64,000 nucleotides of DNA, from NCBI GenBank assembly GCA_964187785.1, contig OZ076409.1, positions 28,460,001-28,524,000 on the forward strand, written 5' to 3'. The position numbers were made by a program, and so were the translations under genes. The notes beneath the pieces are model-generated. The model did no database searches, was not told the origin of the DNA, and saw nothing but the letters and a program-made list of their open reading frames with translations. This stretch comes from Amphiscolops sp. MND2022. Its lineage: Eukaryota. Within the stretch, counting starts at the first letter, position 1. Each line of letters begins with the position of its first letter. Of this stretch, positions 1 to 64,000 are shown in pieces.

Positions 1-2017
1 GGGCATGCAATTTTTGCCTTTACGCAGGCACAGATTGGACAAATCCTGAGAATGGTCGCAGATGAATGTAGAGCCAGCCAACTTAACGTAGATAGTTCTG
101 AAGCTCCGGGACATTCCGACAGATCTAGCAATGCGCTCATTCTTTCAACACCGCCTGACACTGTAACTGAGGTTGGTTCTGAGAGATCAGCTTTTACTAG
201 GTGTATCGAGACTAGTCGTGGACTCAGAAGCGATGATGATTTACCGGCTTTCTCAGACCTTGGACGGGGCCGAGTCATAGCAATTACTGTGAGTGAATTT
301 CTCGCCATATCGAAACTCAGCAGCAAATTGGAGGTTGCCTGCAAACTCAGAGTCGAAAGGGACCGACGAGAGAAGAAAATTGATCAAATTTGATCAGAAA
401 ATTGACCCGGGTTTCCCGACCAGGCCGATCATAATCTGACCATATTATGGCACCATAGAAATCATACAAATTTCCTTACTATGATCTTGCTATGATCGGC
501 CTGGAATCATATATGGTCCAGAGTATGATCGGCCTGGAATCATATATGATCCAGAGTATGATCGGCCTGAAATCATATATGGTTCAGAGTAGGGTCAGCC
601 TGGAATCATAATTTTTTTAAATATATATTTTTTTAATTTTCAAACAAAAATTTTCAAATATTGAGAACAGCCAGCTTTATAGGCTGAGGGCAATGGAGCC
701 ACATTCGACCTTTGGTATCTGCGAACGATACATTGCAGGTCAGAACTCCGTTAAGCTCTAAGCGGAGTTAAAAACAAACTATAGTAACTCAATTTGTTCT
801 CAGCCACTCATTTGTTAATAACTAACTCTTTTGTTATAGCAGTACCCACTTTGCAGTATGATTTTCGATTATTTCGAGAAAAATTACCAATAATTCAGCA
901 AAAGATGCCCAAAATTGATGATTGCTGCCTTGTTTTCAATTTGGTGATTTTATTGGACATTTGGTTGAGGAATATCTTGTAATTTCATCAGTGTATGCGT
1001 TAATTGACTACATTATCCTAATTTGCTTTTTATGGCTCCAGGCTGACCATACTCTGGGCCATAAAGGTTTATGATTCCAGGCTGATCATAGACTGAACCA
1101 TATATGGCCCAGAATATGGTCAGGCTGGAACCATAAACTTTGCTTTTTTATGGTTCCAGGCTGATCATAGACTGGACCACATATGTCCAGAGTATGGTCA
1201 GCCTGGAACCATAAACCATTATGGTCCAGAGTATGATCAGCCTGGAATCATACTGTGAGTATGATGGCAGAGTATGATTGACCCGTTTTTGTATGGGAGG
1301 GAAACCCGGGGAGGCTTTCAGCCTCGAAACGGTCACTGGACGGAACAATGATGAGGTTGGGCGATTAGCCCTAGTTACGTCACCCACTTTTTGAACGAGA
1401 CTCAATCACGTAGGCCTCACCAGCAGCAATATCAAGGTATCGGGGGCATTCGACATCAACGTCATCCTCGAGGGACCGATTGACAGTCAGTTGTGTTAGC
1501 CTGCTTTTCTCCCATTACCGCCTCCGAGGACATTTTCACATTGAACAAGAAATATCTTGTATTGAAGAGTACCAGTCAGTCGCTTGTTGATTAACTGAGG
1601 CAAAAGTATTTAGAAATGTTACAGCCTACCTTGTTCGTGGTACATTTCCGCATGGAACAACGAGCCCTTCGCAAGGAGCATATCTTATTTAGGCTGTTTA
1701 AACTGGCTTGTCGTTGCCTTAAAGAGCTTTTCCAGGTGTTACCGCTGGTCTTTTTCGGTTCCGTGAAGACTGAGAATCCCACCAGCAGATTAATTGACTC
1801 GATACAGCCATATTTCAAGAATGTTCCTCACAGTATAGAAGCTATGACAACTGACCAATCTGTATCCCGCTCTCTGCAGCTCGAGCCTGTTTTTTGGCAA
1901 TCGCGGGTTTTCCGACCCTTACAGTCCCTGGTCCTTTCTGTGGCCTCCGACGGACGAGGTCCTCCTAAATCTTTGGGAGTACCTGTCACAGTCCGCGCCC
2001 GGACTGGATTGAATTAA
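1..2017 (+). pseudogene. Decayed antisense accessory gene of Gypsy element D, homologous to the hAT-like gene of element C; interrupted by a MITE at 406-1310
   Basis: 1-80 reads GHAIFAFTQAQIGQILRMVADEC vs GHPTVAFNQEQMHAILRTVADES in ORF 55720. ORF 1616-2017 has LFRLFKLACRCLKELFQVLPLVFFGSVKTENPTSRL vs LFHLFRLCCLCITESHQELPAIKFHGVDTSSSNCRL in ORF 58808. Confidence 0.8.
406..1310. mobile_element. Non-autonomous TIR DNA transposon (MITE), CACTA/EnSpm(CMC)-like
   Basis: 12-bp TIR CCCGGGTTTCCC (406) / GGGAAACCCGGG (to 1310); 2-bp TSD GA on both sides; ~36-bp subterminal repeats (ccagagtatgatcggcctggaatcatatatgg) at ~490-610 and ~1035-1250, in both orientations. Confidence 0.85.
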
Positions 2018-2060
2018 AAGCAAACTAAAACTAATATAGGTCACCGCTTCGCCAATACGA

Positions 2061-2570
2061 TTGAATTTGCGTCGCGACTACGCTACGTCACAGCTATGGC
2101 AGCTAGTCAGAAATTCATTCCAAAATGTGACGTCAGCATCTCGTCTAACTTGGCAACTAGCCAGAAAGTATTCCAAATCAGACGACGATATGACGTCACA
2201 GCTATGGCAGCTAGCTAATTTTCATTCCAAATTTACGTCCACTATATCGGCGGACTAAGTCTAATACTAATACGTACGTCCACGTTACGTCGCAAATCCA
2301 TCAAAATAGCTGTTTTAATCCATCCAAAACACCACATTTACGTCCACACTACGTCCACTATAATGGCGGACTAAGTGTAAGACCAAATTTACGTCCACTC
2401 TACGTCCCAAATTTATAAAAATTAGGCGTTTTAGTCTGTATTAAACTTCAAAGAAGCTTTATTTTACTATGGTAAAACTAATCGAAGCTAGAATATGAAT
2501 CAACGTCAACACTACGTCGCAATCTAACTAACCAAACCAAATTTTGAATCTACGTCAGTATTGCGTCGAC
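2061..2570. repeat. Cluster of short degenerate repeats (acgtcacagctatggcagctag x2; tttacgtccac/ctacgtc motifs; ggcggactaagt x2)
   Basis: Repeated motifs seen directly; probably a TE fragment, but termini not found. Confidence 0.55.
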
Positions 2571-5500
2571 TAAGATTCAATTCGAACGGAAAATGGTATT
2601 TAAGCCTGGATTTTTCAGATTTACTTAAAATAACAGTGTTTTATTACGATTTACATTGAAAAATCACAGTTTATTTTCAATTTGTGTTAATAAAGTGAAG
2701 TCCTAGCTGGATTTTAAATGTACGTTTTGACTACCCAATTTCATAAGTTCATATGCTGTTTGACGATGTCACGTCGTCTTTTATTGTTGCTCAAAGGTGT
2801 TGCTCCTAACTTTAATCAGATAAATATTTATCAATTGTTGAAATATATAATTGTTTAGCCTCATGTAAATCAGTTACTCTCTTAGCATCACCAAATTGCC
2901 TAAATCAAGATAATTAGTCATAATTTTCTTCAAGTGGAACTTCAAAATCAGGTATTAGTTGTTCACGTCAGCGTCATCTCCGCGTCGGTTTCTTACGAAC
3001 CAAAGCAGAAAAACGGGGAAGTATTTCCGGTTTGACAGACTGAAGTAATATCTACTTCCTGCTTGGGAGGAAACAAAAGGACGCCGGAATGAAATGATAT
3101 GATCATGATTGATGTCTAATACTAGATTAGAATTGCCGTGTCTTAAAAATTGACGAAATGCTGACAAAGATCAAAGTTTTGCCGCAAAATTACAGGAAGT
3201 GACTAATATTTCTATGGAAATTAAAGTACGCGAGTATGAACAGATGATGCTAGGAGGGTATATATAGCTTGTACCTGTAAACTTATTCATTCAATTTCTG
3301 ATTCAACTGCTGTCTTGTATCAAATTCTACTTTGTTAAAACAATTACTCTGCAAACTTCACTTCAAAATTGATAAATCCGAAAATCTTTTCATCAAGAGA
3401 AGCTAGAAAAAAAGAATGTCCTTCAAAAAAGCAACAAACATAATCAGAAATGTACAGAACAACGACCCTAACAGGAGTCGTTACAGTACCGAAATGAAGA
3501 CGCGTTTTAGTCAGGTATTGTCCGACGCTGAGTTGTCCTGTTCTGTCGGACTTGCGTGCTGGTAGTAGTCATTGAATTAGTTGTTTAGTTGCCTTATGTA
3601 TAGTTTAATTTTTTTGTTCATTGTGTATTAATACTCGAGCTGTTTTATGTCGCTATTCTGTTGCATTTTTAATGCTGAAACCTAGTTCTTCTAGTCAGCT
3701 AGCTCATCATATTTTATCGAACGTCTTCTGAGTATTTAGGTTTTGGGTGGGATGGTAAGTTATACTTCCTTCTCTTGGGACTTGCATTGGCCACTTCGTT
3801 TTCATCATTTGTTTTGTCCAATACTTCGAGCACGATAGTATCGCCCTCTCCTGACGGTTTGTGATCGTAAAACAAAACATTTGCGAAGTCTGATGATGTC
3901 ATGTTGTTAGAATCGATCTTATAGTTTTCCAGCAATTCAGCGCACCGAATGTCAACGTCGATTGAAACTTAGTATTGTTGGCCAGCATCATCAATAGAGT
4001 CTCTAGTGGAATTCGTTTCAATAATAAGTGGCATAATCGACTCATTATGGCCAGAATTAGGAATTTCTTCGGATTCTGAATCCCAAGTGATAATATGTAG
4101 ATCATATTGTGGGACAGCAGTTTAATCGTCCGATTGTAAAATGCCTTCTGGGCGAACGTCCTGTGGAGATGTGTTTGTTTTAACTGAGCCCAACCGGATC
4201 CTATGTAGTATTTTTGTAGAAGTGTGTCCTTCGTAGTGGAATTGTTTCTTTATCAAAATTGTTTTGTGTTTCTTCGTCATCCTCCGTGTAGTTTTTTTGA
4301 ACCTCTTCGGAAACTACCGCCAGTTGGACTTTGAGTTCAATGGGCATTGTTGGTATGTCTTCACGGATTCTGAACAATCCTTTTTTTGGAGGATCGACAA
4401 AAGTCTGCAGCAGTCTTGCTTTTACCGTGATTATGCCTAACGGTGAATTATTCTAAATTACGTAGGTATATGCATTCCAAAGTGTGGGGAGTATTATAAT
4501 AGTACAATCACAGGTCTCGCTATTTGTGCAAACTCCTTCAATGCGAAGATTATGGCTTGGAATTCCTTTGTCCATAAGGACATTTAAAACTGGGTAGGAC
4601 CAAAGGTCTCGGATCCGTAAGCCAGTGGTGCAAAGGTTTTCATCGTTGAAATTTAATTGTCAAGGGGAACGTCTTCGATGAGAACTGAGTAACCAGCGGC
4701 CGTAAAACTAGCGTCAGTCATGAGAGCTATCTGTTTGTTTGGCAGAGGTTGTTTGAGTCTTAGTTCACAGCATCCGTCAAGTGCCCTACTGATCTCGTTG
4801 AGTTCTAGCAATAGGTTCTGTGTTACTAGGACTTTCTCATCATTATTCAAGTTCTTTAAAAATGGTGTTAGTCATTCTTAGATACTGGAGATGTAATTCC
4901 GATAGTAATTCAAGAAATCAAGAAATCCAGACATCTTTGTAAAGCCTTCTTGGTTTTCGGGAGTTTTGTGTTCTCCAGGAACTTTCGGACCCGTGGTCTT
5001 TGTGGCTTCACTCCTGCTGGGTTGATGATTGATCTCAGATCCCAAAAAAAACAATTTTCTTGGGCTAATTTTGAAAGAAATATCGGACTCGCATATTCGG
5101 CGATTGGGAGTGTTAGTATTTTCTCATATCGAGGCAAGACCATCACTTCCACGAGGGGGTACCGTCTTTAAGATTTATTCGCGTCGGGAAATTTTTAATT
5201 TAGGCTAGAGAAATGTCTCTTGGCGTTAGTTCGAATTTACACTCCTCATTCATACCTTTGTTGAAGCACTGTTTTGCTAAGATATCGTGAAATTTGACTA
5301 GGAGGTCTCTTTTGCGGGCATTTTTGTTTGGTTGCAGCAGAGAGTCTGTCCAATCAATGTTAGAAAAGAATTGCCGAGGATGGATGCCAAGTTATCCCGA
5401 GGATTGAGTTGTTCCAAATGTTGAAGGGTTTTTAGTTGTTTCAGAATACCATTCTGAATTGGTGTATGATCCTTAGAGTCTCCAGGGTCTTCCGGTGTGG

Positions 5501-7249
5501 GCAATCTGTAGTTATTTTTAAGGGCTTCAGATTTCTTGAACTTTATTAGGCTGCTCGCATAGAAAGCAGCATTTTCAGTGTTTTCCAGTATCAGGACCCA
5601 TGTGAACATCGGGTCTTCTGGGTTGACGTATTTTGTATGTTCTGGTGATAGGTCAGAGAAATTGGCAATATGCGAACCCTGTTCGAGGATGTAGGGATGG
5701 TATGTGAAATTGTTCAAATGAATGATAATTTGACCCTTTCTCAGTGTGACTAGCCCAGAAAAGAAGGCTATTTCGCCATCTTTAGTTAGTGCTTTGCTTG
5801 GTGGATGATGGGTGTGACAATGTTGTCAACTTACAATTGCGAATGCAATGACACTAGCTGAGTATCAGTGGGTGGAATGGTTACGTCCTCTCTTGTACAC
5901 ATAGGTTCCATAACGTTTGTGTTTTCGTGATCTTCGGTTTTCAATTGCATTGAAAACAAAGGAAAGTATAACGACGCCTTGATTCACGTCCAAGGTGGTA
6001 TAATTTCCTTGGAGGATTGAACGACCAAGAAAGGACTTGATGTTTTTCCATTGCAGTGAAGATTTCATGAAAATTAAAATCGCCGAGCTCAAATTTCAAT
6101 GCCAAGGTCCTCTTAGGGTTTTCTAACTTCCCGTTTGAAACCATGCTTTGGAAGTTTGACGCTGGAACCTCTTTTATATTTGACTGAGGGGCAAGTCATC
6201 GAATTTTAGGTAAATTAGCTTCCTGGATTGCACTAGATAGGGCACCCGTGTCTACAAGGCCATCATCTAAATTCAAATAGTCAGAGTCCATCGGGAAGTA
6301 GAGCGTTCGCCGTTTATAGTTCAGCCCAAGATTGTTTGTCAGCGGTACATAGTCAGCTTCCCTGGTTCTCATGATCAGGGCGTTCACAAACCGCTCTTCC
6401 ACTTCTGTAGCCAAAGATTCCTGTGGTCCATTTTCGTGAAACTCGTCTTCCGGCTTGTCTTGAGACGTCTGGGAAAATGAATTAATATTATGCTGCCATA
6501 GATCAACTATTACGTTTGCCAAGACCTTGTTAAGAGGTGTATCTTTTTCTAAGACACACGCTTCATTCCAGTGTCTTCTTTGTCGTAGTTTTTTTGAAAA
6601 TGTAGATGAAGCTGATTCAAAACCGTAGTCTGGGTCATGTTGATAGGGGTAATCGTCATCTACGAGGAGAAGGTGTTGTGTTTTGTATTGCTTGCAGTCG
6701 ATCGGGCACATGATTCAAATTGTGTAAGAAAGTGGGAAAAGTTGTCATCCGCTGCTGCTAGTCAGCTGATGATGTGCTTTTACGCGACCAGTATTATTTG
6801 GTATAGTACAGACTTGGAGTGTTATATAATATATACTGTCTGATCGGTGTTTTTTTAATTAGTTGGAGTCGTGGCGATTATAATTCTTTTAGGTTTTTCA
6901 AAGATAGAAGTAGTTTGTTTGGTATTAGCGTCGATATGACTGGAGGAGGTATCTTCTGTTTGGGATTGTCCGATTTAAGGATTGAGGTGTGCCCCCCATT
7001 CACCTTCACAGCATCGTTTGGCAGGGCGACTGCTTTCGTCACAGGTGGGACGTTTCAAATATTTCTTCTTAGACGTCAGGCTTTCAATGCGCTTGGCCTT
7101 CTCATTTCCTTCAAGTTTCCTACATTCATTTTCAAGATGGCTGTTTTTTGCAATAGTTGCATGAGGTCCCAGGGTCAATTCCAAAGTAGAGGAGCCCACC
7201 ACCCGCTCGTGACGTTGCAGGGGTTGTAGTCATGGAGGGAATAGTTAGT

Positions 7250-7290
7250 CTTCTTCTTCTTCTTCTTCTTCTTCTTCTTCTTCTTCTTCT
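7250..7290. repeat. (CTT)n microsatellite, ~13 units
   Basis: Direct observation. Confidence 0.95.
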
Positions 7291-7996
7291 AGATCATTTA
7301 AATGGAGCTCACAGTCTACGTGCGTAAAATTTTCGTCATATGTGTCGTTTTGATGTCGCGCCATGTTGAATGAATGTTTCAGTTTCGTTCAATCTGTTTT
7401 AGAGGAGGCTATCGATATTTGCCTGGGCGTGTTCACCAAACGCTTTTTCGGCGCTCTGATTGAGCTCATCAAGGACGACGGACCGTTACATGGTGTTTGT
7501 TTCAAACTCCAACATGTGCCATTTATGTTTGGCTGTTACCTGGAACTCCAATATGACATATTTTCTTCCGAAAACAATCAATATGTCCTCCAGAGATTGT
7601 GTTTTGGCTGACATTGTGTTGCGAAAAGTTTGTAGAGCGTTTTTGCACAAAAACAAATGGGAATGATTTATTTTCGTTGGTTTAGTCAGATCTGGTTTAT
7701 CATCGTATAAAAAAAGACTTCAAAGAGCTCATTTTTTTCGCACTTCCCATCGAAGGTCAAGGTTGTACTGACTGGTCGTACCATAAATGTTTGCGCTGAT
7801 GGTTTATTCTTGATACCTACTAGTACGTCGGGAAGACGTTTGATGAGGTCAGTAGGGGAATATTGAGCTTGGTTCTCTGGAGCTAGGAAGGTTGTGTCCA
7901 GAGAATCGTCACAGCAGATATTTGGCATTGGGTAGTGTTACGGTATTGCATGGGTTGTCCTGTCAAGAATTCAGGAACCACACAAGGGGTGGCGTT

Positions 7997-8010
7997 GGCT
8001 CCTGTCACCA
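7997..8010 (-). promoter_or_regulatory. Probable primer-binding site of element D
   Basis: Minus strand reads ...GACA|TGGTGACAGGAGCC just upstream of the gag remnants; CA followed by TGG is the usual LTR/PBS junction. tRNA not assigned. Confidence 0.6.
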
Positions 8011-8944
8011 TGTCTTACTCTCTCTCTCTCTCTAATGATTGAGTCTAATGAGCTCTCTCTAGAATAATAAACTATTTTAGGATGTCTTTAGTTGCAGAAG
8101 TACCTTCGGTGTTCCTCTGCAAACCTGCGGAGTGAAAGAACATTTTTGCACTTTTCCGTTTTCCGAAGTTCTTATGCTTCCTTGTAACTGTGGGATCACT
8201 TTCTCTATAATAGCGGCGTTCCAGTCCAACTCCATTTTCCTCTAAATTTCTCACCATTTGTGAATTTTTTTCCTCAAAATAACTCTGTCCGTTTTTACGG
8301 GTATGTTTTCTTTTCCTCCACTCTTTGCTATTGAACAGAGACCTGAAATCATCTCCTATAGCAATAGTGATCTTTTTATCATGTTTCATGGTTGAAGGTA
8401 TCACAAAATTATATCAGTTCAAAACTGAATTATCAGATCAACAGGATATAGCAACGTTGTGTGTACCAAATTGGATAGATGTAAATTGAATGAACGATAA
8501 ACTAGCTGAGCCTTTATCTAATATATATATGTCCGTACTTCAGTTTCATTCTTCCAGAAATAGCATTTTAATAATTAATTACCAGTTATTCTTGACTCTC
8601 AATTTACTTTCGAGCCTCAATATTGTGCGGCATCAGTTCATTAGCTGTTTTTAGCAAAATGGTTGAGTGACACATTGTTTGAGAAGTATGAAAGGTGGGT
8701 TTTAAAAAGCGGCCTAATTCGAGAACAGCTACTAAAATTACATTGTGATATCATCCGCAAAATGGAAAATTACGATCAACATAATTTGTTTCTGTTTATC
8801 GGCTTATGAAATCAAACAATGTATTTCTATTTTTCTACACAAAGTTCTTAGTTTCGAAAGTTGTATCATAGAAGCAATTGATAGTCCTGTATTTTCAAGT
8901 AAATCCGGAATGTTAAAGATGTTTACCACCGGTAAAATGTTTTT

Positions 8945-10370
8945 CCGGATACCAGACAAAAGCGCCCCAGACAAAAGCGCCCCAGACAAAAGCGCCCAAA
9001 ATAGGCAGTCAAAAGAGCCCCAGTCATAAACGCCCCAATCAAAGACAACAGAGGACTTGCTGACTCTTTTCCAAAACCAGTTTCAAGTACCTCACTCCAG
9101 TTAAATAATTATAAGTATTTAATCTCAAACCCTTGTAATGATAAATTGATACCTTAATAAATTTGTATAGTTCGTTCAGAAATGCCGAAATTAGCAGTTT
9201 ATATCGTTTTCAATTGAAATTTGCAAGGTGTGAAAATGGCAAACCTGACATTATCAGTGAGGTAATCATGTCTTTGAGGCGGTGAAATCAAATCAAATAT
9301 TTGACAGACGTTTTGGACTGGGGGGCTTCTGTCTGTTCACGGTTTTGATGTTAAAGATTATTTTTTTCCTGAAAAATGAAAAATCATGGACATCCCTTCA
9401 TATCAAGTAGCAATCTATGCTTCTTTAAACACAATATGGAGGCAAAAACTGAAGAATTTTTCAAAAAATTGCTTTGTAAAATGGGCGCTTTTGACTGGGG
9501 CGCTTTCGACTGGGGCGCTTCTGTCTGTTCACGGTTTTGATGTTAAAGATTAGTTTTTTTCCTGAAAAATGAAAAATCATGGACATCCCTTCATATCAAG
9601 TAGCAATCTATGCTTCTTTAAACACAATATGGAGGCAAAAACTGAAGAATTGTTTTAAAAATTGCTTTGTAAAATGGGCGCTTTTGACTGGGGCGCTTCT
9701 GTGTGTTCACGGGTTTGATGTTAAAAATTAGTTTTTTTTCTGAAAAATGAAAAATCATGGACATCCCTTCATATCAAGTAGCAATCTATGCTTCTTTAAA
9801 CACAATATGGAGGCAAAAACTGAAGATTTTTTTAAAAAAATTGCTTTGTAAAATGGGCGCTTTTGACTGGGGCGCTTCTGTCTGTTCACGGTTTTGATGT
9901 TAAAGATTAGTTTTTTCCTGAAAAATGAAAAATCATGGACATCCCTTCATATCACGTAGCAATCTATGCTTCTTTAAACACAATATGGAGGCAAAAACTG
10001 AAGAATTTTTTAAAAAATTGCTTTGTAAAATGGGCGCTTTTGACTGGGGCGCTTCTGTCTGTTCACGGTTTTGATGTTAAAGATTAGTTTTTTCCTGAAA
10101 AATGAAAAATCATGGACATCCCTTCATATCACGTAGCAATCTATGCTTCTTTAAACACAATATGGAGGCAAAAACTGAAGAATTTTTAAAAAAATTGCTT
10201 TGTAAAATGGGCGCTTTTGACTGGGGCGCTTCTGTCTGTTCACGGTTTTGATGTTAAAGATTAGTTTTTTCCTGAAAAATGAAAAATCATGGACATCCCT
10301 TCATATCACGTAGCAATCTATGCTTCTTTAAACACAATATGGAGGCAAAAATAAAGATTTTTTTAAAAAT
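8945..10370. repeat. MITE-like element whose right end is amplified into ~6 tandem ~178-bp units (9311-10370)
   Basis: cagacaaaagcgcccc repeats at 8953-9035 are the reverse complement of ggggcgcttttgactggggcgcttctgtctg, which opens each tandem unit. Units are near-identical. Confidence 0.85.
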
Positions 10371-13355
10371 TGCACAGAGCAAGCAAGACTAATAAATTCT
10401 ATAGTTTCTTCTTTTACAAAATTCAAAAAATTGCTTACCATAAGGGAATTGATCGATGATTCTTGTAACAAGGTGAATAAAGTTATGCCAAAAGAAACGC
10501 CGCACAGCAACAAAACTAAAACGAAATTGCAGCGACCTTCGAGAACCATTTCTCCTTCTCCACAACCATACATTAAAGTTTCCCGTGAAGAGAATGTGCA
10601 GTGTGGCTATGTCAGGGAGGATTATTTTATTTAGTCATGCCAAAGCAGATAATTGCATCAACGGGATTCAAGTTTTTGTTTATCACGTTGTGGATACCAC
10701 TTTCCACTTCTAGTACAGTTTTCTTAGTTCACATCTTTTTTCCAATGCATATATCTCCGCTGAATGCATCCGATCAAATCCAGCTCTCAGTGTTACTATC
10801 TACGTTCCGTGGTACAATGACACACAAACATCTTGAACGCCTTGGCAAGATCTTGAACACTCTCTCATTTTCTGTTAGCACCAAAAGCTACATTTTCGTC
10901 TCGAGAAGTTTCAATTACATAGCATTACAAAGCTTATCAATTCAGAACGTGATACTTGTTTAGTAGCGTTTACAGCTGCCGCACGATAAATAGACACGCA
11001 TCGGATGCGGTGCAGCAAACCATTAAATCAACGTGTCAACAATTCTACAGCTGGGTTCTAGAGTCCCAAACAGAAAGCGTTGCACGCAGAGAATTGAATT
11101 ATATGTGCATCGGCACAAATTCACGGACATTTCTGTCAATTTCAATACGCATTACACGCGAAAAAAGCAGATTCCACGCTAAATATCTAACTCTTGAAAA
11201 ACACGGAATTTCGCGCACGAAAAACTAAATTTTCCCGCAATAAAGTAAAGGAACAGCAACTTTCATGAAGAATTTAAAATCGACCTTGTTGTATCATCAC
11301 GTAGCAATACATTGAAATACGAGAAGCTTCCCTAGTCGAGATTGCTTGAACTTTTTACATGCTGCATGGAAACTTGTAAGCTAATTCTTTGCAAAACATG
11401 GAAAATTCAGGGAACATGCATGATACAATTTTGTAAAACTTCCAAGCAGTTTGTAAAATGCTTAAGTCGCATCCATGCACTTTGAAAAAACTTCCAAGCA
11501 GTTTACAGGAATTTCTTTTGAAAAATAGGAAGCAAGAAAACGAAAGCTTCGATGGATGTTAAACCTGGACGACTTTACAAAACTCATTCAAACGCTTTCT
11601 GTTCATCTTGAAAGCTTGTGTATTCATCAAAAGGTCAATTTAATGTAATTTCAATCATAACAAAAAGTGACAAATAAGCACAAAAAAGATAGTTGAGAAG
11701 CCAAACCGAGTTCGTAGCCCTCAGAAGCAAAAGTTACAATTGGTTAAGTCAATTCAATCTTTTACCATGTGACATGCATTTGATGACCGAATCACAAATA
11801 CATACGTATATAAAAAAACTAGAAAGACTCTACATTGTTGACAATTATCAACTTTTAAAACTTTTTTCTAAGTATCTCCGCGTTCCACGCATCAATGTCT
11901 GGTAAAAGTATGCCTTTTAGTTGATTCTCCGGGGGAGAACTCGAAGAGCTACTAAGCTCATTTCTCATCCTATTGGATATTATATATATAGTGATTCATT
12001 ATTTGATATGTTTTGCTTTTAATATCCAATGAAATTATACTTTCAAACTTTCAAACTTTCAAAGAAGTTAGCAAAACCAAACCAGCGTCCAGTTCGCAAA
12101 CGACTGAAACAAAAGCTAGAGCTTTGGCCACGTCTGAAGCACTCCAACTACAAACATGACGAGACCAGAAAACTAACACGGTTGGAGAGGCTGAAACAAA
12201 AGCGTTTCTAAAACATTCGAAACTTTGATACACAGCGAGACAAAAAGCAAGGTTTTCAAACAATTCAAAGCATCGGTTCAGGATGGGATATCAAACTAGT
12301 CCTCGACGTTTTTGCTCATTATTACAATCAAAAGGTTGAAGAAAGGTTTCCGATAACAACAAAAACAAGGTTGAATGTTCCAAAATCTGTATGAAAAGTT
12401 CTCAGAAAGTTCTCCTGAAAACAGCTTCGACAACCCATAGAAAAACGCAAAACAATGGAAGGCATTCCCAAAAAGCTCTTGAGAAACGTCTAAAAGTGTT
12501 TCGGGAATAACGCCTAAAAGAATAACATCTAAAATTCAACGTTTTAAAATAGGGAAGCAGCATAACTGGAAGACAGAATAAGATATAACGCCTAAGATCG
12601 AAATTACCAAAATGGATTAAGATCTAATGGATTACATGTCAGGAGTCGGAAACATTCCTTTGGAGCTAGATTAAGGTCACATCGTCTTGAATGTCTTCAA
12701 CATTCTCTAATACAACCGAGTCGACAATCCCAACAAACACTAACGCGAACTATTAGCCAGATTACATCAGGGGTGTCTCTGCATCGATGGCATCGAAGCC
12801 TAATCTTGACACAACTTGATTGTTTTCTGTTTAAATATGGCCTTCGAACACATTCTTGGAAATTTTCTTTTCATTCAAAAATCTTGACCTTTGTTATTGC
12901 AGTCCTGGTAAAAAGACTTTGTGTATTTTTAGAAGTTCAGGTTTTAGATCTTAGGCGCTGGTTGAACTCCGGAAAAAAAATCTTAGGCGACGTTCTTAGT
13001 TCTTAGTTCTTAAAAAGATCTGAGTTCATTTTGGATCATGTTACACCTTTAGATCTTATCCCATGTGAGGCGTTAGATGATCTTAATCCGTCCTCCCGAG
13101 CGTAACTTACTCCAGACGTTATTCCCGCCTTACATTTCAACGTAGTTTGATTTTTTTTCTAAAATTCAAATTTTTCAAACAAAATCGATGATTTTCATCT
13201 TCTAAATGTTCAAAAAGGCGATGATTCGCATGAAGTTTGAATCGAAATGCTCACAAAAGCCTGTTATAGCACTTATTCTACTATATCAGATTTCGTTACT
13301 GGCTGAAATTTCGTGGCTGAAAAAAAATTATAGAAAAATTGAGTTTTCAACCAAT

Positions 13356-13768
13356 TGTGATGCCATGATGCATGTCCTCAAAGATTCCATAAATCTGAAA
13401 TACTCTGAACTCTTAACCAAAGTGATTAGTAAATGTAATTTAATTTGGAAGCTAATTATTCTAGAAGAAACTTCATCTAATATATCCTGTATCAAGCTTC
13501 CCCGATTCATCCTGTTGCTGTCACATTGTTAATTGATGAAACCTACCCTAGTTAATAGAATATATCTACTCGGAGAAATTGAGAATTCATCCTGACGATC
13601 GGTCTTCCCGTCAGCACTCCAAGAACTGAGATCTCAGAAATAGATTGTAATCAGACTTAGCTAACTACAAGATACAAAATAAGACGACTCTGCTGTTAAA
13701 ATCTTAGACTTCTTATGTCGATGATAAAACATCTAAAAGTAACTACCACACAACTTTTTAACAGCTCA
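13356..13768 (+). repeat. 5' LTR of element A
   Basis: TGTGATGCC...ACAGCTCA; direct repeat of 30743-31155 with about 10 substitutions counted by eye. Confidence 0.95.
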
Positions 13769-13770
13769 AT

Positions 13771-13785
13771 TGGTGCGACCAAGAA
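13771..13785 (+). promoter_or_regulatory. Primer-binding site of element A
   Basis: TGGTGCGACCAAG begins 2 nt after the LTR CA; cognate tRNA not assigned. Confidence 0.7.
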
Positions 13786-14466
13786 AATTCTTCTTTCTCT
13801 CCCATTCATTTCACACATCTACAATTGTTGTACACCTTTCCACGACTTTCTCATTCGATATCTCTTTGTTCGACACACAGTTTCTCCGCCTCTCTCTCAA
13901 TATCGCTTACCGTTACTAACTTCAACGTTGCAACCAATTTCTATTTGAAATTGATCCGTGTTGCTATGGTTCTCACTGCGTTTCTCAACGTAATTCCTGT
14001 CAGTCATATTTCTTGGTTCTGACTACGTTTCTCGCCATAATTCCTGTCAGTAAATTTTTCGTTCCAACCACCTTTGAGTGAATTCGTGTTGGCTTTCTCT
14101 CTTTCTTCCGTTCCAACCGCAGACGTGCGATACGTGTTGGCCCTTCTACAGTGCTATCCAGCGATTCCTGCTAGTAAAAATCTCTTTGGTTCGAGCCGCT
14201 CGGATCAACTTTAAAGTTGGCACACCTATATAACATCCATTTTTCATAACATCTTTATAATACTTTTCCTTCTCTCTCTTCTAATAGCACAAACAAAATA
14301 CAAAACTCTTTTAAAACTAAACTACGGATCCAAATACACAACAATTAAAAATATAACATATATATCACATATTTCTTTATATAACTTTCATTTTTTCATA
14401 CACATATATATATAACAAATTTTTATACAACCTCTTTGGCACACTCTTAATAGAACTTTATTGTAC

Positions 14467-14589
14467 ATGCCGCCTTCAATAGACACTGTAGTTACACTCA
14501 TTGTTTGCTTTTGGTTCTTTATTGCTATCGTTGCCGGTCTTGCACTTTTTCTTGAGAAATTCTTAATTTCATTTATACCAAAACTTTGA
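14467..14589 (+). CDS. 40-aa hydrophobic upstream ORF (single transmembrane helix predicted)
   Basis: MPPSIDTVVTLIVCFWFFIAIVAGLALFLEKFLISFIPKL*, translated by hand. Confidence 0.4.
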   Translation: MPPSIDTVVTLIVCFWFFIAIVAGLALFLEKFLISFIPKL

Positions 14590-14856
14590 AGTACAACCCT
14601 TCTCTTCTATTTTAACAAAGATAATACTACCTCTTTTTGGACTACTTAGTATTTACCACACTTTCTATACACTTATCCAATATATACAAAATCCATTTTT
14701 TCTTTTCATAAGTACAGTACTTACAATTTTCTTACAAGTTGTATTCATAGACCAAATTTTACCATATAATTCACAATTCAATACAAGTTATCTTCTTTTT
14801 CAATAGATATATCCTTTATGGCAATCTTATTATACTAACCAAACTTAAACCTTATA

Positions 14857-17800
14857 ATGCTTCCCACTCCATCTATATTAACCACTGAAAAAGACAAAAT
14901 CGATCTCTCATACAAGATGTAACACCTTTTCTAAATAACATTATCTTCCAGTACACAAATCCGCTACCATTTGAAACTGAACCCCATATAGTACATACTA
15001 TCCCATTAGTAAGAGAACATTGTGATTCCTATCTCTATTACATTCGATATAAAACACTTGAAATAACACCATCACAAATCCCTTTTCAAGTTATTTTTAA
15101 CCCAGTTAAAGGAATAAACTCTGGAACATTTTATAGAACCATACACCCACAAAATTTTACAAACAAAACATTTTCAATACAGTTTCTTTATCAACATTAT
15201 CCTTACGGATGATACTATACCCCAAGTAAAAATTTTTACCCAATTCTTATTAAAGTTTTTTAGATTGAATTATCAACTACTTTGGGAACAAAAAGGTCAA
15301 CAAGCTTACATTAATTTCCCTCAAATACTAACATATATAGAACTCTTACCATACATCATAAAAAATGAAAACAAACATTTACACTACAGAGATCTTACTT
15401 CATTTAATATTATACATTTTCAACAAATAAACTTAGATCACAACGTTTTACTTGAACATTCTGAAACATCAGATAACAGACCTTTTATTACATCCGACAC
15501 TTCTCACGAAATAACTCCTGCAGAACAAACTTCTAGTGTTGAACCTTCATATACAAGACAACAATCAGAACAATCAGAACAAGAATCCCCAGAACAAGAC
15601 GCCCTTGTTAATCTTTTTCAAAATCCTAATCCTTCTCAAGAACAACCACTATACCCACCACTATCACAAATCTCAGATATACAACAACCAAACCCTATAC
15701 AAAACAACTACAACTCACAACACATCAGAATTCTCTGAAGAAACAGTACAAAATACACGAAGTTTTACAATAACTGACGATTCAAATCTTATAATAATTC
15801 CTACCCACAATATCACACAAAACGAATTTACCAACCAAAACCAAGACAACACTTCAAATACAAATCCAGACAATACCTCTATTTTATCCACATCTAACAC
15901 TAATATTACACAACCTTCTCAGGCACAAATACCATCCCCTCGAAATTATAATCCACCTTCTGTTCCAACTCAATTTTCAACTCAGATAAACACCTATGAT
16001 TCTCCTCAACCAAGTTCATCAAATACACACTATATTGCACAGAACACTAATACAGTACATTTTCAAACACCAACTCCACCATTACCTTCTGAAATACAAA
16101 CTTCAACTTATACTCCAGCTCAAACTAACCCAGTACAAACTACACAACCTTCCTTAAATGTTAACACCATTTATTCCAACCCATCCACTAATTATACCAC
16201 TGCCAGACACCTTTCTCGACCTCCATTACAGCCTATATTAACTAATCCATTATCGTACAGTCTTACAAGTACTAATCCAAGTAATACACAACAACCTCAG
16301 ATAAACTACAATACACCCAATCCATTAAATACTCTTTCCTCTCAACACACATCTAATACAATCACACCTACATTACAACCTTCCCAATTTCAAATACCAC
16401 ATCCTCCTACAACAACAATTAGAACTAATCCTCACTTTCATAACACTTCTACCACTTCCTTAACTAATATTTCAAATAATTCTACTTACAATACAACACC
16501 ACCATCTACCATATCTCATAACACCATGTCACACCCAACATATATTAACTCCTCTACTTCTATATCAGAGCCCATTAAACCTTTTAATGGCCTTGATCAT
16601 AAGTATACATCTGAAGAATACTTACAACATATTGAGGCCCGTGTTACATTTTCCTTAGGTTTACAACCTACATCAGAACAGGAAAATAAATTTTGGCACG
16701 CTCGCCGCATGGCTTTCATACAATGTTCTTTAATAGGTACAGCACTCAGCTGGTACATTCGTTTAAACGACACTTATAAACATGATTGGCACGCTATTGT
16801 ACAAGCCTTCAAAAAACAATTTTCCTCACAAAAGAACGCTTACTATGCTCAAGTTGAAGCCCTTAATTTAACCAAAAAAGAGAATGAAACAGTACGTCAT
16901 TTTGCACTCAAATTTCAACAGCTGGTTGAAAAAGGCTGGTGTAATGAGAATGCATCCACTATAAACCTTAAATGTAATGAAATCTTTACAAAAGGACTTC
17001 CAAAAAATCTTAAAGACTTTGCAAATAAAAGGCAAGTAAAACACACTTCCACTGTTCTAGAACCTTCAATTCCTTTTCATACATTAGTAAAACTTGTTGA
17101 CGCTGAAGATATTGCAAACGACAAAATCAGAACACATGATCTTGCACTTGAAATTAATAATATTACAAAACAATTGAGTACTCAAACTCTTGATCACTCA
17201 TCTCAAGAACAACTTATGTATACACAACCCAAAGACCCAAACAACAAAAATAAACCTGCATATAAGAAATATTGCTAATACTGTCATAGAACAAATCACT
17301 CCATTTCTGCATGTTTCAAAAAACAACGAGATGATGAAGATAAACGAGAAGCATATGCTCGATCTAAATCTCCACAAAAATCATTTGTACAGTACTTTTC
17401 TTCTCCTTCCAATGATAGAACAAAAAACTATGATAATAGATACAGAAGTCGAAGTACTTCACGAGACAACTCTTACAACAAAAATTATCCACAAAACCGA
17501 TACCGTTCTACATCTCGAGATAGAGATAGATTTCGTTACGACAAAAGTACTACTCCTCCACACTACTCTAGATCAAGATATGATTCATACAAACGTGATT
17601 CCCGGTCTTACCGTTCTCCTTACAGATCTTCTTATAGATCCCCATATCGACAAAACTCTCGTCCTAGATACAGATCACGCTCCTATTCAATAGACAACAA
17701 ATTCACCAAATACACAAATTCATATAGACCACCTTCAAGACCAAGAGACTCTAGATTTTCTAGATCTCGCTCACACTCCAATTCCAGAAATAAAATCAAT

Positions 17801-20800
17801 ATGATACAACAACAAGACCAAACTGACCCTATAAAACTTGAAGTACACATGTACCACCCAACAGCAATGGCAAATGCTGTCACACCTACAAGTTGGTTTT
17901 ATACACTATATGTACATACACCATCAAGTATAGTACAAAGAGACAACCCATCTAGATTAGAAATTGCATTCCTCCTAGATAGCGGTGCTTCCATTTCTGT
18001 ACTCAATTACCCAACATACATAACTCTTACAAAACTCCTAGATATCAGATCAAATCACACCTCTGATGTTGGACCAACTCGAAATTTCAAAACATTAACC
18101 GTTGCAAACCAAACTGAAGTTCCTATTTTACATTATGCAAATATAATTTTGAACACCACTATTGACGAAAACTCTCGTTACTTTTCAGTACTTTTCGCAG
18201 TAGCTGATATCAAATACAACATCCTTGGCACACCATTCTTGGAAGACAATATACAAAACATAAACATACAAGACTTTACACTCGAATTTAAATACCAATC
18301 AAAAACACACCCAAATTATGCAAAGTTCACAATACTCCTATCCAAATATCATCCATACTTCTCTTACATTTATAGAATTAATTCAAAAACTCAAATACGT
18401 CCTAAACCCAAGTCTTCAAAAATTGCACACTTTCCAATAAAAAATTATCATAATCTCCAATTTACAACTACACCACAAAACCACTTCTTTCCTTCAGTAC
18501 CTCATACCTATTTCGCTACTAAATTTCGTACAAATTTCAATTTTATTGAAGTATTTACTGATGACAAACCAGATATTTGTGCAACTATTATTCAGAACAC
18601 TTCAAAACATGTTGCAACACTACCTACAGGACATATTGGATATATTGAAGTTCCAATAACTAATGAAAAACCCAAATTCTTCCAAGTTAATGACATCAAT
18701 ACCTTAATACATAACGTTACTTACACCTGCCATCCTGAAATCACTGAGCCACTTCCACAAACCAACTATATTGTACAATATGATGACCCTACGACACCTC
18801 CTCCTCAATTCTCTTTACATCAAATTTTTATGACCAACGACGACATTCCAAATCAAACTTCTCCTTTATATAATGTCCAACCTACTTCTCATACTTCAGA
18901 AAAACGCATTTTCCCTTCTCTACCATATACATCTGAAAATCTGAAATTCATTAATCAATTTAACTTCCAATTTTCTGACCTTACAGACACTGAATATATT
19001 ACTCTTTGCAGTATGTTACTCAAGTATAAAACTTGTTATGCAACTCATAAAAACGATGTTGGAAAAATTTCAACACCCTTCCGTATTCGACTTAAACCAA
19101 ATGCTCAACTTATGACACAACGTCCTTCAAAAGTCCCTATTCACTACAGAGACAAACTTAACGTACTTCTTAAAGAACTTGAAAGATATAACATTATCAA
19201 ACAAATTGGTTCCTCTCCTCAAGACAAACTCGTTTATGGTAGAACTTATTTAAATCCTCTCATTATAATCCCTAAGGGAGATACAATAAAAAGTGTATTA
19301 GACGCTCGACACATTAACTCCAATACAGAACAATCTGATGAATCTTGGCCTATTGAACCTCTTGCTCCACAACTAGCACGCGCAAATAAGAAATACAAAT
19401 CTGCTATTGACCTTATGTATGCCTATGCACATACACCTCTTGATGGAGACACTATAAAACTTACTAGTTTCTCCTCCGGAGATAAACTCTTCGCTTTCAT
19501 TCGAGGTTTTTATGGTCTCAAAGGACTCCCAAACTTCTTTACAAAACAAATGTCCACCTTCTTTAAAACTCTTATAGAACAAGGTTTTGCTCTTGTTTAC
19601 ATTGACGATATGTTACTTTTATCTGACTCTAAAGAACACATGTTCCAATTTATAGAACAACTACACATTATTAGTACAAAAAACAACCTTAAACTAGCCC
19701 CTGAAAAATCATTTTTCATGCTTCTTAAAGTCAAATTTCTTGGACATGAAATTGGTTACAATACAATTAAACCAATCCATTCGAAAATTGCAGCTATCCA
19801 TAAAATCCCTTCTCCAACTGGCAAAGTTGCCCTAATGAGTTTCATTGGCGCACTCAATTTCTACACCAAATTTATTGAAAAACTACATATTAACCTCAAA
19901 CCATTTTACAATCTTTTACATGAAAACACTCCTTGGAAATGGACAGATGAACACGAAAGTCTTTTCCAGAAACTTAAAATGTCTCTCACTTCTGAAACAG
20001 AACTTACAATACCAAATACAAAACATCCATATTTCATTACAGTTGACGCTTCCCTTATCGGATTAGGCGCTGTCTTATTCCAATTAAATGAACAAAACAA
20101 AATGAAAGTTATATCATACAACTCTCGTATACTTAATCCACAAAAACAAAAACTCTCCACACTTGATAGAGAACTTCTTGGTATAGTACACGCACTTCAA
20201 ATCTATGAATTTCTTATCATTGGTTCTCCTCATCCAATACACATTTTCACTGATCACAAACCTTTATTACATTGTTTTACAAAAAAAGGTAATCTTAGTC
20301 CTCGTTTTTATAGAGCTCAAATGCAGTTAACAAAATTTTCTAAACTCAAAATAATTCACACTCCTGGAAAAAATCTCTCTGTTGCTGATATGTTAAGTCG
20401 CTCTTTTACAAAAGCTGAATTACAACTCAACCAATTAAAACATAAACAACTTCCACCACAAATTGATTTTGCACTTCTACAAAATAACACTCTTAAACCT
20501 GTACATTATTTAATTAAACACGAAGAAATTTTACCCCATCAAAAACATGACTCTCACCCAATCCTCGCTGATTATGGTACAGATCAATTCTCTAATCGTA
20601 TCAATGACAAAGGAAATGACATTGTTGTCAAACCGTTACAATCTTTCTCATTCAAATCTATAACTCCTTTTCAAACCAAGTTCAAGACACCTATAAAAAA
20701 GAACAGTAAAAACTCTTCATCAACAATCTCTCTTATTTAACGATACTGACGTTACAAGCGATGACGAAGATCATATATATACTAGAATTCCAAAATCTGA

Positions 20801-22859
20801 CTCTTCCTTCCTTCAAGACACTACATTACAAACAGAAAACTATTCTACTCCTAAACAATTAACTCCAAATACTACAAAAAAATTTGTTTCTACAATAAAT
20901 GTACAACCAAATTTACCATCTCTCACACACTGTCAACAAATTATACCTTTCTATGATACATCATTTTTCAAGTACAAAAACTATTTTCAAGGTTTCTTCC
21001 TCCCAGATGATTACTCGTTAGACATAAAAACTCTTCAACAACAACAAGCCCAAGATCTGGTTCTTAGAACTGTTTATTCTTGGTTATTAAACAATGAAAA
21101 ACCCGAATTTGTAACACCTATTATCACTGGTACTCCATTTTAACATGTATATTACAAAAGATTTTCACAACTTTTCATTGACGAGTCCACAAACCTTATT
21201 AGTCTATATATTACAAACCCTAATGTTATAAACCAATACTCTACTCCAAGTTTTGTACAAGACACTATTCGTATATGTCTTCCTTTTCGAATGTTCAAAA
21301 CTGTTTTTAACAAACTCCATGAACACTCTCACACTGATATGAAAATTACATACAATACATTCAAACAATATTACTACATTCCATTCCATGAAAAATGGCT
21401 TTCCATTTTCATACATGACTGTATTGAATGTCAACGTAACAAACACTTCAATATGAAAATTCAAACTGCTCCTACACAATCATTTTCAGAACATGCTCCA
21501 TCTTTCAACTATCGAATTTCAATGGACACTAAAGGACCTATTAATCCTCCTTCTCACAACAAATCCTATATACATGTAATAATTGACGCTTTTAGTCACT
21601 TTGTTGTTACAGTACCCATCAAATCAAATAACGCAAAGACTGCTATCAAAACTCTCCTACACCATTGGATTATTAAATTTGGACCACCTATATATCTTGT
21701 CACTGATCGTGGATCAGAATATGTTAATAAAGAAATGGCACACCTTTGTACACTTATGGGAATTCGTCATTCTCCTAGAACAGCTCATTCTCCTTGGACA
21801 AATGGCCTTGTCGAAGTACAAAACAGAAATCTTGGTACCCACCTACGAATGTTCTTGCATGACACACCTAAAGCATGGGCATTCCAAGTCCATATGTACG
21901 CTCATGCACATAATTCACAACCACTTTCAGAACTCTATATTTCACTTCACGAACTTGTTTTCCACACCCGACCCAGAATACCTCTTACATTTGATTTAAA
22001 CTTTAACTGAGAAACTTCTAAAACATGTATTTCACGCTATTGCTCTCAACTTCCAGAACACTCCCATTATGACAAATCGAATTTAAACCGATTTTTCTAT
22101 AAAACACTTTCAAAACCCATCCCTCATTGGTTTCTCGCCGTAGAAACTGCTATGTTACAAATTTATTCTACAGTATACGAAAACACTCTACGAAAAATCA
22201 ATTCACACGCATACATTACAAAATTTTACCACGAAGGTAAACCCCTTCCTATTGGTACCTTTGTTTTAAAACGCAATTTTACACACGTTCATTTTTCTGA
22301 CAAACTAAAACCCCTTCGAATTGGACCATACAAAATTCTTGATAGATTATCAGATGTTACATATGAACTACTTGCACAAGATGGCTCTACAGTACTCGTC
22401 CATAGAAATCATTTAATTCCATATTATCCAAAAGAACCACTCTTATATCCACATCTACGTAGTTTTATGCGCTTTTCAGACACAACTCAATTCCAAATTC
22501 CACAACCTACCAAATACGCAAACAGTGATTCTTCCCCTTTTAACTCAGACGAATCTTTGTCAGAAGAAGATTCTCAAACATTTGTGACGCCACCATCCTT
22601 TACTACGTCCAATCAAAATACACCATCTATAACATCCAATGACAAGTCTTTCACTCCCTCAACCAATGACAACTCCTTATATAGACATATAATTAATACC
22701 CCTCACACTAATGTCTCTAGTGACAGATCAAGACACTCATCTAATAACCAAACAACTTCACTTCCTCCTCTAATTGACAGAACCACAAAAACTACTTATA
22801 AACTACGACAACAAGCCAAATTAGATTATAGACTTTTTATTACACCCTCAAAACTGTAA
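14857..22859 (+). pseudogene. gag-pol of element A, disrupted (start approximate)
   Basis: Capsid-like region (IKPFNG...ALSWY); CX2CX4HX4C knuckle broken by TAA at 17276; RS-rich tract; protease FLLDSGAS; RT YIDD; RNase H TVDAS...TDHKPL; integrase HHCC, SMDTKG/TDRGSEY/GLVE and GPY. ORFs 15536 and 17801 share a frame; frameshift near 20710; stops near 21142 and 22008. Confidence 0.93.
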
Positions 22860-22945
22860 TCCCATCATTCTATCCGTTGGCTCACTCAAAACTAGTCACT
22901 CCAGTTAAATGAAATATAACCAATAACAAGTTATCGCAAAGATAA

Positions 22946-24205
22946 CCTGTTGAAAACACTTCAACAATCCTGGATCCTCCCTCTGATATATCTCCATCAG
23001 CTCCAAGTATTCCTTCCACACCTGAATCTTCAGTATCAAGCACTACAAACTCTAGTAATGTAACTCCTACTACTCCTTATAAAAGACCAAGATCACACAT
23101 TTCTGAAACCACCTCTTCTTCACTTCTTCATAGACCACCTATAACTGAAATCCCTATAAACACTCGTACTCAACAAACTCCTATTAACACTCCTATTATA
23201 CACATACCAAACCCTGAAAGTGTTGAACAATACGTAACCTACAAACATCCTACAGCTATCAAAACTGTTAGACTACAACCTCAACTTAATCTTGTACAAA
23301 TCCCTGATACGGAATATACAAAGTTACCTTCACTGAAATTACCATCAGAACTTAGCACTACTTCTTCAAAACTTTATCCACCATTAAAACCTCTTCGAAA
23401 ACCTTCTACATCACTCTCAAATCTCTTAGACAATACTTCAGACTACGCTCCATCACAAGACACAAGCTCACTTTTAGTACCTAAACATAGATATAATCTC
23501 CGTGACCTCCCTTCACGTAGACTTAGTACAGACACTTCAACACTCAATTTTTCCACTCTTTCTAGCAATTCTGCACTACGACTTATACGACAACACGCTC
23601 AACCATTGTCCTCTGACACACCTTCTTCAGAACTTTTCCAATCTCCTTATTTTACTTCTGGCTTTGAAACTGCTTCATTACTCTCATCTAACCCTCAGAC
23701 TGCATTTTTATCGGGAGACCTTTTTTCACAAGTAGTCTTCCCTACTCCTGTTCCTGCACATATTAGACTACCCGAATACTATACTGCAGAACACTCTAGA
23801 CCCCCAACTCCAAATTTTGCTGACTATCCACTTAGAGTCGATGGTATAACCATCTACGACCCACAAAACGACCCCCGATTTCCAATTCTTGCAGAACGTT
23901 TCATTAACAACAACGACCTCTTATCTCACAAACGCAAAGAAACAGAACTGAAACGCCTTCAGACACCAAATCTAGAACTTAAATTTGAAGTCAAAGTCAA
24001 ATTTCAAGGATTAAATCCACACCCAATATTTCACGTTTCTACAATAGAACATAAAACCTCTCCTGCTCCTTTTGAAGTAATACATATTGAATTTGAACGC
24101 GATCTTAATATACCCACTATCACGTATGGCAACATTGTCTTCTGTAACCCATATTCCGGTCTTAAATATACAACATCTTTTCAAACCCTACACAACCTTT
24201 TATAA
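22946..24205 (+). CDS. Accessory ORF between pol and env (~420 open codons, S/T/P-rich N-terminal half, PSAP and LYPPL motifs); start unresolved
   Basis: The frame of ORF 23606-24205 stays open back to 22946 (hand-translated). Confidence 0.6.
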   Translation, partial: PVENTSTILDPPSDISPSAPSIPSTPESSVSSTTNSSNVTPTTPYKRPRSHISETTSSSLLHRPPITEIPINTRTQQTPINTPIIHIPNPESVEQYVTYKHPTAIKTVRLQPQLNLVQIPDTEYTKLPSLKLPSELSTTSSKLYPPLKPLRKPSTSLSNLLDNTSDYAPSQDTSSLLVPKHRYNLRDLPSRRLSTDTSTLNFSTLSSNSALRLIRQHAQPLSSDTPSSELFQSPYFTSGFETASLLSSNPQTAFLSGDLFSQVVFPTPVPAHIRLPEYYTAEHSRPPTPNFADYPLRVDGITIYDPQNDPRFPILAERFINNNDLLSHKRKETELKRLQTPNLELKFEVKVKFQGLNPHPIFHVSTIEHKTSPAPFEVIHIEFERDLNIPTITYGNIVFCNPYSGLKYTTSFQTLHNLL

Positions 24206-26833
24206 AACAAATTTAATACTTTATTTACACTTATTTAACTCCACCTTTTCCATACTCATAACACCCTCTGACACAGAAAACTATCTTCCATCGGATTACC
24301 CAAATATTACAAATCTCATGGTTTCTCATTATGACTGTGCAAAACAACACAATTTGAGACAATTTAACTTACTTAATGTAAAATAATGCACTGAAGCTCC
24401 TTCTGACATTAAACACGCAAGTGTTAAAGCCCGTGTATATGTCCGAGCAAAAGCTAAACGCATCAAAGCTTTTAAATGTGTTGCTTATGCAAAGAAAGAA
24501 AGAAAAAACTTGCTTTCAAGGTTCCGTAAAATACCGTCGTGTTGATAGAACGGTATGGAACCATAATACAATACCGCTCCCTGTTACTCTTGATCCTTTA
24601 GAATGTAAAAACATTATAAGACATTTAAATGGTACAAATGATAAAATATTGAACAACTTTCAATACAACAAAACTTTTACACTCTTAGAACATCATTATT
24701 TTCAAGAACGTTAAGAACAATATCAAACTCCTTTCACTGTATATCAATTGAACAAAATGTATACAGGTACATTTACATTTATGCCTGCTGATAAAAACTG
24801 GATATATGACCCTACTCAAAACCCTTATCATAACTGTCCTGCCCATCACCAATTCGAAGTCAACCTGGTTAGTTAGCGATTAGAAATTTCCGAAGTAGAA
24901 CTTACATATGATGACACATCTAATGACATGATAATCGATGGACATACATTACCCTGCTATTTTGCAGATGGTTTTTGAAAACCCACATCAAAAACTCCTT
25001 TTACTTTTGTTTGGTTCAATGATGATTATTGCTTAATTTTTACATTACAAGATTTCATTGGCCGTATGACTAAAATTGAAGATAGATATTAGATTGGAAC
25101 AGACTCTTTTGTACATTCTCCACACCCAATAAAATCTAAAACAGCTTCTGGTATCAAAGGTACAGAATACTCCTATGTTTATGCTCCTCATACACAACAT
25201 CCAAATAACCCAAGTCTTTCAAGATTTGAAGTTTTTCCTACAGCACAAACCTTTTGTGGTAAACCAGACCCTCTCTATTCTACACAATATTCAGACCTTT
25301 TTGTTACATACACTGATGGTTTCAATATGCATACAGGACAACCCAATCCTTATTCCATGATTGATGAATATATTTCCGGTAAATTAGTATTAGACACTGC
25401 AAATAACAAATTTGTATTCCCTGCATTAAATGTCTCAAACAATTTTGCTACTATTGACTATGACGCCCATATAAACACCAAAATAGACTACACTATCAAC
25501 CATGTTTTTAGATCAATGACAGTACAAGAACTAAATACTCTTCATACAATATGTGAACTAGAACGCAATCAACTCCTTACAATACTCGCAATGTCAGAAC
25601 AAAACCCTCAACTTGCTGGTTTCCTTTTAACCGGTAATAGAAGTAATTTCTTATACGTTGAAGGCTCAACCGCCTGGCTTTACGACTGTCCTCATTTTTT
25701 ATCTCCTTTATACAAAGCAGATAGATGCTTTGACCGAATACCCATACATTTTAAAGATACCTTAATGTACGTTGATCCTATTACAAGACAAACTTATGAT
25801 TATGCTACACCAATTACATGTGATAATAATCCACGTAACTTATTGAACTAGATCCTGATTCAGACGACCAAGACTTTTACATTCTTGGACCTGAACCTAT
25901 TAAACGCAAACCTCCACTAATGTTTACACCTTCACAAATCAAAACTACACTACGCCCTAATACCTTTACAGCCCAAGATGCTGGTATATATTCAAATGCA
26001 GAACTTGATCAATTTTGGAACCGTATTTTATTTCTAAACATTCTGATTCTACACTCCAATTACTAGGCAAAGCTCTTAGTTATTCCTTCATTTCATCTAA
26101 TGCTCCAAATTACGATGCAGATTCCCCTCAAGATTCTGGTAATCCTTATAATACATTACGTATAGGACTCCACGATAAACTCTTGAATTTAACTCCTTTT
26201 TTTACACCTACATGGTTTTCAGATGCTTTTATTGCACTTTTTGGATACCCTTGTTACATTCTCACACAATGTGGTATATACTTTTCTACATTTCTTTTCG
26301 TACAAGCTACTCTTACACTCATTGTCAAACTTAACAAAACAATATCCATTAAATATAATCTCAAAAATAATATTACCTTATTTAGTTCTATAGCACATGG
26401 TTTTTTTAATGTCCTTACAGCACGAATGGTCAGTGACCTCCATGAGACTCAAAACAAAAAACCCAAAAGTACACTTTTAAAATCCAAATCCTTAGATAAT
26501 TTTATTGACACTTCTCCAAATTTAATTAATCATTCTACAGATGTTACTTCCCCTCCACCTTTCTATACTAAACGTCCTAACAAAATTCAATTTCCTAAAT
26601 TTAACTTGTTTCCGAAACGACACCACAGTTCCCACCAAAAAACAGCTCCGTTTCCTTTCACTCCTGTTCAACATCCTCCACTTCCTAATTATACTCATAA
26701 AAACTTTCACTCGAAGGACAATCTCACTACTCAACATGACACTTTAATTAACAATTCTGAAACCTCCAATACGGATACACCAATTAAAATATATTCACGG
26801 ATAAACTATCCTTTTCCTCCTCCATCTTCTTGA
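24200..26833 (+). pseudogene. env: env: class III (chuvirus G / herpesvirus gB-like) fusion glycoprotein, disrupted
   Basis: Signal-like KTNLILYLHLFNSTFS; motifs SHYDC, LDPLEC, ICELERNQLLTILAM..NPQLAG and CFDRIPI..YVDPITR..PITC; TM segment near 26230-26330; Pro-rich tail; several stops and frameshifts. Confidence 0.8.
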
Positions 26834-27104
26834 ACACTCTCTCACTTTTCTGTAAACTTTCTTCCAGCACACTTGCCTACTATCTCTTCACAATTGCTAC
26901 TCCTCCACCGCACGAAACTCTTGCAGAAGTTCATCTTCCTCAGCCCAAAAATACATCTCTAATAATAACCGTCTTCAAAAACTCTTCAACTAAAGTTGAT
27001 AAATCCACTCGTTAGTGTATTTTTTAGTACCTTCACTTCAAAGTGATAAGGCCTCTTGGAATAGATAACACTGTGATTGTTGATGTTTTTCTTTTAAAAA
27101 TACA

Positions 27105-28418
27105 ATGACACAAGCACAAATTGATCTACAAACCCAGCTTGAACAAGCAACCCCAACAGATCTTATAACTAGACCTCTTTCAAATGATTCTCCTGTTCTC
27201 TATATTGAGACTTCTGAACAAACACCTCCAACTTTTCTTGAACAAATGGAATATACAAAAGTTGAACACGAAAATTCAAAACCTACTCCTCCACAAGATG
27301 ATACTGATCATACACAACCAACACCACCTCCTTCAAAAAAACGATATGAGATTATGAAAGATCCAATCTTTCTTTCGTCACCGATATATCCTCCTTCAAT
27401 ACCTTCAAAAATTTCACTTTGCACGAATCGCGATGACCATTTGATCCCACTTCTTTCTACTGACGATTTCGCCTTTAAAGCACAACTAACTTCACTATAT
27501 ATGCATCCTACCGATTATTCATTTCGACTATATGACAAAAATCAAGACTTCTTCACGTCCATTGCCTCCAAAATAATGGGTCCATACCAATATTGGCTCG
27601 ATAATGGAGTTAAAATTTTCTCTCTAAAATTTAATTTTCTTCGACCGTCTATCTACGATCTCAAAACAGATGAATCTGATCCATCTTTTCTCTCTATAGC
27701 ACAAAAAGCTACTCATCATCAAACGTATACTAAATTTCTACAATACACGAAACCACAAAATCACATTTTTGTCAATTACAAATATACATCACCGTTCACA
27801 ATGACAAATATGTACACTCTGGACCACTCTTGTATAACAGGCTACCTTCGAAATTATGACCCTATAAAACAATACTTCTGTTTGCTTCCATATAACAATA
27901 CTTCACGCCCACTTATTGTACCTCAAGAATATCTCATACATTACGACGATTTTCTGTTGCCTTGCAACATTCCTACTCAAATTGCCAAACCTCTCACTGT
28001 TATTAAACACCTAGTATCTTCTCCACTTGACGATAATGATAGAACGTACTATACAGCACTCTATAAGCAAACGTATTCCTACAATGAACTTCTCTTTATA
28101 TCTGCCAAAACTATCTCTTTCATGGTACAAGCTGAACAAAAAACTGAACATAAATCACACGCTTCACCTATAAAAAACGCTCCTGACAAGCTTTCCTCTG
28201 TACTGAATAATCGAACACTTCGCGACATGACAAATTTACTTGAACCCTATAAACGAAACTCTTCTGACACACCTATCACAACACTCACACATATACTACA
28301 CTGCTACGACAGAACACACAAACTCCTTCAGACACTCGATTTAGACTCTCAACGCATCACTCAATCATCCCAAGCAATTCAATCTGCTTTGGAAACTATA
28401 ACTACTCTTTTTAACTAA
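27105..28418 (+). CDS. Accessory ORF of element A, 437 aa, unknown function
   Basis: Intact ATG ORF between env and the 3' LTR, with the same composition bias as gag-pol. Confidence 0.75.
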   Translation: MTQAQIDLQTQLEQATPTDLITRPLSNDSPVLYIETSEQTPPTFLEQMEYTKVEHENSKPTPPQDDTDHTQPTPPPSKKRYEIMKDPIFLSSPIYPPSIPSKISLCTNRDDHLIPLLSTDDFAFKAQLTSLYMHPTDYSFRLYDKNQDFFTSIASKIMGPYQYWLDNGVKIFSLKFNFLRPSIYDLKTDESDPSFLSIAQKATHHQTYTKFLQYTKPQNHIFVNYKYTSPFTMTNMYTLDHSCITGYLRNYDPIKQYFCLLPYNNTSRPLIVPQEYLIHYDDFLLPCNIPTQIAKPLTVIKHLVSSPLDDNDRTYYTALYKQTYSYNELLFISAKTISFMVQAEQKTEHKSHASPIKNAPDKLSSVLNNRTLRDMTNLLEPYKRNSSDTPITTLTHILHCYDRTHKLLQTLDLDSQRITQSSQAIQSALETITTLFN

Positions 28419-28852
28419 ACTAATCTTCATTAAACTCTTCTACAGGTAATACAAATTTCTTAATTTTTCTTCTCTGGTACATTCTATGATACATCTGTGG
28501 CACATTATAAAAGGTATTTTAATTTTTACCTACTTATTTAAAGTAAAATCTTGCTTTTGAATGAAATCTTAGGACTATTTTTCAAGTACAACAATCTTTC
28601 CTACAGTACATGTCAAAAAGCTAAATACTTCTATCAAAAAAACCTCCAATACAAGACATACAAAAACATATAGCACAACACTACATATGATACATTCTAG
28701 CACCCAATTTTGTTGTACATCCTTGACTTGATATTGTCAGTCTTCTTACACTTCCTTTGTTTTAGAAACATCCATTCTTCTTCCTCCTCCTTCCATACTC
28801 TTTCAGAACATCTCCACTTCTCCTCTTTCGTCTTCTACAGGATTCTCTCGCC

Positions 28853-29305
28853 ATGGCCCCCAACGCTGAAGTAGAAGATATAAGAACTATGACTTCAGGT
28901 CACTCAAAAGTTCATAGCCTCAAAGCAGCTATTTTTCACACAATGGCTCACAAACTTTCACTGGAAATCAACAACAATAAAATAACGCCAAAATCTCTTA
29001 TAGCCTTTCTGAAAATCTTATATAATGTCGCCCAAATCAAAAAGAAACGCATCACATTTGAACAATATTCAAGGATTCATGTTGCCGGACCAAAAATTGC
29101 CATTTGTGAAACGGCTTCTAATGTCGTTTTTGTGTTAAACTCGGCATTCACTTCCAAAGACCAGTATTTTCAAGCTGCCCTACAAGAAGCCACAAACGCA
29201 TTCAATGAAATGCTCCACAGTTTTGCGTATACACAGAAATTAGAACACTATGACCCTCATCAACATCAGGCCCATCCACCTCAACAACATCCTCTATACA
29301 ACTAA
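28853..29305 (+). CDS. Accessory ORF of element A, 150 aa, unknown function
   Basis: Strong Kozak context GCCATGG, 12 nt downstream of a pyrimidine-tract/CAG acceptor-like site ending at 28840. Confidence 0.6.
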   Translation: MAPNAEVEDIRTMTSGHSKVHSLKAAIFHTMAHKLSLEINNNKITPKSLIAFLKILYNVAQIKKKRITFEQYSRIHVAGPKIAICETASNVVFVLNSAFTSKDQYFQAALQEATNAFNEMLHSFAYTQKLEHYDPHQHQAHPPQQHPLYN

Positions 29306-29514
29306 AAGAATATTCTACTTACTTTTATCACTCTTCAACTCCATCTCTTCTTGAATCCATCATTCTTCCTCAATGATGTTTGAGATGTAGCTGTCGATCA
29401 CTCCTCTAAAGAACTTCTCCTACACATGCTGACATCCTTCACTCCACCCACACATGATGGTCAACAACATCCATCCACACTTTGGGTTCATCGACGTTGC
29501 CAACCTTTGTCCTC

Positions 29515-29632
29515 GTCACTGGTCTTCTCAACCTGCTTCTTCACTGGTCTTCACACTTCAACGTTCATCGACTTCTTGACTGGTCTTCACACTTCTATGT
29601 CCGCTGACTTCTTGACTGGTCTTCACACTCCA
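29515..29632. repeat. 3-4 copies of a ~36-bp repeat (core actggtcttcacact) in the 3' region of A
   Basis: Direct observation. Confidence 0.8.
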
Positions 29633-30742
29633 ATGGACTATACTCCAAATTTCAAACATTGTAATCCAAACTTGAGTCACTTTTCAAACTGAACTATACA
29701 CTCAATTTTAACAAATATAACTTGAAACTTTTTGTAACCTATTTTAATCAAATTATAACTTTAATACAGTATAGTGCTATGTACTCTTATCTAATCTTTA
29801 GTGCTCTATACTCTTATCAAATCTTAATCTTCTATAATCGTATTATAATTACCCCTCTGTTGCAAAATCCCTCCAAAATTCTACCGATAATTATCTTTGA
29901 AACCACAATATTATCTGCTTCCATTGTCTTGTGTATAGTACATTGACATAATCTTATCTAATTATTTTGTTACATCTATAATACACTTCAAAAATATATC
30001 TCTAATACCCATCTTTTACAGAACACCAGTCATACCTACAGCACACGAAATTTTCTAAGATTTTTGGACCAAAATTTTCTTTTACAAAACATGTTCTACA
30101 CCTTTGTTTTAATCCCCAAAATCATTCCCAAAAATTTTCACAATTTTCTTTTTGAACTCTTCAAAAATGTAACTTCTCGTTTTCTAATGTTTGAAACTTG
30201 AAATTGCCAAAGTTTTTTTTCAACTGTTGCTTCTGCTCCACTCTTCACTTTCGTTGAAAATGAACTCTCACTCGAACCTTGACTTTTCGAAACTTCTTCA
30301 CTTTTGGTTCACATACCCGCCATTGTTGATTCACAACTCATTGACAACTTCACGCTTTAATTCTTCAACTTGAAAAGTTTTCAATGCTGACTAACTCATG
30401 TTGATGAAAAAATTTTTTCAAACAAGCCGATGGCCGATACGAAGAGAAACATGAAACAATAAATAGTTGTCAACAATAACTTCATAAAAAACTGTCAGTC
30501 AAAGAAACTGAAAGAACTTGAACCTTGCTTGAACCTTTTTGCACCAATTGAATCGTCTATGACGTAAGAAGTCAAATCGTCTTAGGTTGTTCTCACTCCT
30601 TAGGTATAGTACTCTACAAAACGAAACTCATGCAATTCCAGTACAACACATATGAAACAAACCCATGCATATAACAAAAACTTTAGAACTCCTCAAACCC
30701 AAAGTGCATATATGTAATTTTAATTTTAAATTCCCGGTTGAT

Positions 30743-31155
30743 TGTGATGCCATGATGCATGTCCTCAAAGATTCCATATATCTGAAATACTCTGAACTTT
30801 TAACCAAAGTAATTAGTAAATGTAATTTAATTTGGAAGCTAATTATTCTAGAAGAAACTTCATCTAATATATCCTGTATCAAGCTTTCCCGATTCATCCT
30901 GTTGCTGTCACATTGTTAATTGATGAAACCTACCCTAGTTAATAGAATATATCTACTCGGAGAAATTGAGAATTCATCCTGACGATCGGTCTTTCCGTTA
31001 GTACTCCAAGAACTGAGATCTCAGAAATATATTGTAATCAGACTTAGCTAGCTACAAGATACAAAATAAGACGACTCTGCTGTTAAAATCTTAGACTTCT
31101 TATGTCGATGATAAAACATCTAAAAGAAACTACCACACAACTTTTTAACAGCTCA
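30743..31155 (+). repeat. 3' LTR of element A
   Basis: Matches the 5' LTR; followed by TSD CAAT. Confidence 0.95.
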
Positions 31156-31898
31156 CAATCAAAACCGCTGATTATAAATTTCTGTTCTCAAAGTATTTCC
31201 CTGGAAAACCTTATAAGGTTTCAAAATGAAAATGTTTTCATTTTTCCAAACCCGAAATGTGATAGATACTTTCCAACAAGCTGCAAGCAAAAACCAAAAT
31301 TCCAGTTGTACGAGATTGTTTGCCACACTGGCTTTCGTTGAATATTTGTATATGTCATATTTTAGCGCCTGTGCTTACAGAATTGGAGGTTTTGCCCGTG
31401 AAAATCTGCAAAATTTTGTTTTTGTTTAATGGTTTTTTTGTTTAATTTCCTTGATTTTGCTTTGAAAACCCGCCAAGTTGTAGAGAATCTCGATAAAAAC
31501 CTGAAAAATTAGTGACGCAGCATGAAAATATTTAGCACGAAAATTTCCCTAAGCAGCTCCCAAAAACCTAATGAATTTGTCGTGCAGCCTATAAAAACAT
31601 GCGAAGTTTCGAGCACTTTTAACTAGGGTTCGTTCAACAGAGGAGTGATGAAGGGGTTACAAATTCGGCATTTAAGTCTGGTTAGACTGAACCCTTATAA
31701 TTTCTTCTTGAGCTGTCTCATTGATCACGCCTCACCATTCATTGCACTTTCAAAAATACGCGATTTTTTCCCGGAAAAGTTGTAACTCAGTGGCTGGAAT
31801 TTCTCTGTTCTCAAAATGGAAAACTGCTGTGATACGTTGAAAGCTAAAGTTTTCTTCGGATGGAGAAACACGATTTCTTGAAATAGTTTCTGAGAGCC

Positions 31899-33779
31899 CC
31901 CTGGTCGAAGTTGCCGCGAAGTTTTACATGCACCTTCAAAAAATGCCGGCTAATTTTTTGTAAAACATGGAAAATTCAGGGACCATGCCTGGAAAAATTT
32001 CGTAAAATTAACAGGTAACTTGTAAAATTTTTGTAAAATTACCAGGCAACTTGGAAAATGCTGGCAGCATTTCAAGGTATTTTTAAAAAACTTCCCTGCA
32101 ACCTATAAAACAATTTATAAAAAAATCCATGTAGTTTTACTCAAAAAACTCGACAAAAAACTCTGAAAACGACCTTTCAATTTGAACTCGATTCTCATTC
32201 TGACGAAGTCTAATTTCTTCATTTCTAATGTTCTTGTAAAAAAATCAATAAGAAGAAAACTGAATTAAATTCAATCAAAATATACAAAATTGAGTCACAA
32301 TATACAAAATTATTGGCTCTTTTCTGTCCCAATCTTTTTTCAATTCAGATGATTCACCCAACACGTCATCACGCACATCAGCCACTCCACAAAAACATCA
32401 AGTTGACAGGGTCTGAAACAAAAACATACAATCAATACTCTCTGGATCTCAGGAAAAAAACTCCAGGGCACATTTTATCGGACGAAAAACTGTTCTTGAA
32501 CTTCGAAATGTCCTGAAGGCATTTCATTCAATTAATTCGGGCACAAATAAACAAGGCCAAATGGAAATTTTGGGAAAAAAATCACTACTGAAAAAACCTT
32601 GGAAAAACGGAATGTTTCGTGCGAAACACAAGCAGCAAAAACACCAGCTATGATTGTTCCAAACACGAAGTTTTCGAAAAAGCGGAAAGCAAAAAAAACA
32701 TCAAAAAAAATCTACACCAAATTACGACAAAACTTGAAAGACATACCGAAAACGTCTGTGAACGCATGTCCAAAGATGTTAGAAAGCATCGCTATCGTCT
32801 TCCACGTGCAACACTACAGCTGAAGCTCTCAACTCGGATGATTCACCCAACACGTCATCACACATCAGCCACTCCACAAAAACATCGAGTTGACAGGGTC
32901 TGAAACAGTGATTTTAAACGTTATTCCACAAATGTAGTGATTTTAGACGTTATTTCACTGAAATATGGGTATTTTAGTGGTTATTCCAGTAAAATACAGC
33001 ATTTTGGCCATACTTTAACAAAATAACGTAATTTCAGACCTTATTTTAAAGGTAATCAGATGAGAAATGAAATACAATATCCAAAAATTTTGACAAGATT
33101 GTTCGGATTAGAATTTTTCATTTTCAAAAATTTTGTTGACTTTTTTTGATAAAAATCGACAAATTTTTCAATTCATGTGGCAAACTTCAGCAAACATGAT
33201 TGTAAAAACCCAGAATAAGCCTTTTCAATAGTTTTCAAGGTTTTTTTCATGTATTTCGGCGCTGAAAATGTTTGGAAAAATTTGAATTTCGGACCAATCG
33301 AAACAGTCTTATTTTAATATTCCGTTCTAAAGTAGTCCCTGAAAAAATTGTGTAGAACTTCTATATGAAAATGAGTTTGTTTTTTTTATTCCGAAAAGTG
33401 ATAAATATTGCCTATTTCAACAGTTTCCATGCAAAAAAAATTTTCCACTGAAAAAAGTTCCAGTAATACGAATTTGTTTGCCACACGGGCACTAGTTGAC
33501 TATTTGTTTACGTCATATTGTAGCGTCTGTGCTTACAAAATTCGAGGCCTTGCCCACGAAAACCTACAAATTTTCGCGGGGAATTTGTCTTTAATTTCCT
33601 TGATGTTACTCTGAAAACCTGCTAAATTGTAAATAAATATCGATAAATACCTGAAAAATTAGTGACGCAGCATGAAAATATTGAGCATGAAAACTTCTCT
33701 AAGCAGCTCCCAAAAACCTAATAAATTAGCCTTGCAACCTATAAAAGCATGTAAAACTTTCGTGCACTTTCAACTAGGG
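31899..33779. mobile_element. Non-autonomous CACTA/EnSpm-like element, copy 2
   Basis: Starts CCCTGGTCGA, ends TCAACTAGGG; 2-bp TSD CC; internal ~70-bp direct repeat (~32349 and ~32838) and degenerate ~30-bp tandem repeats at 32908-33050. Confidence 0.75.
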
Positions 33780-33885
33780 CCGTGTTTCCTTGAATTCGTA
33801 TCAAAGTATTCGTTCAACTTTGTTTCTGTTGATGTTGCGAGAAAATCGCACAACTTCTTTTCTGTTTTCGAATGAGCTTCAGTCA

Positions 33886-34638
33886 TGTCGTTAGTGTACC
33901 CTTGTGTAACGACAAGCTCTCACCATTGTCGCCGTAACCATAAGAGTTAGAGGAACACATGATATGGGTATTTGCCCGGGACAGGCGCCCATGACCATGA
34001 GCTCATTTTGCCTCTTTCGGGTAAAAACTGTCCCGTCAGAGGAGGATTCCGCTTCTTGTGAAGTGCTCGCCGGCCTGATCCAGTCTGTAATTGCTATCAG
34101 TAGTGCGCATTACGCTTTTTCTTCGAAACCAACACTTAGACAGCCTTTAAAAAATGCAAGTGGTGGAGAGGGAAAATCAAATTTTTTCGAAGTTACACAG
34201 GAGATCGAAATGAGTAGCTCACGAGCTGTTACAACAAGAAAATACGAAAATTACTACATAATTAGCACTTTTGAGGCAGCAATTAGCCGGGGACACAAGC
34301 ACGGATGCTTGGTCAAGCTAATTGACTCATTTTTGGTAATCACAGCGTCTTGTAACGCTTCGCTGAAGAAAGCACTGGTTAGAACAAAGTTCAGTCCGTT
34401 TTGGCAGAAATTTGAGTCTTTTTCTGACAGTGGCCGTGTTTTTCTGCAATCTTCTCGTTTTTTTGGGGTCTCTCTCGAGTCTCTTGCTCAAATCCTCTTC
34501 AATTCCGTGGACAGGTACTTGAATAAAGACACGCTACCGTCTGGCGGAATATGACTCTTTAGTAGAGGAGATATAGTCCCTTGAACGAAATTTTCATCGA
34601 AATTTTCGAAATCGTGCACTCGATAGGTAATCGCTACA
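33886..34638 (-). repeat. Candidate 3' LTR of element B (no partner in window)
   Basis: TG...CA ends; on the minus strand it is preceded by a PPT-like GGGGAGTGTA; lies downstream of B's ORFs. Confidence 0.35.
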
Positions 34639-35651
34639 TACACTCCCCGGGGTCTAGTCTTGACGTCCCCGTCAAGTGTGGGTTGGCGTCATTGAGTCTG
34701 TACCCAGAGTCATCTGTGTCCCACTGAGGAGGTAGAGTGCACATCAAGTAGCGCTGGACGGTTCATTGGGACATCGTCAAGTTGGCCTCGTGGAAGTGTT
34801 TTTGACCCAGCGTTGCTGCATTTTGATCAAATCAATACAACTTTGTATACAAATCTTATACGGCAAGGTCATTACTTTTTGTAGCCTGTCGTGAGCAATT
34901 CAGGCGTTAAAATTTCTTTTCGGCCATTCAAAAAAAAAATTTTTTATTTGCCGTTAGTGTTAAAACTTGTTTTAAGGTCAACGACCATCACATGACTGTT
35001 TGAAACATATTTTCCGAAGCTCGGGAGCTTCGCACTGCTTGGCGTTTGATAAAAGTTCTTTTGGTAAGCAGTTGCCATAAAATCAATCAATTAGTACGGT
35101 CAATTTAAAATTTCTTTTGCGAGACTTACTCTCGATCCTATCAGGTAGCTCAAGAAAAACAATGGTCGAGGTTCATCAATCTTTTTATTCTATTCATTTC
35201 TCATCTCTCCCTTCTTGTTTCCTTTTCCTTCATCTTTTCTTTTTGTCTTTTTCGACAATGGCAACAGTGTAAACGATAACTAGCAACTAAAAGGGTGTAA
35301 TAGCACCGAAAATTTAGAGCACGGAGTGCGCACAGCGCATCCACATGTAGCATAAAGTAGCATGAAAAAGCACTAACTGCAAACACAAATTGCAAATTGA
35401 ATATTGCATCTAACTAAGGCAAGGCAAGAACGCAGTTTCATGGTTGGGTTGCCGGTCCCAAAACGGAATAACAAGGAGGATGAAGCCCGGGGGCTTCATC
35501 TCCACTTGGAGATTTTTACCCATGACCAATTGGCATTTCCATAATCGAAGTTTAGCAACAACAGAGATTGAAACCATGAGATTTCGCAAAAGTTCATCTA
35601 GCATAAGACTATTGAAGTTGGAAATCGAATGACGACAAAGTTAGGTTTGTT

Positions 35652-38600
35652 TTACTGGGTGGCGGAGGAGTGACGCGCTCTGGGGGAAACGTCTGCCTTT
35701 GGTTGCAGTTCGGACAGAGATCCTCTTCGCGTATTTCCTCCTCGCAGGACTGGCTTTGGTTCGGCGCTGGCAGTTTCATGGGTCCTAGGAGCCGTGTTTG
35801 AGCCACTAGGGCCATTTTCTGCGGCTACAGGAGTTGAGGCTTCTGGCGAATGTTCTTGCGCTGCATTGGCTGAGCCGCTAACATTGACAGAACTTGTGGT
35901 CGACGTGGAGATTGGGATCTGCACATCCAATCTACTAGCATTAAACAAGTGCGGTAGATCCAGCGGTCTATTGCGGGTGGCAATGGGTCGTTTCTGTTTC
36001 GCACTGAGTTTCGGGCGTAGATCAGGTCGGCCCCAGAGCCCGCAGGCTCTGGACCAGTTGTCCCTGTTTGCATGTTCTATGATTTGCCTGGAGGCTTCCC
36101 ATTCGGGTCCGAGGGGATCACTTAGCAATTCCATGACGTGGTAGCAAGTCTCCGCTGGCATGTCGCTTCCCATAGTAACCCTCGCCTCTGGATTCCAAAC
36201 AGGCATTGTCAGTGGGGGGATGATCAAACCTTTTAGGCGTCCTTGGCGCTCCTCCAGGGTCCTTGACATCCACACGCCAAGTTTGTAGTGGTCGCGATAG
36301 GCATACTGCTCATCAAAGCCCTTCTCGACCATACTGATTGGCTTGGCCCGGATATAACCGATGGGTCCTCGCCAGTACCTGGCTGGAAGCTTAATCATTT
36401 GGAAATTGTACTCCTGATTCGTGTGACCGCCCATGGTTTGCACACATTCGGTCACGTACTTCCTGAGGTGTGCGAAACTCCAATTGAATCGCTGTGGGAT
36501 TCCGAGGTGGTCTAGGGGAGAATTATACCAATTCACCGGGCCGTATTCGCGAGGTAAAGGGCACGCCTTCTTTGTTCGGGCTTTGAGAATACCGGCCAGG
36601 TTTTCGTCTTGCTGCGTCTCATTCTTTATTGTGGTATACATGCGTGGTACTAGCAGAAACAGCCCACGTTCAAGCATCTGTTGATAGTTGTGTGGTTTCA
36701 CGTTCTTCAGATAAGTTAGGATGGATACCGTTAACGTCTCCGAGGCCAGTCTCAGAGGCTTGGTGGGATATCGGAGTATCCCGGTTGGGCCAAATATCGG
36801 AGTTAGCACGGGTGCTAACACCGGTATAAGATCTTCGACTTCAGCCAAAGTGAAATCTGCCAGCTGGTTGGGTGTCAAAAATCCAGCTACCTCGGTCACT
36901 AGCTGACGTCCATCATATAATGGTTGGTGCTTATCCACCCCCACGAAAAGTCCCGAGGCAAAGACCAGACTGCAATATATCCAGTGATATAATGAAGTTG
37001 TCATACGCTCCAGGTGAGCGGGATAATCCTGAGCGTCTTTCCGTTGCAACAGCTTGGCTAGGGCGGTGAGGCCTGAGATATTCCCTCGTGCAATCACCAG
37101 ATATGAAAATAGCCATTCCAGATTACACTCGGTAACCAGGTCAGTCAATATCATCATTGGGCCAGCTACAAAGCGTTTCTGCCCGAAAGTGAGCATCAGT
37201 GCAAAGAGTTCGTCCACCTGCACGGTACCGATAATCTCGCTGATTTCGATCAACCAACTCTCCTCTAAATCGAACTCGACTCGAATAACATCGGGACTCC
37301 AACCCAATCCTAAACAGATGGCAAACTGGTCGGTTGACATCCCAAGCTCTTTTGCAATGTCTGCTACGGTGGTAGTTTGTAGCCGCTGGTACCAAGCGTC
37401 GTAGGTGCTGCTGAAGGCTTGGATTTCAGCCTGAGTTTCGCTCGTCAGTTTTGCAGCAATGTACTTCATTCCCACTGATAATTGATCGATTGTGAGGTCT
37501 TTGGCAAATTGAACTCGCGGGATGGCTCGTTCTACTTCTCGGTCGCTGGGGACTTTGCTCATTGTGGCAGTGACTTCTGCTAGATCGGTTTTGATACAAG
37601 TCTTTCCACCGGAGGAGCGCGCGCGCTCTATCCAGTTATTCAGGCGGATTGCCTCGCATTCAGCCGTACTGGGCTCTGGGACTCGCCTTTCTCCGTCCTT
37701 GTTGAATACCAACAAGCCCATGCGAGTGCCGTGATCAAAGTAGATGGCATCGTCGATTGTCAGCTGCGCGTTCCCTGTCTTTTCCACTGACTGTAGCACT
37801 TTAGACACTGAGGCAATATACCCCATGTAGGACAGCCAGGAGGGACGAAAGTCATTGGAGCTAATCCGCATATTGGGCGCGCAGATCGCAAAGTCTATTT
37901 CTCTACACTTGCAAACTTCTGTCACCATGTATACAAATCTCTGCAAGGCGGGGGGCCATTGGCAAAAACCTGGGGGTGTCACGAACAGGGCTGGCACCTT
38001 GAGTTTGTCCTTCAAGATGTTTTGGGCTTTCTCCATGGCTCGGGCCATGTTCAATGCTGCATTGCGTACCGTTGTTCGCTGAGCTGGACTTGGATTCATA
38101 ATCTCAACGTTCGCGATCTGGGCCATTAGTCCTTCACAGGCCATGTGATCGAAAACGTTGCTGATGATCACTCTACGTGGAGGTGGCTCTTTGAAGGTTC
38201 CTGTCATCTCAGGGTCAAACATGGTGACCAACACTTCGGCCATCTCGGGAATACGTGACAGCGGTAGAGTAAAAACCATCACGTCTGACAACACGTTGTC
38301 AATGGGGACATTCTTGAGGAATGTTGAGTCAATAAGTAAGGCGAAGCGCGCACGCTGCAACCTTTCTTTTGGCATTGGTAGCTGGGCTTCGAGATCACGG
38401 GCGTACCGTGGGTTGATCTCAAAGGTCTCTCCAGCGTTGAGGAAATATCGATCGGCGAATTGACCACGAAGGTCAATGTTGAGGGCGTCTAGGTAATTGT
38501 CTTCTACGTTTGGCAGCATATTCATTGCCTTCCCTAGCCATGGCGGCTCATTGGTAGGGGTGTGGTCGGGGCGGATTGGACGATTCATGAATACAGGTAC

Positions 38601-40019
38601 ATTCGCCTTCTTCAACTTCGCATGCTCTTCGTCATTCGGAGGACACATGTTCTTCTCAAATAGCCATTCGGGCGATACTATAACTGCCGATTCCCAGATA
38701 CGTCGGGAGTCCTTGGTGACCAATGTGCCCTTTGTGTTTTGCATGGGACTCAGGTACGTCGGCTGTTTCGTAAAGGTCCTCTTAGTTGGGTGTTGAATCG
38801 CCTGTTTGCGGAGTGGGGTTCCAGTTGGACCACTGTTGGTCACTTTCAACCCTGGGTAATCACCCATTATGTCCTTGACAGTTCGCTGGGATACAGGGGT
38901 GCCTTGATAACCCACAGTTTGCTCCGATTGTGGCTGTCCTGATGTGGAGGGCTTAGGAGTCGCTCGTTGAGCCAGCGACTCGCGTGTTGTAGACTGCGTG
39001 GATGGTGGTTGCGGCAGTCCTTGTTGTTCGCCTGTTACGTCCGGTTGTGATTGGGGTGAGGGAAGCACGCATGCTTCCGACACTTTTGACTTCGTTTGGT
39101 CTGGCGCTTTGGAGGTTGTGGCCTTCTCGTTGGAAATCTTTTTGTCGGGTGGTGGCTTGCTCGAGGGGCTGTCACGGGCAGTCAATGGTTGTTGAGTCTT
39201 TTTTGTTGGAGAAGGGTCGTTGCGCTTTCTGGAGGCAGGGCGGCTCTCTCCTCCCCCCTTTTGAGAAGAGCGGGAAGGCGAACGACTGCGTTCCACAGTC
39301 ACGGTGCGAGAGTGTCCTGGCTGTTCAGACTGAGGATTGATGTGGGGAATAGTGATGACACCTTGACGTGTTTCAGTTGAAGTCGCATTGTCGTTGCGAA
39401 TAGTGACAGTGGGCAGAGCAATTCGACGTAGTTCTGGCCAACACTGCTCCATGGATCGCATGAAATCATCGTAATTGGGATTGGCAGCCACTGCTTGCAG
39501 CGCTGAGATGACTGCTTGCTCCGCCATAGATTGATTGGGCAAGCCAGGCACTATAGGAGCAGGAGTGCGCGCACGCACTACTGCTTGTGGTGTTGGTGCA
39601 GGAGGTGGCGGTGGAGGTGGAGGCGGGCAAGAAGGGATCTGTAAAGGTCTAGTCTGGTGGACTCCGCCATTCGCAGGACTATACGAGATTGCCGCACGAT
39701 CATCTGTGAAGTGATGCGTGAGATCATGGCCGTGCCACACTCCATCTTGGTACGTCATGGATCGTTGGAATCCAGGAAACCCTGAAGTAATTGATATCGT
39801 CAGCATTGGGGCTTGCAATTGTGATTCCATTTGGGCAATGATTGCTGTTACCCCGGCAACTGCAGCTGGCGACAGACCTTGGTCGAGTCTGTCTCGAATA
39901 AAGGCAATTTGTGGGGTGCGTTGGACACGCGCAGTGTCATAGACGCGTTGCCCCAAGGCAGGAGAGTTATCTGTAGACCTTGGCGGGACGTTGTTGCTTC
40001 TATCATTATCTTGGTTCAT
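35652..40019 (-). CDS. ORF2 of element B, 1455 aa: disordered N-terminus, SGNH/GDSL-hydrolase-like domain, unknown helical C-terminal region
   Basis: Intact ORF starting 223 bp downstream of the gag-pol stop. FALLIDSTFL, RVIISNVFDH, ALFVTPPG and NDFRPSWLSY fall in SGNH block I/III/V order and spacing. Confidence 0.8.
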   Translation of the reverse strand: MNQDNDRSNNVPPRSTDNSPALGQRVYDTARVQRTPQIAFIRDRLDQGLSPAAVAGVTAIIAQMESQLQAPMLTISITSGFPGFQRSMTYQDGVWHGHDLTHHFTDDRAAISYSPANGGVHQTRPLQIPSCPPPPPPPPPAPTPQAVVRARTPAPIVPGLPNQSMAEQAVISALQAVAANPNYDDFMRSMEQCWPELRRIALPTVTIRNDNATSTETRQGVITIPHINPQSEQPGHSRTVTVERSRSPSRSSQKGGGESRPASRKRNDPSPTKKTQQPLTARDSPSSKPPPDKKISNEKATTSKAPDQTKSKVSEACVLPSPQSQPDVTGEQQGLPQPPSTQSTTRESLAQRATPKPSTSGQPQSEQTVGYQGTPVSQRTVKDIMGDYPGLKVTNSGPTGTPLRKQAIQHPTKRTFTKQPTYLSPMQNTKGTLVTKDSRRIWESAVIVSPEWLFEKNMCPPNDEEHAKLKKANVPVFMNRPIRPDHTPTNEPPWLGKAMNMLPNVEDNYLDALNIDLRGQFADRYFLNAGETFEINPRYARDLEAQLPMPKERLQRARFALLIDSTFLKNVPIDNVLSDVMVFTLPLSRIPEMAEVLVTMFDPEMTGTFKEPPPRRVIISNVFDHMACEGLMAQIANVEIMNPSPAQRTTVRNAALNMARAMEKAQNILKDKLKVPALFVTPPGFCQWPPALQRFVYMVTEVCKCREIDFAICAPNMRISSNDFRPSWLSYMGYIASVSKVLQSVEKTGNAQLTIDDAIYFDHGTRMGLLVFNKDGERRVPEPSTAECEAIRLNNWIERARSSGGKTCIKTDLAEVTATMSKVPSDREVERAIPRVQFAKDLTIDQLSVGMKYIAAKLTSETQAEIQAFSSTYDAWYQRLQTTTVADIAKELGMSTDQFAICLGLGWSPDVIRVEFDLEESWLIEISEIIGTVQVDELFALMLTFGQKRFVAGPMMILTDLVTECNLEWLFSYLVIARGNISGLTALAKLLQRKDAQDYPAHLERMTTSLYHWIYCSLVFASGLFVGVDKHQPLYDGRQLVTEVAGFLTPNQLADFTLAEVEDLIPVLAPVLTPIFGPTGILRYPTKPLRLASETLTVSILTYLKNVKPHNYQQMLERGLFLLVPRMYTTIKNETQQDENLAGILKARTKKACPLPREYGPVNWYNSPLDHLGIPQRFNWSFAHLRKYVTECVQTMGGHTNQEYNFQMIKLPARYWRGPIGYIRAKPISMVEKGFDEQYAYRDHYKLGVWMSRTLEERQGRLKGLIIPPLTMPVWNPEARVTMGSDMPAETCYHVMELLSDPLGPEWEASRQIIEHANRDNWSRACGLWGRPDLRPKLSAKQKRPIATRNRPLDLPHLFNASRLDVQIPISTSTTSSVNVSGSANAAQEHSPEASTPVAAENGPSGSNTAPRTHETASAEPKPVLRGGNTRRGSLSELQPKADVSPRARHSSATQ

Positions 40020-40242
40020 GCCGACAATTCTGAAAGAGCGTAGGTCGATTGTAGCACACTTGATAGTAGGGCAACACCATAGGTCATTTTAAGGGTAATA
40101 CCAGGGAAAGTAATAGAATGTCACGCATTAACATTAAAGAAAAAGGTAATGTAATAGTCTCAAATAAACTCCGTGTCGACTCACTAAACTTAATCGAGCG
40201 GATAAAAAACAAAAAACAAAAAAAAGCGGAAAAACGAGAGCT

Positions 40243-43200
40243 TTATGGAAAGCTAGCGACGCTTGCAATAGATACGTAAACGCGATCGTGAAGAACGACG
40301 GTCAGGGGGGTGTCGGCGAATACGTCCATCAAACAGGTATAAAAATCAAAAAGATTACGTATTGGGCGTTCAGGATCAACGATGGCAAAGTGTACTTCTA
40401 TCGCCTCCAAGCGCTCGAGTAACGTTTTCAAATGATCAAGACATCCAAAGAGAATATCAGCGAGCATAGGGCAGCGAGGTGTAGCTCGTGTGATTAGAAG
40501 GTGGATAGTCTGAGGATGGCCGTCTATCAAAGATGTGGGTAGCGTTACAATATTGCCAACCTCCGGTCGAAGTTGAAAGATTGCATCTGCACCATGCTCA
40601 CGAATGACGTAACGAAGAGCGGCAGAACTAGTTTCCAGATTTGCGGGACAACATAAAACGATATGATGGGGAGTCTGCAGGAAGTCCGTATTGGCATACT
40701 GCACATAGTCAACCAATTGAGGTCTCACGGCTCCATGGTACACTAACTCTTGTCCGGGGTCTTTGGAGAGAGCATCGTCACATGCATTCGGGAGGAGGCC
40801 TTTGATTGCGCCCAAATCTTGCCACACAGATCGCGGCAGTGATTGATTATCAATATGAGCCCTGGACCATGTATCCAGTGCGTGCAGGGCCGATTGGAGC
40901 GATACAGGACTAGGAAATGAGTGTGTCCATTCGTCCAGGAATCTGATTCGTGAAAAATTCGATAAAACTGCTATAATAAGTTCCAGCCACCATTCAAACT
41001 TAATTTTACCACGATATAGGTCTATGGTGTGGAAACAAGTGATTCTATCAGGAGAGGCCATCGTCCGCAAACTCTCCAGACAGGTGTTCAAGTTAGTGGG
41101 ATAAACCAGGTCGGATGCTTGTTTGGCCGTAACTAGTAGCCCCCAGTTGCTTGTAGGCTGATAGACGTCTCCTGGTTTTGCGGTGACGTTGTATTTGTCA
41201 TACAAGAGGTCAGCAGGAATACAGCGTATCATTTGGATAGGCTCTCGCTCATAGTTGAAAGGACCAAAAGCAATATATGTAGGCAAAGGGGGAACAGTGA
41301 TGGGTAAAGTGAACTCCAAACCAACAAGATCATAGGTCCACTCCTTGAACCTTGGGCACGGGGCCTTTGCTATCGTAGAATCTTTCATTTTGGATAGGAT
41401 ATAGTCCACGGGATATGGAGTGTCACTGCGTTGTAGCCCAGTGTAGGTTTTCTCGGCTCGAATAACCAAACGGTCAACCATTCCGCTCGGAAGTGATTTC
41501 TCCTGTTCACGTGCTAGCAGGACTCCCTGGGATTTGATTGGGAAGCCCGCGTGGACCATGTAGTTACATTCGCAGTTTCTTAGGCCACATGTTCCGCAAC
41601 GATATCTGGGAATACGATTGCGTCGCAGTCCATAACGAGCGTTGGTCGATTCTGGCGGTGCTGCCTGATCTGAGGTAACCGCCGCGCTAGGGGCAGAAGA
41701 GTCAGTGTCCATTGATGGAGTGTTACGAACACGGGTAGGGGTGTTAGGTCTGGCGTGCGTTGTACGAGGAGGTCTACCTCTGGGACGGCCTCTTTTGCGA
41801 GCGCCTCTAATAGCACCTCTCCGTTGGTGACCACGTGGCAGCGAGGCTCGCGGCCTTGCTCTGCCCGGCGGACGTCCTCGGGGTCCACGCCCTCTAGGAG
41901 CATTGAGGAGTTTCGTGGTAGTAGCTGCATCGTTGTTGGTGGGAACTGTTGCAGGGGGAATTGATCCCTTTTCGTTATTGGTCGTTGGTGTGTCAGCACC
42001 GTTGTCGTCTAGGGTTGGGTTGAGAACATTGTCATCGATTAGGGGCCAAATGGGAAAGTTACTCAACATATCCGTAAGAGATGGATTTGTCAATAATGGG
42101 GCGGATGTACCGGTCAAGGAGGTGGCGGCACTTTCGGTGGGTACGTGGATATTAGGATTCGGGGCGATGTCTAATGCGTCGGGTACTGCTTCATTCTCTG
42201 AAAATAGAGCCTCCATAGCAGGTAGTGGTGATATTGGCATTTCGGGAATAGGCGCAGGCTCATCTACTTGTGATGACAAGATAACACTTTCGTCAGGACT
42301 AGCCTGAACACTCGATAGGAGTACATCAGAACGTTCATCGTCAGACTCTGTCGAAGAGTAGCCAAATTGTTGATAATGCAGGCGGCTGCCACCTGCGCGC
42401 ATGTGTGTGCGTAACCGTGTGTCCATCCAATGTCTTTGTCGAGAAGGCAAAGAGGCATTGCTGGCTTCTGAAATTGGTTCCTCTGCACGGTAAGAAGGTT
42501 GCGAAGCGTCGTCTCTCACCTCCTCATGGGATTGTTCTGGATCAGGGTCCATGATAATAGCAACCTCGCCGTTATGCGCAGGAACAGCTGCCCATTCTGT
42601 TGGACCACCATGATGCGGTTTCAATCGTTCGAAATGCACTTTCTGCCCAGTGTCAAGTATGTAAACACGTCCCTCTTGTAGCACTCGTGCTACTTTGTGA
42701 GGACCACGCCACGCTCTCATCAATTTAGGGGATCCCTTTTGAGGAATGTATCGGCAGAATACCCAAACAGGTTCGCCCACTTCGTAGGCCTTAGCACGAA
42801 TTGCTCTGTCGTACTTCAATTTTTGTCGTTGTTGGGCTTGATGCGTGTTGCGACGGACTAAGTCATGAATCTCTTGTTGTCGAGCCAGCACATGTTCCAC
42901 ATAGGCTTCGTGTGATTCGAATGACTGAGTTGCAAATTCCGGATACAAAAAAGTCAGGGGTATAGCTTTTTCCATGCCTCTGGTTAGCATATACGGGGAA
43001 AATCCAGTAGTGGCATGACGTGTGGAGTTGTATGCACCCATAACTTCATCTAGGTACTGATCCCAGTCACGCATTCGTCTAGAGCAGAATACACGCAGTA
43101 GGGTGAGTAGCGTTCGGTTTTGTCGTTCTACCAACCCTTGAGTCCTGGGGTGGCCAGCAGTTGAGGTTACTTTGGTCACTTGGGCTGCTTTCATAAACTC

Positions 43201-46200
43201 AGCAGATATTGCCGCGGTGAAATTGGGAGCATTGTCTGACTGCATCCTCGTTGGCGTTCCATGGCGGGCAAACCACTTCTGCAACAACAACTTTGAAGTG
43301 GTCGCTGCATCATACTCATCGTGGTTACACGGCACAGCTTCTGCGAGCTTAGAGAAATGATCGATAATAACCAATATCCCTGTGTTACCATCATCAGAGG
43401 GACAAATTTTCATGTGGTCATATTGGACTAGCTCGTTGAAATAACCGCTTTGGATATTTTTCAAGTGAAAACGTACATCACCAGGCTTGTCGCGTACTTG
43501 TTGACAAGTGATACATTGGCTGACGTATTGTCCAATGGTGCGGTGGATACCTGGCCAAGTGTGGCGCTCTTGAATTCTGGCCAAGACTTTCGCGATGCCC
43601 TGATGTCCCATCGCGTCGTGGGCCTTGAATAGTATCTCATGCTGATACAATTGTGGCATCACTATCATGCAGGGGCGTTCATGCAGAGCTCTTTGAGTTT
43701 TGGAGTATTTTACACACAAAATCCCGTTGGCGTTTATCAGTAGAAGGTTCTTCTTCTGTTTGTGGTAGTTTTTGGCGAAGGTGCGCACATTTTCCGGAAA
43801 GACGTCATTATCTATTGATTCTTGCATTACCAATTTCTTGATAGCCAATATATGGACGTCACGGTTTTGTGCTAGTAGTAGATCCTTCAATCCATGGACT
43901 GTGTTAGCATGTTCATGCAGTTCCATTGATATGCTGTTTACCACAAACGCGGCTTGTTTTACGTGCTCTGGTGCAGTGCTAGTTGCTTGCTTTTCCGTTA
44001 GTGGGTAAGTGGTTCTTGATGGTACGTTGGCAGCATGCGTGGGGAGTAGATAGTCTCGTTGATATTCCTCGGTCAGTTCTAACCAATCCTCAGGATATTC
44101 TGGATAAAGTTCGGCAGGCAGTGTCAATTCTGGTTTTGGCAACGTAGGTAGAGGCGCTCTCATGGCTTCCTCGCGTATGGTTGCATTTCGTTTGCTTCCT
44201 CCGCTCTTTCGCGTGGGAGCGGCAACTGTGGTCTCGGGTGAACTTTGGCTACCCAATCTTTGCAAGTGTGCAGGCAATTCTGGGTGATTTGGTATCACAC
44301 GTCCGTGGACATCGAACCATGGGGCTAGCGGGAGTTTGTTATATTCTTCCTGTGATAGGAAATCCCATTTGTCTGCAATTGCGGGTAAACCCTTTAGTTG
44401 CTTTTCGTGTTTTTTGTAATCATTTGTTCGTTTGCTAAGACCGTCAGCATTTCGATGTTGCGTTCTGGGTCGATGCTCAATGCTGAAGTGATATTTTTCA
44501 AGAGCCATAATCCATCGACCGATAATCGCCTGATCCATCGAATATGTTTTTAGCCAGGATAGAGCCTGATTATCTACTCTCAATGTGAACTTTCGTGGAC
44601 AGAGATAACTGTGGTTTTTCAAAATGAAATAGTATGCAGCATACATTTCCAATTTTGGGGCTCCATACTTTGCTTGCGTAGCGGTTAATTTTTTGCTTCC
44701 GAATACAATCGGTCGCAATTTGCGACTTTCAGGTGGTCCTTGCCATTGGTGCAGAATACCCGATATAGCTACACCACTAGCATCTGTGTCGAGAACAAAT
44801 TCGCCTTCAGTGTCAGGTTGCGCCAGGGCGGTGGCTTCCATTAGTGCCACTTTGATGCTGTTGAAGGCTCGCTGCTGCTCCTCCCCCCATAAAAATGAAG
44901 AGGCTCCTCCCGTTATCGCGTGTAAAGGGGCAACTAGTTTTGCATGCCACGGGATAAAATCTCGATAGTAGTTGGCAAAACCCAAGAAACTTTGCAATTC
45001 AGTCTTGGTTCGCGGGATATCCCATTCTTTCAGCTTGATGACAGCTTTTGGATCTGGCTTGATACCATCTGCGGATACTACCCGGCCCAAATATTTGATC
45101 TCCGATTTCATGAAGTCACACTTGGAGACTCTCATTTTGAACCCGGCCTCACGCAGGCATTGGAATACTTCGCGTAGTCTATCCATGTGATCCTCGATGG
45201 TCTCGGTAGCAATCACAATGTCATCGATGTAGGCCATAACCATACTTCCTTCACGGTTCACTATTCTTTGTAGCGCTCGCGCTATTGCCCGTTGAAATGT
45301 CGCTGATGCGTTACACATACCAAAAGGCATACGCCGCCACTCAAATAACCCAAGTTCACAAGCGAAGGCAGTCTTTTGACGATCGGCTTTTCGGACAGGA
45401 ATTTGCCAGAATGCCCATGCCAAGTCAATACTAGTATAGATTTTGGCTTTGCCCAATCTGGATAGACTTTCATCGATACGTGGCAAGGGATAAGCGTCTT
45501 GGATGGTCACTTCATTAAGTGGTCGAAAGTCACAACAGAATCGCAACTCACCACTCTTCTTTTTGACCATGACAATTCCACTCGCCCAAGGGGATAGAGA
45601 AGGTTGTATCATTCCCAAAGCTAGCAGGTCACGGACTTCTTGGTTAGCACGTTCTGCCTTGTCAGGCGACAATCGTCTTGCACCTTCACGGTGGGGTACA
45701 GCCCCTGGCTCTACTTCCACCGGGTGCTTAGCGATTTTACACTTGCCAATATCGGCTTTGAATTTCATAAACAAATCATCAAATTCATTCAAAAGTTTAC
45801 TAAGCGTGTCGCTGGCGGTCGATCCCCACAAACCGCGCACTTCGTCGAGTTGTGCTTCCGGGCCCGGTATCGGAGCCATTAACGCCGGATCGGTTCGTTT
45901 TTTTACTTCGCGCTCGGACAAGCCTAGTTCTGACGGTTCGGTAGAGGACAAAAACTCAAATTCAGATGAAGAACTATATTCAGAAGAAGAATCAAGGTTC
46001 ATCTGTTCGTAAACTTTACAAACATAATTTGCATTTGACTGCTGAGTTTCACTTGATTGTCCGGGGACAATCTGGGGGATGGCTTTATGAACCATTGTTA
46101 CGGGTACCGCGGTTCCTAAAAGGGTGCCCTTTTTAATCCGCTGCACGTTGCTGGTAAGATTTCCTAAACTGACGTAAAGGAAGCCAGTCTCCCCCACGGT

Positions 46201-49200
46201 CGCCACGGTGTCCTCTAAAAAGATGGCGTTTTTTAACATTCGGTTAGATGTTTGGAAATTGATTAGCACGGTTCGAAATATGAAAGGTTCTAAGTTGTCT
46301 ACAAGCAATTTAGCGCGTAGTATTGCGCGTTCAAAAGGTTGCAACACTACGTCCTGTGCAATCGCCACCGATGAATTGAGTGATTCGTTACTTACTTGTG
46401 TGTGGGCATGGTACCACACTGGCTCAGACGGAGCTCGGACAATGACTTTCATCGCGGTTAAATCCACCAAGACTTGATAAGCTCTTAGGAAGTTTCTGCC
46501 CAGGAGGAAGTCTTCCACTCCCATGGCGTCATCGACTACCACGAAGTTAGTTTCCAGTTCGTAGCCTCCCAATTGGAACTTGACTTTCTCCGCTAGACCA
46601 AAAGTTTTGATCGTTTTCCCATTCGCGGCATACAAGTCAATACCATAAGGTCGTAGGAGTGTCCCAGTACGCACAGCGACTCGATTGTAGGCTGAGAAGG
46701 TGAGGATGGACACTCCTGATCCAGTGTCTATCAGACCACGTAATGGCACGGGAGCAGCATCGGGAACCATGAATGAAACTACGAGCGACGCACGCTCATC
46801 GATTCTCGCTTCACCAGTTGGTTCTTGAGCATCAATGTTATAGCAGCGCAGCTCCTGCGGTCCTAAGCAGATTCCAGGAGGAAATGCGTCAGTAATGATA
46901 GTGGCACCAAAACGCATGTCAACACCATCTATGCAAACTTTGACTGGAATCGGAGAATAGGCATGATACGTCGAAGTGACACCTTTTACCTGCCATTCTT
47001 CCGGTTGGGGCAGGGTCAATTGTCGGCAATTCTCGTTTGCGGCTATCTCGTCTATCAGGGCGTCTATGGTGAGTTCTGGGCGGGTTTCCTTCTCAATCGC
47101 CAGTAGTAATCGGACAGACATGATAGTGCGTCCCGAGGGATCAAAAGTAGTTGGCTCCGGGTTCGTCTGGATTTGAATCTTGCCACATGTGACGGTAAGG
47201 GGCGTTGCCACGTGAGCGGCTTCAGCAGGACGAAGCATGAGTACCATTTCACTGTCACTCATTGTTTGAGGAGCAGGTGGCTGTTCAGCCCAGAGGCTGT
47301 AGGCCAAATCCTCATGTACTGGAACATTTTGGCATTGTGATGCAGAGTGTTCAGTCATGCCACAATTTACACAGAATACGGGGCCAGAACATGCAGAGGC
47401 CACATTATTCTCACATAAGTTTACTCGCTCTTCAGGTGCAGCGCGAGCCGCTGGTTTCCTTGCTAGGTCTCGACTTGGGCATTCCCTTGCAAAGTGACCT
47501 GGTAGTCCACAGTTGAAGCATGCTCCTTGGGGAATCACTCTCGCTGGTTGCTGTTGTGCAGGAGCCTGTTTTACTGATGCAGGGGCTGGTGGAGCCATTT
47601 GGGGTTTAGCCTCTCGTTGTCCTTGGTTAGGAGGTAGTACGTTTTGCGGTAGGCCTGGTGCTGGATGAACCAATTTCCCTGGCACGAAAGGGTGAGGCCT
47701 CGATCTCATTGCATACCTTGGGTCGTAAGGTTTTGACGTGCTTGGGCGATGCCGTTGCAATTGTCTCGTGGTGAACCTTAGGGATTCTACAGTTGGTGGC
47801 TCGGTCAGATATGCCTCTGCAGCGTATACCACGGCCAACTCTTGTCGCAGCGTCGGATCATTGACGCCATCTATAAAACGTTGCAGGATCTCATAACGAC
47901 GTGTAGTGATAGGCTCATCTGGGAAACCTTGGGTGCGCAGACCTTCTAATGCGTCCAGGAATTGCATCCAATCTTCTTTTTCCTGTTGGACACGAGACAT
48001 GAAGGTTTGCCTTACGTGCATGCGATTCCCACCGGTTCCAAATCTGCTGGCCAAGAGAGAGAATACCTTGTCGGGCTCGTCTCGTTCAGGTTCAGATTTG
48101 TTGATAATATAATTTCTCGCCTCTCCTTCCAGGTGGTCGATGATAGCCCAGGCTCTGTCGATTTTTGGGGATTTTGCATGCACCCTTTCTAGAAATCGCT
48201 TCATCACTGGGAGCCATCCATCGACAGAACCATCTTTAGTGCCTTTGTATACCGTAGGGCGCACCCTAGTTTGATCTCGATTAGCAATCAGCGGTGCTAG
48301 TTCCTTGGACATGGCTTTAGATATTGCCTCGGTAAACCTGAGTTGCTCTGGTGATATAGGCGCTTCTTCGCTGATAGCTGGTGGCGGGATGCTGCTGCCT
48401 CGCGTTGAGTTGACAGAGTCATCGGTGTTCTCGGGGAGAGTCACTTCTCGGCGTCGAGTGCTGCTAGCGCATGGGTTGCCCGAGGGTAATTCGTCGTTCG
48501 CGGTTTGGAATTCTGCAGCTGATTCTCCCAAAGTTGCATTTGCTGTTTGGAAGGTGCTAGTGACTTCGGTTAGCATGTTTGTGCGTGTGGGCTCTCGCAG
48601 GTCGCTGATACCCATGCTTGAAGTGTCGATAGTTATCACCTCGCATGTTGGTTCTTTCTTGTGAGTTTTGGTTGTGGGTGGAATATTTTTTGTTGATACC
48701 GCAGATGGGACAAATTTCGTCGATGTTGACGCAGCTTCTCCATTTGAGACCAGAGTTTGTGGCAAGGGCGCGTACCTGGCCAAGTGTTGTTTAGAGCCAG
48801 ATGGGTTTGTTGAAATCGTCACACTCTCTTTTGGCTTGAGGGAGACGCTCTTCATGGGTTTTGGCAGTGACATATCAGTGTCTTGCAGCAATTCTTTGAT
48901 AGTGTTGCTTACTGGTGCGGGTTGAGGTTGGATGTTTTTCAACATAGTGCCCATTGCTTGTATTTGTGAACATACCTCTTGCAGTTGAGCTTCCATGCGC
49001 ACCTCTCTTTCGGTCACCATGTCCTTTATTTCGGCCATTCGATAACCCATGGCATCCATTCGGGCTGCCTGAATTTCATGTCCTTGCGCTTGTCGCTCAG
49101 TCGATGTTCGCAGTTCAGTTTGTACGGCTTCTATCTCCTCCATTATTGACTGATGCTCTCTGTCGCACCTTGCTTTACGCTCAGATAGTTGTGAAGCAGC

Positions 49201-50010
49201 TTGCTTCACGCCTATCTGGGCATCTAATAGAGCTTTGCGCGCTTTCGCTGCTTCATGTACGGCTCGATATGCTGAAGATCGGGCAGATGCAGCTTTTGAT
49301 GAAGGTGAGGATGAGCGCGAGTCGCCATGAGGTCCTGTAGTGCCAGTCTGTGCTAGTAAGGCTGGGGGCCGTACTTGCTTACCCTTCCAAGATGCTCGGG
49401 GGGCCGTAGCTTCTTGAAGACGTGCCCTGGCATAATTCATACCCCCGACATAAGACATTTGTTGCAATATCTCTGCCGTGTTCGCAGTGCTCTCGCTGGC
49501 CACGCTGGGAGCTTTGAGTTGTCCAGTGGCATTCAAGCAACTCATTTCAGTTTCGTCCTCAGCGTTTGTCCTGTTGGAGTTGGGCCATGTTCCTGCTTCG
49601 TCAGTACCGAAAGGTGTGATGGCTACTTTGGTGAGTTCTTGTAACCATTTGGACGTGTGCGCCTGACTTCCTGTTTCGTCTGCTGAACCTCCGATATCAT
49701 CGGTAGTCTTGGCAACCGGCTTGGCTTGATATTCCTCCGATGCGTCGTCTGACATAGGGTCTGAAAAATCGGGTTCCATAACGAAACTGTCATCAGTTGG
49801 CCAATCTTCCTCCTTGGGATCTGAGGTCAAGTCGGATATTGCACTGAGGTTTGTCTCGCACCCCGTTGGGTCTGGTGTCTTTGATGCTTCAGTGCATCGC
49901 GAGGTGTCCTTCCTCCCCCTTTTTGAATGATTAGAGCGTCGCTGGGTGTTCGCGCGGCCTAATGTTCTCGTTATAGAAATCCAAAGGTTACGCAAACTGT
50001 TGGGTTTCAT
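40243..50010 (-). CDS. Intact Gag-Pol polyprotein of element B, 3255 aa, with C-terminal AT-hooks and macrodomain-like tail
   Basis: Two CCHC knuckles (CFNCGLPGHFAREC, CVNCGMTEHSASQC); protease LIDTGS; RT YIDD; RNase H LDTDASG; integrase HHCC and QYDH/SDNA/LVERQN. Confidence 0.97.
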   Translation of the reverse strand: MKPNSLRNLWISITRTLGRANTQRRSNHSKRGRKDTSRCTEASKTPDPTGCETNLSAISDLTSDPKEEDWPTDDSFVMEPDFSDPMSDDASEEYQAKPVAKTTDDIGGSADETGSQAHTSKWLQELTKVAITPFGTDEAGTWPNSNRTNAEDETEMSCLNATGQLKAPSVASESTANTAEILQQMSYVGGMNYARARLQEATAPRASWKGKQVRPPALLAQTGTTGPHGDSRSSSPSSKAASARSSAYRAVHEAAKARKALLDAQIGVKQAASQLSERKARCDREHQSIMEEIEAVQTELRTSTERQAQGHEIQAARMDAMGYRMAEIKDMVTEREVRMEAQLQEVCSQIQAMGTMLKNIQPQPAPVSNTIKELLQDTDMSLPKPMKSVSLKPKESVTISTNPSGSKQHLARYAPLPQTLVSNGEAASTSTKFVPSAVSTKNIPPTTKTHKKEPTCEVITIDTSSMGISDLREPTRTNMLTEVTSTFQTANATLGESAAEFQTANDELPSGNPCASSTRRREVTLPENTDDSVNSTRGSSIPPPAISEEAPISPEQLRFTEAISKAMSKELAPLIANRDQTRVRPTVYKGTKDGSVDGWLPVMKRFLERVHAKSPKIDRAWAIIDHLEGEARNYIINKSEPERDEPDKVFSLLASRFGTGGNRMHVRQTFMSRVQQEKEDWMQFLDALEGLRTQGFPDEPITTRRYEILQRFIDGVNDPTLRQELAVVYAAEAYLTEPPTVESLRFTTRQLQRHRPSTSKPYDPRYAMRSRPHPFVPGKLVHPAPGLPQNVLPPNQGQREAKPQMAPPAPASVKQAPAQQQPARVIPQGACFNCGLPGHFARECPSRDLARKPAARAAPEERVNLCENNVASACSGPVFCVNCGMTEHSASQCQNVPVHEDLAYSLWAEQPPAPQTMSDSEMVLMLRPAEAAHVATPLTVTCGKIQIQTNPEPTTFDPSGRTIMSVRLLLAIEKETRPELTIDALIDEIAANENCRQLTLPQPEEWQVKGVTSTYHAYSPIPVKVCIDGVDMRFGATIITDAFPPGICLGPQELRCYNIDAQEPTGEARIDERASLVVSFMVPDAAPVPLRGLIDTGSGVSILTFSAYNRVAVRTGTLLRPYGIDLYAANGKTIKTFGLAEKVKFQLGGYELETNFVVVDDAMGVEDFLLGRNFLRAYQVLVDLTAMKVIVRAPSEPVWYHAHTQVSNESLNSSVAIAQDVVLQPFERAILRAKLLVDNLEPFIFRTVLINFQTSNRMLKNAIFLEDTVATVGETGFLYVSLGNLTSNVQRIKKGTLLGTAVPVTMVHKAIPQIVPGQSSETQQSNANYVCKVYEQMNLDSSSEYSSSSEFEFLSSTEPSELGLSEREVKKRTDPALMAPIPGPEAQLDEVRGLWGSTASDTLSKLLNEFDDLFMKFKADIGKCKIAKHPVEVEPGAVPHREGARRLSPDKAERANQEVRDLLALGMIQPSLSPWASGIVMVKKKSGELRFCCDFRPLNEVTIQDAYPLPRIDESLSRLGKAKIYTSIDLAWAFWQIPVRKADRQKTAFACELGLFEWRRMPFGMCNASATFQRAIARALQRIVNREGSMVMAYIDDIVIATETIEDHMDRLREVFQCLREAGFKMRVSKCDFMKSEIKYLGRVVSADGIKPDPKAVIKLKEWDIPRTKTELQSFLGFANYYRDFIPWHAKLVAPLHAITGGASSFLWGEEQQRAFNSIKVALMEATALAQPDTEGEFVLDTDASGVAISGILHQWQGPPESRKLRPIVFGSKKLTATQAKYGAPKLEMYAAYYFILKNHSYLCPRKFTLRVDNQALSWLKTYSMDQAIIGRWIMALEKYHFSIEHRPRTQHRNADGLSKRTNDYKKHEKQLKGLPAIADKWDFLSQEEYNKLPLAPWFDVHGRVIPNHPELPAHLQRLGSQSSPETTVAAPTRKSGGSKRNATIREEAMRAPLPTLPKPELTLPAELYPEYPEDWLELTEEYQRDYLLPTHAANVPSRTTYPLTEKQATSTAPEHVKQAAFVVNSISMELHEHANTVHGLKDLLLAQNRDVHILAIKKLVMQESIDNDVFPENVRTFAKNYHKQKKNLLLINANGILCVKYSKTQRALHERPCMIVMPQLYQHEILFKAHDAMGHQGIAKVLARIQERHTWPGIHRTIGQYVSQCITCQQVRDKPGDVRFHLKNIQSGYFNELVQYDHMKICPSDDGNTGILVIIDHFSKLAEAVPCNHDEYDAATTSKLLLQKWFARHGTPTRMQSDNAPNFTAAISAEFMKAAQVTKVTSTAGHPRTQGLVERQNRTLLTLLRVFCSRRMRDWDQYLDEVMGAYNSTRHATTGFSPYMLTRGMEKAIPLTFLYPEFATQSFESHEAYVEHVLARQQEIHDLVRRNTHQAQQRQKLKYDRAIRAKAYEVGEPVWVFCRYIPQKGSPKLMRAWRGPHKVARVLQEGRVYILDTGQKVHFERLKPHHGGPTEWAAVPAHNGEVAIIMDPDPEQSHEEVRDDASQPSYRAEEPISEASNASLPSRQRHWMDTRLRTHMRAGGSRLHYQQFGYSSTESDDERSDVLLSSVQASPDESVILSSQVDEPAPIPEMPISPLPAMEALFSENEAVPDALDIAPNPNIHVPTESAATSLTGTSAPLLTNPSLTDMLSNFPIWPLIDDNVLNPTLDDNGADTPTTNNEKGSIPPATVPTNNDAATTTKLLNAPRGRGPRGRPPGRARPRASLPRGHQRRGAIRGARKRGRPRGRPPRTTHARPNTPTRVRNTPSMDTDSSAPSAAVTSDQAAPPESTNARYGLRRNRIPRYRCGTCGLRNCECNYMVHAGFPIKSQGVLLAREQEKSLPSGMVDRLVIRAEKTYTGLQRSDTPYPVDYILSKMKDSTIAKAPCPRFKEWTYDLVGLEFTLPITVPPLPTYIAFGPFNYEREPIQMIRCIPADLLYDKYNVTAKPGDVYQPTSNWGLLVTAKQASDLVYPTNLNTCLESLRTMASPDRITCFHTIDLYRGKIKFEWWLELIIAVLSNFSRIRFLDEWTHSFPSPVSLQSALHALDTWSRAHIDNQSLPRSVWQDLGAIKGLLPNACDDALSKDPGQELVYHGAVRPQLVDYVQYANTDFLQTPHHIVLCCPANLETSSAALRYVIREHGADAIFQLRPEVGNIVTLPTSLIDGHPQTIHLLITRATPRCPMLADILFGCLDHLKTLLERLEAIEVHFAIVDPERPIRNLFDFYTCLMDVFADTPLTVVLHDRVYVSIASVASFP

Positions 50011-52102
50011 GATTTCGCACGTCTCGAAAAAGTCAAAATTCGATCTAGGGGTCGTACCGGCGTGAAACTTACACAGCGCGTTGATACCGTGGTGTGGGGC
50101 CGGAAACCGTGCGTTTGGGGCTTACGGAATAGCTGACTCGCAAACAATTGGGTTTTTAGACAATTTTTGAGTTTTTTAAATTTCTTTATAAATGATTAAG
50201 ATGCCTCGAGCGCAACGTCTAATCGTCGGAAACACTTGAAAATTGGCCACCTGACCTTGTGGTAGGTATACTACACGATAGCAAAATCAAATCTAAGCTA
50301 AGGTTTTTATTTCAAGATTCAGGCTGATCCGGACGTTCGGTACCCTTAGTCATCAAGATACATCAATTTTCATGCTTATCTCAAGATTGTGCTCTACTGA
50401 AAAAAGCTAGCGGGCTCAAAATTCGCAAAACAACGTAATATCTGGTATAAATGGTAGAAATGAACTGCAATTCAATCTCGTTTTTCAATTAAGGTACTTG
50501 GATCATTCGGGAAAATTTGAAAAATTACCCTCTATGCCCAACTTTTTGAGTGGTACGTTTTCTCTATTTTCTCATCAAGTACCGGTTGGATTGACACAAA
50601 ATTTTGTAGCTACAGTCAATGAGTGTGTACAATGCCGGTGAAACCATCAAAAGAAAGCGCGGACGCTTATTTGAGGTTTCGACCTTACTTGGACAACACT
50701 CATAAAGAAAAATAATCTTGGGCTACTTTCTTCACAAATTGGCTAAGAGGGTCACCTCAAAAAGTAGTAGGGCTGAAAAAATGGGATCTACGTGTTGCCC
50801 CACTACTCGTAACACTAGAATAAACCCTCGAATAGATGTGCCCGTTAAGTACGAGGCACCGACAGTCCTTCAGTTTTGGATTATTTCGGTAGTTTTACAG
50901 TCCTCTGAAGTTGAAACGTTAGAGAACTTTTCTCGATTTTGGCGAAAGTTACGTTCACCAAATTTTCGACACTAGCGTTATTTTTAGTGGTGGTTATGGA
51001 AATACAACCACTTTTTCGCTAAGGTCCAAGAATCAATGATCCGACCTTAGCTCAGAGACAGTCCGGATTTTAGGAAAATGGAGGTTTTTCAGTGTATTTT
51101 ACTACTTTTCTCAGCACTGAAAAGGAATTTCGGGATGCGGTCTTCACTGCGGATTGTTAAATTTACTGAATAAACTGAAAATGATAGCCCGGGGGCTATT
51201 CTAAGCGTAGAAGTGTTCGTCAATGGTCAAGTTGGGTTTCTTCTAAGAGTACTATAGAAAAACCTTAAAATCACAGTTTTTGTAAATTTTTCAAGAAGTA
51301 GTGGTTATAATTACCAAAATGAGTATTGTTGGGTACCGGCAGGTGTACCCCAACCTAATTGCAACCATACGGGGATGTTTAAAAGCTTCCATACAAATTC
51401 CCCCACAAGTTCAAAGTGCTAAAATGTTCAATCTTTCAAAAACGGGTTTTCTTCCTCACAAAACTTATACTAAGTGCCTTTTTGGGCAACTTTGAGTACT
51501 TCGTCGCGTTTTTTGCGAACTCGTTAGAGTCCTGAGCTACTTTTATTTAATTTCTGCAGGTGTGTGGCTAGCACCAAGAGCGCTCGCGCTCATGTAGGTG
51601 TTTCGCCTCAAAATGGCCAAATTTGGCACTTTTCGTCGAAAATACATGAAGAAACGCACTCTTTTCGCATAAAACGGGTGCAAAAGCACACACTTAGCTA
51701 CAGAAGGCTCGTAAAAACATTGGCAAATGGTCGTACACAAAATTCTGAGCAACCCAAAAAATTTTTTCAACCTGACTCAAAAATATCATACAACCCGGAC
51801 TGACGAGTCGTGTCTTCTCGTTCTTTTTGCTCATCACCCAGAACAGCCAGAGACCAACGGGTTGCACCAATAGACACATCAGCATTTGTAGTACGTCTCC
51901 ACCAAATTTCATTTCTCTAGGTTGCCTGTACGGGAAATGGGATCGGTGAGTCGTATAACTCGTTTCGGCAGATTGTAAGATTCCTCTGAGTAAGGATCAT
52001 CCTCTTCTCAACACTCACTTCATTGGTCATAAAATGCTGAAAAAGGCTAGAAAACACCTGTTAACACTTCTAGCAGCCTCCCAGCGGCTTGCTAGACCAA
52101 TA

Positions 52103-52678
52103 TTATGAGTGACCCGTGTAAGGAGTAAAGTCCGTATGATCCCTCAGATCACAAGCAGACCTTGAGTCCTTCTTTGTAATCTTCTCATTTGTATTTTTCC
52201 ACATGTTCCCAGTTCTGTTCTCATCAAAGGACGTGGGCGGCTCAACGCCATGTTGGTTCAAAGGCAAATTTCCTACCATGTTTTGTATCTCTGGTATTAT
52301 TCTCTCACTAATAGCACAGTTGATTGCTCTACTAATCTGATTTTGCATGAAGTCCATCATGGTCTCCATTTCACGAGACATTCTCGCATTCATTTCACTT
52401 GATAGTGTATTGATCGATTCAACCAATCTTTCCTCCCTAACAGGCTCATTTTGATTATTGATGTCTCTAATTTCATTTTCTTGGGACGAATTTTCTCTGT
52501 TTGGGAAAGGCCCATAGTCACGTCGCCCGTCTGGGACGTTTATGAGACTGTCCAATTCTCTTTCTATAGAATTTGAATTTCCATCCCCTAACATTACGTC
52601 CATGTTGTCGTAATCAGACAACATGTCCAATTCTCTTGACTTTCTGGCCTTGGCCTTTTGTCTTCTTGTGGAAGGCAT
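52103..52678 (-). CDS. LTR-encoded ORF (191 aa, coiled-coil-like), possibly the Gag N-terminus
   Basis: ATG ORF stays open to the LTR end and stops only in flanking DNA. Confidence 0.6.
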   Translation of the reverse strand: MPSTRRQKAKARKSRELDMLSDYDNMDVMLGDGNSNSIERELDSLINVPDGRRDYGPFPNRENSSQENEIRDINNQNEPVREERLVESINTLSSEMNARMSREMETMMDFMQNQISRAINCAISERIIPEIQNMVGNLPLNQHGVEPPTSFDENRTGNMWKNTNEKITKKDSRSACDLRDHTDFTPYTGHS

Positions 52679-53094
52679 AAAATATTTCTACAGGAGGTAA
52701 TATTTGAATTATTCCTGTAATCGAGTAGTAAGAAAGCTTTACAAGACAACTTGTATAAATGCAAAGTTTGTAGGTTAACTGTATCAAGTTTAGCAAAATT
52801 GTGTCTTGCGAGGTCCCGACCTGGGTATATATACCTAAGTGGGCATGATTCGCAATTTTATGGGGGTCATGATACTAAAAATAACTTGCAAGTTATAAAT
52901 AGAACACGTCACCGCTAAAAATAGAATCATTGCGTCACTACAGACAGGTAGAGGCGGGTAGATCAAAGTGCCTTAGTAGGCCGAGTGATACATGGAGTAT
53001 AGCACTTACATGTAACGCAAAATGCATAACAACTTTTACATGTAGGAAGCATTCATGTAAGACACATATGACGGGTAGCTGTAAGGGACTTATA
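52117..53094 (-). repeat. Probable 3' LTR of element C (upper boundary may instead be 53010)
   Basis: Plus strand TGTAAG at 52117; CTTATA at 53089-53094 followed by a PPT-like tract (minus AAAAAGGGAT); an alternative CTTACA ends at 53010. Partner LTR is outside the window. Confidence 0.55.
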
Positions 53095-53752
53095 ATCCCT
53101 TTTTAACATCATAGGGCAACATCACCTTTGAACAGGTGCATGAAGGCCCGGTACGGCCAATGGCCGTCCGGGTTTTCTAATTTAGTCTCATCAATATATA
53201 GGAAAGCAACACTGCATGTTAACACTACATGTGTTTGGTCATTACATAGGATGGGTTATTCGCGTCCTTCAATTGCTAATTAATTGAAACACTAATTTCA
53301 TGTGATAAGTAATATAGCACTTGAGTATTCATCATGTCTACCGGCCGAGTTGGGCCTTCTTTATTATGCAGCACCAAGACAATTAGTACAAAAGATAGGG
53401 ACGGCTATATTATATAGCCGCTTTCGTCCTATTCGCAATCATTAAGTACTATTCAACCACAGCATCAAAGCATAGTAAGGCCGGCAAAGTTAATTGGCCG
53501 TATTGGTCCATTCTAAATAGCTATTAGCACAGTTACGTAATACGTAAAGGAATGGTTGTTATAAACTGCGCTGTGATTGGACACTTAGCCGTTGACGGCC
53601 TAGCTAGCCATACTGGACAGGCAAACATTTGAATACTTTTCCTCTTTGCCTGTCAGTATAACTTGGTGTCAAATGTCTTTTACATGGAAAATATTAATGC
53701 AATACATCAATCAATATACTCGAAATAATACTAAATGTTTGAAAGTTTTGAT

Positions 53753-54589
53753 TTATAATGGGAGTGTTCCAGGCAGAGCAATTGGCCTTGTGTGGTCAAT
53801 TGTATAGACGTTCCCATCGCAGGCGGCAGCCTGCGACACTCCCCCTGGTAGTAATAAGAACGTGCCCACTTGCATTCCCTCGATAAAAGCTCTTTTGCGG
53901 GCTTCCAGTTGATCAGCTGATTCTCCCAATGTGGCCGTCTTACACAAATAATCCGTGACTGCTTCATTCTGAATTTGTACGGTAGATTTCCCACATATCA
54001 CGCAGTCCGAATAATTTGCCATTGGATTGTGTGTTTCAATTCCCATTCCTTGAAAATGGTTTGTAACTGTGTCCAATGACTGCTGGGTGGTATCGCCCTG
54101 ACGGTCCGCTAAATTGGAGTCGTAAATTGGCCCTTTCTCCTCGGGTGGGGGCGACATGGGAGTATCCGCTATGGGAATAATTTCTCTACACAGTTTAATT
54201 GGATGATTATTGCGCACTCGGTCGTCCCGCCGTATTGGACCGTTTCCTTTTCCCAGTGAGAAGAAAGATTGGTCAAGTGTAGGCCTTATTGCGCTGCTCG
54301 TCCCAAAGGTCCCGTATCCCGGTAAGTTATACTGGGGAGCTTCACTTCTAGTTTTCAGTGTATAGGATGAGCCAGGCACTGGGATGGGTGATGACAATTT
54401 CATCTCGACACACTGGGCCATCATCATGATCTCGTCGTCTATTTCTTCGTCTTCCGATGACAGTTGAAGATCCAGCACTGAAGTCATACTCAGGTCACAT
54501 ATTTCCTCCTCCTCGTCGCTGGACAGGCAAATTACATCTATGCCTTCGGGCGCCGCGCCTTGGAAGTCGTTAGGAAATCGCTGGGCCAT
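53753..54589 (-). CDS. Accessory ORF of element C, 278 aa, with SUMO-interacting-motif-like segments
   Basis: Intact ATG ORF; IDVICLSSDEEEE and VLDLQLSSEDEE; CVIC near the C-terminus. Confidence 0.7.
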   Translation of the reverse strand: MAQRFPNDFQGAAPEGIDVICLSSDEEEEICDLSMTSVLDLQLSSEDEEIDDEIMMMAQCVEMKLSSPIPVPGSSYTLKTRSEAPQYNLPGYGTFGTSSAIRPTLDQSFFSLGKGNGPIRRDDRVRNNHPIKLCREIIPIADTPMSPPPEEKGPIYDSNLADRQGDTTQQSLDTVTNHFQGMGIETHNPMANYSDCVICGKSTVQIQNEAVTDYLCKTATLGESADQLEARKRAFIEGMQVGTFLLLPGGVSQAAACDGNVYTIDHTRPIALPGTLPL

Positions 54590-55773
54590 GAATCTATCTT
54601 TTATTATCTTTTTTGCAATTTTGAATGCGGCAGAATAAATTTGATTTAATCAGAGTAGGGTAACTGTTCCGTTTGAAAGCTAAGAGACAAATGGCGATTT
54701 TTATATCCCAATTTCTCGATAGTTTCTGCCTCAGACTTTCCCGGTCTTCCATTTCCCGCATAAAACTTCACTGATGAAACTTTCCGAAATATTCTTTGAT
54801 ATCGGCCGTCACCCGCTTTGTTGACCGTCGATTAACTTCAGTTTGCCTAAGTCGGTAAAGAATCTTCAATGACTTCTTCTAGTGTTTACCTCCTCTTGAT
54901 CGCCACTTGAAAACTTCAAGGAGTTGTAACTTCAGCTGAAGGCCCCGCTCGTCGATGCATCCCAGGCGACCAATAGGATCTCAGTTTCGAGCATCCTATT
55001 CAAGATGACGTAACTTTTAATAATTCTCCATATAAGGAAATAATAAAATAACCTGAATAATAAAATAACTGAAATAATAAAATAATGGAAATGCATGTTT
55101 CGAAATATAAATAGTGTGGATTTCTCTGGCAGGTTCCATCCACAAAATAATTCTCATAATTGTAAAAATATTTGACATCAAATCCAGTTTGCCACGAACT
55201 CCAATCTCTTCAGCACTCATTTCCTGATTCTTCAGTTTCCAATTTGTTACATTAATCACTTCTATATTTATCCATTGTTTACACAATATCATAGTCAGTC
55301 TTTTAGTTTCCTTTCTTTTATTTTCAATTCTCAAGAGGCCCTTTTGTGCTTATTTTACCACTTCCTTGTCGGTTTACTGCCTGCCTTCCGGGTCGACAGC
55401 AATCTCTGCTTTGGAGACGGATTCTGAGCTTGGTAGCCACATTTCCACAGCTTCCTTGGTTCAGCCCCAATTGGACACTCTGCCATCTAGCACAGGATTC
55501 TCCTAGAAAATCAGAGACACTCAGTTCAGTCAGAACGTTCCTCCATTTCCTCTCAATCTTCAATTGGACACGTGATACAGGTGAGCTATCTGGTCTTTTG
55601 ATTTTGAACGGAAATGAGCTTGATCAGGGCTCTCTTCGTTCATGTACTTCCTGTCCTTTCACTAAACGATTTCAATATCGCTTTCATTCTCACTTCCGGA
55701 AGATTTTACTGCGGCTTTCATGGACACATTTTCAGGAAGTTGTCCGCAAAAATTTATTTCCTTCTGTTTAGGC

Positions 55774-58700
55774 ATGTCGTCTAAAAAGGATTTGCCAGAA
55801 TCCACTACTACCCCAAACAATAATTCCAACGAAGATAGTGTTAGACCAAACGAGACCACAGGCGCCCCTGATCCTCCACGACCAGCTTCGCAATCTTCTA
55901 ATTGTAGTCGGTCCACAGATGAGAGCGTGACAGCTTTCATCGAAAGAATGGTCACAACAATGGATCCTCCTGAACCAGAGACCACTACCGACCTTCCTAT
56001 CAAACATGGTACAGAGGCCCAAGCAACCATTACAACCTTCCCTTTCCAAAAAGCGTCGGTGTCAGAAGCTATCAGTGTTACCCTTGGTCGGCCAATTGGG
56101 CTGACAGGGCAAGTTGACAGGGAAGAGACCGCTTCTCAAGAAGAGGCTACGCCGTTATATGGGGACACGACCGACGTCGAGGAGTTGCTAGACAGCTCGG
56201 GGGTGGCTGCTTTTCCCCCCATTCCTCGTAGCGTTACTTTGGACTCAGGGGATTTCCCGGACCTTGAAACAGGATACCAACTTGAAGCTGGCCATAGTGA
56301 CGAAGAACAGGAAGCTTATCGTGCCAAACTAGAGTCCAGCGATAGACAGCTGTCAGCCAAGGGCAGGACCATCATTCGGAAGTACTTTGCCTCTGCGACG
56401 CCAATCCGATTACCAGTAGGCCACCCTACTGTCGCTTTCAATCAGGAGCAAATGCATGCCATACTGAGGACAGTTGCTGATGAGAGTGCACTTTCCTCAT
56501 ATCACATGATGAAGTCTCTCCTAATTCACGCTACCACTGGGGCCTCTCAAGATAAACGGAAGAAGCAGCTCAGGCGATGTCCCACGCCAGCCCGACATTT
56601 TGCTGAAAGCTCGGGTGATGAAGGAGTACAAGGAGGGAGCACGAGTGATGGTTACACAAGTGGAGCCATAAACACTGACGAGGACCCATACTTGCTTGGG
56701 TCAATCTCTGGAACAGATGTGGTCAGTGAGACGGACCCACTAGCCCTTACTCCGACAATCAGTTCGGGTGCGCGACCCAGCACGTCTCGAGGAGAAAAGG
56801 TTGCCCCCACATCAGGCAGTGAGTACAGTAGCGCAGACTATCAGCCCTTGTCCATACTAGGTCGCACCAGAAAAGCGGAAGCAACGCACCCAAGTCCCCC
56901 ACGTAAAAGAAGGAAGTTGTTGAGCAAGCCTGGGAAGGTCATGAAGGATGCGTATTTCAAGGGCATCCAATGGACTCGTACCTTTGTGAGTGGACCGGTG
57001 GACCCAATTCACAACAAGTTCAAATTCTACTGCATGCTATGTAAGACTAACGTGTCCATCTACTCTAAGGGGGCGAGGGAGATCCTCCGACATTACAAGA
57101 AAGAAGGGCACCTACGAAAGGACCAGAAATGGCGTTACGTCCACCTGCAAGAAGTCGACAGCATCACTGGAATTGCAACGCACCAGGTGAGAGGAAAGGA
57201 CGGCTACGTCCTTACGCCCCTCGAGCTAGAGAGGGAGAAACCACACTTCATAGATGTTCCCCTCATCGACGCTGGAGACCGCTATCCCTTCTATGATGAC
57301 TACATGGCTAGTATAGGAGGAATTACCAACCCAAGTGACTTGCGGACAAGCACGCTGATTTCCCTGATTGGAACGTTTGTGCCCCAGGATGGAAATCTCT
57401 CGCTGCTGCAGAACCTGTGGACAAAAGTTGGTGTATTCACCAATCACCAGGCCCTGTTCTCCTCATTTGACTGGGGTTCTGCTACGCTCACCGTAAGTAG
57501 TTTTATAGTCCAGGATTACCTTCTGGCCTACTAGGTCAAGTGTTCCTACCTTCTTCATTTTCCCGGTTTCATTTTAGAACATTTTCCATCACATCTTCAT
57601 GCGGGGACTAGCCGACATTTCCAGCCATGTGATCTCTTCGGGCATGTACTCCATTGAATTCACGACGGAAGGCATTTATCGCTGCATGTCAATTCGCTTT
57701 TGGAGGGATGATTCACTTGTCCGTGTGGGACTTCATAGACATTTGCAGACTGACGATTACCCTGATTGTTACCTGTCTGCCATTTCTTGCTTGTTATCCT
57801 GCGTCTCATCCAAGCCCAACTTGGTCAGCATTTCCGGTTGCTCTTCCATGGTGTTCCAGGCTCTCGAGTCTTCTAGCTTGTATGAACATGGGATCCAGTA
57901 CCCATTTCGGTTTGAAGCCTTCTCCATGCCCGACTTCATGCACCCTAACGCCCTTCAGACCAGTCATGTCTTTGGACGGATCGATATGTTTTCCCAGTTG
58001 AAGTATCTGGTCGTCTTCCTCCGAGGCAGTCCTAGCCAACCTTGGGCCCTGCAATGTCCTGAATTGTGCAAGGTGAGTCCCATTTGGATTTCTATAATGA
58101 CGGGTCTTTAAAAGTATTTCCGGATTTTCTTACTCACATCCTAGTCCTTAAGTCCATTGTTCTCTTATGTGCAGTATGATAAAGGTACTTTCCTATTGCA
58201 GGCCTCAGTCGCTTGTGACATCAATTTAAAGAAGGTCCCTGCAATTTGTGAGGAACTAATAAAGAACTGGGCGAGCATTCATGACTACTTGACCAAGCTG
58301 GCTCCAACTCAAGTGATGCAGGGAGTCAGAAATAAGGTATTAATATCCTGTTCGACCCTTTGGTTTCTGCCACAAACTTCCGTAAGTAGTGGTTTTTGTT
58401 ACCTCAGTACTGATATAACTTCTTCCTTTCAGCCACAGAGTTTGGAGTGGGTCATTATCCAGGACGACCTGTTTCCTGCGAAATTGGAGCTTCTGTCTCT
58501 TTTGGTCCGAGATTGTTAGTTCTTTCACTTTGTTTCCAGCTGACCTTGGTTGTCCCCTTCCCTGCAGTGTTGATCTTTGAATGCAGCTAATATTAGAGCT
58601 TTTAGAAAGTAGGAGACTTCGCCATGTTGTAGGTCCTGTTCTCATTTTGACTTCATTTGTTTAGACACTAGGTGTTTTGAGCGGAGCCTGGCTAAACGAC

Positions 58701-59821
58701 GAGACTCAGCGTTCTTTGTTTACGGACAATATTGCCGTTTTGTCAGGAGGTTATGCCACCGAGCCATTCTACCCAAGTGCATCCCGGGGGACGTTGAGTG
58801 GACCAAATTGCTCCAGCTATGTCCTGATGATTTGAGGCAGTTGTCTTGTCGCGATTTCCTGAGTCGGCTCAAGCTGGATGTCGATCTCGATGCTGCTTGT
58901 CTAGCTAAGTTGAAACGTTTTCCCGCTGACAAGTCTTCCACTCTTAGTCTGGAAGAGTTAGCTGCCAAAGAGAAGGAAAGGTTCGGGATGGAGGCCCGCG
59001 CGTATAATGTCTCTTTGCTGGTGACTTTGCTGGAAGACATCCATTTTACTGCCGATATAGTGCATGGAATGGGTTGTTTCGACCCACATGTGTTACTCTC
59101 TCTGCCTTTAGAGCAAGCTACTTTTTGCTTCAACGCACTCTTCAATAGTTTTCACCTCCGTGGTTGGGTGGGCATGTCTGTCAAGCCTGATTACCAGGAA
59201 GAATACTTTGAGTTTATTGACCTTTTCCGAAGCACCTGTGGGACGGTCAAAAATGCCCCTCACACAATTGGAGATATGCTGGACTTCCTCATCGCTATGC
59301 CTTCGTTCCGGAGCCGTTCGAGGCTCTTCCATCTCTTCCGATTGTGTTGTCTTTGCATCACTGAGTCCCATCAAGAACTCCCTGCCATCAAGTTCCATGG
59401 CGTCGATACCTCCAGCTCCAATTGTCGACTTGCTGCAGTGATTCTGCCGGCTCAGTCGTATTTGACAAATTGTCCTGATGCTATTTCTACATGTACGACA
59501 GAAACCGCTTTGGCCCAATATCGTGAGTTAGAAGGGCAATTCAGTTCCAGACATTTCGCTGGAGATCCTTGGGTTCACGCTGACATGTTTGGCCGTGCTG
59601 AATTCTTGAAGAAGCTTAGCAGTTCTTTTAAGCAGTTGAAAAGTACTCCTATTGTCGGCATTAGTACTGCGTCACGCTCGTCCTCTGTATCGACTACTGC
59701 TGTACGGAAAATTAATTGGGCTGCAGGCCAAGCACAGAAACTTGCCTATTTCGGAGATCTCCCTGCTGAAGAACTTTCAAAGACAGTGCAAGAATTGCGA
59801 GAGGGCTCATCTAAAGACTAA
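55774..59821 (+). CDS. Spliced ~1195-aa zinc-finger protein, probably hAT-transposase-derived. Exons 55774-57492, 57578-58072, 58202-58336 (or -58381), 58433-58514, 58665-59821
   Basis: Four GT-AG introns with matching phases (0,0,0,1) join four ORF-track fragments into one frame; NLS PPRKRRK; CMLC...H...H finger at 57031-57111; AATAAA near 59990; likely 5' UTR intron 55581-55771. Confidence 0.8.
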
Positions 59822-60020
59822 ATGTACATAATGTACATTTGCCATACTAGTCTTTCGATTTGTAAATTTCAGTTGGTTTTCGTTTTCTTTGTTTTACATG
59901 TCTTCTGTTTGTATATTTATATAGTTAGTCTTGTCAGTAACATAAAGTCAGAGTGGTCCCAGTAAAAAACATGCCTTCTTAGGCAGTAAAATAAATAGGG
60001 ACATAATTTAACATTTCTGA

Positions 60021-63000
60021 CTAGTATCTGTATTCGTCAGTATAGTTGGGGGTGGGGTTAGGACGAAGGTTATATTTCCCTCCTCTAGGGCTAGAGGTTT
60101 CATTTACATTTTCATCTAATTCATCTTTCGATATTCCGGGCACGGTAATATCCTCCCCCGTTTTTGGAGAATTTTGTAGATCAGTTATTTCGTTCGTGAC
60201 GTCATCATTTTCTGAATGATTAGGCGTATCATTGAGATTTTGTCTATCTCGGCTTGCGGCCGTGCTCGGCCTTTCGGTTTCATCTTGCTGTTCATCTCTC
60301 ACTGGAGAGTCGGTGACGTCAGTTTGTTCTCGCGTAATTGTTACTTCGCGGCTAGTGGCCGGTTGCGTCCTTTGCGCGTCGTCATCAGCGTTGTCATTAA
60401 TGACGTCATCAGTGTTGGTAGTATTCTGATTGTCGTCCCGTCTCGTCTCAAAGACTTGGTAATCAAAATCAGCTTCCCATGAAATAGTATATAAGTCGTC
60501 TTGTGGTATAACTATTTCGTCATCCGGCTGTAATTTCTCTTTAGAGTATTTGTCCTCTAAGGGCGTGTTTGGGACGAACTTTTTCAATCTGATGCGATGT
60601 AAAATTTGTGTTTTGTTTGTGTTTAAGCGACGGACTATATAGTTGTCATTAGGTAATACTTTTTCAATCACATAAGGACCAATCCATCTATAGTCCCTGA
60701 ACGGTATTTTTGATCCTTGGTTATCTGCCTTTGGTTGCAGTATAAAACAAAAATCTTTTTCGCTCAAAGGGGCTGCTTTGGCTTTGCGGTCATAATATTC
60801 CTTGTATTTCAAGTATGACTGCATTATGTTTTTCTTCGTCTGGTCGATAAGGACTTTTGTTCTTTGTTGTAATTCTTCCGCAAATTCTGTAGTTGGTGCA
60901 AACTCTCGATTGGGATTATTTCCAAGTTTGTGATCTAGGACATTATAGGGAATGCGGCCGTGGAAGACTTTACTTGGTTCACAACCTATACTTGAATGAT
61001 AGGTTGTGTTGTAGTTAAGTACTGCTAACGGCAGATATTTGTGCCATTGACGGCGGTATTCCCCGGAGGCCATCTTTAGATTTGTTTTCAATGAGGCGTG
61101 AGTCCTTTCGAGTTTGCCAATTGTTTGCGGGTGCTTCGTAGTGGCACATTTAAGTGTTATGCCCAAAATGCGTGTTATTTCTGCTACTATAATTGAAGTA
61201 AATGCTGAACCTTTGTCAGTGATGAGTGTTGTTGGCAAATATGTATGTTTTGTCATTATATCAATTATCACTTTTGCCGTGTTGGCCGCTGTGGCTTCAG
61301 TTAGCGGGTAAGCGAACAAATATCGTGAAAAAACATCTATTGCTGTCATCACTGTCTGGTAGCCTCCGCTAATCGGTAAATTTGGCAACAGGTCTATCTG
61401 CATGGCATCTTCCGGCCCAAGGTCCCATTCGGGCAGGTTGAGTAACTCAGGTGTTATTGAGTCATTTGGTACCCGTTTGTCTTTCGCACAAATTTCACAT
61501 CCTTCTACCCATCTTTTAACATGTTTTGCAATTCCGGGGTAGTAGTATTTTTGGCGAATCTCCTGTAGCATTTTGGATATGCCTGGGTGTTTATGGGCAG
61601 TGCCATGTAATGCTCGTAGTAGTTCAGTCAATAAGTGTTTCGGTAAGAGAATTTGATGATATTTGACTTGGCCAGTTTCATCATAGTATAGCCTTGTGAT
61701 TATTTCTTCTTTGAGGACAAGTCGGTCCCAATTGTTAAGGTAATGTTTATATCTATAGTCTTGCAGTAATATTTCTTCTGAAAATTCTTCATTTTGCATT
61801 TTGGCTTTGAGTTGCGACAAAGTTGGATCCATGGACTGTTCTAGTAGGATTTGATTCGTCCTACGCAGTCTCTGGCTAAAGTTAGTTATTTTGTCAACCG
61901 AGTTTTCGGATATTGCATCTATGTGTATGACTGCGTCCGTATTTTGATGGGTGTTACGGCGTTGGTTTTTGCGTTCCCAAATTTGTGCTTCCGTTTCGTC
62001 GTCATCTTCAGTAAAGAAAACTTGTTCTTCCTCTGATACCCCTGCTGACTGGACATTGACCTCAATGGGCCTTGTTTCAACGTCCTCGCGGATTGTTAAG
62101 ACTAATTTCTCCTTGGGATCCATCTCCATGCGGGACAAGTAGTCCGCTGCGGTATTATTTTTCCCGGGAATGTGCGCGATAACAAAATTAAATTGTATGA
62201 CATAATCACACGCATTCCACAATGCCGGGGGTATTATCTTCGTTTGGAAGAATCTAGTTACCGATTTGTTGTCCGTAAGGATCGTGATCGGCTTGGGTGT
62301 TCCCCAGAATATATGCCCGAACTCTTTGAATGCGTAAAATATCGCTAAGAATTCTTTGGCGTATATAGACATTTTCAATTGAGAAGGAGTAAATGTTTTG
62401 GATCCATAGGCTATTGGTGCGTATGATTTCCTGACAGATGTGAATTTTTGGTTTGGGTCGTCTTCTGTGAGTATTGCATATCCTGCTGCCAAGAAGCTAG
62501 CATCGGTCATGAGGACCAGCTGGGTGTTGGGCAATGGTTGTTTTAATGCTAGTTGGCTGCATCTGTCAAGGTCCTTGTTGATTTCATTGAATTGTTGTAC
62601 TAGTTCGTTTGTCACTAGAACCTTCTCGTCCTTTTTGAGGAGTTGGAAAAATGGCGCTAATTTCTCCGATAATCGTGGGATGTAGTTCCTGTAATAATTC
62701 AGGAAACCCAGATATCGTTGCAGGGCCTTTTTGGATTTTGGGAATTTTGTTTTCTCCAGAAAGGTAGTTATTCGTTCTTTCTGTGGTTTCACTCCTTCAG
62801 GGGTAATTGTCCTTCCGAGGAAATCTATTTCCGTTGCCCCAAAATGGCATTTGTGCATTGTTAGCTTTAGTCCAGCTTTGCGTATGCACTCGAATGTTGC
62901 TCTGAGGTTTTTGAGTAGATGGTCAGCGTCGTTGGCGGCTATGCCTATGTCGTCCACATATTGCGCGCATTGGTCTGCTTTAATAACTTTGTCCAGGTAT

Positions 63001-64000
63001 TCGCGCATAAAGCTTGAAAAGGCCGATAGGGATCGACTGAGACCTTGGGCAAGTCTTCGATAGGCAAACGTTCTACTGGCAAAATTAAATGCCAGCATTT
63101 CGATTGATCTTTGGTCCGCCATTGGAAGACAGTGGTAGGCTTGGGAACAATCGAGTTTGCAGAAGAGTTTCTTGCCTGCCATGTGTTGCGCCGCGTCCGT
63201 GAGAGTGCTCACAGGATGGTTGTTGTTGATGTAGTCGTCTGAGATGAGGTTATTGATTTTCCTCAAATCGACTAGTAGGCGTAGTTTCCCATTAGGTTTT
63301 TTCTGTGCGAATATGGGACTGGCGTATTTCGAAAATGGCAGTGTAGTTATTATGCCATATTTGTGTAAGAGGGCCAATTCGACAAGTATGTCCTCTTTTA
63401 AATTGACTGGAGTTGGAAGACTTTGGCTGTAAGCGGGCGAATCGTCCTTAGGGGTCAATTTGACCGTGAATTCTTCATTCATTCCGATGTCAAATCTATG
63501 TCGTGCAAAGATGTCATGGAATTCTACCAGGAGCGATTCTATTTTCTTGATCTCATGTTGTTGTAGCATGGAGTCTTTCCAATCGAAGTTGTCAAGGAAT
63601 TTTTGTCTAGATATGTCATTTTGCTGTGGGTCAAGTTCCTCGGCTTCTTGTAAGTTACGTAATTCCCGCAATATTCGTGCTTGAATTGGTGTGTGGGAAT
63701 TTTCATCTCCTGGGTTCTCCGGAGTTGGGAACCAGTATTGTTCATATTGGTCGTTGTTTTTATTTGCTTTTAATAGACTGCTGACATAATAAATCGCGTC
63801 TTCTTCGTTTTCGTTCAGCAAGTGCCAAGTGGACACAGGGTCTATTGGTTTGACATGTTTCATTTGCTCCGGGGTTAATACTGAGAAATTTGCTATATGC
63901 AGACCCTTTTTAAGTTTGAATGGTTGATCTGTAAAATTATTGATATGGAAACTTGTAGATCCTTCTGCCAAAGTGACAATTGCGGCACAAAATGTGATGT
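60021..64000 (-). CDS. pol: Pol (RT, RNase H, integrase) of element C, 5'-truncated by the window
   Basis: RT LVDLRKIN and QYVDD; RNase H MTDAS; integrase HHCC, QIDLL/TDKGS/KLERTH and GPY; uninterrupted frame. Confidence 0.97.
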   Translation of the reverse strand, partial: ITFCAAIVTLAEGSTSFHINNFTDQPFKLKKGLHIANFSVLTPEQMKHVKPIDPVSTWHLLNENEEDAIYYVSSLLKANKNNDQYEQYWFPTPENPGDENSHTPIQARILRELRNLQEAEELDPQQNDISRQKFLDNFDWKDSMLQQHEIKKIESLLVEFHDIFARHRFDIGMNEEFTVKLTPKDDSPAYSQSLPTPVNLKEDILVELALLHKYGIITTLPFSKYASPIFAQKKPNGKLRLLVDLRKINNLISDDYINNNHPVSTLTDAAQHMAGKKLFCKLDCSQAYHCLPMADQRSIEMLAFNFASRTFAYRRLAQGLSRSLSAFSSFMREYLDKVIKADQCAQYVDDIGIAANDADHLLKNLRATFECIRKAGLKLTMHKCHFGATEIDFLGRTITPEGVKPQKERITTFLEKTKFPKSKKALQRYLGFLNYYRNYIPRLSEKLAPFFQLLKKDEKVLVTNELVQQFNEINKDLDRCSQLALKQPLPNTQLVLMTDASFLAAGYAILTEDDPNQKFTSVRKSYAPIAYGSKTFTPSQLKMSIYAKEFLAIFYAFKEFGHIFWGTPKPITILTDNKSVTRFFQTKIIPPALWNACDYVIQFNFVIAHIPGKNNTAADYLSRMEMDPKEKLVLTIREDVETRPIEVNVQSAGVSEEEQVFFTEDDDETEAQIWERKNQRRNTHQNTDAVIHIDAISENSVDKITNFSQRLRRTNQILLEQSMDPTLSQLKAKMQNEEFSEEILLQDYRYKHYLNNWDRLVLKEEIITRLYYDETGQVKYHQILLPKHLLTELLRALHGTAHKHPGISKMLQEIRQKYYYPGIAKHVKRWVEGCEICAKDKRVPNDSITPELLNLPEWDLGPEDAMQIDLLPNLPISGGYQTVMTAIDVFSRYLFAYPLTEATAANTAKVIIDIMTKHTYLPTTLITDKGSAFTSIIVAEITRILGITLKCATTKHPQTIGKLERTHASLKTNLKMASGEYRRQWHKYLPLAVLNYNTTYHSSIGCEPSKVFHGRIPYNVLDHKLGNNPNREFAPTTEFAEELQQRTKVLIDQTKKNIMQSYLKYKEYYDRKAKAAPLSEKDFCFILQPKADNQGSKIPFRDYRWIGPYVIEKVLPNDNYIVRRLNTNKTQILHRIRLKKFVPNTPLEDKYSKEKLQPDDEIVIPQDDLYTISWEADFDYQVFETRRDDNQNTTNTDDVINDNADDDAQRTQPATSREVTITREQTDVTDSPVRDEQQDETERPSTAASRDRQNLNDTPNHSENDDVTNEITDLQNSPKTGEDITVPGISKDELDENVNETSSPRGGKYNLRPNPTPNYTDEYRY

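Follow-up and report, generated by a model that had tools for sequence, protein, structure and literature searches.

The stretch of DNA analysed here, a window of 64,000 nucleotides, contains an enveloped Ty3/gypsy element with an unusually long series of genes between its LTRs. The features of the locus are as follows:

13352..13355, no strand: 5' copy of the TSD CAAT, 4 bp
13356..13768, + strand: 5' LTR, 413 bp, TG...CA ends
13771..13781, + strand: PBS TGGTGCGACCA, 11 nt complementary to the 3' end of the host tRNA-Met(CAT)
13956..14230, + strand: leader block, conserved and non-coding, with repeats of ~47 nt
14467..14589, + strand: uORF-A, 40-aa microprotein with a single transmembrane segment, weak start context
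14609..14848, + strand: uORF-B, hydrophobic protein of 77-79 aa, here with one stop and without its start codon
14857..22859, + strand: gag-pol, a single frame in the family, broken in this copy
22970..24205, + strand: ORF2, Met-free, ~410 aa, proposed CUG start, overlaps the start of env
24126..26833, + strand: env, predicted class III (Monjiviricetes, gB-type), ~910 aa in the family, broken in this copy
27105..28418, + strand: ORF4, 437 aa with a long C-terminal helix, open in this copy
28443..28452, + strand: donor-like CAG|GTAAT immediately 3' of ORF4, putative splice site
28853..29305, + strand: ORF5, 150 aa, open in this copy
30257..30614, + strand: 3' block, non-coding and conserved (68% for subfamily 1 against subfamily 2, no ORF in common)
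30726..30742, + strand: conserved non-purine motif AAAxx CCCGGT[C/T]G at the expected site of the polypurine tract
30743..31155, + strand: 3' LTR, 413 bp
31156..31159, no strand: 3' copy of the TSD CAAT

The assignment to LTR-type integration is based on the TSD, the PBS, the RT and the integrase. The LTRs, TSD and PBS claimed by the sequence-only reading are all present: the two 413-bp LTRs align without gaps and differ at 10 positions, CAAT flanks the element on both sides, and the 11 nt of the PBS correspond to the 3' end of a tRNA-Met gene of the host once CCA is added, and fit one tRNA-Val variant as well. The identical 11-mer is common to all three subfamilies described below. The TG...CA ends and the 4-bp TSD, which was found in all eight sister copies, are those of Ty3/gypsy elements, with their TSDs of 4-6 bp. 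The ten LTR differences had been taken to indicate a fairly recent insertion; the count stands but the age does not, since the LTRs of the eight measured sister copies differ at 3-7 of 413 sites, and the studied copy is thus among the older insertions. No polypurine tract was found in front of the 3' LTR, and the CCCGGT[C/T]G motif occupies this site in all three subfamilies. The conserved leader block is a candidate for a packaging or structural RNA signal.

The family has approximately 1,000 5' ends in the host genome and falls into three subfamilies of 17.8-18.9 kb, which share the gene order small uORFs, gag-pol, ORF2, env, ORF4 and a last ORF. The RT identity between subfamilies is 92% and 75-77%, and that of ORF2 and ORF4 drops to ~35%. 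Five of eight sister copies measure 17.9-18.0 kb; the other three are longer due to internal duplications or insertions. We regard it as the best explanation, and as a probable one, that the element is a disabled member of a Ty3/gypsy lineage that carries env and a gene set like that of complex retroviruses, and that this lineage was amplified recently in the host genome. Relatives were found neither in viral contigs nor in JGI contigs, and a literature search, with most subscription journals and Repbase outside its scope, returned no description of the family.

In the family, gag-pol is a frame of ~2,700 codons from 14857 that encodes an N-terminal domain of ~280 aa, a low-complexity linker, the capsid, a CCHC knuckle and an RS-rich region, followed by protease, RT, RNase H, integrase and a tail with a YxLR motif. 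The Pfam matches for gag, RT, RNase H and integrase occur in Ty3/gypsy order, and the match for the protease is weak (E 0.03). In the studied copy, the frame has suffered a deletion of ~190 bp, three frameshifts and at least four stops. By search score, the best solved relative of the RT is the Ty3 RT (E 1.6e-36, as compared to 3.6e-19 for foamy virus). The sequence-only reading had proposed an invertebrate retrovirus lineage, and this is correct for the layout but probably not for the class: the RT appears to be of the Ty3/gypsy type (Metaviridae-like), neither an RT of the retroviral clade nor a class I env as in the Retroviridae was found, and the likeness to retroviruses is limited to the gene layout. 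The YxLR at the end of pol is present in all three subfamilies and resembles Y537/R540 of foamy Gag (PMC6042332). The dN/dS of the integrase is 0.08-0.17 between subfamilies 1 and 2, and the controls gave values of about 1 or more (1.6-2.2 for an out-of-frame stretch of the RT, 1.24 for the +1 frame in gag). The latter frame overlaps the RS-rich region at 17178-17690 and spans 202-239 codons in every subfamily; it was discarded as a gene on the basis of this value and of its frequent occurrence by chance (see below). Homology of the N-terminal gag domain to ORF2 was not supported; no similarity was found between them.

The leader carries two or three small hydrophobic ORFs that are under purifying selection. 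A real uORF of 40 codons is present at 14467-14589, whereas the frames at 14889-15735 do not form a uORF but belong to the disrupted beginning of gag-pol. For uORF-A, a homologous ATG frame is present in 21 of 21 leaders, 19 of them with a length of 39-48 aa; its dN/dS is 0.07 within subfamily 3 and 0.42-0.60 between subfamilies, the latter being non-significant (p 0.05-0.25). The support for uORF-A comes mainly from subfamily 3, where the uORFs have dN/dS values of 0.07-0.16. uORF-B has its own ATG in 9/11 leaders of subfamily 1 and in 6/6 of subfamily 2, and its dN/dS is 0.23-0.31 (Fisher p 2e-5 to 2e-4).

By its sequence, env is predicted to be a class III gB-type fusogen and not of the insect F-type. 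It matches Pfam PF24664 (E 7.6e-14, 8.8e-23 and 5.4e-27), which places an HSV/gB-type env downstream of a Ty3/gypsy pol as in the 'ancient' errantiviruses; the baculovirus F-type env with furin site of insect errantiviruses is not present, and no R-x-K/R-R (furin-type) site was found in env. A sequence search gave nothing significant for env, and the C-terminal transmembrane peak exceeds the threshold of 1.5 in subfamily 2 only. The studied copy of env contains three frameshifts and five stops. In the family, the dN/dS of env is 0.08-0.09 between subfamilies 1 and 2 and 0.07 within subfamily 3, the cysteine pattern is kept, and PPxY is found in the cytoplasmic tail in four of four frames. Packaging into enveloped particles is somewhat probable for this element. 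The competing idea that its spread is largely intracellular or relies on contact between cells, with accessory proteins that chiefly antagonise host silencing or immunity and an ORF2 without a role in budding, seems rather unlikely to us. The high copy number is typical of intracellular transposition, the swapping of the last ORF between subfamilies is expected of arms-race genes, and in the Drosophila MDG1 group small membrane ORFs of the leader serve cell-to-cell transfer (PMC11952523). However, env is constrained as strongly as pol and has retained its cysteines and its PPxY tail, selection on ORF2 and ORF4 is strongly purifying rather than diversifying, and the myristoylation motif by which sORF2 is defined, MGxxxS/T, is absent from the uORFs. 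A search for the sORF2/FAST-like signature, i.e. an N-myristoylation motif, a transmembrane helix and a polybasic tail in 63-107 aa (PMC11952523), recovered the hydrophobic helix in the uORFs but neither MGxxxS/T nor the polybasic tail.

ORF2 is open from 22946 to 24202 in the studied copy and contains no ATG. Several observations suggest that it probably starts at a CUG. First, CTG GAT with A at -3 is present in 32 of 32 copies. Second, CTG makes up 0-6.5% of the leucine codons, and in one ORF2 of subfamily 3 this CTG is the sole one among 58 leucine codons. Third, the protein similarity starts at this CTG. Finally, the motif fits the predicted best non-AUG context, which ends with CUGGAU (PMC9082881). 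When the encoded protein is kept constant, ATG is only weakly depleted in the interval from the CTG to env (P 0.05, 0.11, 0.01 and 0.32), and 2-3 out-of-frame ATGs remain there in subfamilies 1 and 2. The dN/dS of ORF2 is 0.13-0.16 between subfamilies 1 and 2 and 0.09 within subfamily 3. The protein consists of a disordered N-terminal part with PSAP, LYPxL and YNLR and a C-terminal alpha/beta domain of ~130 aa. LYPxL and YNLR are aligned across all three subfamilies (chance per shuffled sequence 0.01-0.02 and 0.001-0.002, respectively), and PSAP is missing from subfamily 3. We take LYPxL, PSAP and the PPxY of env to be ALIX, TSG101 and NEDD4 motifs, respectively. That ORF2 is a budding or tether adaptor is conceivable but doubtful. 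The model of its C-terminal domain (pLDDT 68) gave only generic beta matches with a best Z of 4.1; the search for a fold of matrix proteins of negative-strand viruses yielded nothing above Z 4.1 or E 0.03, and all matches of ORF2 in the Atlas were below 0.9. Expression of ORF2 by read-through or frameshifting from pol was discarded in view of the variable frame offset and the intervening stop codons. It is also quite unlikely that ORF2 is exon 2 of a spliced nuclear regulator similar to Rev, Tat or CERV, with its AUG in the leader and CTGGAT as an RNA signal. An acceptor-like YAG|TCAC that subfamilies 1 and 2 carry ~37 nt past the end of pol, the YNLR motif and basic stretches would agree with this, as would the CERV of Cer1, which is made from a spliced mRNA (PMC10309623); but stops lie between this acceptor and the ORF2 frame, the similarity begins at the CTG where no AG is conserved, and the CTG motif is the optimal non-AUG context (PMC9082881).

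Downstream of env, the dN/dS of ORF4 is 0.08-0.11 between subfamilies 1 and 2 and 0.06 within subfamily 3. For ORF5, pS is 0.83-0.89 and pN 0.23-0.25 between subfamilies 1 and 2, with saturated synonymous sites. In subfamily 3, an unrelated ORF of ~305 aa takes the place of ORF5, and this last ORF has a dN/dS of 0.24 within the subfamily. Accessory genes also sit downstream of env in foamy viruses. ORF4 had no match in Pfam, the PDB or the Atlas (model pLDDT 39), a PDB profile search gave nothing significant for ORF5, and none of the accessory proteins matched a known family or fold in the libraries searched; the functions and expression routes discussed below are inferred. The donor-like motif after ORF4 is present in 19/28 copies of subfamily 1 and 6/6 of subfamily 2, and an acceptor-like CAG|G lies 12 nt upstream of the ORF5 ATG (a stricter acceptor pattern fits 2/28 copies, a looser YAG nearly all). 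No spliced genomic copies were seen among 58 loci, and the spacers env-ORF4, ORF4-ORF5 and ORF5-LTR contain no small ATG frame common to the subfamilies. It is very unlikely that spliced-leader trans-splicing, rather than cis-splicing or leaky scanning, releases the downstream ORFs from a single long RNA in the manner of an operon: ORF2 and ORF5 do follow spacers that are rich in pyrimidines and contain an acceptor-like AG, and 30% of the genes are reported to be trans-spliced in an acoel genome (PMC9911081), which would bear on the element only if its host is an acoel, but the donor-like motif points to cis-splicing, and trans-splicing would be compatible with the CUG start without replacing it. 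An origin as nested insertions, as fragments captured from the host or as frames left open by chance in C-rich, G-poor sequence can be dismissed for ORF2, ORF4, ORF5 and uORF-B: a +1 gag frame of 202-208 codons is indeed expected by chance in 83% of synonymous recodings, but the extra ORFs are collinear in sister copies and in two diverged subfamilies, have low dN/dS values, and lie in a region with an even C-rich skew from 14 to 30 kb and no internal boundaries. The accessory genes are almost certainly real. The claim of at least three such genes made from the sequence was borne out by their presence in sister copies, by the lack of nested boundaries and by the purifying selection on ORF2, ORF4 and ORF5, and it was too low, as there are at least five.

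Gypsy elements with an env are already known, as are single accessory ORFs. The initial comparison with insect errantiviruses of 7-9 kb was too narrow; fair comparators are the metazoan gB-type enveloped Gypsy elements, the 'ancient errantiviruses' of Chary and Hayashi (PMC13524379). These share the Ty3/gypsy pol, the order gag-pol-env, the class III env, the tRNA PBS and the multicopy state, and are further marked by RNase H plus a 'mini' domain in the bridge region; they measure 7.4-12.6 kb from LTR to LTR among the rows listed, as compared to ~18 kb here, and accessory ORFs are not described in the available text, as compared to at least five here. The prefilter given there (pol-env gap of at most 1,000 nt, total of at most 10,000 nt) is failed by the family because of the ORF2 gap of 1.27-1.7 kb, and no mention of acoels was found in the available content of seven supplements. 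The MDG1 elements 412 and mdg1 likewise have two small ORFs before gag, one of them for a membrane protein, but they lack env, and their sORF2 is myristoylated and FAST-like (PMC11952523). Cer1 of C. elegans, likened here by its description, belongs to Gypsy as well and encodes an accessory regulator, CERV, but this is one spliced gene (PMC10309623). Large size, env and accessory ORFs are also found in the planarian Burro giants and in foamy-like ERVs of fish, which reach 17 kb (PMC6431247); however, Burro exceeds 30 kb and has env in frame within one polyprotein, and the foamy-like ERVs are Retroviridae, whereas the closest solved relative of the RT here is that of Ty3. Anakin has similarly captured a class III glycoprotein of a negative-strand virus (chuvirus), but belongs to a different superfamily, BEL/Pao (PMC7642597, PMC12440569). 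This many accessory ORFs together with env were not found in a Gypsy element in our literature search. To our knowledge, Anakin has no comparable accessory set.

It is tempting to speculate how such a genome might be expressed. Ribosomes would reach gag-pol on the genomic RNA by leaky scanning past the weak-context uORFs, whose products may be small membrane proteins, viroporin- or Vpu-like by layout. A subgenomic RNA with its 5' end right after pol would allow translation of ORF2 from the CUG, and ribosomes scanning past this codon would reach the env AUG, thereby coupling the output of the two proteins. ORF2 would most likely act as a matrix-like or p12-like adaptor that recruits ESCRT by its late motifs and tethers to chromatin by YxLR, and ORF4 and ORF5 might be regulators or antagonists of host defence made from further spliced RNAs; these roles of ORF4 and ORF5 are unlikely to be right as proposed. 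Only tentatively do we suggest that a Metaviridae lineage, probably of acoel worms, has independently become complex-retrovirus-like and is still transmitted in enveloped form, and the details, taken together, are put forward with the same reserve: viroporin-like leader proteins, a CUG-initiated budding or tether protein coupled to env, swappable regulators downstream of env, and a plus strand that is primed in the absence of a polypurine tract.

With env and at least five additional genes under selection, the organisation is nearer to a complex retrovirus than to a typical retrotransposon. With ~1,000 copies in one subfamily, the family makes up a sizeable share of the host genome, and it provides several protein families without a match in the libraries searched, a probable CUG start that is strongly conserved, and a candidate departure from polypurine-tract priming. 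The size and gap filters of the largest survey, as given in its available text, exclude such elements and thus constitute a blind spot. Complex genomes with multiple accessory genes are regarded as a hallmark of vertebrate retroviruses; a Gypsy element with env and at least five selected accessory genes would show a separate origin of this complex design in the Metaviridae of invertebrates.

At each end of the element (13356-31155 of the window) stands an LTR of 413 bp; the two LTRs align with 10 mismatches and no gaps, CAAT flanks the element on both sides, and its PBS pairs over 11 nt with a host tRNA-Met gene at the 3' end of that gene. Together with Pfam matches to Retrotrans_gag, RT, RNase H, integrase and the Monjiviricetes fusion glycoprotein, this bears out the sequence-only reading of an LTR-bounded Gypsy element with env, TSD and PBS; among solved RTs, the one from Ty3 comes nearest (E 1.6e-36, against 3.6e-19 for foamy RT). 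The 3' end of one of five clustered tRNA-Val genes in another genome stretch (L068:37-2096) also fits the PBS. The extra genes, too, belong to the element as had been claimed: no internal terminal repeats pointing to a nested insertion were found within it, and the ORFs are collinear in sister copies and in subfamilies 2 and 3. The base skew of the strand is even from 14 to 30 kb (C-rich, G-poor). The window copy itself is defective, with a deletion, three frameshifts and at least four stops in gag-pol and three frameshifts and five stops in env. Between protease and RT (~18300-18700), gag-pol holds an additional stretch of ~300 aa without a Pfam match at E 10 in the sister-copy frame, which may be a dUTPase-like insert. 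Outside the element, the window holds:

411-1252: 33-39-bp repeats
9309-10415: tandem array of ~178 bp, 6 copies
35655-50121, minus strand: second large Gypsy element; its gag-pol is open over 3,292 codons, and downstream lies a 1,478-codon ORF, also open and without a Pfam match, a candidate for another giant accessory gene
53756-63998: third Gypsy pol (60024-63998, minus strand) with downstream ORFs of 622 and 402 codons (plus) and 298 codons (minus), none with a Pfam match

The element is one member of a family in a host genome of 1.07 Gb with a highly divergent, possibly acoel-like 18S gene. For a 12-mer across the subfamily-1 PBS this genome has 1,019 occurrences (62 for the reversed control). 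Eight sister copies drawn from the 40 best LTR matches have 4-bp TSDs, and the two LTRs of each show 3-7 mismatches over their 413 positions; five of these copies measure 17.9-18.0 kb and the other three more than that. Subfamily 2, ~17.8 kb by an estimate joining halves of different copies, is 92% identical to subfamily 1 in RT and 70-76% in ORF4. Subfamily 3 (18.8-18.9 kb in 4/4 copies; LTR pairs 99.4-100% identical) shares 75-77% with the others in RT, ~63% in env and ~35% in ORF2 and ORF4; one of its copies sits inside a ~215-bp tandem array (L055:1-1762, L059:648-2963). Common to all three is the order gag-pol, ORF2, env, ORF4, last ORF, with gag-pol a single frame of ~2,700 codons that is open from its ATG to the stretch end in 2/6 subfamily-2 and 3/4 subfamily-3 5' stretches. 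Since P0459, a full-length ORF4 homologue with 37-42% identity to every subfamily, has no match above 50% in the host genome, the lineage probably extends beyond the sampled families, into another host or an unsampled family.

Selection was assessed by pairwise Nei-Gojobori dN/dS of six subfamily-1 copies per gene against one subfamily-2 frame; these values are rough because codons below a 30% local identity filter were dropped as poorly aligned and dS is near saturation. They were 0.08-0.17 for integrase, 0.08-0.09 for env, 0.08-0.11 for ORF4 and 0.13-0.16 for ORF2 (N-part 0.19-0.23; C-part 0.03-0.07 where defined); for ORF5, pS was 0.83-0.89 against a pN of 0.23-0.25. RT gave 0.03 in frame and 1.6-2.2 read out of frame. 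Between two subfamily-3 lineages, ORF2 (0.09), ORF4 (0.06), env (0.07) and the last ORF (0.24), here a 305-313-aa protein unrelated to ORF5, are likewise low. In the leader, uORF-A encodes a 39-48-aa single-helix membrane protein, present in 21/21 leaders of all three subfamilies and full length in 19 (0.07 within subfamily 3; 0.42-0.60 between subfamilies, not significant). It is followed in subfamilies 1 and 2 by uORF-B, a 77-79-aa hydrophobic protein (0.23-0.31), and in subfamily 3 by constrained hydrophobic ORFs of 37 and 78 aa in its place. The element is of the integrating LTR type, and besides a class III env it carries at least five accessory genes that are maintained by selection: several had rightly been proposed, and the earlier figure of at least three was too low. 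The start contexts of the leader ORFs are weak, which fits leaky scanning to gag, by which gag-pol would be translated.

The ORF2 frame lacks a Met in 9/9, 10/11 and 12/12 copies of three copy sets. Its 5' end reads CTG GAT with A at -3 in 32/32 copies, and CTG accounts for 0-6.5% of Leu codons; a further 29/29 subfamily-1 loci, picked by similarity to a motif-holding query and including two duplicates of earlier copies, also carry CTG GAT. The predicted best non-AUG start given in a review (PMC9082881) is (C/A)(A/G)(C/A)(A/C/G)CUGGAU, with which the copies agree at -4, -3 and +1 to +6 and more poorly at -2 and -1. From this CTG to env there are 0-3 ATGs per sequence, a depletion that is weak with the protein sequence held fixed (P 0.01-0.32). 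ORF2 probably begins at CUG; its translation would be coupled to that of env through a subgenomic RNA carrying both.

In the disordered N-part of ORF2, LYPxL and YNLR are conserved across the three subfamilies, and PSAP is present in two of them; YxLR recurs at the pol end and PPxY in the env tail. LYPxL, PSAP and PPxY are presumably late domains. Foamy Gag binds nucleosomes via Y537 and R540 (PMC6042332). The predicted C-domain (pLDDT 68) combines two helices with a sheet of five strands, and fold searches with this model gave no convincing match. It is tempting to see in ORF2 a budding or chromatin adaptor and in the post-env genes regulators. A mainly intracellular life, with the accessory genes serving in anti-silencing, seems to us rather unlikely, and that ORF2 is a spliced nuclear protein is improbable.

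ORF4 has no match in Pfam, PDB or Atlas and ORF5 none in Pfam or PDB; among the matches listed in the main protein search, the homologues of ORF2, ORF4 and ORF5 are all proteins without names from one source type. A donor-like motif lies 3' of ORF4 and an acceptor-like motif 5' of ORF5; no spliced genomic copy of the element was found among 58 loci. Trans-splicing appears improbable. A ~25-nt box 5' of ORF4 (27000-27040), common to subfamilies 1 and 2 and present as a strict pattern in 10 loci, is possibly an internal promoter or splice signal. At the expected site before the 3' LTR (30726-30742) a polypurine tract is absent; in its place, the motif CCCGGT[C/T]G is conserved in all three subfamilies. 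It could pair with the PBS core over 5 bp only, and plus-strand priming may be unusual in this family.

In the literature, Gypsy elements that carry an env of gB type occur widely, at 7.4-12.6 kb among the rows listed (PMC13524379), whereas the present family measures ~17.8-18.9 kb; the filters of that survey exclude its layout, and acoel terms had no matches in its supplements. Similarly, single accessory genes are described in MDG1 elements (PMC11952523), Cer1 (PMC10309623) and rotifer elements, as compared to at least five here, and larger elements exist (Burro, PMC6431247). Gypsy elements with gB-type env are thus already known, and so are single accessory genes; the combination seen here was not found in the literature searched (subscription papers and Repbase lay outside its scope), and the element is both real and richer than first described.

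Follow-up and report, generated by a model that had tools for sequence, protein, structure and literature searches.

The locus considered here raises the question of which class of envelope protein is encoded by a broken gene in the genome of Amphiscolops sp. MND2022, what kind of element carries this gene, and how such an element might express it. All positions refer to the window, which is the whole stretch of 64,000 nt that was analysed (GCA_964187785.1, contig OZ076409.1, 28,460,001 to 28,524,000, forward strand). A preliminary description had read the gene as a class III fusogen, rather than a baculovirus F-type protein, that was captured by a Gypsy lineage. Taken as a whole, the locus is probably best explained as a broken copy of a Ty3/Gypsy element whose env has a predicted class III fold and is reached by leaky scanning from a CUG start, with the product of the intervening gene, ORF X, perhaps acting as a budding adaptor.

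Structure of the carrier element

The carrier of env was found to be a Ty3/Gypsy LTR element of 17.8 kb between its LTR ends, the copy in the window being broken. Its features are as follows.

13356..13768, plus strand: 5' LTR (TG...CA), preceded by the 4-bp target-site duplication CAAT; 97.6 % identical to the 3' LTR
13771..13781, plus strand: primer-binding site, an 11-nt match complementary to the 3' end of host tRNA-Val(TAC)
14870..22859 (start approximate), plus strand: gag-pol, broken here, identified by motif, Pfam and structure matches
22970..24205, plus strand: ORF X, Met-free and P/S/T-rich, about 410 codons, with a putative CUG start at 22970
24126..26833, plus strand: env, pseudogenized in this copy by five stops and three frameshifts; gene for a predicted class III (gB/chuvirus G-type) fusion glycoprotein
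27105..28418, plus strand: ORF4, a soluble protein without known family, 435–495 aa
28853..29305, plus strand: ORF5, about 150 aa counted from the first Met
30743..31155, plus strand: 3' LTR, directly followed by CAAT

The order gag-pol, ORF X, env, ORF4, ORF5 was common to all three families of this element that the genome contains, and gag-pol is a single continuous frame in unbroken relatives. It comprises Gag, a CCHC-type knuckle, the protease motif LLDSGAS, RT, RNase H and an integrase with a GPY and SH3-like end. Pol follows the Gypsy order RT–RNase H–integrase, as indicated by the Pfam profiles RVT_1, RT_RNaseH, Integrase_H2C2 and rve, while of the C-terminal profiles Integrase_p58_C scored above its cut-off and SH3_Tf2-1 just below. 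The best match of the RT among solved structures (PDB) was Ty3 (E 6.7e-36), and the Pfam matches of Gag-Pol included no BEL-type Gag/Pol profile, as would be carried by a BEL/Pao element. Assignment of the carrier to Ty3/Gypsy (Metaviridae) is supported by these sequence data. The tRNA-Val(TAC) gene was located by pattern and by ARAGORN, and its match to the primer-binding site extends to 13 nt in the sister subfamily 1B. Identity with Troyka was rejected, as the element has TG..CA termini and a 4-bp duplication, whereas Troyka is marked by CG..CG termini and a 3-bp TSD (PMC12440569).

Several further observations concern the composition and surroundings of the element. Its plus strand is strongly G-poor, with a GC skew of -0.2 to -0.54 (window 13400-31000) and flanks close to zero. 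The tract preceding the 3' LTR (30725-30742) is not purine-rich (CCCGGTTGA; family 2 version, CCCGGTCGGA), and in family 1 a word resembling this tract reappears directly after the pol stop. Over the Arg/Ser-rich region of gag (17178-17693), many copies have an open ORF of about 200 aa in an alternative frame, which is probably a by-product of composition. Elsewhere, the window holds a second, GC-richer Gypsy-like element (35652-50121, minus strand) with an unbroken gag-pol frame of 3292 aa followed by an extra ORF of 1478 aa; three long frames of 622, 177 and 402 aa (55666-59821, plus strand) that seem to derive from a single gene and contain a C-x2-C..H..H motif; short frames resembling decayed Gypsy pol fragments (3899-7229, minus strand); and tandem arrays at 9309-10415 and 411-1252, with units of about 178 bp and about 33 bp, respectively.

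Families, copy number and age

Family 1, to which the element in the window belongs, has at least 624 copies in the genome, as counted with an exact 21-nt pattern, and all 150 env matches scored were at least 94 % identical. Twenty family 1 copies were sampled, 10 of them top-listed and 10 chosen for an unbroken env; the env was unbroken in three of the 10 copies taken from the top of the env match list. LTR pairs were 98.3–100 % identical (17 of the 20 copies measured), which indicates recent multiplication. The same genome carries two further families, and between the three the RT is 72–78 % and the env ectodomain 56–66 % identical, with the same rank order for both; trees of env and of RT (seven local rows each) gave no clear order for these families. 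As young copies number in the hundreds and belong to three divergent families, expression signals can be read from conservation. The LTRs of family 2 (L068, L071, L074, L077 and L080) terminate in TA instead of CA, with 4-bp duplications, and at L030:8494-10000 (element orientation) a 3' LTR continues into another leader, so that tandem elements have a common LTR.

The envelope gene and its predicted fold

Three-frame translation recovered every motif on which the preliminary description had relied, namely YDC, the CELER-type helix, CF..IPI, YVDP.TR and a TM segment, with YDC at 24330, CELERNQLLTILAMSEQNPQLAG at 25552, CFDRIPI at 25726, YVDPITR..PITC at 25768-25821, a hydrophobic anchor at about 26231-26326 and the stop codon at 26831-26833. 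The start that it had placed at 24200 was not borne out: the first ATG is at 24126 and leads into a signal-like hydrophobic stretch at residues 27–45. The copy in the window is interrupted by in-frame stops at 24384, 24712, 24874, 24976 and 25090 and by frame changes near 24510, 25840 and 26030. In unbroken relatives, env encodes 901–902 aa with 16 Cys, a membrane anchor and a tail of about 170 aa that contains PPxY. The N-terminal hydrophobic stretch and the membrane anchor, judged from hydropathy peaks, and 16 Cys at matching spacing were seen in all three families. The dN/dS values of env for two subfamily pairs were 0.12 and 0.07 (bootstrap ranges below 0.4), and the gene is regarded as a class III-type envelope, by predicted fold, that is kept under selection.

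The class of the envelope was examined by profile and by structure. For the Pfam search, the env in the window was divided into four pieces with in-frame stops read as X, and three of these matched PF24664 (Monjiviricetes_fusion; curated cut-off, 27 bits) at profile positions 25-77, 299-429 and 439-493. The longest piece scored above the cut-off (49.2 bits, E 2.8e-13), the two short ones fell below it (E 0.017 and 0.012) and the fourth, C-terminal piece had no match. As the matches are collinear in three of the four pieces, the motif observation is not due to chance. An unbroken natural copy scored 86.2 bits (E 1.7e-24), and four relatives scored 71.6–95.6 bits.

The structural model of an unbroken natural copy (monomer, 84-row alignment) reached a pLDDT of 75.8 and a pTM of 0.58 and contains a central helix of 45 residues; the single-sequence model had a pLDDT of 33. 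The preliminary description had proposed a Foldseek comparison with herpesvirus gB and the G proteins of Jingchuvirales, and both were the top matches: all 32 matches listed from the PDB were herpesvirus gB (best, HSV gB, E 8e-13), and the best matches in BFVD were G proteins of chuviruses, xinmoviruses and their relatives (best E 2.5e-26). TM-scores were low, at 0.27–0.32 to gB and 0.41–0.43 to chuvirus G, and identity to viral G proteins in structural alignments was 13–16 %. VIA-align, which is independent of Foldseek, gave ranks 1–11 to gB, rhabdovirus G and thogotovirus Gp (best Z 8.5, rmsd 12.6, 407 residues aligned); a Z of 8.5 is middling alone, and the fold call takes its weight from the agreement of three structure searches. 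PDB sequence and profile searches with env returned no match, and no relative of protein P0140 was found among viral contigs. On the strength of the profile and the predicted fold, a class III envelope on a Gypsy element is almost certain, in agreement with the class that had been proposed for it.

Origin of the envelope

Relatives of the envelope outside this genome were found at 26–38 % identity in 10 metagenome records, five of which had ORFs listed. The longest of these, L111, is a Gypsy element in which gag-pol and env are followed by two further ORFs; it is the sole close outside relative with gag-pol among its neighbours and shares 46 % identity in RT and 28 % in env with the lineage in the window. 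In the sequence examined of the other four, RT or a viral polymerase was absent. The extra ORFs after env in L111 (1-13166), L113 and L116, which have the same env type, are 290–560 aa in length, and none of them resembles ORF4 or ORF5 at E 1e-3. Env genes of the gB type on Ty3/gypsy elements have been described across invertebrates, accounting for 221 ENV_HSV of 1,512 elements (PMC13524379, Chary and Hayashi 2026), in a set that includes glycoproteins resembling those of mosquito BEL/Pao elements and for which an ancient acquisition was argued. Short env and RT motifs from our element had no match in the supplements of that study, of which the first 400 characters per entry were covered, a result that does not show absence from the catalogue.

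Two other accounts of the envelope can be weighed against these data. One takes env for a class I protein of the baculovirus F type or for a membrane protein of non-viral origin, as might be expected of a Gypsy carrier, given that the env of Drosophila gypsy is F-type (PMC13524379). However, no F-type Pfam match was obtained at E up to 1, an R-x-K/R-R (furin) site is absent in all three families, and class III proteins take the top places in each of the three fold searches; class I proteins did not appear among the matches listed in these searches, an absence from a list that does not exclude them. This account is largely refuted, and its probability is negligible. The other is that the Gypsy family in the window took up a chuvirus G gene recently and in this lineage alone, in favour of which the best structural matches among viral proteins are G proteins of the chuvirus type and PF24664 is itself built on chuvirus-type viruses. 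Against this, identity to viral G is just 13–16 %, the env is common to three families that differ in RT and env in the same rank order, it is also present in the outside Gypsy element, and such env genes have been read as ancient (PMC13524379), which makes a recent capture very improbable. The Gypsy carrier named in the preliminary description is upheld by the Pol profiles and the Ty3-like RT, but the novelty and the capture event that it implied are not, the type being catalogued and read as ancient. As gB-type env on Gypsy elements has been described and is held to be ancient, the capture is neither new nor datable here; it took place at some time, but not demonstrably in the lineage of the window.

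Additional genes of the element

A full-length ORF X was present in 16 of the 20 copies of family 1, and 14 of the 16 lack Met; it was also full length in 7/7 of family 2 and in 3/5 of family 3, and Met is absent from all of these. Between families its identity is 35–41 %, and its dN/dS was 0.10 in both of two subfamily pairs (bootstrap ranges below 0.4); taken together, these values indicate that ORF X is very probably a real gene, as judged from its pattern of sequence change. The lack of Met alone is partly compositional, as the N-terminal 400 codons of Gag likewise hold 0–1 Met. The protein is P/S/T-rich with conserved islands and ends in a conserved C-terminal block of about 110 residues, for which all Atlas matches were under 0.9 and were not used.

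ORF4 is 39–43 % identical between families and ORF5 is not alignable between them. The dN/dS values for two subfamily pairs were 0.16 and 0.06 for ORF4 and 0.05 (within family 1) and 0.26 for ORF5, again with bootstrap ranges below 0.4, and the overall range of 0.05–0.26 for ORF X, env, ORF4 and ORF5 denotes purifying selection. Two RT-integrase rows of the same analysis that were not in frame were set aside. Neither a credible Pfam family nor a usable Atlas match was found for ORF4, and no known family for ORF5. ORF4 had 340 homologues, of which the 120 listed were long-contig entries at 35–99 %.

Probable initiation at a CUG codon

All three families carry an in-frame CTG close to the beginning of ORF X, in a strong Kozak context (A at -3, G at +4), and 31 of the 33 copies examined have it (CTG at the ILD site in 20/21 copies of family 1, 7/7 of family 2 and 4/5 of family 3). 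Of the 624 flank matches of family 1 across the genome, 623 retained this CTG, a count that is weak alone because young copies differ from each other mostly by neutral decay. CTG is rare in these ORFs (16 of 704 Leu codons, 2.3 %), and the start-site CTG is the sole in-frame CTG in three of the four ORF X sequences counted. Among the other Leu columns kept in all six sequences, CTG was kept in 0/58 and any single codon in 3/58, the CTG column having been aligned with them by a manual cut. The CTG site of family 2 is not alignable with families 1 and 3 upstream or just downstream. In family 2, mismatches and gaps become fewer at the CTG, with 76 identities and 24 gaps over the preceding 120 nt and 95 and 6 past it. 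The codon before the CTG varies (ATC/ACC/ATA), with A at -3 and G at +4 invariant.

Between this CTG and the env ATG, 0–2 ATGs were observed against 5.0–7.4 expected from codon shuffles in all six sequences (P 0.001–0.09), one family 1 test not being significant (P 0.09). The ATG-poor region had been noticed before its test. Depletion was absent from seven control stretches, among which the env-tail control of family 2 was cut out of frame and is flagged. The remaining ATGs open ORFs of 1–16 codons, and in family 1 two ATGs that lie out of frame and have a purine at -3 are retained (ORFs of 1–2 codons). A conserved non-AUG start together with an AUG-poor region is a signature of non-AUG initiation with leaky scanning (PMC3542737), and a CUG start for ORF X with leaky scanning to env is likely from the conservation seen here. 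A sub-genomic RNA would cover ORF X and env, few of the scanning ribosomes would initiate ORF X at the conserved CUG, and the majority would continue over about 1.2–1.35 kb of nearly AUG-free RNA to the env AUG, so that inefficient CUG initiation would fix a low ratio of X to env.

Possible role of ORF X

In the copy in the window, ORF X contains PSAP, LYPPL and RYNLR. Across families, (L/I)YPxL and RxYNLR are conserved in 3/3 and PSAP in 2/3, being missing in family 2, and the env tail has PPxY in 3/3. None of LYPxL, PSAP, YNLR and PPxY is conserved in Gag; the outside element L111 has LYPDL and PSAP in its env tail. Short motifs of this kind arise easily in Pro-rich sequence such as ORF X. 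As LYPxL, PSAP and PPxY are types of late domain (PMC12789967), a budding role for ORF X can be tentatively put forward, in which X would be a disordered adaptor bringing the ESCRT late-domain motifs LYPxL and PSAP to the budding site, together with PPxY on the env tail, and the predicted class III glycoprotein would be likely to let particles pass between cells.

Both the start and the role proposed for ORF X have an alternative. The env of Drosophila gypsy is made from a spliced RNA that borrows an upstream AUG, and ORF X and env could each be expressed in this manner, with the CTG kept as an RNA signal instead of a start. In family 2, the interval from the pol stop to ORF X contains pyrimidine-rich stretches that end in AG and are candidate acceptors; in family 3, the frame remains open, with conserved sequence, over about 40 codons ahead of the CTG (115/120 nt identical between subfamilies), so that ORF X there may start earlier or be spliced; and ORF4 and ORF5 require their own RNAs anyway. 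Splicing alone, however, predicts neither the loss of ATG in all three frames over 1.2–1.35 kb nor an invariant A at -3 and G at +4 beside a varying codon before the CTG, and we consider it unlikely relative to the CUG start. As to the role, ORF X could be a detached duplicate of the disordered tail of the integrase that tethers to nucleosomes rather than to the budding machinery. All three families keep RxYNLR in X, the integrase of families 1 and 2 likewise terminates in YxLR, and the nucleosome-binding peptide of foamy virus Gag is GGYNLRPR (PMC12125541). Yet the shared motif is of four residues only, X and Gag-Pol gave no alignment at E 1e-3, and LYPxL is equally conserved in X, which leaves the tether a rather doubtful reading, although the two roles are not exclusive.

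Comparison with known systems

The closest known systems are the HSV/gB-type 'ancient errantiviruses' (PMC13524379), which share with our element the LTRs, the gag-pol-env order, a Ty3/gypsy pol, a tRNA primer, many near-identical copies and a gB-like env that has a signal and an anchor and lacks a fixed furin site. Our element differs in its size of 17.8 kb, in a conserved gene between pol and env and two after env, and in its putative CUG start. Extra ORFs of this kind are not described in the main text of that study, in which 'accessory', 'splic' and 'methionine' are absent, and how these elements express env and leave or enter cells is stated there as unknown. The gap between pol and env in the window is 1.27 kb, and more in families 2 and 3, which exceeds the prefilter of 1,000 nt used there for non-insect genomes; this suggests that, if our reading is true, screens that set a limit on this gap would overlook the largest elements that carry env. 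Anakin and other BEL/Pao elements (PMC7642597; summarized in PMC13524379 and PMC12440569) have the same chuvirus-like glycoprotein type on an LTR element, whereas the carrier here is Ty3/Gypsy. The G proteins of Jingchuvirales/Monjiviricetes (PF24664) and herpesvirus gB resemble our env in predicted class III fold and in a Pfam match above cut-off, but the identity is 9–16 %, and our env is encoded by a retroelement and has a long Pro-rich tail with PPxY.

The fusogen class on Gypsy elements is already known, and what is new is the five-gene layout with the signature of a CUG start and leaky scanning, which was not found in literature searches; in the titles and abstract openings searched, no paper described a CUG start or late domains in env-carrying retrotransposons. 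It is possible, though less likely than not, that these elements represent a 'complex' invertebrate Gypsy virus of 18 kb and five genes, recently multiplying, in which a CUG-started budding adaptor and a class III env would be made from one RNA by leaky scanning and ESCRT late domains would lie outside Gag, in an accessory protein and the env tail. The late-domain proteins of retroviruses, among them HIV p6 and RSV p2b (PMC12789967), have the same PSAP, YPxL and PPxY motifs but carry them in Gag, while the candidate late domains here are divided between the env tail and an ORF of its own, ORF X. In rice tungro bacilliform virus (ORF I-III) and MLV glyco-Gag (PMC3542737), too, a non-AUG start lies upstream, and leaky scanning over roughly 1 kb that is poor in AUG leads to a major downstream ORF; this was shown experimentally in those systems and is inferred here, before env in a Metaviridae element. 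If true, our reading would extend such non-AUG/leaky-scanning strategies, and accessory-gene complexity, to the Metaviridae.

Follow-up and report, generated by a model that had tools for sequence, protein, structure and literature searches.

Does the open reading frame between pol and env of an LTR retroelement encode a protein for the release of enveloped particles? The whole stretch of DNA analysed here, 64,000 nucleotides long and hereafter called the window, contains a 17.8 kb LTR retroelement on the plus strand (13356-31155). A sequence-only reading of the window had described a separate frame upstream of env with two late-domain motifs, here called ORF-X, and suggested that it encodes a matrix-like budding protein that was perhaps acquired along with the glycoprotein. 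ORF-X is contained in the element, between pol and a gB/chuvirus-type env, as follows:

13356-13768, plus strand: 5' LTR with TG...CA ends, with the target-site duplication CAAT on its 5' side and the primer-binding-site-like sequence TGGTGCG on its 3' side
14857-22859, plus strand: gag-pol, with Gag, CCHC knuckle, protease, RT, RNase H and integrase identified with Pfam; broken in the window copy
22860-22969, plus strand: spacer of 110 nt from the pol stop to the CTG of ORF-X
22970-24205, plus strand: ORF-X, the pre-env gene, 411 codons from its likely CUG start in the window copy
24126-26833, plus strand: env, for a gB/chuvirus-type fusion glycoprotein (PF24664, Monjiviricetes_fusion, E 7.6e-14, above the cut-off)
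30743-31155, plus strand: 3' LTR, followed by CAAT

The two LTRs are 413 bp each and identical at 405 of 415 aligned bases (97.6%), and the TG...CA ends, the 4-bp target-site duplication CAAT and a TGG-starting primer-binding-site-like sequence after the 5' LTR are all present. The order of the Pfam domains, gag followed by PR-RT-RNase H-integrase, is that of the Ty3/gypsy errantiviruses, and the Gag ATG is common to 13 of the 15 fetched copies. The env of the window copy is interrupted by stops and frameshifts, while its relatives have a length of 848-918 aa, the full-length ones carrying PF24664. By its gene content, the element is a gB-type errantivirus, i.e., an env-carrying Ty3/gypsy element. 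When the 1.07 Gb genome was searched with the C-terminal domain of ORF-X, 5,771 candidates came up at first look; the best 150 were scored and found to be 96-100% identical. Judged from these matches, the element family is very abundant, with thousands of copies in the genome.

Several other features were observed in the window. Within the element, Env has a long Pro-rich cytoplasmic tail (26009-26833, plus strand), and the tail of the Env relative P0123 contains PPPHY and LYPP, which are possible further late-type motifs. Between env and the 3' LTR there is a further ORF (27105-28418, plus strand) of approximately 437 aa from its ATG, which has a Pro-rich start and is without a Pfam match above the cut-off, and on its 3' side a frame of 179 codons (28766-29305). 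Outside the element, a second LTR-type element on the minus strand (35652-50121) contains an intact gag-pol frame of 3292 codons and a downstream ORF of 1478 codons. Frames of 622, 177 and 402 codons at 55666-59821 on the plus strand probably belong to a DNA transposon, the first of them (622 codons) with a Cys/His motif that we take to be BED-finger-like. Six tandem copies of a unit of approximately 178 bp are located at 9309-10415.

The stop-to-stop frame 22946-24205 is open over 419 codons, and most other copies of ORF-X stop 7 codons sooner (404-405 aa). Protein searches recovered 154 relatives and profile searches 218 matches. With diverged relatives as queries, the genome searches revealed six subfamilies, A (which includes the window copy), B, C, D, F and E, with an identity to the A domain of approximately 92% in B, 80% in C, 66% in D, 50% in F and 40% in E. 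In a comparison of 52 single-frame copies of A-D, the pairwise dN/dS values for five subfamily pairs were 0.16-0.27 overall. The C-terminal domain alone gave 0.07-0.18, the surroundings of LYPPL 0.04-0.35, and the stretch with the greatest variation 0.30-0.52. The separate pre-env frame recognized in the sequence-only reading is thus both present and constrained, and the absence of constraint, which would have spoken against it, was not observed. By these sequence comparisons, ORF-X is a real gene under purifying selection. The copies were picked as the best protein matches and share ancestry; they are therefore not independent, and the real sample corresponds to approximately six lineages.

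We also compared the identities of integrase, ORF-X and env, using a B copy as the query for integrase and an A copy for ORF-X and env. The values were approximately 91, 93 and 94% for B, 85, 81 and 86% for C, 65, 49 and 61% for F, and 59, 41 and 50% for E, respectively. The identical rank order shows that the three genes have been inherited together for a long time, a pattern that reveals neither the donor nor the order of events. For the relatives P0253 and P0192, the best of the candidates scored in this genome reached just 36% and 52%, respectively, and the ORF-X family therefore probably occurs in other genomes too.

The features of ORF-X that are of relevance for its expression and function are as follows:

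22967-22975, plus strand: ATC-CTG-GAT, the likely non-AUG start, with CTG at 22970-22972, A at -3 and G at +4
22994-23005, plus strand: PSAP, a Tsg101-type late motif, residues 9-12 of ORF-X
23372-23386, plus strand: LYPPL, an ALIX-type LYPxL motif, conserved at the homologous site across subfamilies
23489-23503, plus strand: RYNLR, with the Y-x-x-R spacing of the chromatin-binding motif in foamy virus Gag, a lead only
23762-24181, plus strand: folded C-terminal domain of 140 aa, two helices followed by five long strands

The ORF-X frame of the window copy contains no Met. Conservation begins exactly at CTG 22970, and the DNA upstream of this position is unalignable between subfamilies. The pattern A..CTG-GAT was found in 92 of 102 anchored copies from the six subfamilies, and the CTG itself in 95; the remaining copies have ATG (2), GTG (2), TTG (1) or a one-base indel (2). 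CTG accounts for 3.6% of the Leu codons in these elements, and of the other 19 columns with a conserved Leu, 16 differ in codon between subfamilies. CUG is the strongest of the non-AUG starts, and its use is raised approximately tenfold by a G at +4 (PMC5778536); conserved genes that start with CUG have been described in plant viruses (PMC5382211). The pattern of conservation indicates that ORF-X most likely starts at CTG 22970-22972, and not at 22946.

The frame is also poor in AUG codons. ORF-X has 1.8-2.9 out-of-frame ATGs per kb (0.42-0.56 times the number expected from synonymous shuffles), as compared to 7-21 per kb (1.02-1.37 times the expected number) in gag, integrase and env, and 0-0.04 in-frame Met per 100 aa. 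This depletion is modest for any single copy (p 0.02-0.06 versus synonymous shuffles) and is partly explained by the G-poor, S/T/P-rich composition of the frame. In subfamily E, each of the nine intact frames, 444-446 codons long, contains 0-1 ATG, and the ATG of env is located 5-7 nt past the stop. In A-D, the env ATG lies within approximately 60 nt upstream of the ORF-X stop, and in A-C it overlaps the end of ORF-X in the +1 frame. The spacer from pol to CTG varies between 59 and 280 nt among the subfamilies, as does the frame relative to pol; it contains one ATG in subfamily A, where there are two tiny uORFs within the ORF-X frame, and ATGs are also found in the spacer of F. A conserved CTG in a strong context, an AUG-poor frame and an env AUG at the end of ORF-X fit with initiation at CUG and leaky scanning into env. 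The earlier reading missed both the probable CUG start and the AUG-poor frame that would link the expression of ORF-X to that of env.

We examined whether the late-domain motifs are shared among the copies. P(S/T)AP binds Tsg101 and YPxnL binds ALIX (PMC8402826), and Gag of MLV employs PSAP as well as LYPAL (PMC4848597). Both motifs are where the sequence-only reading had placed them, in a disordered region of which the first 225 residues are 44% S/T/P. Inside the first 16 aa, PSAP was identified in 29/30 copies of A, 11/12 of B, 14/15 of C, 11/13 of D and 14/18 of F. YPxL is present at the homologous site in 27/30 copies of A, 10/12 of B, 13/15 of C, 11/15 of D, 9/10 of E and 15/18 of F, of which strict LYPxL motifs account for 26 in A, 8 in B, 9 in C, 0 in D, 9 in E and 12 in F; subfamily D has an IYPTL-type motif instead. 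Five of the six subfamilies thus retain PSAP and every one of them YPxL, down to a domain identity of approximately 40%, and the motifs proved to be conserved across copies, although PSAP is absent from E (0/14). Within the disordered part of 225 aa, no invariant stretch is longer than SPSAP (5 aa) when six representatives from A-D and F are compared; with E added, the sole invariant runs of at least 2 aa in this part are YP and NLR. No transmembrane segment was predicted in ORF-X, the best 19-residue hydropathy being 0.93, and neither a Gly2 for myristoylation nor a hydrophobic segment is present, which leaves membrane targeting unexplained.

In ordinary retroviruses, the recruitment of ESCRT is the job of Gag. 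LYPPL does occur in the Gag region of the window copy, as the earlier reading had pointed out:

15649-15663, plus strand: LYPPL in the Gag region, not conserved

As evidence this second site failed, since LYPPL was found in none of 11 other aligned copies; two close copies have YPPL, and copies of B, C and D are without it. No PSAP, YPxL or PPxY was identified in the two F Gag frames that are readable to the protease. A PPxY motif (PPHY or PPQY) follows the Gag zinc knuckle at approximately 17470-17490 (plus strand) in 8 of 11 fetched A-C copies, and Gag may thus own a late motif there in A-C. A constrained, separate gene with two conserved late-type motifs, next to a Gag without conserved PSAP or YPxL, fits with an ESCRT-recruiting role in budding. 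Two other features were noted in this region. The N-terminus of Gag (14857 to approximately 15500, plus strand) comprises a conserved domain of approximately 250 aa that has neither a Pfam match nor a Gly2 and is separated from the capsid domain by a long linker of low complexity; this N-terminal domain is a possible partner of ORF-X. In several subfamilies, the Arg/Ser-rich region that follows the zinc knuckle is overlapped by an alternate-frame ORF of approximately 200 codons (17178-17693, plus strand), which may be a mere shadow of repeat-like coding.

The likely folded domain of about 130 aa that had been proposed for ORF-X was recovered as a confident AlphaFold2 model of approximately 140 aa, built from 46 diverse rows (pLDDT 86.8, pTM 0.72). 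Its second helix (23930-23959, plus strand) is basic and conserved, with an R/K-R/K-x-x-E-x-x-R-L patch. Pfam contained no family for the window ORF-X or its domain, nor one shared by two of the 46 aligned members; a PDB sequence search with ORF-X gave no match, and fold searches with the domain model gave no matrix protein among the matches listed. A captured viral matrix protein is therefore unsupported. Matrix proteins diverge fast, so that a distant relationship may have escaped the homology searches, as may a fold family outside the matches listed. Of the suggested matrix-like budding protein, the budding part agrees with the constrained gene and its conserved motifs, while these searches gave no connection to the matrix proteins of viruses.

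On balance, we lean towards ORF-X, a conserved fourth gene of the element, being an ESCRT-recruiting budding adaptor that is made together with Env, with a likely CUG start and likely leaky scanning. We infer CUG initiation, ESCRT binding, docking partners and particles from the sequence patterns, and the process might proceed as follows. A subgenomic RNA that begins or is spliced just upstream of CTG would carry ORF-X and env. Some ribosomes would initiate at CUG and others scan approximately 1.2-1.3 kb to the env AUG, which would fix the ratio of ORF-X to Env. Docking on the membrane, the Env tail or the capsid would be the part of the folded domain and its basic helix, and the disordered arm would recruit ESCRT via PSAP (Tsg101) and LYPxL (ALIX), so that the bud neck is cut and enveloped particles are released from the cell. 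A broader proposal, which we put forward tentatively and consider rather doubtful as a whole, is that these elements are complex, four-gene errantiviruses in which budding may have moved from Gag to a separate protein, matrix-like and with a new fold, CUG-started on the env RNA and co-switched with the envelope. If true, such an element could toggle between intracellular retrotransposition (gag-pol only) and the release of enveloped particles (ORF-X and Env).

It is unlikely, but worth considering, that ORF-X is instead a regulatory or counter-defence accessory protein that does not drive particle budding and acts either on chromatin or RNA, via YNLR and the basic helix, or by using its ESCRT motifs to send a host receptor, a restriction factor or Env to multivesicular bodies. 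Among 55 intact frames from A, B, C, E and F, 54 retain the Y.LR motif, which is more widely conserved than PSAP, and NLR is invariant in 8/8 representatives. The nucleosome-binding motif of foamy virus Gag has a conserved Y537 and R540 (PMC6042332), the same Y-x-x-R spacing, and ORF-X may have a nuclear role. YNLR and, in A-C, a basic KRPR patch point as easily to the nucleus, ORF-X is without a membrane anchor, and a weak CUG start would suit a low-dose protein. However, the KRPR patch is not kept in D, E and F, and a similar Y-x-L-R ends the integrase in these elements, so the motif may be generic; two different late-type motifs in a gene that is located before env and AUG-coupled to it also speak against this explanation. 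It is very improbable, and largely refuted, that ORF-X is unconstrained and its motifs arose by chance in a frame rich in Pro and Ser. When the first 230 residues were shuffled (20,000 times), the looser motif YPx(1-3)L came up in 29%, and E has no PSAP, but PSAP/PTAP arose in 2.8%, LYPx(1-3)L in 3.5% and both in 0.09%, or 0.9% for PSAP/PTAP with the looser motif; moreover, dN/dS is well below 1, the motifs are kept across lineages at 40-50% domain identity, and the fold is confident.

We consider it improbable that ORF-X is a true matrix protein, captured with the glycoprotein from a negative-strand RNA virus with the M-G order kept. Rhabdovirus M consists of a disordered late-motif arm and an alpha/beta domain, a layout shared by ORF-X, and both the gene order and the match of env to PF24664 agree with such a capture, as does the common order of the integrase, ORF-X and env identities, although co-inheritance is not proof of joint capture. 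The 150 profile matches listed, of 218, all resembled the ORF-X family, and 10 proteins that were looked up, 8 of them ORF-X-like and 2 env, are unnamed ENA records; furthermore, gB-type env is old and widespread in errantiviruses, with no matrix gene in the main text of the survey (PMC13524379). Little probability is likewise given to CTG-GAT as a splice or other RNA signal, with ORF-X as a second exon or recoded from pol and env translated by termination-reinitiation. The position of the env ATG, in A-D no more than approximately 60 nt before the stop of ORF-X and in E 5-7 nt past it, is as in coupled reinitiation, F copies are open for 42-53 codons upstream of CTG, and the env of gypsy-type elements is often spliced, with an internal promoter used for Tor env (PMC4402516). 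Yet there is no AG before the conserved block, the spacer length and the frame relative to pol vary, nearly all variants of the CTG differ in its first position, with ATG in two copies, and reinitiation alone would not need a depletion of out-of-frame AUGs.

How does the element with its putative budding adaptor compare to known systems? Env-carrying gypsy elements with a gB-type env are already known. The gB-type errantiviruses described by Chary and Hayashi (PMC13524379) resemble the element in their LTRs, a gag-pol with integrase after RT/RNase H, a gB/chuvirus-like env downstream and many near-identical copies, but the element is 17.8 kb long, with an extra gene of 400-450 aa that separates pol from env and another ORF downstream of env. 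The first filter of that survey accepted a POL-ENV gap of at most 1000 nt and a total of at most 10 kb, with later manual steps extending 3-5 kb downstream (PMC13524379); the gap in the window element is 1266 nt, above the limit of the first filter. The terms "matrix" and "late domain" are absent from the main text of the survey (PMC13524379). The presence of additional ORFs in the pol-env interval has been mentioned in a general way (PMC6431247). Within the parts of the literature covered by our search, neither a separate gene with late domains nor a pre-env gene with a CUG start was described for a gypsy element with a gB-type env. The Tor elements of Oikopleura are likewise env-carrying LTR elements, of which the env RNA is spliced or made from an internal promoter in pol or the pol-env spacer; unlike in the element studied here, no pre-env ORF is described in the Tor account consulted (PMC4402516).

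Retroviral late-domain proteins (PSAP, LYPAL and PPPY in MLV Gag, YPxL in EIAV p9, and HIV p6) contain the same two motif classes in a disordered region, and LYPxL in ORF-X has the spacing of the MLV and EIAV motifs (PMC4848597, PMC8402826). In ORF-X, by contrast, the motifs are in a separate gene beside env rather than in Gag, together with a folded domain that gave no match in our searches. ORF-X would act like HIV p6, EIAV p9 or the matrix protein of an RNA virus, with no relationship to them implied. The M proteins of mononegaviruses, such as rhabdovirus M, share with ORF-X a gene position before the glycoprotein and late motifs N-terminal to an alpha/beta domain, but ORF-X is twice as long, AUG-poor and likely CUG-started, has no PPxY, and showed no sequence or fold link to them. 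ORF-X is a concrete candidate for budding with two short, testable motifs, supplies a well-predicted domain of 140 aa without a match found, and exemplifies a retroelement gene that annotation based on AUG misses or truncates.

The expression layout proposed for ORF-X and env is best known from plant viruses. In RTBV, ORF I and ORF II (PMC5902531) resemble ORF-X and env in that the first ORF has a non-AUG start, 900 nt are free of AUG, and the downstream ORF is reached by leaky scanning, as shown by experiment in RTBV and inferred for ORF-X. RTBV differs in being a plant pararetrovirus with an AUU start and a pregenomic RNA with a shunt (PMC5902531), as compared to an animal-type LTR element with a likely CUG start, in which the downstream gene is env.

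What the first reader, a model, noticed from the sequence alone, without database searches (positions are those of the whole stretch)
35652..40019. 1455-aa non-env second ORF with a probably inactive SGNH-hydrolase fold
Seen: an intact ORF in the env position without a signal peptide; at ~37790-38350, IDS in place of GDS and DFRP in place of DxxH. Established: SGNH esterase domains occur in ORF1p of some CR1/L2 LINEs, and the catalytically dead OSK domain of Oskar binds RNA. Inference: a lipid- or RNA-binding accessory protein; the following ~600 aa are unrecognised.
Basis: partly seen in the sequence, partly recalled or inferred. Interest (0 to 1): 0.75.

Follow-up and report, generated by a model that had tools for sequence, protein, structure and literature searches.

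The report
Dead-esterase accessory protein of gypsy retrotransposon
A high-copy gypsy-type jumping gene carries, where retroviruses keep their envelope gene, a large second gene whose predicted esterase-shaped domain appears to have swapped its catalytic histidine for arginine across distant relatives, so it likely works as a non-enzymatic, probably membrane-binding helper, a variant of the esterase genes already known from rotifer elements.

Summary
The ORF is real: 1455 codons on the minus strand, starting 223 nt after an intact 3255-aa Ty3/gypsy gag-pol. Pfam finds nothing in it. An AlphaFold model of aa 500-810 (pLDDT 80) matches SGNH/GDSL hydrolases in Foldseek and VIA-align (best Z 11.4; Oskar OSK Z 8.4).

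By inferred register, Ser565 is kept. The block II Gly, block III Asn and catalytic Asp are replaced, and the catalytic His is Arg725 (31 of 38 relatives, also at about 30% identity). It is therefore probably a pseudo-esterase with a conserved, remodelled pocket. Behind it lie a confidently predicted helical domain (aa 834-1021) and a strongly conserved hydrophobic block (aa 1040-1170), both unassigned.

The family is large: 90% clusters of 657, 581, 491, 237, 173 and 164 records, plus distant relatives on other contigs. Linkage to pol is shown only in this window. The 5' LTR is absent, probably because another element sits at 52117 and beyond.

Esterase ORF3s are already described in bdelloid LTR elements (about 1.3 kb, catalytic residues intact), so this is a new variant, not a new kind. 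Most likely role: a non-catalytic membrane/lipid-binding scaffold for the particle (about 40%).

The parts
35652..40019 (-). Second ORF (env position), 1455 aa
   Evidence: shuffles max 271 aa; full-length relatives of 1426-1521 aa at 36-100% identity
39420..40019 (-). aa 1-200, moderately conserved N-terminal region, no signal peptide, not folded here
   Evidence: 42% identical to the P0004 subfamily; hydropathy
38730..39419 (-). aa 201-430, basic Pro/Ser/Thr/Gln-rich linker, probably disordered
   Evidence: 49% P/S/T/Q, 33 K+R against 17 D+E, 26% identity to P0004; disorder inferred from composition
37776..38357 (-). aa 555-748, predicted SGNH/GDSL hydrolase-fold domain (probable pseudo-esterase)
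   Evidence: AlphaFold pLDDT 79.9, pTM 0.77; Foldseek best 1z8h E 2.7e-4; VIA Z 11.4, rmsd 3.6, 182 aligned to PAF-AH 1bwp
38325..38333 (-). Block I: I563-D564-S565 (GDS position; Ser kept, Gly replaced by I/V/M/F)
   Evidence: S in 26 of 33, D in 32 of 33, no G in 32
38259..38264 (-). Block II: P586-L587 (oxyanion Gly position, 22 residues after the Ser as in ZfL2-1 S143/G165)
   Evidence: L in 32 of 36, G in none of the 36; Gly present in distant P0284; register inferred
38145..38159 (-). Block III region: N621-V-F-D624-H625, family-conserved, in place of GxND
   Evidence: N 37 of 39, D 37 of 39, H 36 of 39; His is D in P0284 and Y in P0212
37842..37856 (-). Block V: N722-D-F-R725-P726 in place of DxxH-P
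   Evidence: R 31 of 38, H 2 of 38; residue 722 variable; last domain helix starts at aa 728 in the model
37728..37775 (-). aa 749-764, strongly conserved motif just after the SGNH core
   Evidence: N750, Q752, L753, A758, D762 and G764 at 85% or more; kept in distant relatives
36957..37520 (-). aa 834-1021, all-helical domain, confidently predicted, unassigned
   Evidence: block pLDDT 75-97, mostly above 90; conserved down to about 22% identity
36510..36902 (-). aa 1040-1170, best-conserved block against distant relatives, with a proline-broken hydrophobic segment at aa 1064-1082
   Evidence: 40% identical to P0294 against 31% for the SGNH domain; KD peak 1.6-2.3 at this segment in 4 of 4 proteins tested; model confidence low
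40030..40040 (-). Candidate splice acceptor (pyrimidine tract ending in CAG) 10 nt before the ATG
   Evidence: read from the sequence; no RNA evidence
40243..50010 (-). 3255-aa single-frame gag-pol: zinc knuckle, protease, RT, RNase H, integrase, long C-terminal tail
   Evidence: cluster of 1094 records
40261..41373 (-). Conserved pol C-terminal tail, about aa 2880-3250; looks like two tandem macro-type domains (recalled resemblance, not confirmed)
   Evidence: 41-61% identity across pol subfamilies; weak self-similarity E 0.09; no macro family in Pfam or PHROGs
33905..34642 (-). Candidate 3' LTR, about 735 bp, with a 7/8 terminal inverted repeat; starts at 34642 or 34638; short purine tract at 34643-34648
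   Evidence: read from the sequence; no second copy in the window, so unconfirmed
52117..53838 (-). Candidate 3' LTR of a different gypsy element that abuts or interrupts the 5' leader; probable reason no 5' LTR is seen
   Evidence: purine tract at 53839-53846 followed by TGT, ending in TACA; its ORFs share contigs with each other (8 of 14 contig lengths)

Best explanation
This is the accessory gene of a high-copy Ty3/gypsy-type retrotransposon, encoding a likely cytoplasmic multidomain protein built on a predicted esterase fold that probably no longer hydrolyses and likely serves to tether the element's particle or RNA-protein complex to lipid membranes. SHOWN: an intact ORF directly behind gag-pol; a large conserved family; a predicted SGNH fold; no N-terminal hydrophobic leader. 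INFERRED, strong: loss of canonical catalysis (Ser kept; His to Arg; Asp, Gly and Asn positions replaced), with a conserved polar pocket (D564, S565, N621, D624, H625, R725) reused for binding. INFERRED, moderate: expression from a spliced subgenomic RNA through the acceptor at 40030, as for env and ORF3 genes. INFERRED, weak: the ligand is an acyl chain or anionic lipid head group, the hydrophobic segment at aa 1064-1082 and the helical domain anchor or multimerise the protein, and the basic linker contacts RNA or Gag. Together these would route particles along membranes to assembly sites or into germ-line cells, standing in for env.
For: Fold. All 50 entries listed are esterase, acyltransferase or SGNH-type chains or carriers of such domains; best Z 11.4, rmsd 3.6, 182 aligned. 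Active-site columns: (R725 in 31 of 38; Arg also in P0294, P0284, P0283 and P0278 at about 30-34% identity). Selection: full-length ORFs of 1400-1600 aa in three identity tiers (94-100%, 78%, 36-42%; 18 of 360 fetched relatives), with folded regions more conserved than linkers. [quoted passage not shown] Esterase ORF3s of LTR elements are proposed to act on membranes (PMC5408684). The same hydrophobic segment recurs in 4 of 4 proteins tested.
Against: No binding, localisation or expression data. Ser565 is retained and a conserved Asp-His pair lies near the pocket, so unusual catalysis is not excluded. The SGNH domain is almost neutral (21 K+R against 18 D+E), whereas ZfL2-1 membrane binding is described as charge-driven. 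The residue register comes from model secondary structure and motif spacing, not from a printed structural alignment. ZfL2-1 (the closest functional precedent) is not among the 50 entries listed. More than half of the conserved protein is unassigned and could carry the main function. Linkage to gag-pol is seen only in this one locus.
Confidence: 0.4

Rival explanations
1. Oskar-like RNA or granule scaffold: the dead SGNH domain binds RNA and, with the basic disordered linker, concentrates element RNA in germ-line granules for packaging or protection.
For: The OSK domain is among the structural matches (5a4a, Z 8.4, rmsd 4.2, 166 aligned). OSK resembles an SGNH hydrolase, lacks catalytic residues and binds RNA (PMC5785220, one passage read). 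There is a conserved Arg at the pocket and a basic low-complexity linker.
Against: OSK ranks 34th, about 3 Z units below ordinary esterases. The domain is nearly neutral. The transposon-type esterase that was tested did not bind oligo-A RNA. No LOTUS or RRM family was found.
Confidence: 0.2
2. Active but non-canonical hydrolase or acyltransferase: Ser565 remains the nucleophile and His625 (with Asp624) replaces the lost block V His, acting on lipids or acylated proteins.
For: S565 in 26 of 33, D624 in 37 of 39, H625 in 36 of 39. Retention of the nucleophile position over deep divergence is not expected of a fully idle site.
Against: H625 is Asp in P0284 and Tyr in P0212. Both oxyanion-hole positions and the Gly before the Asp-Ser are replaced by bulky residues. 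Active-site geometry could not be measured because the tools return no coordinates.
Confidence: 0.17
3. Counter-defence protein: the unassigned helical and C-terminal domains block host silencing (small-RNA or chromatin repression), and the SGNH fold is only a structural module.
For: Very high record numbers in several subfamilies. The best-conserved block lies outside the SGNH domain. The pol tail may hold macro-type domains, which would fit host-defence interplay (unconfirmed).
Against: No similarity to any known suppressor or nucleic-acid-binding family. The idea rests on analogy recalled from plant transposon anti-silencing proteins and was not tested.
Confidence: 0.15
4. Passenger: a captured esterase gene decaying neutrally, or a separate insertion unrelated to the gypsy element.
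For: Linkage to pol is shown only here, and no LTR pair encloses both genes in the window.
Against: Intact ORFs of about 1430-1520 aa persist in subfamilies only 36-42% identical, and conservation follows domains. The pol tail shows a similar tiered family structure (97%, 53%, about 40%). No RT or transposase follows the ORF downstream.
Confidence: 0.05

Closest known systems
GDSL esterase/lipase ORF3 of bdelloid rotifer Vesta/Juno LTR retrotransposons (Rodriguez, Kenefick, Arkhipova 2017, PMC5408684; parts 1-3 of 5 read, covering abstract to discussion)
   Same: SGNH/GDSL-fold protein in a separate ORF downstream of pol in a gypsy-like element, in place of env; proposed membrane role; typically expressed from spliced RNA.
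   Different: Those ORFs are short (about 1.3 kb amplicons) with intact S, G, N, H residues and low copy number. This one is 4.4 kb, appears catalytically remodelled, carries about 600 further conserved residues, and has hundreds of records per subfamily. Homology between the two was not tested.
ORF1p esterase of CR1/L2/RTEX/Penelope elements, for example zebrafish ZfL2-1 (Schneider et al. 2013, PMC3905857; passages and Discussion read)
   Same: Transposon-encoded SGNH domain; the same 22-residue spacing from the Ser to the block II position; membrane binding that does not need the active site.
   Different: Those are active enzymes with S143-D279-H282, placed upstream of pol in non-LTR elements with a coiled coil. 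Here the His position holds Arg and the gene lies downstream of an integrase-bearing pol.
Catalytically dead GDSL derivatives of Athena-L (Terminon) Penelope-like elements (one sentence in PMC5408684)
   Same: Retroelement-borne GDSL domain lacking catalytic residues.
OSK domain of Drosophila Oskar (PDB 5a4a; PMC5785220 and PMC7250577, passages read)
   Same: SGNH-fold pseudoenzyme within a protein that has disordered regions; structural match Z 8.4.
   Different: Cellular insect gene with a LOTUS domain; weaker match than ordinary esterases; RNA binding not shown here.
env genes of gypsy/errantiviruses and other env-bearing LTR elements
   Same: Position behind pol and a candidate splice acceptor.
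   Different: No signal peptide, no C-terminal membrane anchor and no fusion-protein family match; not an env.

Membership tests
SGNH/GDSL hydrolase superfamily (fold) | Three-layer alpha/beta fold with a parallel sheet matching solved SGNH domains | tested here: met
   best Z 11.4-11.9, rmsd 3.5-3.6, about 180 aligned (predicted model)
SGNH/GDSL hydrolase superfamily (fold) | Sequence-profile match to a Pfam SGNH clan family | tested here: inconclusive
   no hit for the protein, the isolated domain or relatives; too diverged for the profiles
Active SGNH hydrolase | Block I nucleophile Ser in G-D-S | tested here: met
   D564-S565 kept (32 of 33; 26 of 33), but the Gly is replaced by I/V/M/F in 32 of 32
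Active SGNH hydrolase | Block II oxyanion Gly | tested here: not met
   L587 in 32 of 36, no Gly in these 36; Gly in distant P0284; register inferred
Active SGNH hydrolase | Block III oxyanion Asn (GxND) | tested here: not met
   N-x-x-D-H instead; D624 in 37 of 39, H625 in 36 of 39; register uncertain by one residue, but neither candidate is Asn
Active SGNH hydrolase | Block V catalytic Asp and His (DxxH) | tested here: not met
   R725 in 31 of 38, His in 2 of 38; Asp at 722 in 4 of 39
Active SGNH hydrolase | Measured hydrolysis | not testable with these tools
   needs an assay
Ty3/gypsy LTR retrotransposon | gag with CCHC knuckle and pol in the order PR-RT-RH-IN | tested here: met
   zf-CCHC 830-846, protease 1089-1176, RT 1482-1642, RNase H 1708-1840, integrase 2119-2288
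Ty3/gypsy LTR retrotransposon | Two LTRs, primer-binding site, target-site duplication | tested here: inconclusive
   only a candidate 3' LTR with a purine tract; no partner in the window; another element occupies 52117 onward, and the contig (136,725 bases) extends beyond the window
Ty3/gypsy LTR retrotransposon | Clade placement by RT phylogeny | not tested
   no named reference RT set was available
Retroviral-type env | Signal peptide and C-terminal transmembrane anchor | tested here: not met
   no N-terminal hydrophobic stretch; only internal peaks of KD 1.5-1.7 (hydropathy only)
Bdelloid Vesta-type GDSL ORF3 | GDSL ORF downstream of pol with intact catalytic residues | tested here: not met
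   position met, catalytic residues not
Bdelloid Vesta-type GDSL ORF3 | Common ancestry with Vesta ORF3 or LINE ORF1 esterases | not tested
   no such sequences came up in any search
Oskar OSK domain | RNA binding by a dead SGNH fold | not testable with these tools
   fold match only (Z 8.4)

The most novel reading that the evidence does not exclude
A lineage of gypsy elements has turned a captured esterase into a pseudoenzyme and fused it to helical and hydrophobic modules of an undescribed kind. The result is an env-free delivery protein that moves retrotransposon particles across membranes or into germ cells: a transposon parallel to Oskar and a new route of cell-to-cell retroelement spread.
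Probability: 0.15. Interest if true: 0.85.

Novelty: new variant of a known kind. Interest (0 to 1): 0.5.

Why it matters
Why unrelated retroelements keep esterase domains is an open question: the ZfL2-1 ORF1p is dispensable in HeLa assays and its role is unresolved (PMC3905857). A successful family that seems to have dropped catalysis but kept the fold and a conserved pocket, down to about 30% identity, would show that binding rather than hydrolysis is what selection keeps. It gives a natural test of the membrane-targeting idea. It also adds a large conserved protein region with no family assignment in the env slot of an actively spreading element. If the protein proves an ordinary passenger or a weak esterase, it is only a further example of the bdelloid pattern.

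Tried and rejected
Profile and sequence searches
- Pfam, PHROGs and PDB sequence searches gave no meaningful hit for the ORF, its domain or its relatives.
- ESM Atlas gave only two sub-threshold hits (0.76, 0.75) for aa 500-800 and none for aa 800-1350.

Fold search of the C-terminal part
- The aa 774-1350 model (mean pLDDT 62.7) found no match with Z of 5 or more, or E of 0.001 or less, in PDB or BFVD.
This does not show a new fold.

Binding and expression
- Homodimer job for aa 500-810: no answer, alignment not used.
- No sequencing run was listed, so no reads were laid.

Genomic context
- No genome is held.
- Locus searches with ORF2 proteins found nothing in the metagenome and viral collections and one 816-bp contig in the genome collection (L062).
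- Of 62 loci held (61 fetched by the RT region), only L062 matched ORF2 profiles; most are too short to reach the ORF2 position.
- Contig-length matching of pol and ORF2 records gave 3 shared among 104 and 191 lengths, too sparse to conclude anything.

Readings rejected
- LTR-less element: no repeat pair exists, but a different element abuts the 5' leader, so this is not claimed.
- LINE ORF1: no endonuclease-RT frame follows.
- Fusion to pol: none of the 360 fetched relatives exceeds 1600 aa, but longer lengths were not searched.
- Macro domains in the pol tail: not confirmed.
- Rfam: no match in 33000-54000.
- One search compared two alignments that share members and is uninformative.

Literature and earlier notes
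- Searches listed no paper whose title or abstract describes a long inactive SGNH ORF in gypsy elements. Repbase reports and most subscription journals are not in the library, and no supplements were read.
- Earlier scan notes held no look-alike of this sequence.


Full report
OBSERVATION. The ORF lies on the minus strand at 35652..40019 and encodes 1455 aa without internal stops. Shuffled copies of the same DNA gave at most 271 aa (500 shuffles). [quoted passage not shown] The first 40 residues have no hydrophobic stretch. A pyrimidine tract ending in CAG lies 10 nt before the ATG, which would suit a spliced subgenomic RNA; this is inference only.

ELEMENT. No long repeat joins the two sides of the gag-pol/ORF2 pair. 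About 1 kb downstream of ORF2 a short purine tract is followed by a stretch of about 735 bp bounded by a 7/8 inverted repeat (33905-34638 or 34642), the usual look of a 3' LTR. It has no partner in 50011-64000. Upstream, a second purine tract and TGT...ACA stretch (52117-53838) seems to end a different element: ORFs in and next to it form small clusters (21, 40 and 7 records) that share contigs with one another (8 of 14 contig lengths). The simplest reading is a nested insertion or truncation in the 5' leader, with the 5' LTR outside the window; the contig is 136,725 bases. I therefore do not claim an LTR-less element. The host was not identified.

FAMILY. The protein belongs to a large family of unnamed ENA records. 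The 90% clusters hold 657 (this protein), 581, 491, 237, 173 and 164 sequences, many of them fragments. These are gene calls, not counts of elements, and that they come from one assembly is an inference from their long contigs. The 50%-level library gave 443 hits at E 0.001 or better, of which the best 150 were listed. Of 360 fetched relatives, 18 are 1400-1600 aa long, in tiers of 94-100%, 78% and 36-42% identity. More distant members (P0294, 1140 aa; P0284, 1187 aa; P0283) lie on short contigs of 0.8-23 kb, probably from other hosts. One sits on an 816-bp contig of a bacterial MAG, most likely carried-over eukaryotic DNA. They share the SGNH domain at about 30-34% identity and the downstream domains. 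A tree of 15 SGNH domains separates several well-supported lineages. The pol tail shows similar tiers (97%, 53%, about 40%), consistent with joint descent, but physical linkage is shown only in this window.

FOLD. AlphaFold2 on aa 500-810 with a 60-sequence alignment gave pLDDT 79.9 and pTM 0.77, with a core of alternating strands and helices. Foldseek's best hit was a GDSL-like lipase (1z8h, E 2.7e-4; only 1 hit at E 0.001 or better), and nearly all listed rows were SGNH proteins. The independent VIA search ranked PAF-acetylhydrolase first (Z 11.4, rmsd 3.6, 182 aligned), followed by GDSL lipases and carbohydrate esterases. Oskar's OSK domain came 34th (Z 8.4, rmsd 4.2, 166 aligned). The second look agreed. 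The fold assignment is secure as far as a predicted model allows (my estimate about 0.9).

ACTIVE SITE. ZfL2-1 esterase uses S143, D279 and H282 with G165 and N195 in the oxyanion hole (PMC3905857). I placed the blocks here by model secondary structure and spacing, so the register is inferred; the tools print no residue-level superposition. Counts are over 155 proteins (the 150 listed representatives plus five long members), of which 32-39 cover each column. Block I: D564 32 of 33 and S565 26 of 33, with Gly replaced in all 32. Block II, 22 residues on: L587 32 of 36 (Gly in distant P0284). Block III: N621-x-x-D624-H625 at 37, 37 and 36 of 39. Block V: R725 31 of 38 (His 2), P726 35 of 38, and residue 722 variable (Asp 4 of 39). 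So one of five canonical positions is kept. The pocket residues are conserved rather than random, which points to reuse. Against a catalytic role for H625, it is Asp in P0284 and Tyr in P0212. I put loss of canonical activity at about 0.8.

REST OF THE PROTEIN. aa 1-200 is moderately conserved. aa 201-430 is a basic, low-complexity linker. aa 749-764 is a conserved motif after the SGNH core. In the aa 774-1350 model, aa 834-1021 is an all-helical domain with block pLDDT mostly above 90, while most of the rest is low confidence; it remains unassigned. aa 1040-1170 is the best-conserved block against distant P0294 (40%) and holds a proline-broken hydrophobic segment found in all four proteins tested (KD 1.6-2.3). 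It may be a membrane-dipping loop or a buried oligomer interface.

MECHANISM. I commit to a non-catalytic membrane or lipid-binding scaffold that routes the element's particle or RNA-protein complex, expressed like env from a spliced RNA (0.40). The main support is precedent: the one tested transposon esterase binds anionic lipids and liposomes, not oligo-A RNA, and keeps binding when its active site is mutated. The conserved hydrophobic segment also fits. The near-neutral charge of the domain speaks against simple electrostatic binding. Rivals are an Oskar-like RNA scaffold (0.20), non-canonical catalysis through Ser565 and His625 (0.17), anti-silencing (0.15) and a passenger (0.05).

COMPARISON AND NOVELTY. 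SGNH domains in an ORF behind pol are already described for bdelloid Vesta and Juno LTR elements, with intact catalytic residues, and dead GDSL derivatives are noted for Athena-L elements (PMC5408684, parts 1-3 of 5 read; echoed in PMC6431247, passages). Unchecked notes of this scan report SGNH cargo in copia and Mutator elements (e1-7695285, e1-7274972) and a dead enzyme fold in a gypsy Pol (e1-7548979); I did not test them. What differs here is the size, the family-wide His-to-Arg change, the long conserved unassigned extension and the high copy number. Paper searches (listings only, apart from the papers named) showed no description of this family, but Repbase and most subscription journals were out of reach and no supplements were read. 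It works like a transposon esterase-fold accessory protein and is a member of the SGNH fold superfamily, but not of the active SGNH hydrolases or env. Verdict: new variant of a known kind, interest 0.5.

Noticed in passing
window 40261-41373 (-), pol aa about 2880-3250: The gag-pol ends in a conserved folded-looking tail (41-61% identity across subfamilies) with two weakly self-similar halves that recall macro (ADP-ribose-binding, OARD1-like) domains. The resemblance is from memory; Pfam, PHROGs and PDB sequence searches gave no macro hit. A Cys-rich motif and an Arg-Gly-Arg-Pro-rich stretch precede it.
   Followed up: partly
window 47300-47400 (-), pol aa 878-894: A second, weaker zinc knuckle follows the CCHC knuckle (Pfam zf-CCHC_4, E 0.011). 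Gag and pol are in one frame, with an N-terminal extension of about 560 aa.
   Followed up: no
window 52117-63863: A different gypsy element (pol 60021..63863, minus) carries extra ORFs behind integrase: antisense 604-aa (55720..57534, with a Cys/His zinc-finger-like stretch), 277-aa and 170-aa ORFs, a sense 278-aa ORF running into a candidate 1.7-kb LTR, and a 191-aa ORF inside that LTR. Three of these were looked up and recur together on other contigs (clusters of 7-40 records).
   Followed up: partly
window 13354-31155 (+): A third LTR element of 17.8 kb with 415-bp LTRs (97.6% identical), gag and broken pol, followed by about 8 kb with unassigned ORFs (25327, 27105 of 437 aa, 28853) and a very strong C-over-G skew (-0.2 to -0.5).
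   Followed up: no
window 9309-10415: Tandem array of about six units of about 178 bp.
   Followed up: no
window 411-1278: Cluster of short 33-42 bp direct and inverted repeats, including an imperfect palindrome of about 220 bp at 1031-1252; may be the end of a miniature inverted-repeat element.
   Followed up: no
window 31156-31628 and 33295-33779: Two 75%-identical copies of about 480 bp flank a 2-kb stretch just beyond the candidate LTR, probably an older repeat at the insertion site.
   Followed up: no
L062 1-816: A relative of this ORF (33% identical over the SGNH region) lies on a tiny contig of a Bacteroidota MAG; likely eukaryotic contamination of that genome record.
   Followed up: partly

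Follow-up and report, generated by a model that had tools for sequence, protein, structure and literature searches.

Antisense genes conserved between pol and the 3' LTR are known from several Ty3/gypsy elements, among them the plant Retand/Tat elements with their antisense ORFs, maize Grande with gene23, rice RIRE2 and Botrytis Boty. For Grande, a promoter of its own and a nuclear protein have been shown, and a DNA-binding regulatory role has been proposed for antisense ORFs (PMC7264820, PMC11963269). How antisense accessory genes of LTR retrotransposons arose and what they do are open questions. A 2020 review gives no support for a nested-transposon origin of the plant ORFs (PMC7264820). HTLV-1 likewise encodes an accessory protein, the nuclear HBZ, in antisense near the 3' end of its genome (PMC11963269, in part). 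VANC, TnpA, CERV of Cer1 and the bdelloid ORF3s are lineage-specific accessory genes which outpace the core enzymes, and none of them is known to be a hAT scaffold carried by a retrotransposon. The ZBED family and DAYSLEEPER are hAT proteins domesticated by their hosts, in which the finger is retained and purifying selection acts. Our searches of the open literature turned up no LTR retrotransposon with a hAT-derived gene; a prior annotation may exist in Repbase, Dfam, subscription papers or supplements.

Here we describe such a candidate in a window of 64 kb, by which we mean the whole stretch of DNA analysed. It shares with the plant elements the position of the gene, whereas TRP28 (PF04195) is absent by Pfam searches, the product is an entire hAT transposase scaffold, the coding region has four introns and the UTR probably one, a nested-transposon origin is traceable, and the host is presumably not a plant. 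Unlike HBZ, to which the protein is unrelated, the gene has a candidate promoter internal to the LTR and facing a second accessory gene. In contrast to ZBED proteins and DAYSLEEPER, which are also transposase-derived, this one would have been domesticated by a mobile element, and it is multicopy and fast-evolving rather than a fixed host gene. With hAT5/hAT6-like transposases and Hermes it has in common a colinear finger, RNase H-like core, insertion domain and C-terminal region, but it is without DDE, CxxH, RW and TIRs, has an N-terminal extension of about 400 aa, and moves only by reverse transcription, as cargo.

The carrier element

The gene lies between pol and the 3' LTR of a 15.9-kb Ty3/gypsy element, tail-to-tail with pol.

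52117..53838, minus strand: 3' LTR of the carrier element, 1722 bp, TG...CA, includes the gag start
60021..64000, minus strand: pol (RT, RNase H, integrase), converges on the antisense gene and extends past the window

Pfam gives the pol domain order RVT_1, RT_RNaseH, Integrase_H2C2, rve; the PBS starts with TGG and a purine-rich stretch precedes the 3' LTR. The copy in the window is 5'-truncated about 1.1 kb past the window edge. Six copies of the family are full-length (15,843-15,882 bp), each with a 5-bp TSD, and in the five LTR pairs compared there are 0-2 differences over about 1722 sites. An exon-2 search of the genome listed at least 150 rows of the family among 6,538 candidates, and members span about 27-100% protein identity. 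The carrier family is large and recently active. Relatives sought in viral contigs were not found.

The initial annotation had placed the gene inside an LTR retrotransposon, and its stable carriage by a retrotransposon family is supported from both sides. All 60 loci found via the gene (40/40 closer, 20/20 distant) have pol tail-to-tail with it, and exon 5 is present in 12/12 loci found via integrase; the gene is under purifying selection, as described below. The homologue that had been placed in the element at the left end of the window (element D) is real, but it is a decayed, frameshifted relic. Its exon-5 profile match (E 1e-23) covers 1580-1906, about 1.8 kb away from where that pol ends, and exon 1 matches weakly at 1-90. 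Nested insertions are common within the window.

Structure of the antisense gene

55581..55771, plus strand: probable 5'-UTR intron, ending 2 nt upstream of the ATG, donor and acceptor conserved in the spacer alignment
55774..57492, plus strand: coding exon 1, 573 aa; its N-terminal region is of low complexity, and it has an NLS-like basic patch, a BED-like zinc finger and a helical segment
56899..56916, plus strand: NLS-like basic motif PRKRRK from the sequence, function predicted, basic patch kept in relatives
57031..57111, plus strand: BED-like finger C-x2-C-x16-H-x5-H within exon 1
57578..58072, plus strand: coding exon 2, 165 aa, with the predicted RNase H-like core; it lacks CxxH, and Asp at the first two catalytic positions
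58202..58336, plus strand: coding exon 3, 45 aa, start of the hAT insertion domain without the RW motif; weak alone, colinear
58433..58514, plus strand: coding exon 4, 27 aa + 1 nt
58665..59821, plus strand: coding exon 5, 384 aa, in which the rest of the insertion domain is followed by the C-terminal hAT region, without the catalytic Glu
59990..59995, plus strand: AATAAA, candidate poly(A) signal from the sequence

Five exons spliced into one frame of about 1195 aa, ending 200 bp from the pol stop, had been suggested for this gene. The joined exons do give one open 1195-aa frame; its last stop-codon base is 59821, and the stop codon of pol begins at 60021. The open frame alone is little proof, since many other exon combinations are also open, and it is comparison that settles the model. 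When the window and 18 relatives are aligned as DNA, donors 2-4 (GT) and acceptors 2-3 (AG) are invariant; 18 rows extend to acceptor 4, and 17 of them have AG there. A motif-guided search of 40 loci, which demands GT/AG by construction, located all eight coding splice sites in 18 loci and each single site in 31-36; the lengths of coding introns 1-4 vary there (68-98, 71-129, 94-173 and 63-156 nt). Intron 1 is absent from five database proteins (P0193, P0254, P0308, P0310, P0331), in which exon 1 joins exon 2 at the predicted point, and GT..AG and stop-free exons are kept in 7/7 near-identical copies of the gene. The donor pattern of the 5'-UTR intron was seen in 29/40 closer and 0/20 distant loci, and a fifth, non-coding intron directly before the ATG is a probable addition to the gene model. 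There is no processed retrocopy among the 60 loci. Two copies seemed to lack introns; one (L061) is a deletion and the other (L062) has an in-frame intron.

The NLS and the BED-like C2H2 finger noted earlier are present at the positions listed, the former as a prediction. As had also been noted, no TIR or TSD of its own surrounds the gene: none of the longest 25 of 78 inverted pairs brackets it, and a search for a CAGGG/CCCTG end pair around it found none.

Relationship to hAT transposases

The proposed hAT origin is supported by two links. The five exons map in order onto the HHalign profile of a group of hAT sequences, termed here the donor group, at positions 51-202, 237-372, 410-439, 441-471 and 474-779, with probabilities of 43, 3, 0.2, 20 (19.8) and 96 (96.2; E 2.4e-9) for exons 1-5; reversed and shuffled controls all stay below 1. 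The same profile recovers 84/343 family proteins at E<0.01 and 0/343 when reversed. The donor group in turn matches Pfam-labelled hATs (97.7%, E 2.3e-12), the residues D, D, CxxH, RW and E of the two lining up, and its motifs are LFDE, MDGPNVN, CGLH, RW and VERGFS. Its relics in the same genome have CAGGG ends and 5-6-bp TSDs; both ends are present in 6/13 host loci (four with TSDs of 5 bp, two of which share one flank, and two with TSDs of 6 bp). Duplications of 5 or 6 bp are described for hAT5/hAT6 (PMC12730594, PMC9004415, each in part), and by this feature the donor group looks hAT5/hAT6-like. As a refinement, we suggest that the closest source was this group and not a hAT of the Ac/Hermes or DUF4371 type. 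Ac-type and DUF4371-type profiles were compared as possible sources and did no better than reversed controls.

Two structure predictions were compared with known chains. The first model, covering the finger-containing range, ranks Hermes 24-264 2nd of 48,161 chains (Z 6.9, 177 aligned, rmsd 16.7), and the exon-5 model ranks Hermes 425-607 2nd of 48,161 (Z 5.5, 118 aligned, rmsd 8.9). Both matches are colinear; the Z scores, 5.5 for exon 5 and 6.9 for the first model, are under the caution line of Z 8, and pTM is 0.44 and 0.34 in that order. Foldseek gave no match at E<=0.001 for either model (best Hermes E 0.03), Pfam matched no hAT family on any exon or family member and gave no zf-BED hit, and PDB sequence searches gave nothing significant. 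A single donor-group sequence as query matched too weakly, and a DUF4371 search of the genome found no match, its control likewise matching nowhere. ESM Atlas leads are hAT-type for the N-half (0.79-0.85); for exon 5 they are P-element (0.81-0.87), with P-element GTP-binding domains at 0.87, and all are below the 0.9 lead threshold.

Catalysis by hAT transposases needs DDE and CxxH, and the BED finger gives specific DNA binding (PMC4763223). The suspected loss of the DDE triad proved correct at the aligned positions, where the antisense family has the first Asp in 0/56, the second in at most 1/56 and the Glu in 0/43, against 20/21, 25/25 and 21/21 in the donor group; the exon-2 register rests on a weak alignment. 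CxxH and RW (Hermes H268, W319) are absent throughout the family, the registers of D2, CxxH and RW being weak because exons 2 and 3 are not significant alone. The finger is near-invariant, with the first C in 45/45, the second C in 44/45 and the last H in 45/45 sequences; it can be aligned with that of the donor group and falls in the range aligned to Hermes 24-264.

Selection, exchange and neighbouring features

The dN/dS estimates, a check proposed at the outset, indicate purifying selection on the antisense gene. Wherever dS could be estimated, values are mostly 0.02-0.18, and the 27-codon exon 4 gave a single outlier of 0.52; against locus L021, dN/dS is 0.11 for aa 1-350 and 0.02 for exon 2. 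The antisense gene changes more quickly than integrase: over 38 loci its identity is 29-84% and that of integrase 76-100%. In the L021 lineage integrase is 99.7% identical and the antisense gene at saturating dS. Faster divergence than that of core enzymes is reported for accessory TE proteins (PMC13547354, in part).

53753..54589, minus strand: sense accessory ORF (SIM gene), 278 aa, SIM-like VICLSSDEEE, conserved C-x2-C, crosses the PPT into the 3' LTR
54930..55010, strand unassigned: conserved promoter-like block between the divergent SIM and antisense genes, CCAAT and (A/C)A-N-ATGGCG motif, from the spacer alignment
55113..55200, minus strand: conserved covarying hairpin, possible pseudoknot, likely in element-sense RNA

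The SIM ORF, which has no Pfam match, is head-to-head with the antisense gene in most loci. Across loci, its identity to the window copy and the identity of the antisense gene do not vary together, and the two genes reassort between lineages; these pairwise values suggest cassette exchange between lineages. We propose the block at 54930..55010 as a new, shared promoter of both genes. Its (A/C)A-N-ATGGCG motif, which we take to be YY1-like, carries one change in the window. The covarying hairpin is also newly described here and occurs in 55/60 loci, 47 of them at E<1e-3. Its pairs are Watson-Crick in 118/140 cells, with 12 G.U on the element sense against 2 on the other strand, and it folds no better than shuffles in 5/6 single-sequence tests. 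Rfam gave nothing at gathering level and two chance-level hits.

Proposed function

We propose, with a little less than even confidence, that the antisense protein is a nuclear DNA-binding accessory protein which supports the expression of its own element. By this account, an ancestral element received a hAT5/hAT6-like DNA transposon in antisense orientation, and this insert would later have shed its ends and its catalytic activity and turned into cargo. Introns antisense to an RNA go unrecognised by splicing, and this polarity, together with the conserved GT/AG, suggests that the antisense mRNA is spliced; the introns would persist through retrotransposition because the spliceosome cannot see them in genomic RNA. 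Transcription would come from the conserved block facing the divergent SIM gene. The protein may enter the nucleus and oligomerise on its hAT scaffold, and its BED-like fingers may bind element DNA, by which transcription would be sustained or copies shielded from silencing. The SIM protein, presumably SUMO-binding, may be regulated jointly with it and act as its partner. A short-repeat array of the kind used by BED fingers was sought in the LTR and none was enriched (top 7-mer count 5; at least 5 in 29/100 shuffles). We are more doubtful of a wider reading, in which a DNA transposase was domesticated as an essential sequence-specific regulator. With the divergently transcribed, SUMO-binding protein and the structured RNA it would make up an anti-silencing cassette which lineages can exchange and by which this gypsy lineage was able to overrun a 1-Gb genome. 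If it holds, class II machinery has been recruited as an accessory system of class I.

Here a nested-transposon origin can be traced across the whole protein, and therefore transposase domestication, known from hosts, would also be done by mobile elements. The locus is also a natural case of antisense introns surviving repeated reverse transcription. As the family is recently active and spans about 27-100% identity, the specificity of the finger can be set against the sequence of the element from one subfamily to the next, and the function is directly testable in this way.

Other roles for the protein have to be weighed. An integration-targeting tether, which binds host DNA motifs, recruits the integrase complex and steers insertions, would suit the conserved finger, the NLS-like motif and the obligate linkage to pol. 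We consider it improbable, since in L021 the integrase is 99.7% identical although dS of the antisense gene is saturating, which speaks against the two having co-evolved tightly, and the 25-nt flanks of six insertions, a small sample compared by eye, have no evident shared motif. Could the dead RNase H scaffold and the finger instead act as a Rev/CERV-like RNA factor, binding the genomic-RNA hairpin and promoting export or packaging? The structure covaries, its wobble bias is towards element-sense RNA, it travels with the gene, and Cer1 CERV offers a precedent (PMC10309623, in part). However, BED fingers are known as DNA binders (PMC4763223, in part), five of the six single-sequence hairpin tests were no better than shuffles, and nothing links protein and hairpin, so we find this role unlikely. 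In counter-defence at the protein level, an oligomeric scaffold or decoy that has no specific DNA targets would bind host silencing factors, e.g. SUMO-dependent ones together with the SIM protein. This would fit the fast divergence, the long low-confidence N-terminus and the adjacent conserved SIM-like motif. Nucleic-acid binding explains better why the zinc ligands and finger residues are near-invariant, and we allow counter-defence a small chance.

It is puzzling that a Glu two residues before the first Asp position is invariant (56/56) and that Glu occupies that position itself in 17/56. These residues could belong to a nuclease with a rearranged active site; the second Asp, third Glu, CxxH and RW are absent throughout, and we would be surprised if the protein still cut DNA. 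Transposase ancestry and the many nested insertions in the window might suggest a passenger, or a DNA transposon nested there independently, that does nothing for the retrotransposon. We find this barely credible, as the gene has no TIR or TSD, is under strong purifying selection and keeps the same position in 60/60 loci down to about 27% identity.

Results

Between the pol and the 3' LTR of a Ty3/gypsy element, the carrier, lies an antisense gene of five coding exons.

Features of the carrier and its antisense gene
52117-53838, minus strand: 3' LTR of the carrier
53753-54589, minus strand: conserved ORF in element sense (SIM ORF) that carries C-x2-C and a SIM-like motif; head-to-head with the antisense gene
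55113-55200: non-coding hairpin, deeply conserved, showing compensatory changes and a wobble bias towards element-sense RNA
55774-57492, 57578-58072, 58202-58336, 58433-58514, 58665-59821, plus strand: exons 1-5 of the antisense gene
From outside the window down to 60021, minus strand: carrier pol (RT, RNase H, integrase)

Judged from genomic sequence, the gene is a fixed cargo of the carrier family. In loci picked via the antisense gene, pol was tail-to-tail with it in the same place in 40 of 40 (46-92% exon-2 identity) and in 20 of 20 more distant ones (27-41% identity over exons 1, 2 and 5), and all 12 loci sampled stepwise along the integrase match list carried exon 5. As the initial annotation had noted, no TIR or TSD of its own surrounds the gene, according to an inverted-repeat and end-pair search. 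Over 38 loci, identity to the window's copy was 76-100% for integrase, but just 29-84% for exon 5. One subfamily, represented by locus L021, combines near-identical pol (dS 0.01) and a SIM ORF ~96% identical to that of the window with a saturated antisense gene (dS 1.6-2.1), which suggests that the cassette has been exchanged between subfamilies.

Six further carrier copies, all complete, show 99.7-99.9% identity, lengths of 15,843-15,882 bp, TG...CA ends, a 5-bp TSD and a PBS beginning TGG. Their LTR pairs, five of which were compared, differ at 0-2 sites, so the family is recently active. Its host, a eukaryote with a 1.07-Gb genome, is presumably an invertebrate animal. The window's copy is 5'-truncated and, extending over 60021-64000 and ~1.1 kb past the window, adjoins sequence 99.7% identical to window 33605-34639; this suggests nesting in the adjoining element, then deletion. 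The gag start lies within the LTR (52103-52687, minus strand), and its first ~190 codons are hence duplicated in the 3' LTR.

The single 1195-aa frame previously read from the five exons was reproduced. Enumeration gave many alternative open exon combinations, so the model was settled by comparison with relatives. When the window was aligned with 18 relatives, no variation appeared at donors 2-4 or at acceptors 2-3, acceptor 4 was AG in 17 of the 18, and intron interiors were poorly conserved. Of 40 loci, 18 yielded all eight splice sites; many of the remainder are decayed, and intron lengths vary freely. Database proteins of the family stop, or become intron-like sequence, immediately past the exon-1 donor, and five distant relatives (P0193, P0254, P0308, P0310 and P0331) lack intron 1 and have their exon junction at the predicted point. 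The proposed dN/dS check, made against the closest diverged subfamily, bore out selection: 0.11 for the N-terminal part of exon 1, 0.02 for exon 2, and 0.05 and 0.09 for the N- and C-terminal parts of exon 5. Across 18 loci the values were 0.02-0.18 wherever dS was unsaturated, the single outlier (0.52) falling on the 27-codon exon 4. Conservation of its exon structure thus marks the antisense gene as real; its splicing we infer. A spacer alignment points to a probable non-coding intron at 55581-55771. Since the best matches to P0308 and P0193 in genome G000 are 28-44% identical, the family probably reaches other species.

Where does the gene come from? Pfam and PDB sequence searches with its proteins found no match, nor did profiles of Ac-type and DUF4371-type hATs. 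In the predicted structure of P0018, a natural read-through protein of exons 1-2, an RNase H-like core accompanies a finger and helices. Among 48,161 chains compared with it, Hermes, a known hAT transposase, came 2nd, its residues 24-264 aligning with 75-389 of the model (Z 6.9, under the tool's caution line). Independently, the exon-5 model also ranked Hermes 2nd (127-295 on Hermes 425-607; Z 5.5, likewise under that line). Another transposase group, whose relics were located in the host genome by means of a motif, furnished a donor profile (25 long ORFs drawn from 80 metagenome loci). All five exons map onto it colinearly and nearly contiguously, with probabilities of 43, 3, 0.2, 20 and 96 (exon 5, E 2.4e-9); reversed and shuffled controls stayed below 1. 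At E<0.01 the profile picks out 84 of the 343 family proteins and no reversed ones; against Pfam-labelled hATs it reaches 97.7%, and the D, D, CxxH, RW and E positions fall into register. The colinear alignment and this last match uphold the hAT ancestry proposed initially.

The host relics of the donor group end in CAGGG...CCCTG with TSDs of 5 or 6 bp (both ends in 6 of 13 loci), agreeing with the description of hAT5/hAT6, to which they are likened on that basis (available part of PMC12730594). One host hAT-relic family with CAGGG...CCCTG ends (L195-L206, L113, L114) shows both 5- and 6-bp TSDs, and internal deletions in common.

The gene has lost its TIRs and, at the aligned positions, its catalytic residues. 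Of 56 family proteins, none has Asp at the first catalytic position and no more than 1 at the second; of 43, none has Glu at the third, as the initial annotation had anticipated, with a catalytic register that rests on weak alignments in exons 2 and 3. CxxH and RW are not present in the family at the aligned positions. The zinc ligands of the finger are near-invariant. A further caveat is an invariant Glu, without explanation, two residues ahead of the first Asp position. In the hAT Kat1, according to the available part of PMC4763223, DDE mutants do not cleave, hairpins do not form without CxxH, and specific binding comes from the BED finger.

Discussion

What could such a protein do for its carrier? 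Comparison of sequences establishes the gene's position, its exon structure (through conservation), selection, linkage, its hAT ancestry, and that TIRs and, at the aligned positions, catalytic residues have been lost. Beyond these, the antisense gene would be transcribed and spliced from the carrier's opposite strand, and its protein would enter the nucleus, oligomerise, bind DNA and act on the carrier's own regulatory DNA; we give this whole chain slightly less than an even chance. The LTR has no enriched repeat array, which counts against a DNA-binding regulator.

The protein might instead target integration, export RNA in the manner of Rev/CERV or act as a protein decoy, three roles that we regard as unlikely and about equally so. 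That it is a nuclease with an altered active site seems distinctly less probable again, and we give hardly any credence to the gene being a passenger.

The plant elements Retand and Grande likewise carry antisense accessory ORFs (aORFs), which the carrier's gene would resemble in working. Unlike these, it lacks TRP28. Its ancestry is hAT, yet it is not an active hAT. In the parts available, review of the plant aORFs finds a nested-transposon origin without support there and urges a hunt for antisense spliced transcripts (PMC7264820, PMC11963269). In the literature searched, a scope lying outside Repbase, Dfam, subscription papers and supplements, no LTR retrotransposon was reported to carry a gene of hAT descent.

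The SIM ORF, which has no Pfam match, runs across the PPT into the LTR. Between it and the antisense gene lie a conserved block with CCAAT and YY1-like motifs and the covarying hairpin. The hairpin has no Rfam match and little folding signal in single sequences; its loop may pair (TGGC with GCCA), and it is a candidate packaging or export signal.

Elsewhere in the window, a 1478-aa sense ORF (35652-40088, minus strand) lies 3' of the 3292-aa gag-pol of another gypsy element; it has no Pfam match, and part of it may resemble an SGNH-hydrolase pattern. A degenerate gypsy element (15515-29305, plus strand), with LTR-like repeats at 13354-13768 and 30741-31155, includes an env-like piece (25093-25851; Pfam Monjiviricetes_fusion, E 7.6e-14). 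At 9309-10415 and 411-1278 there are a tandem array of ~178-bp units and a cluster of 33-39-bp palindromic repeats.
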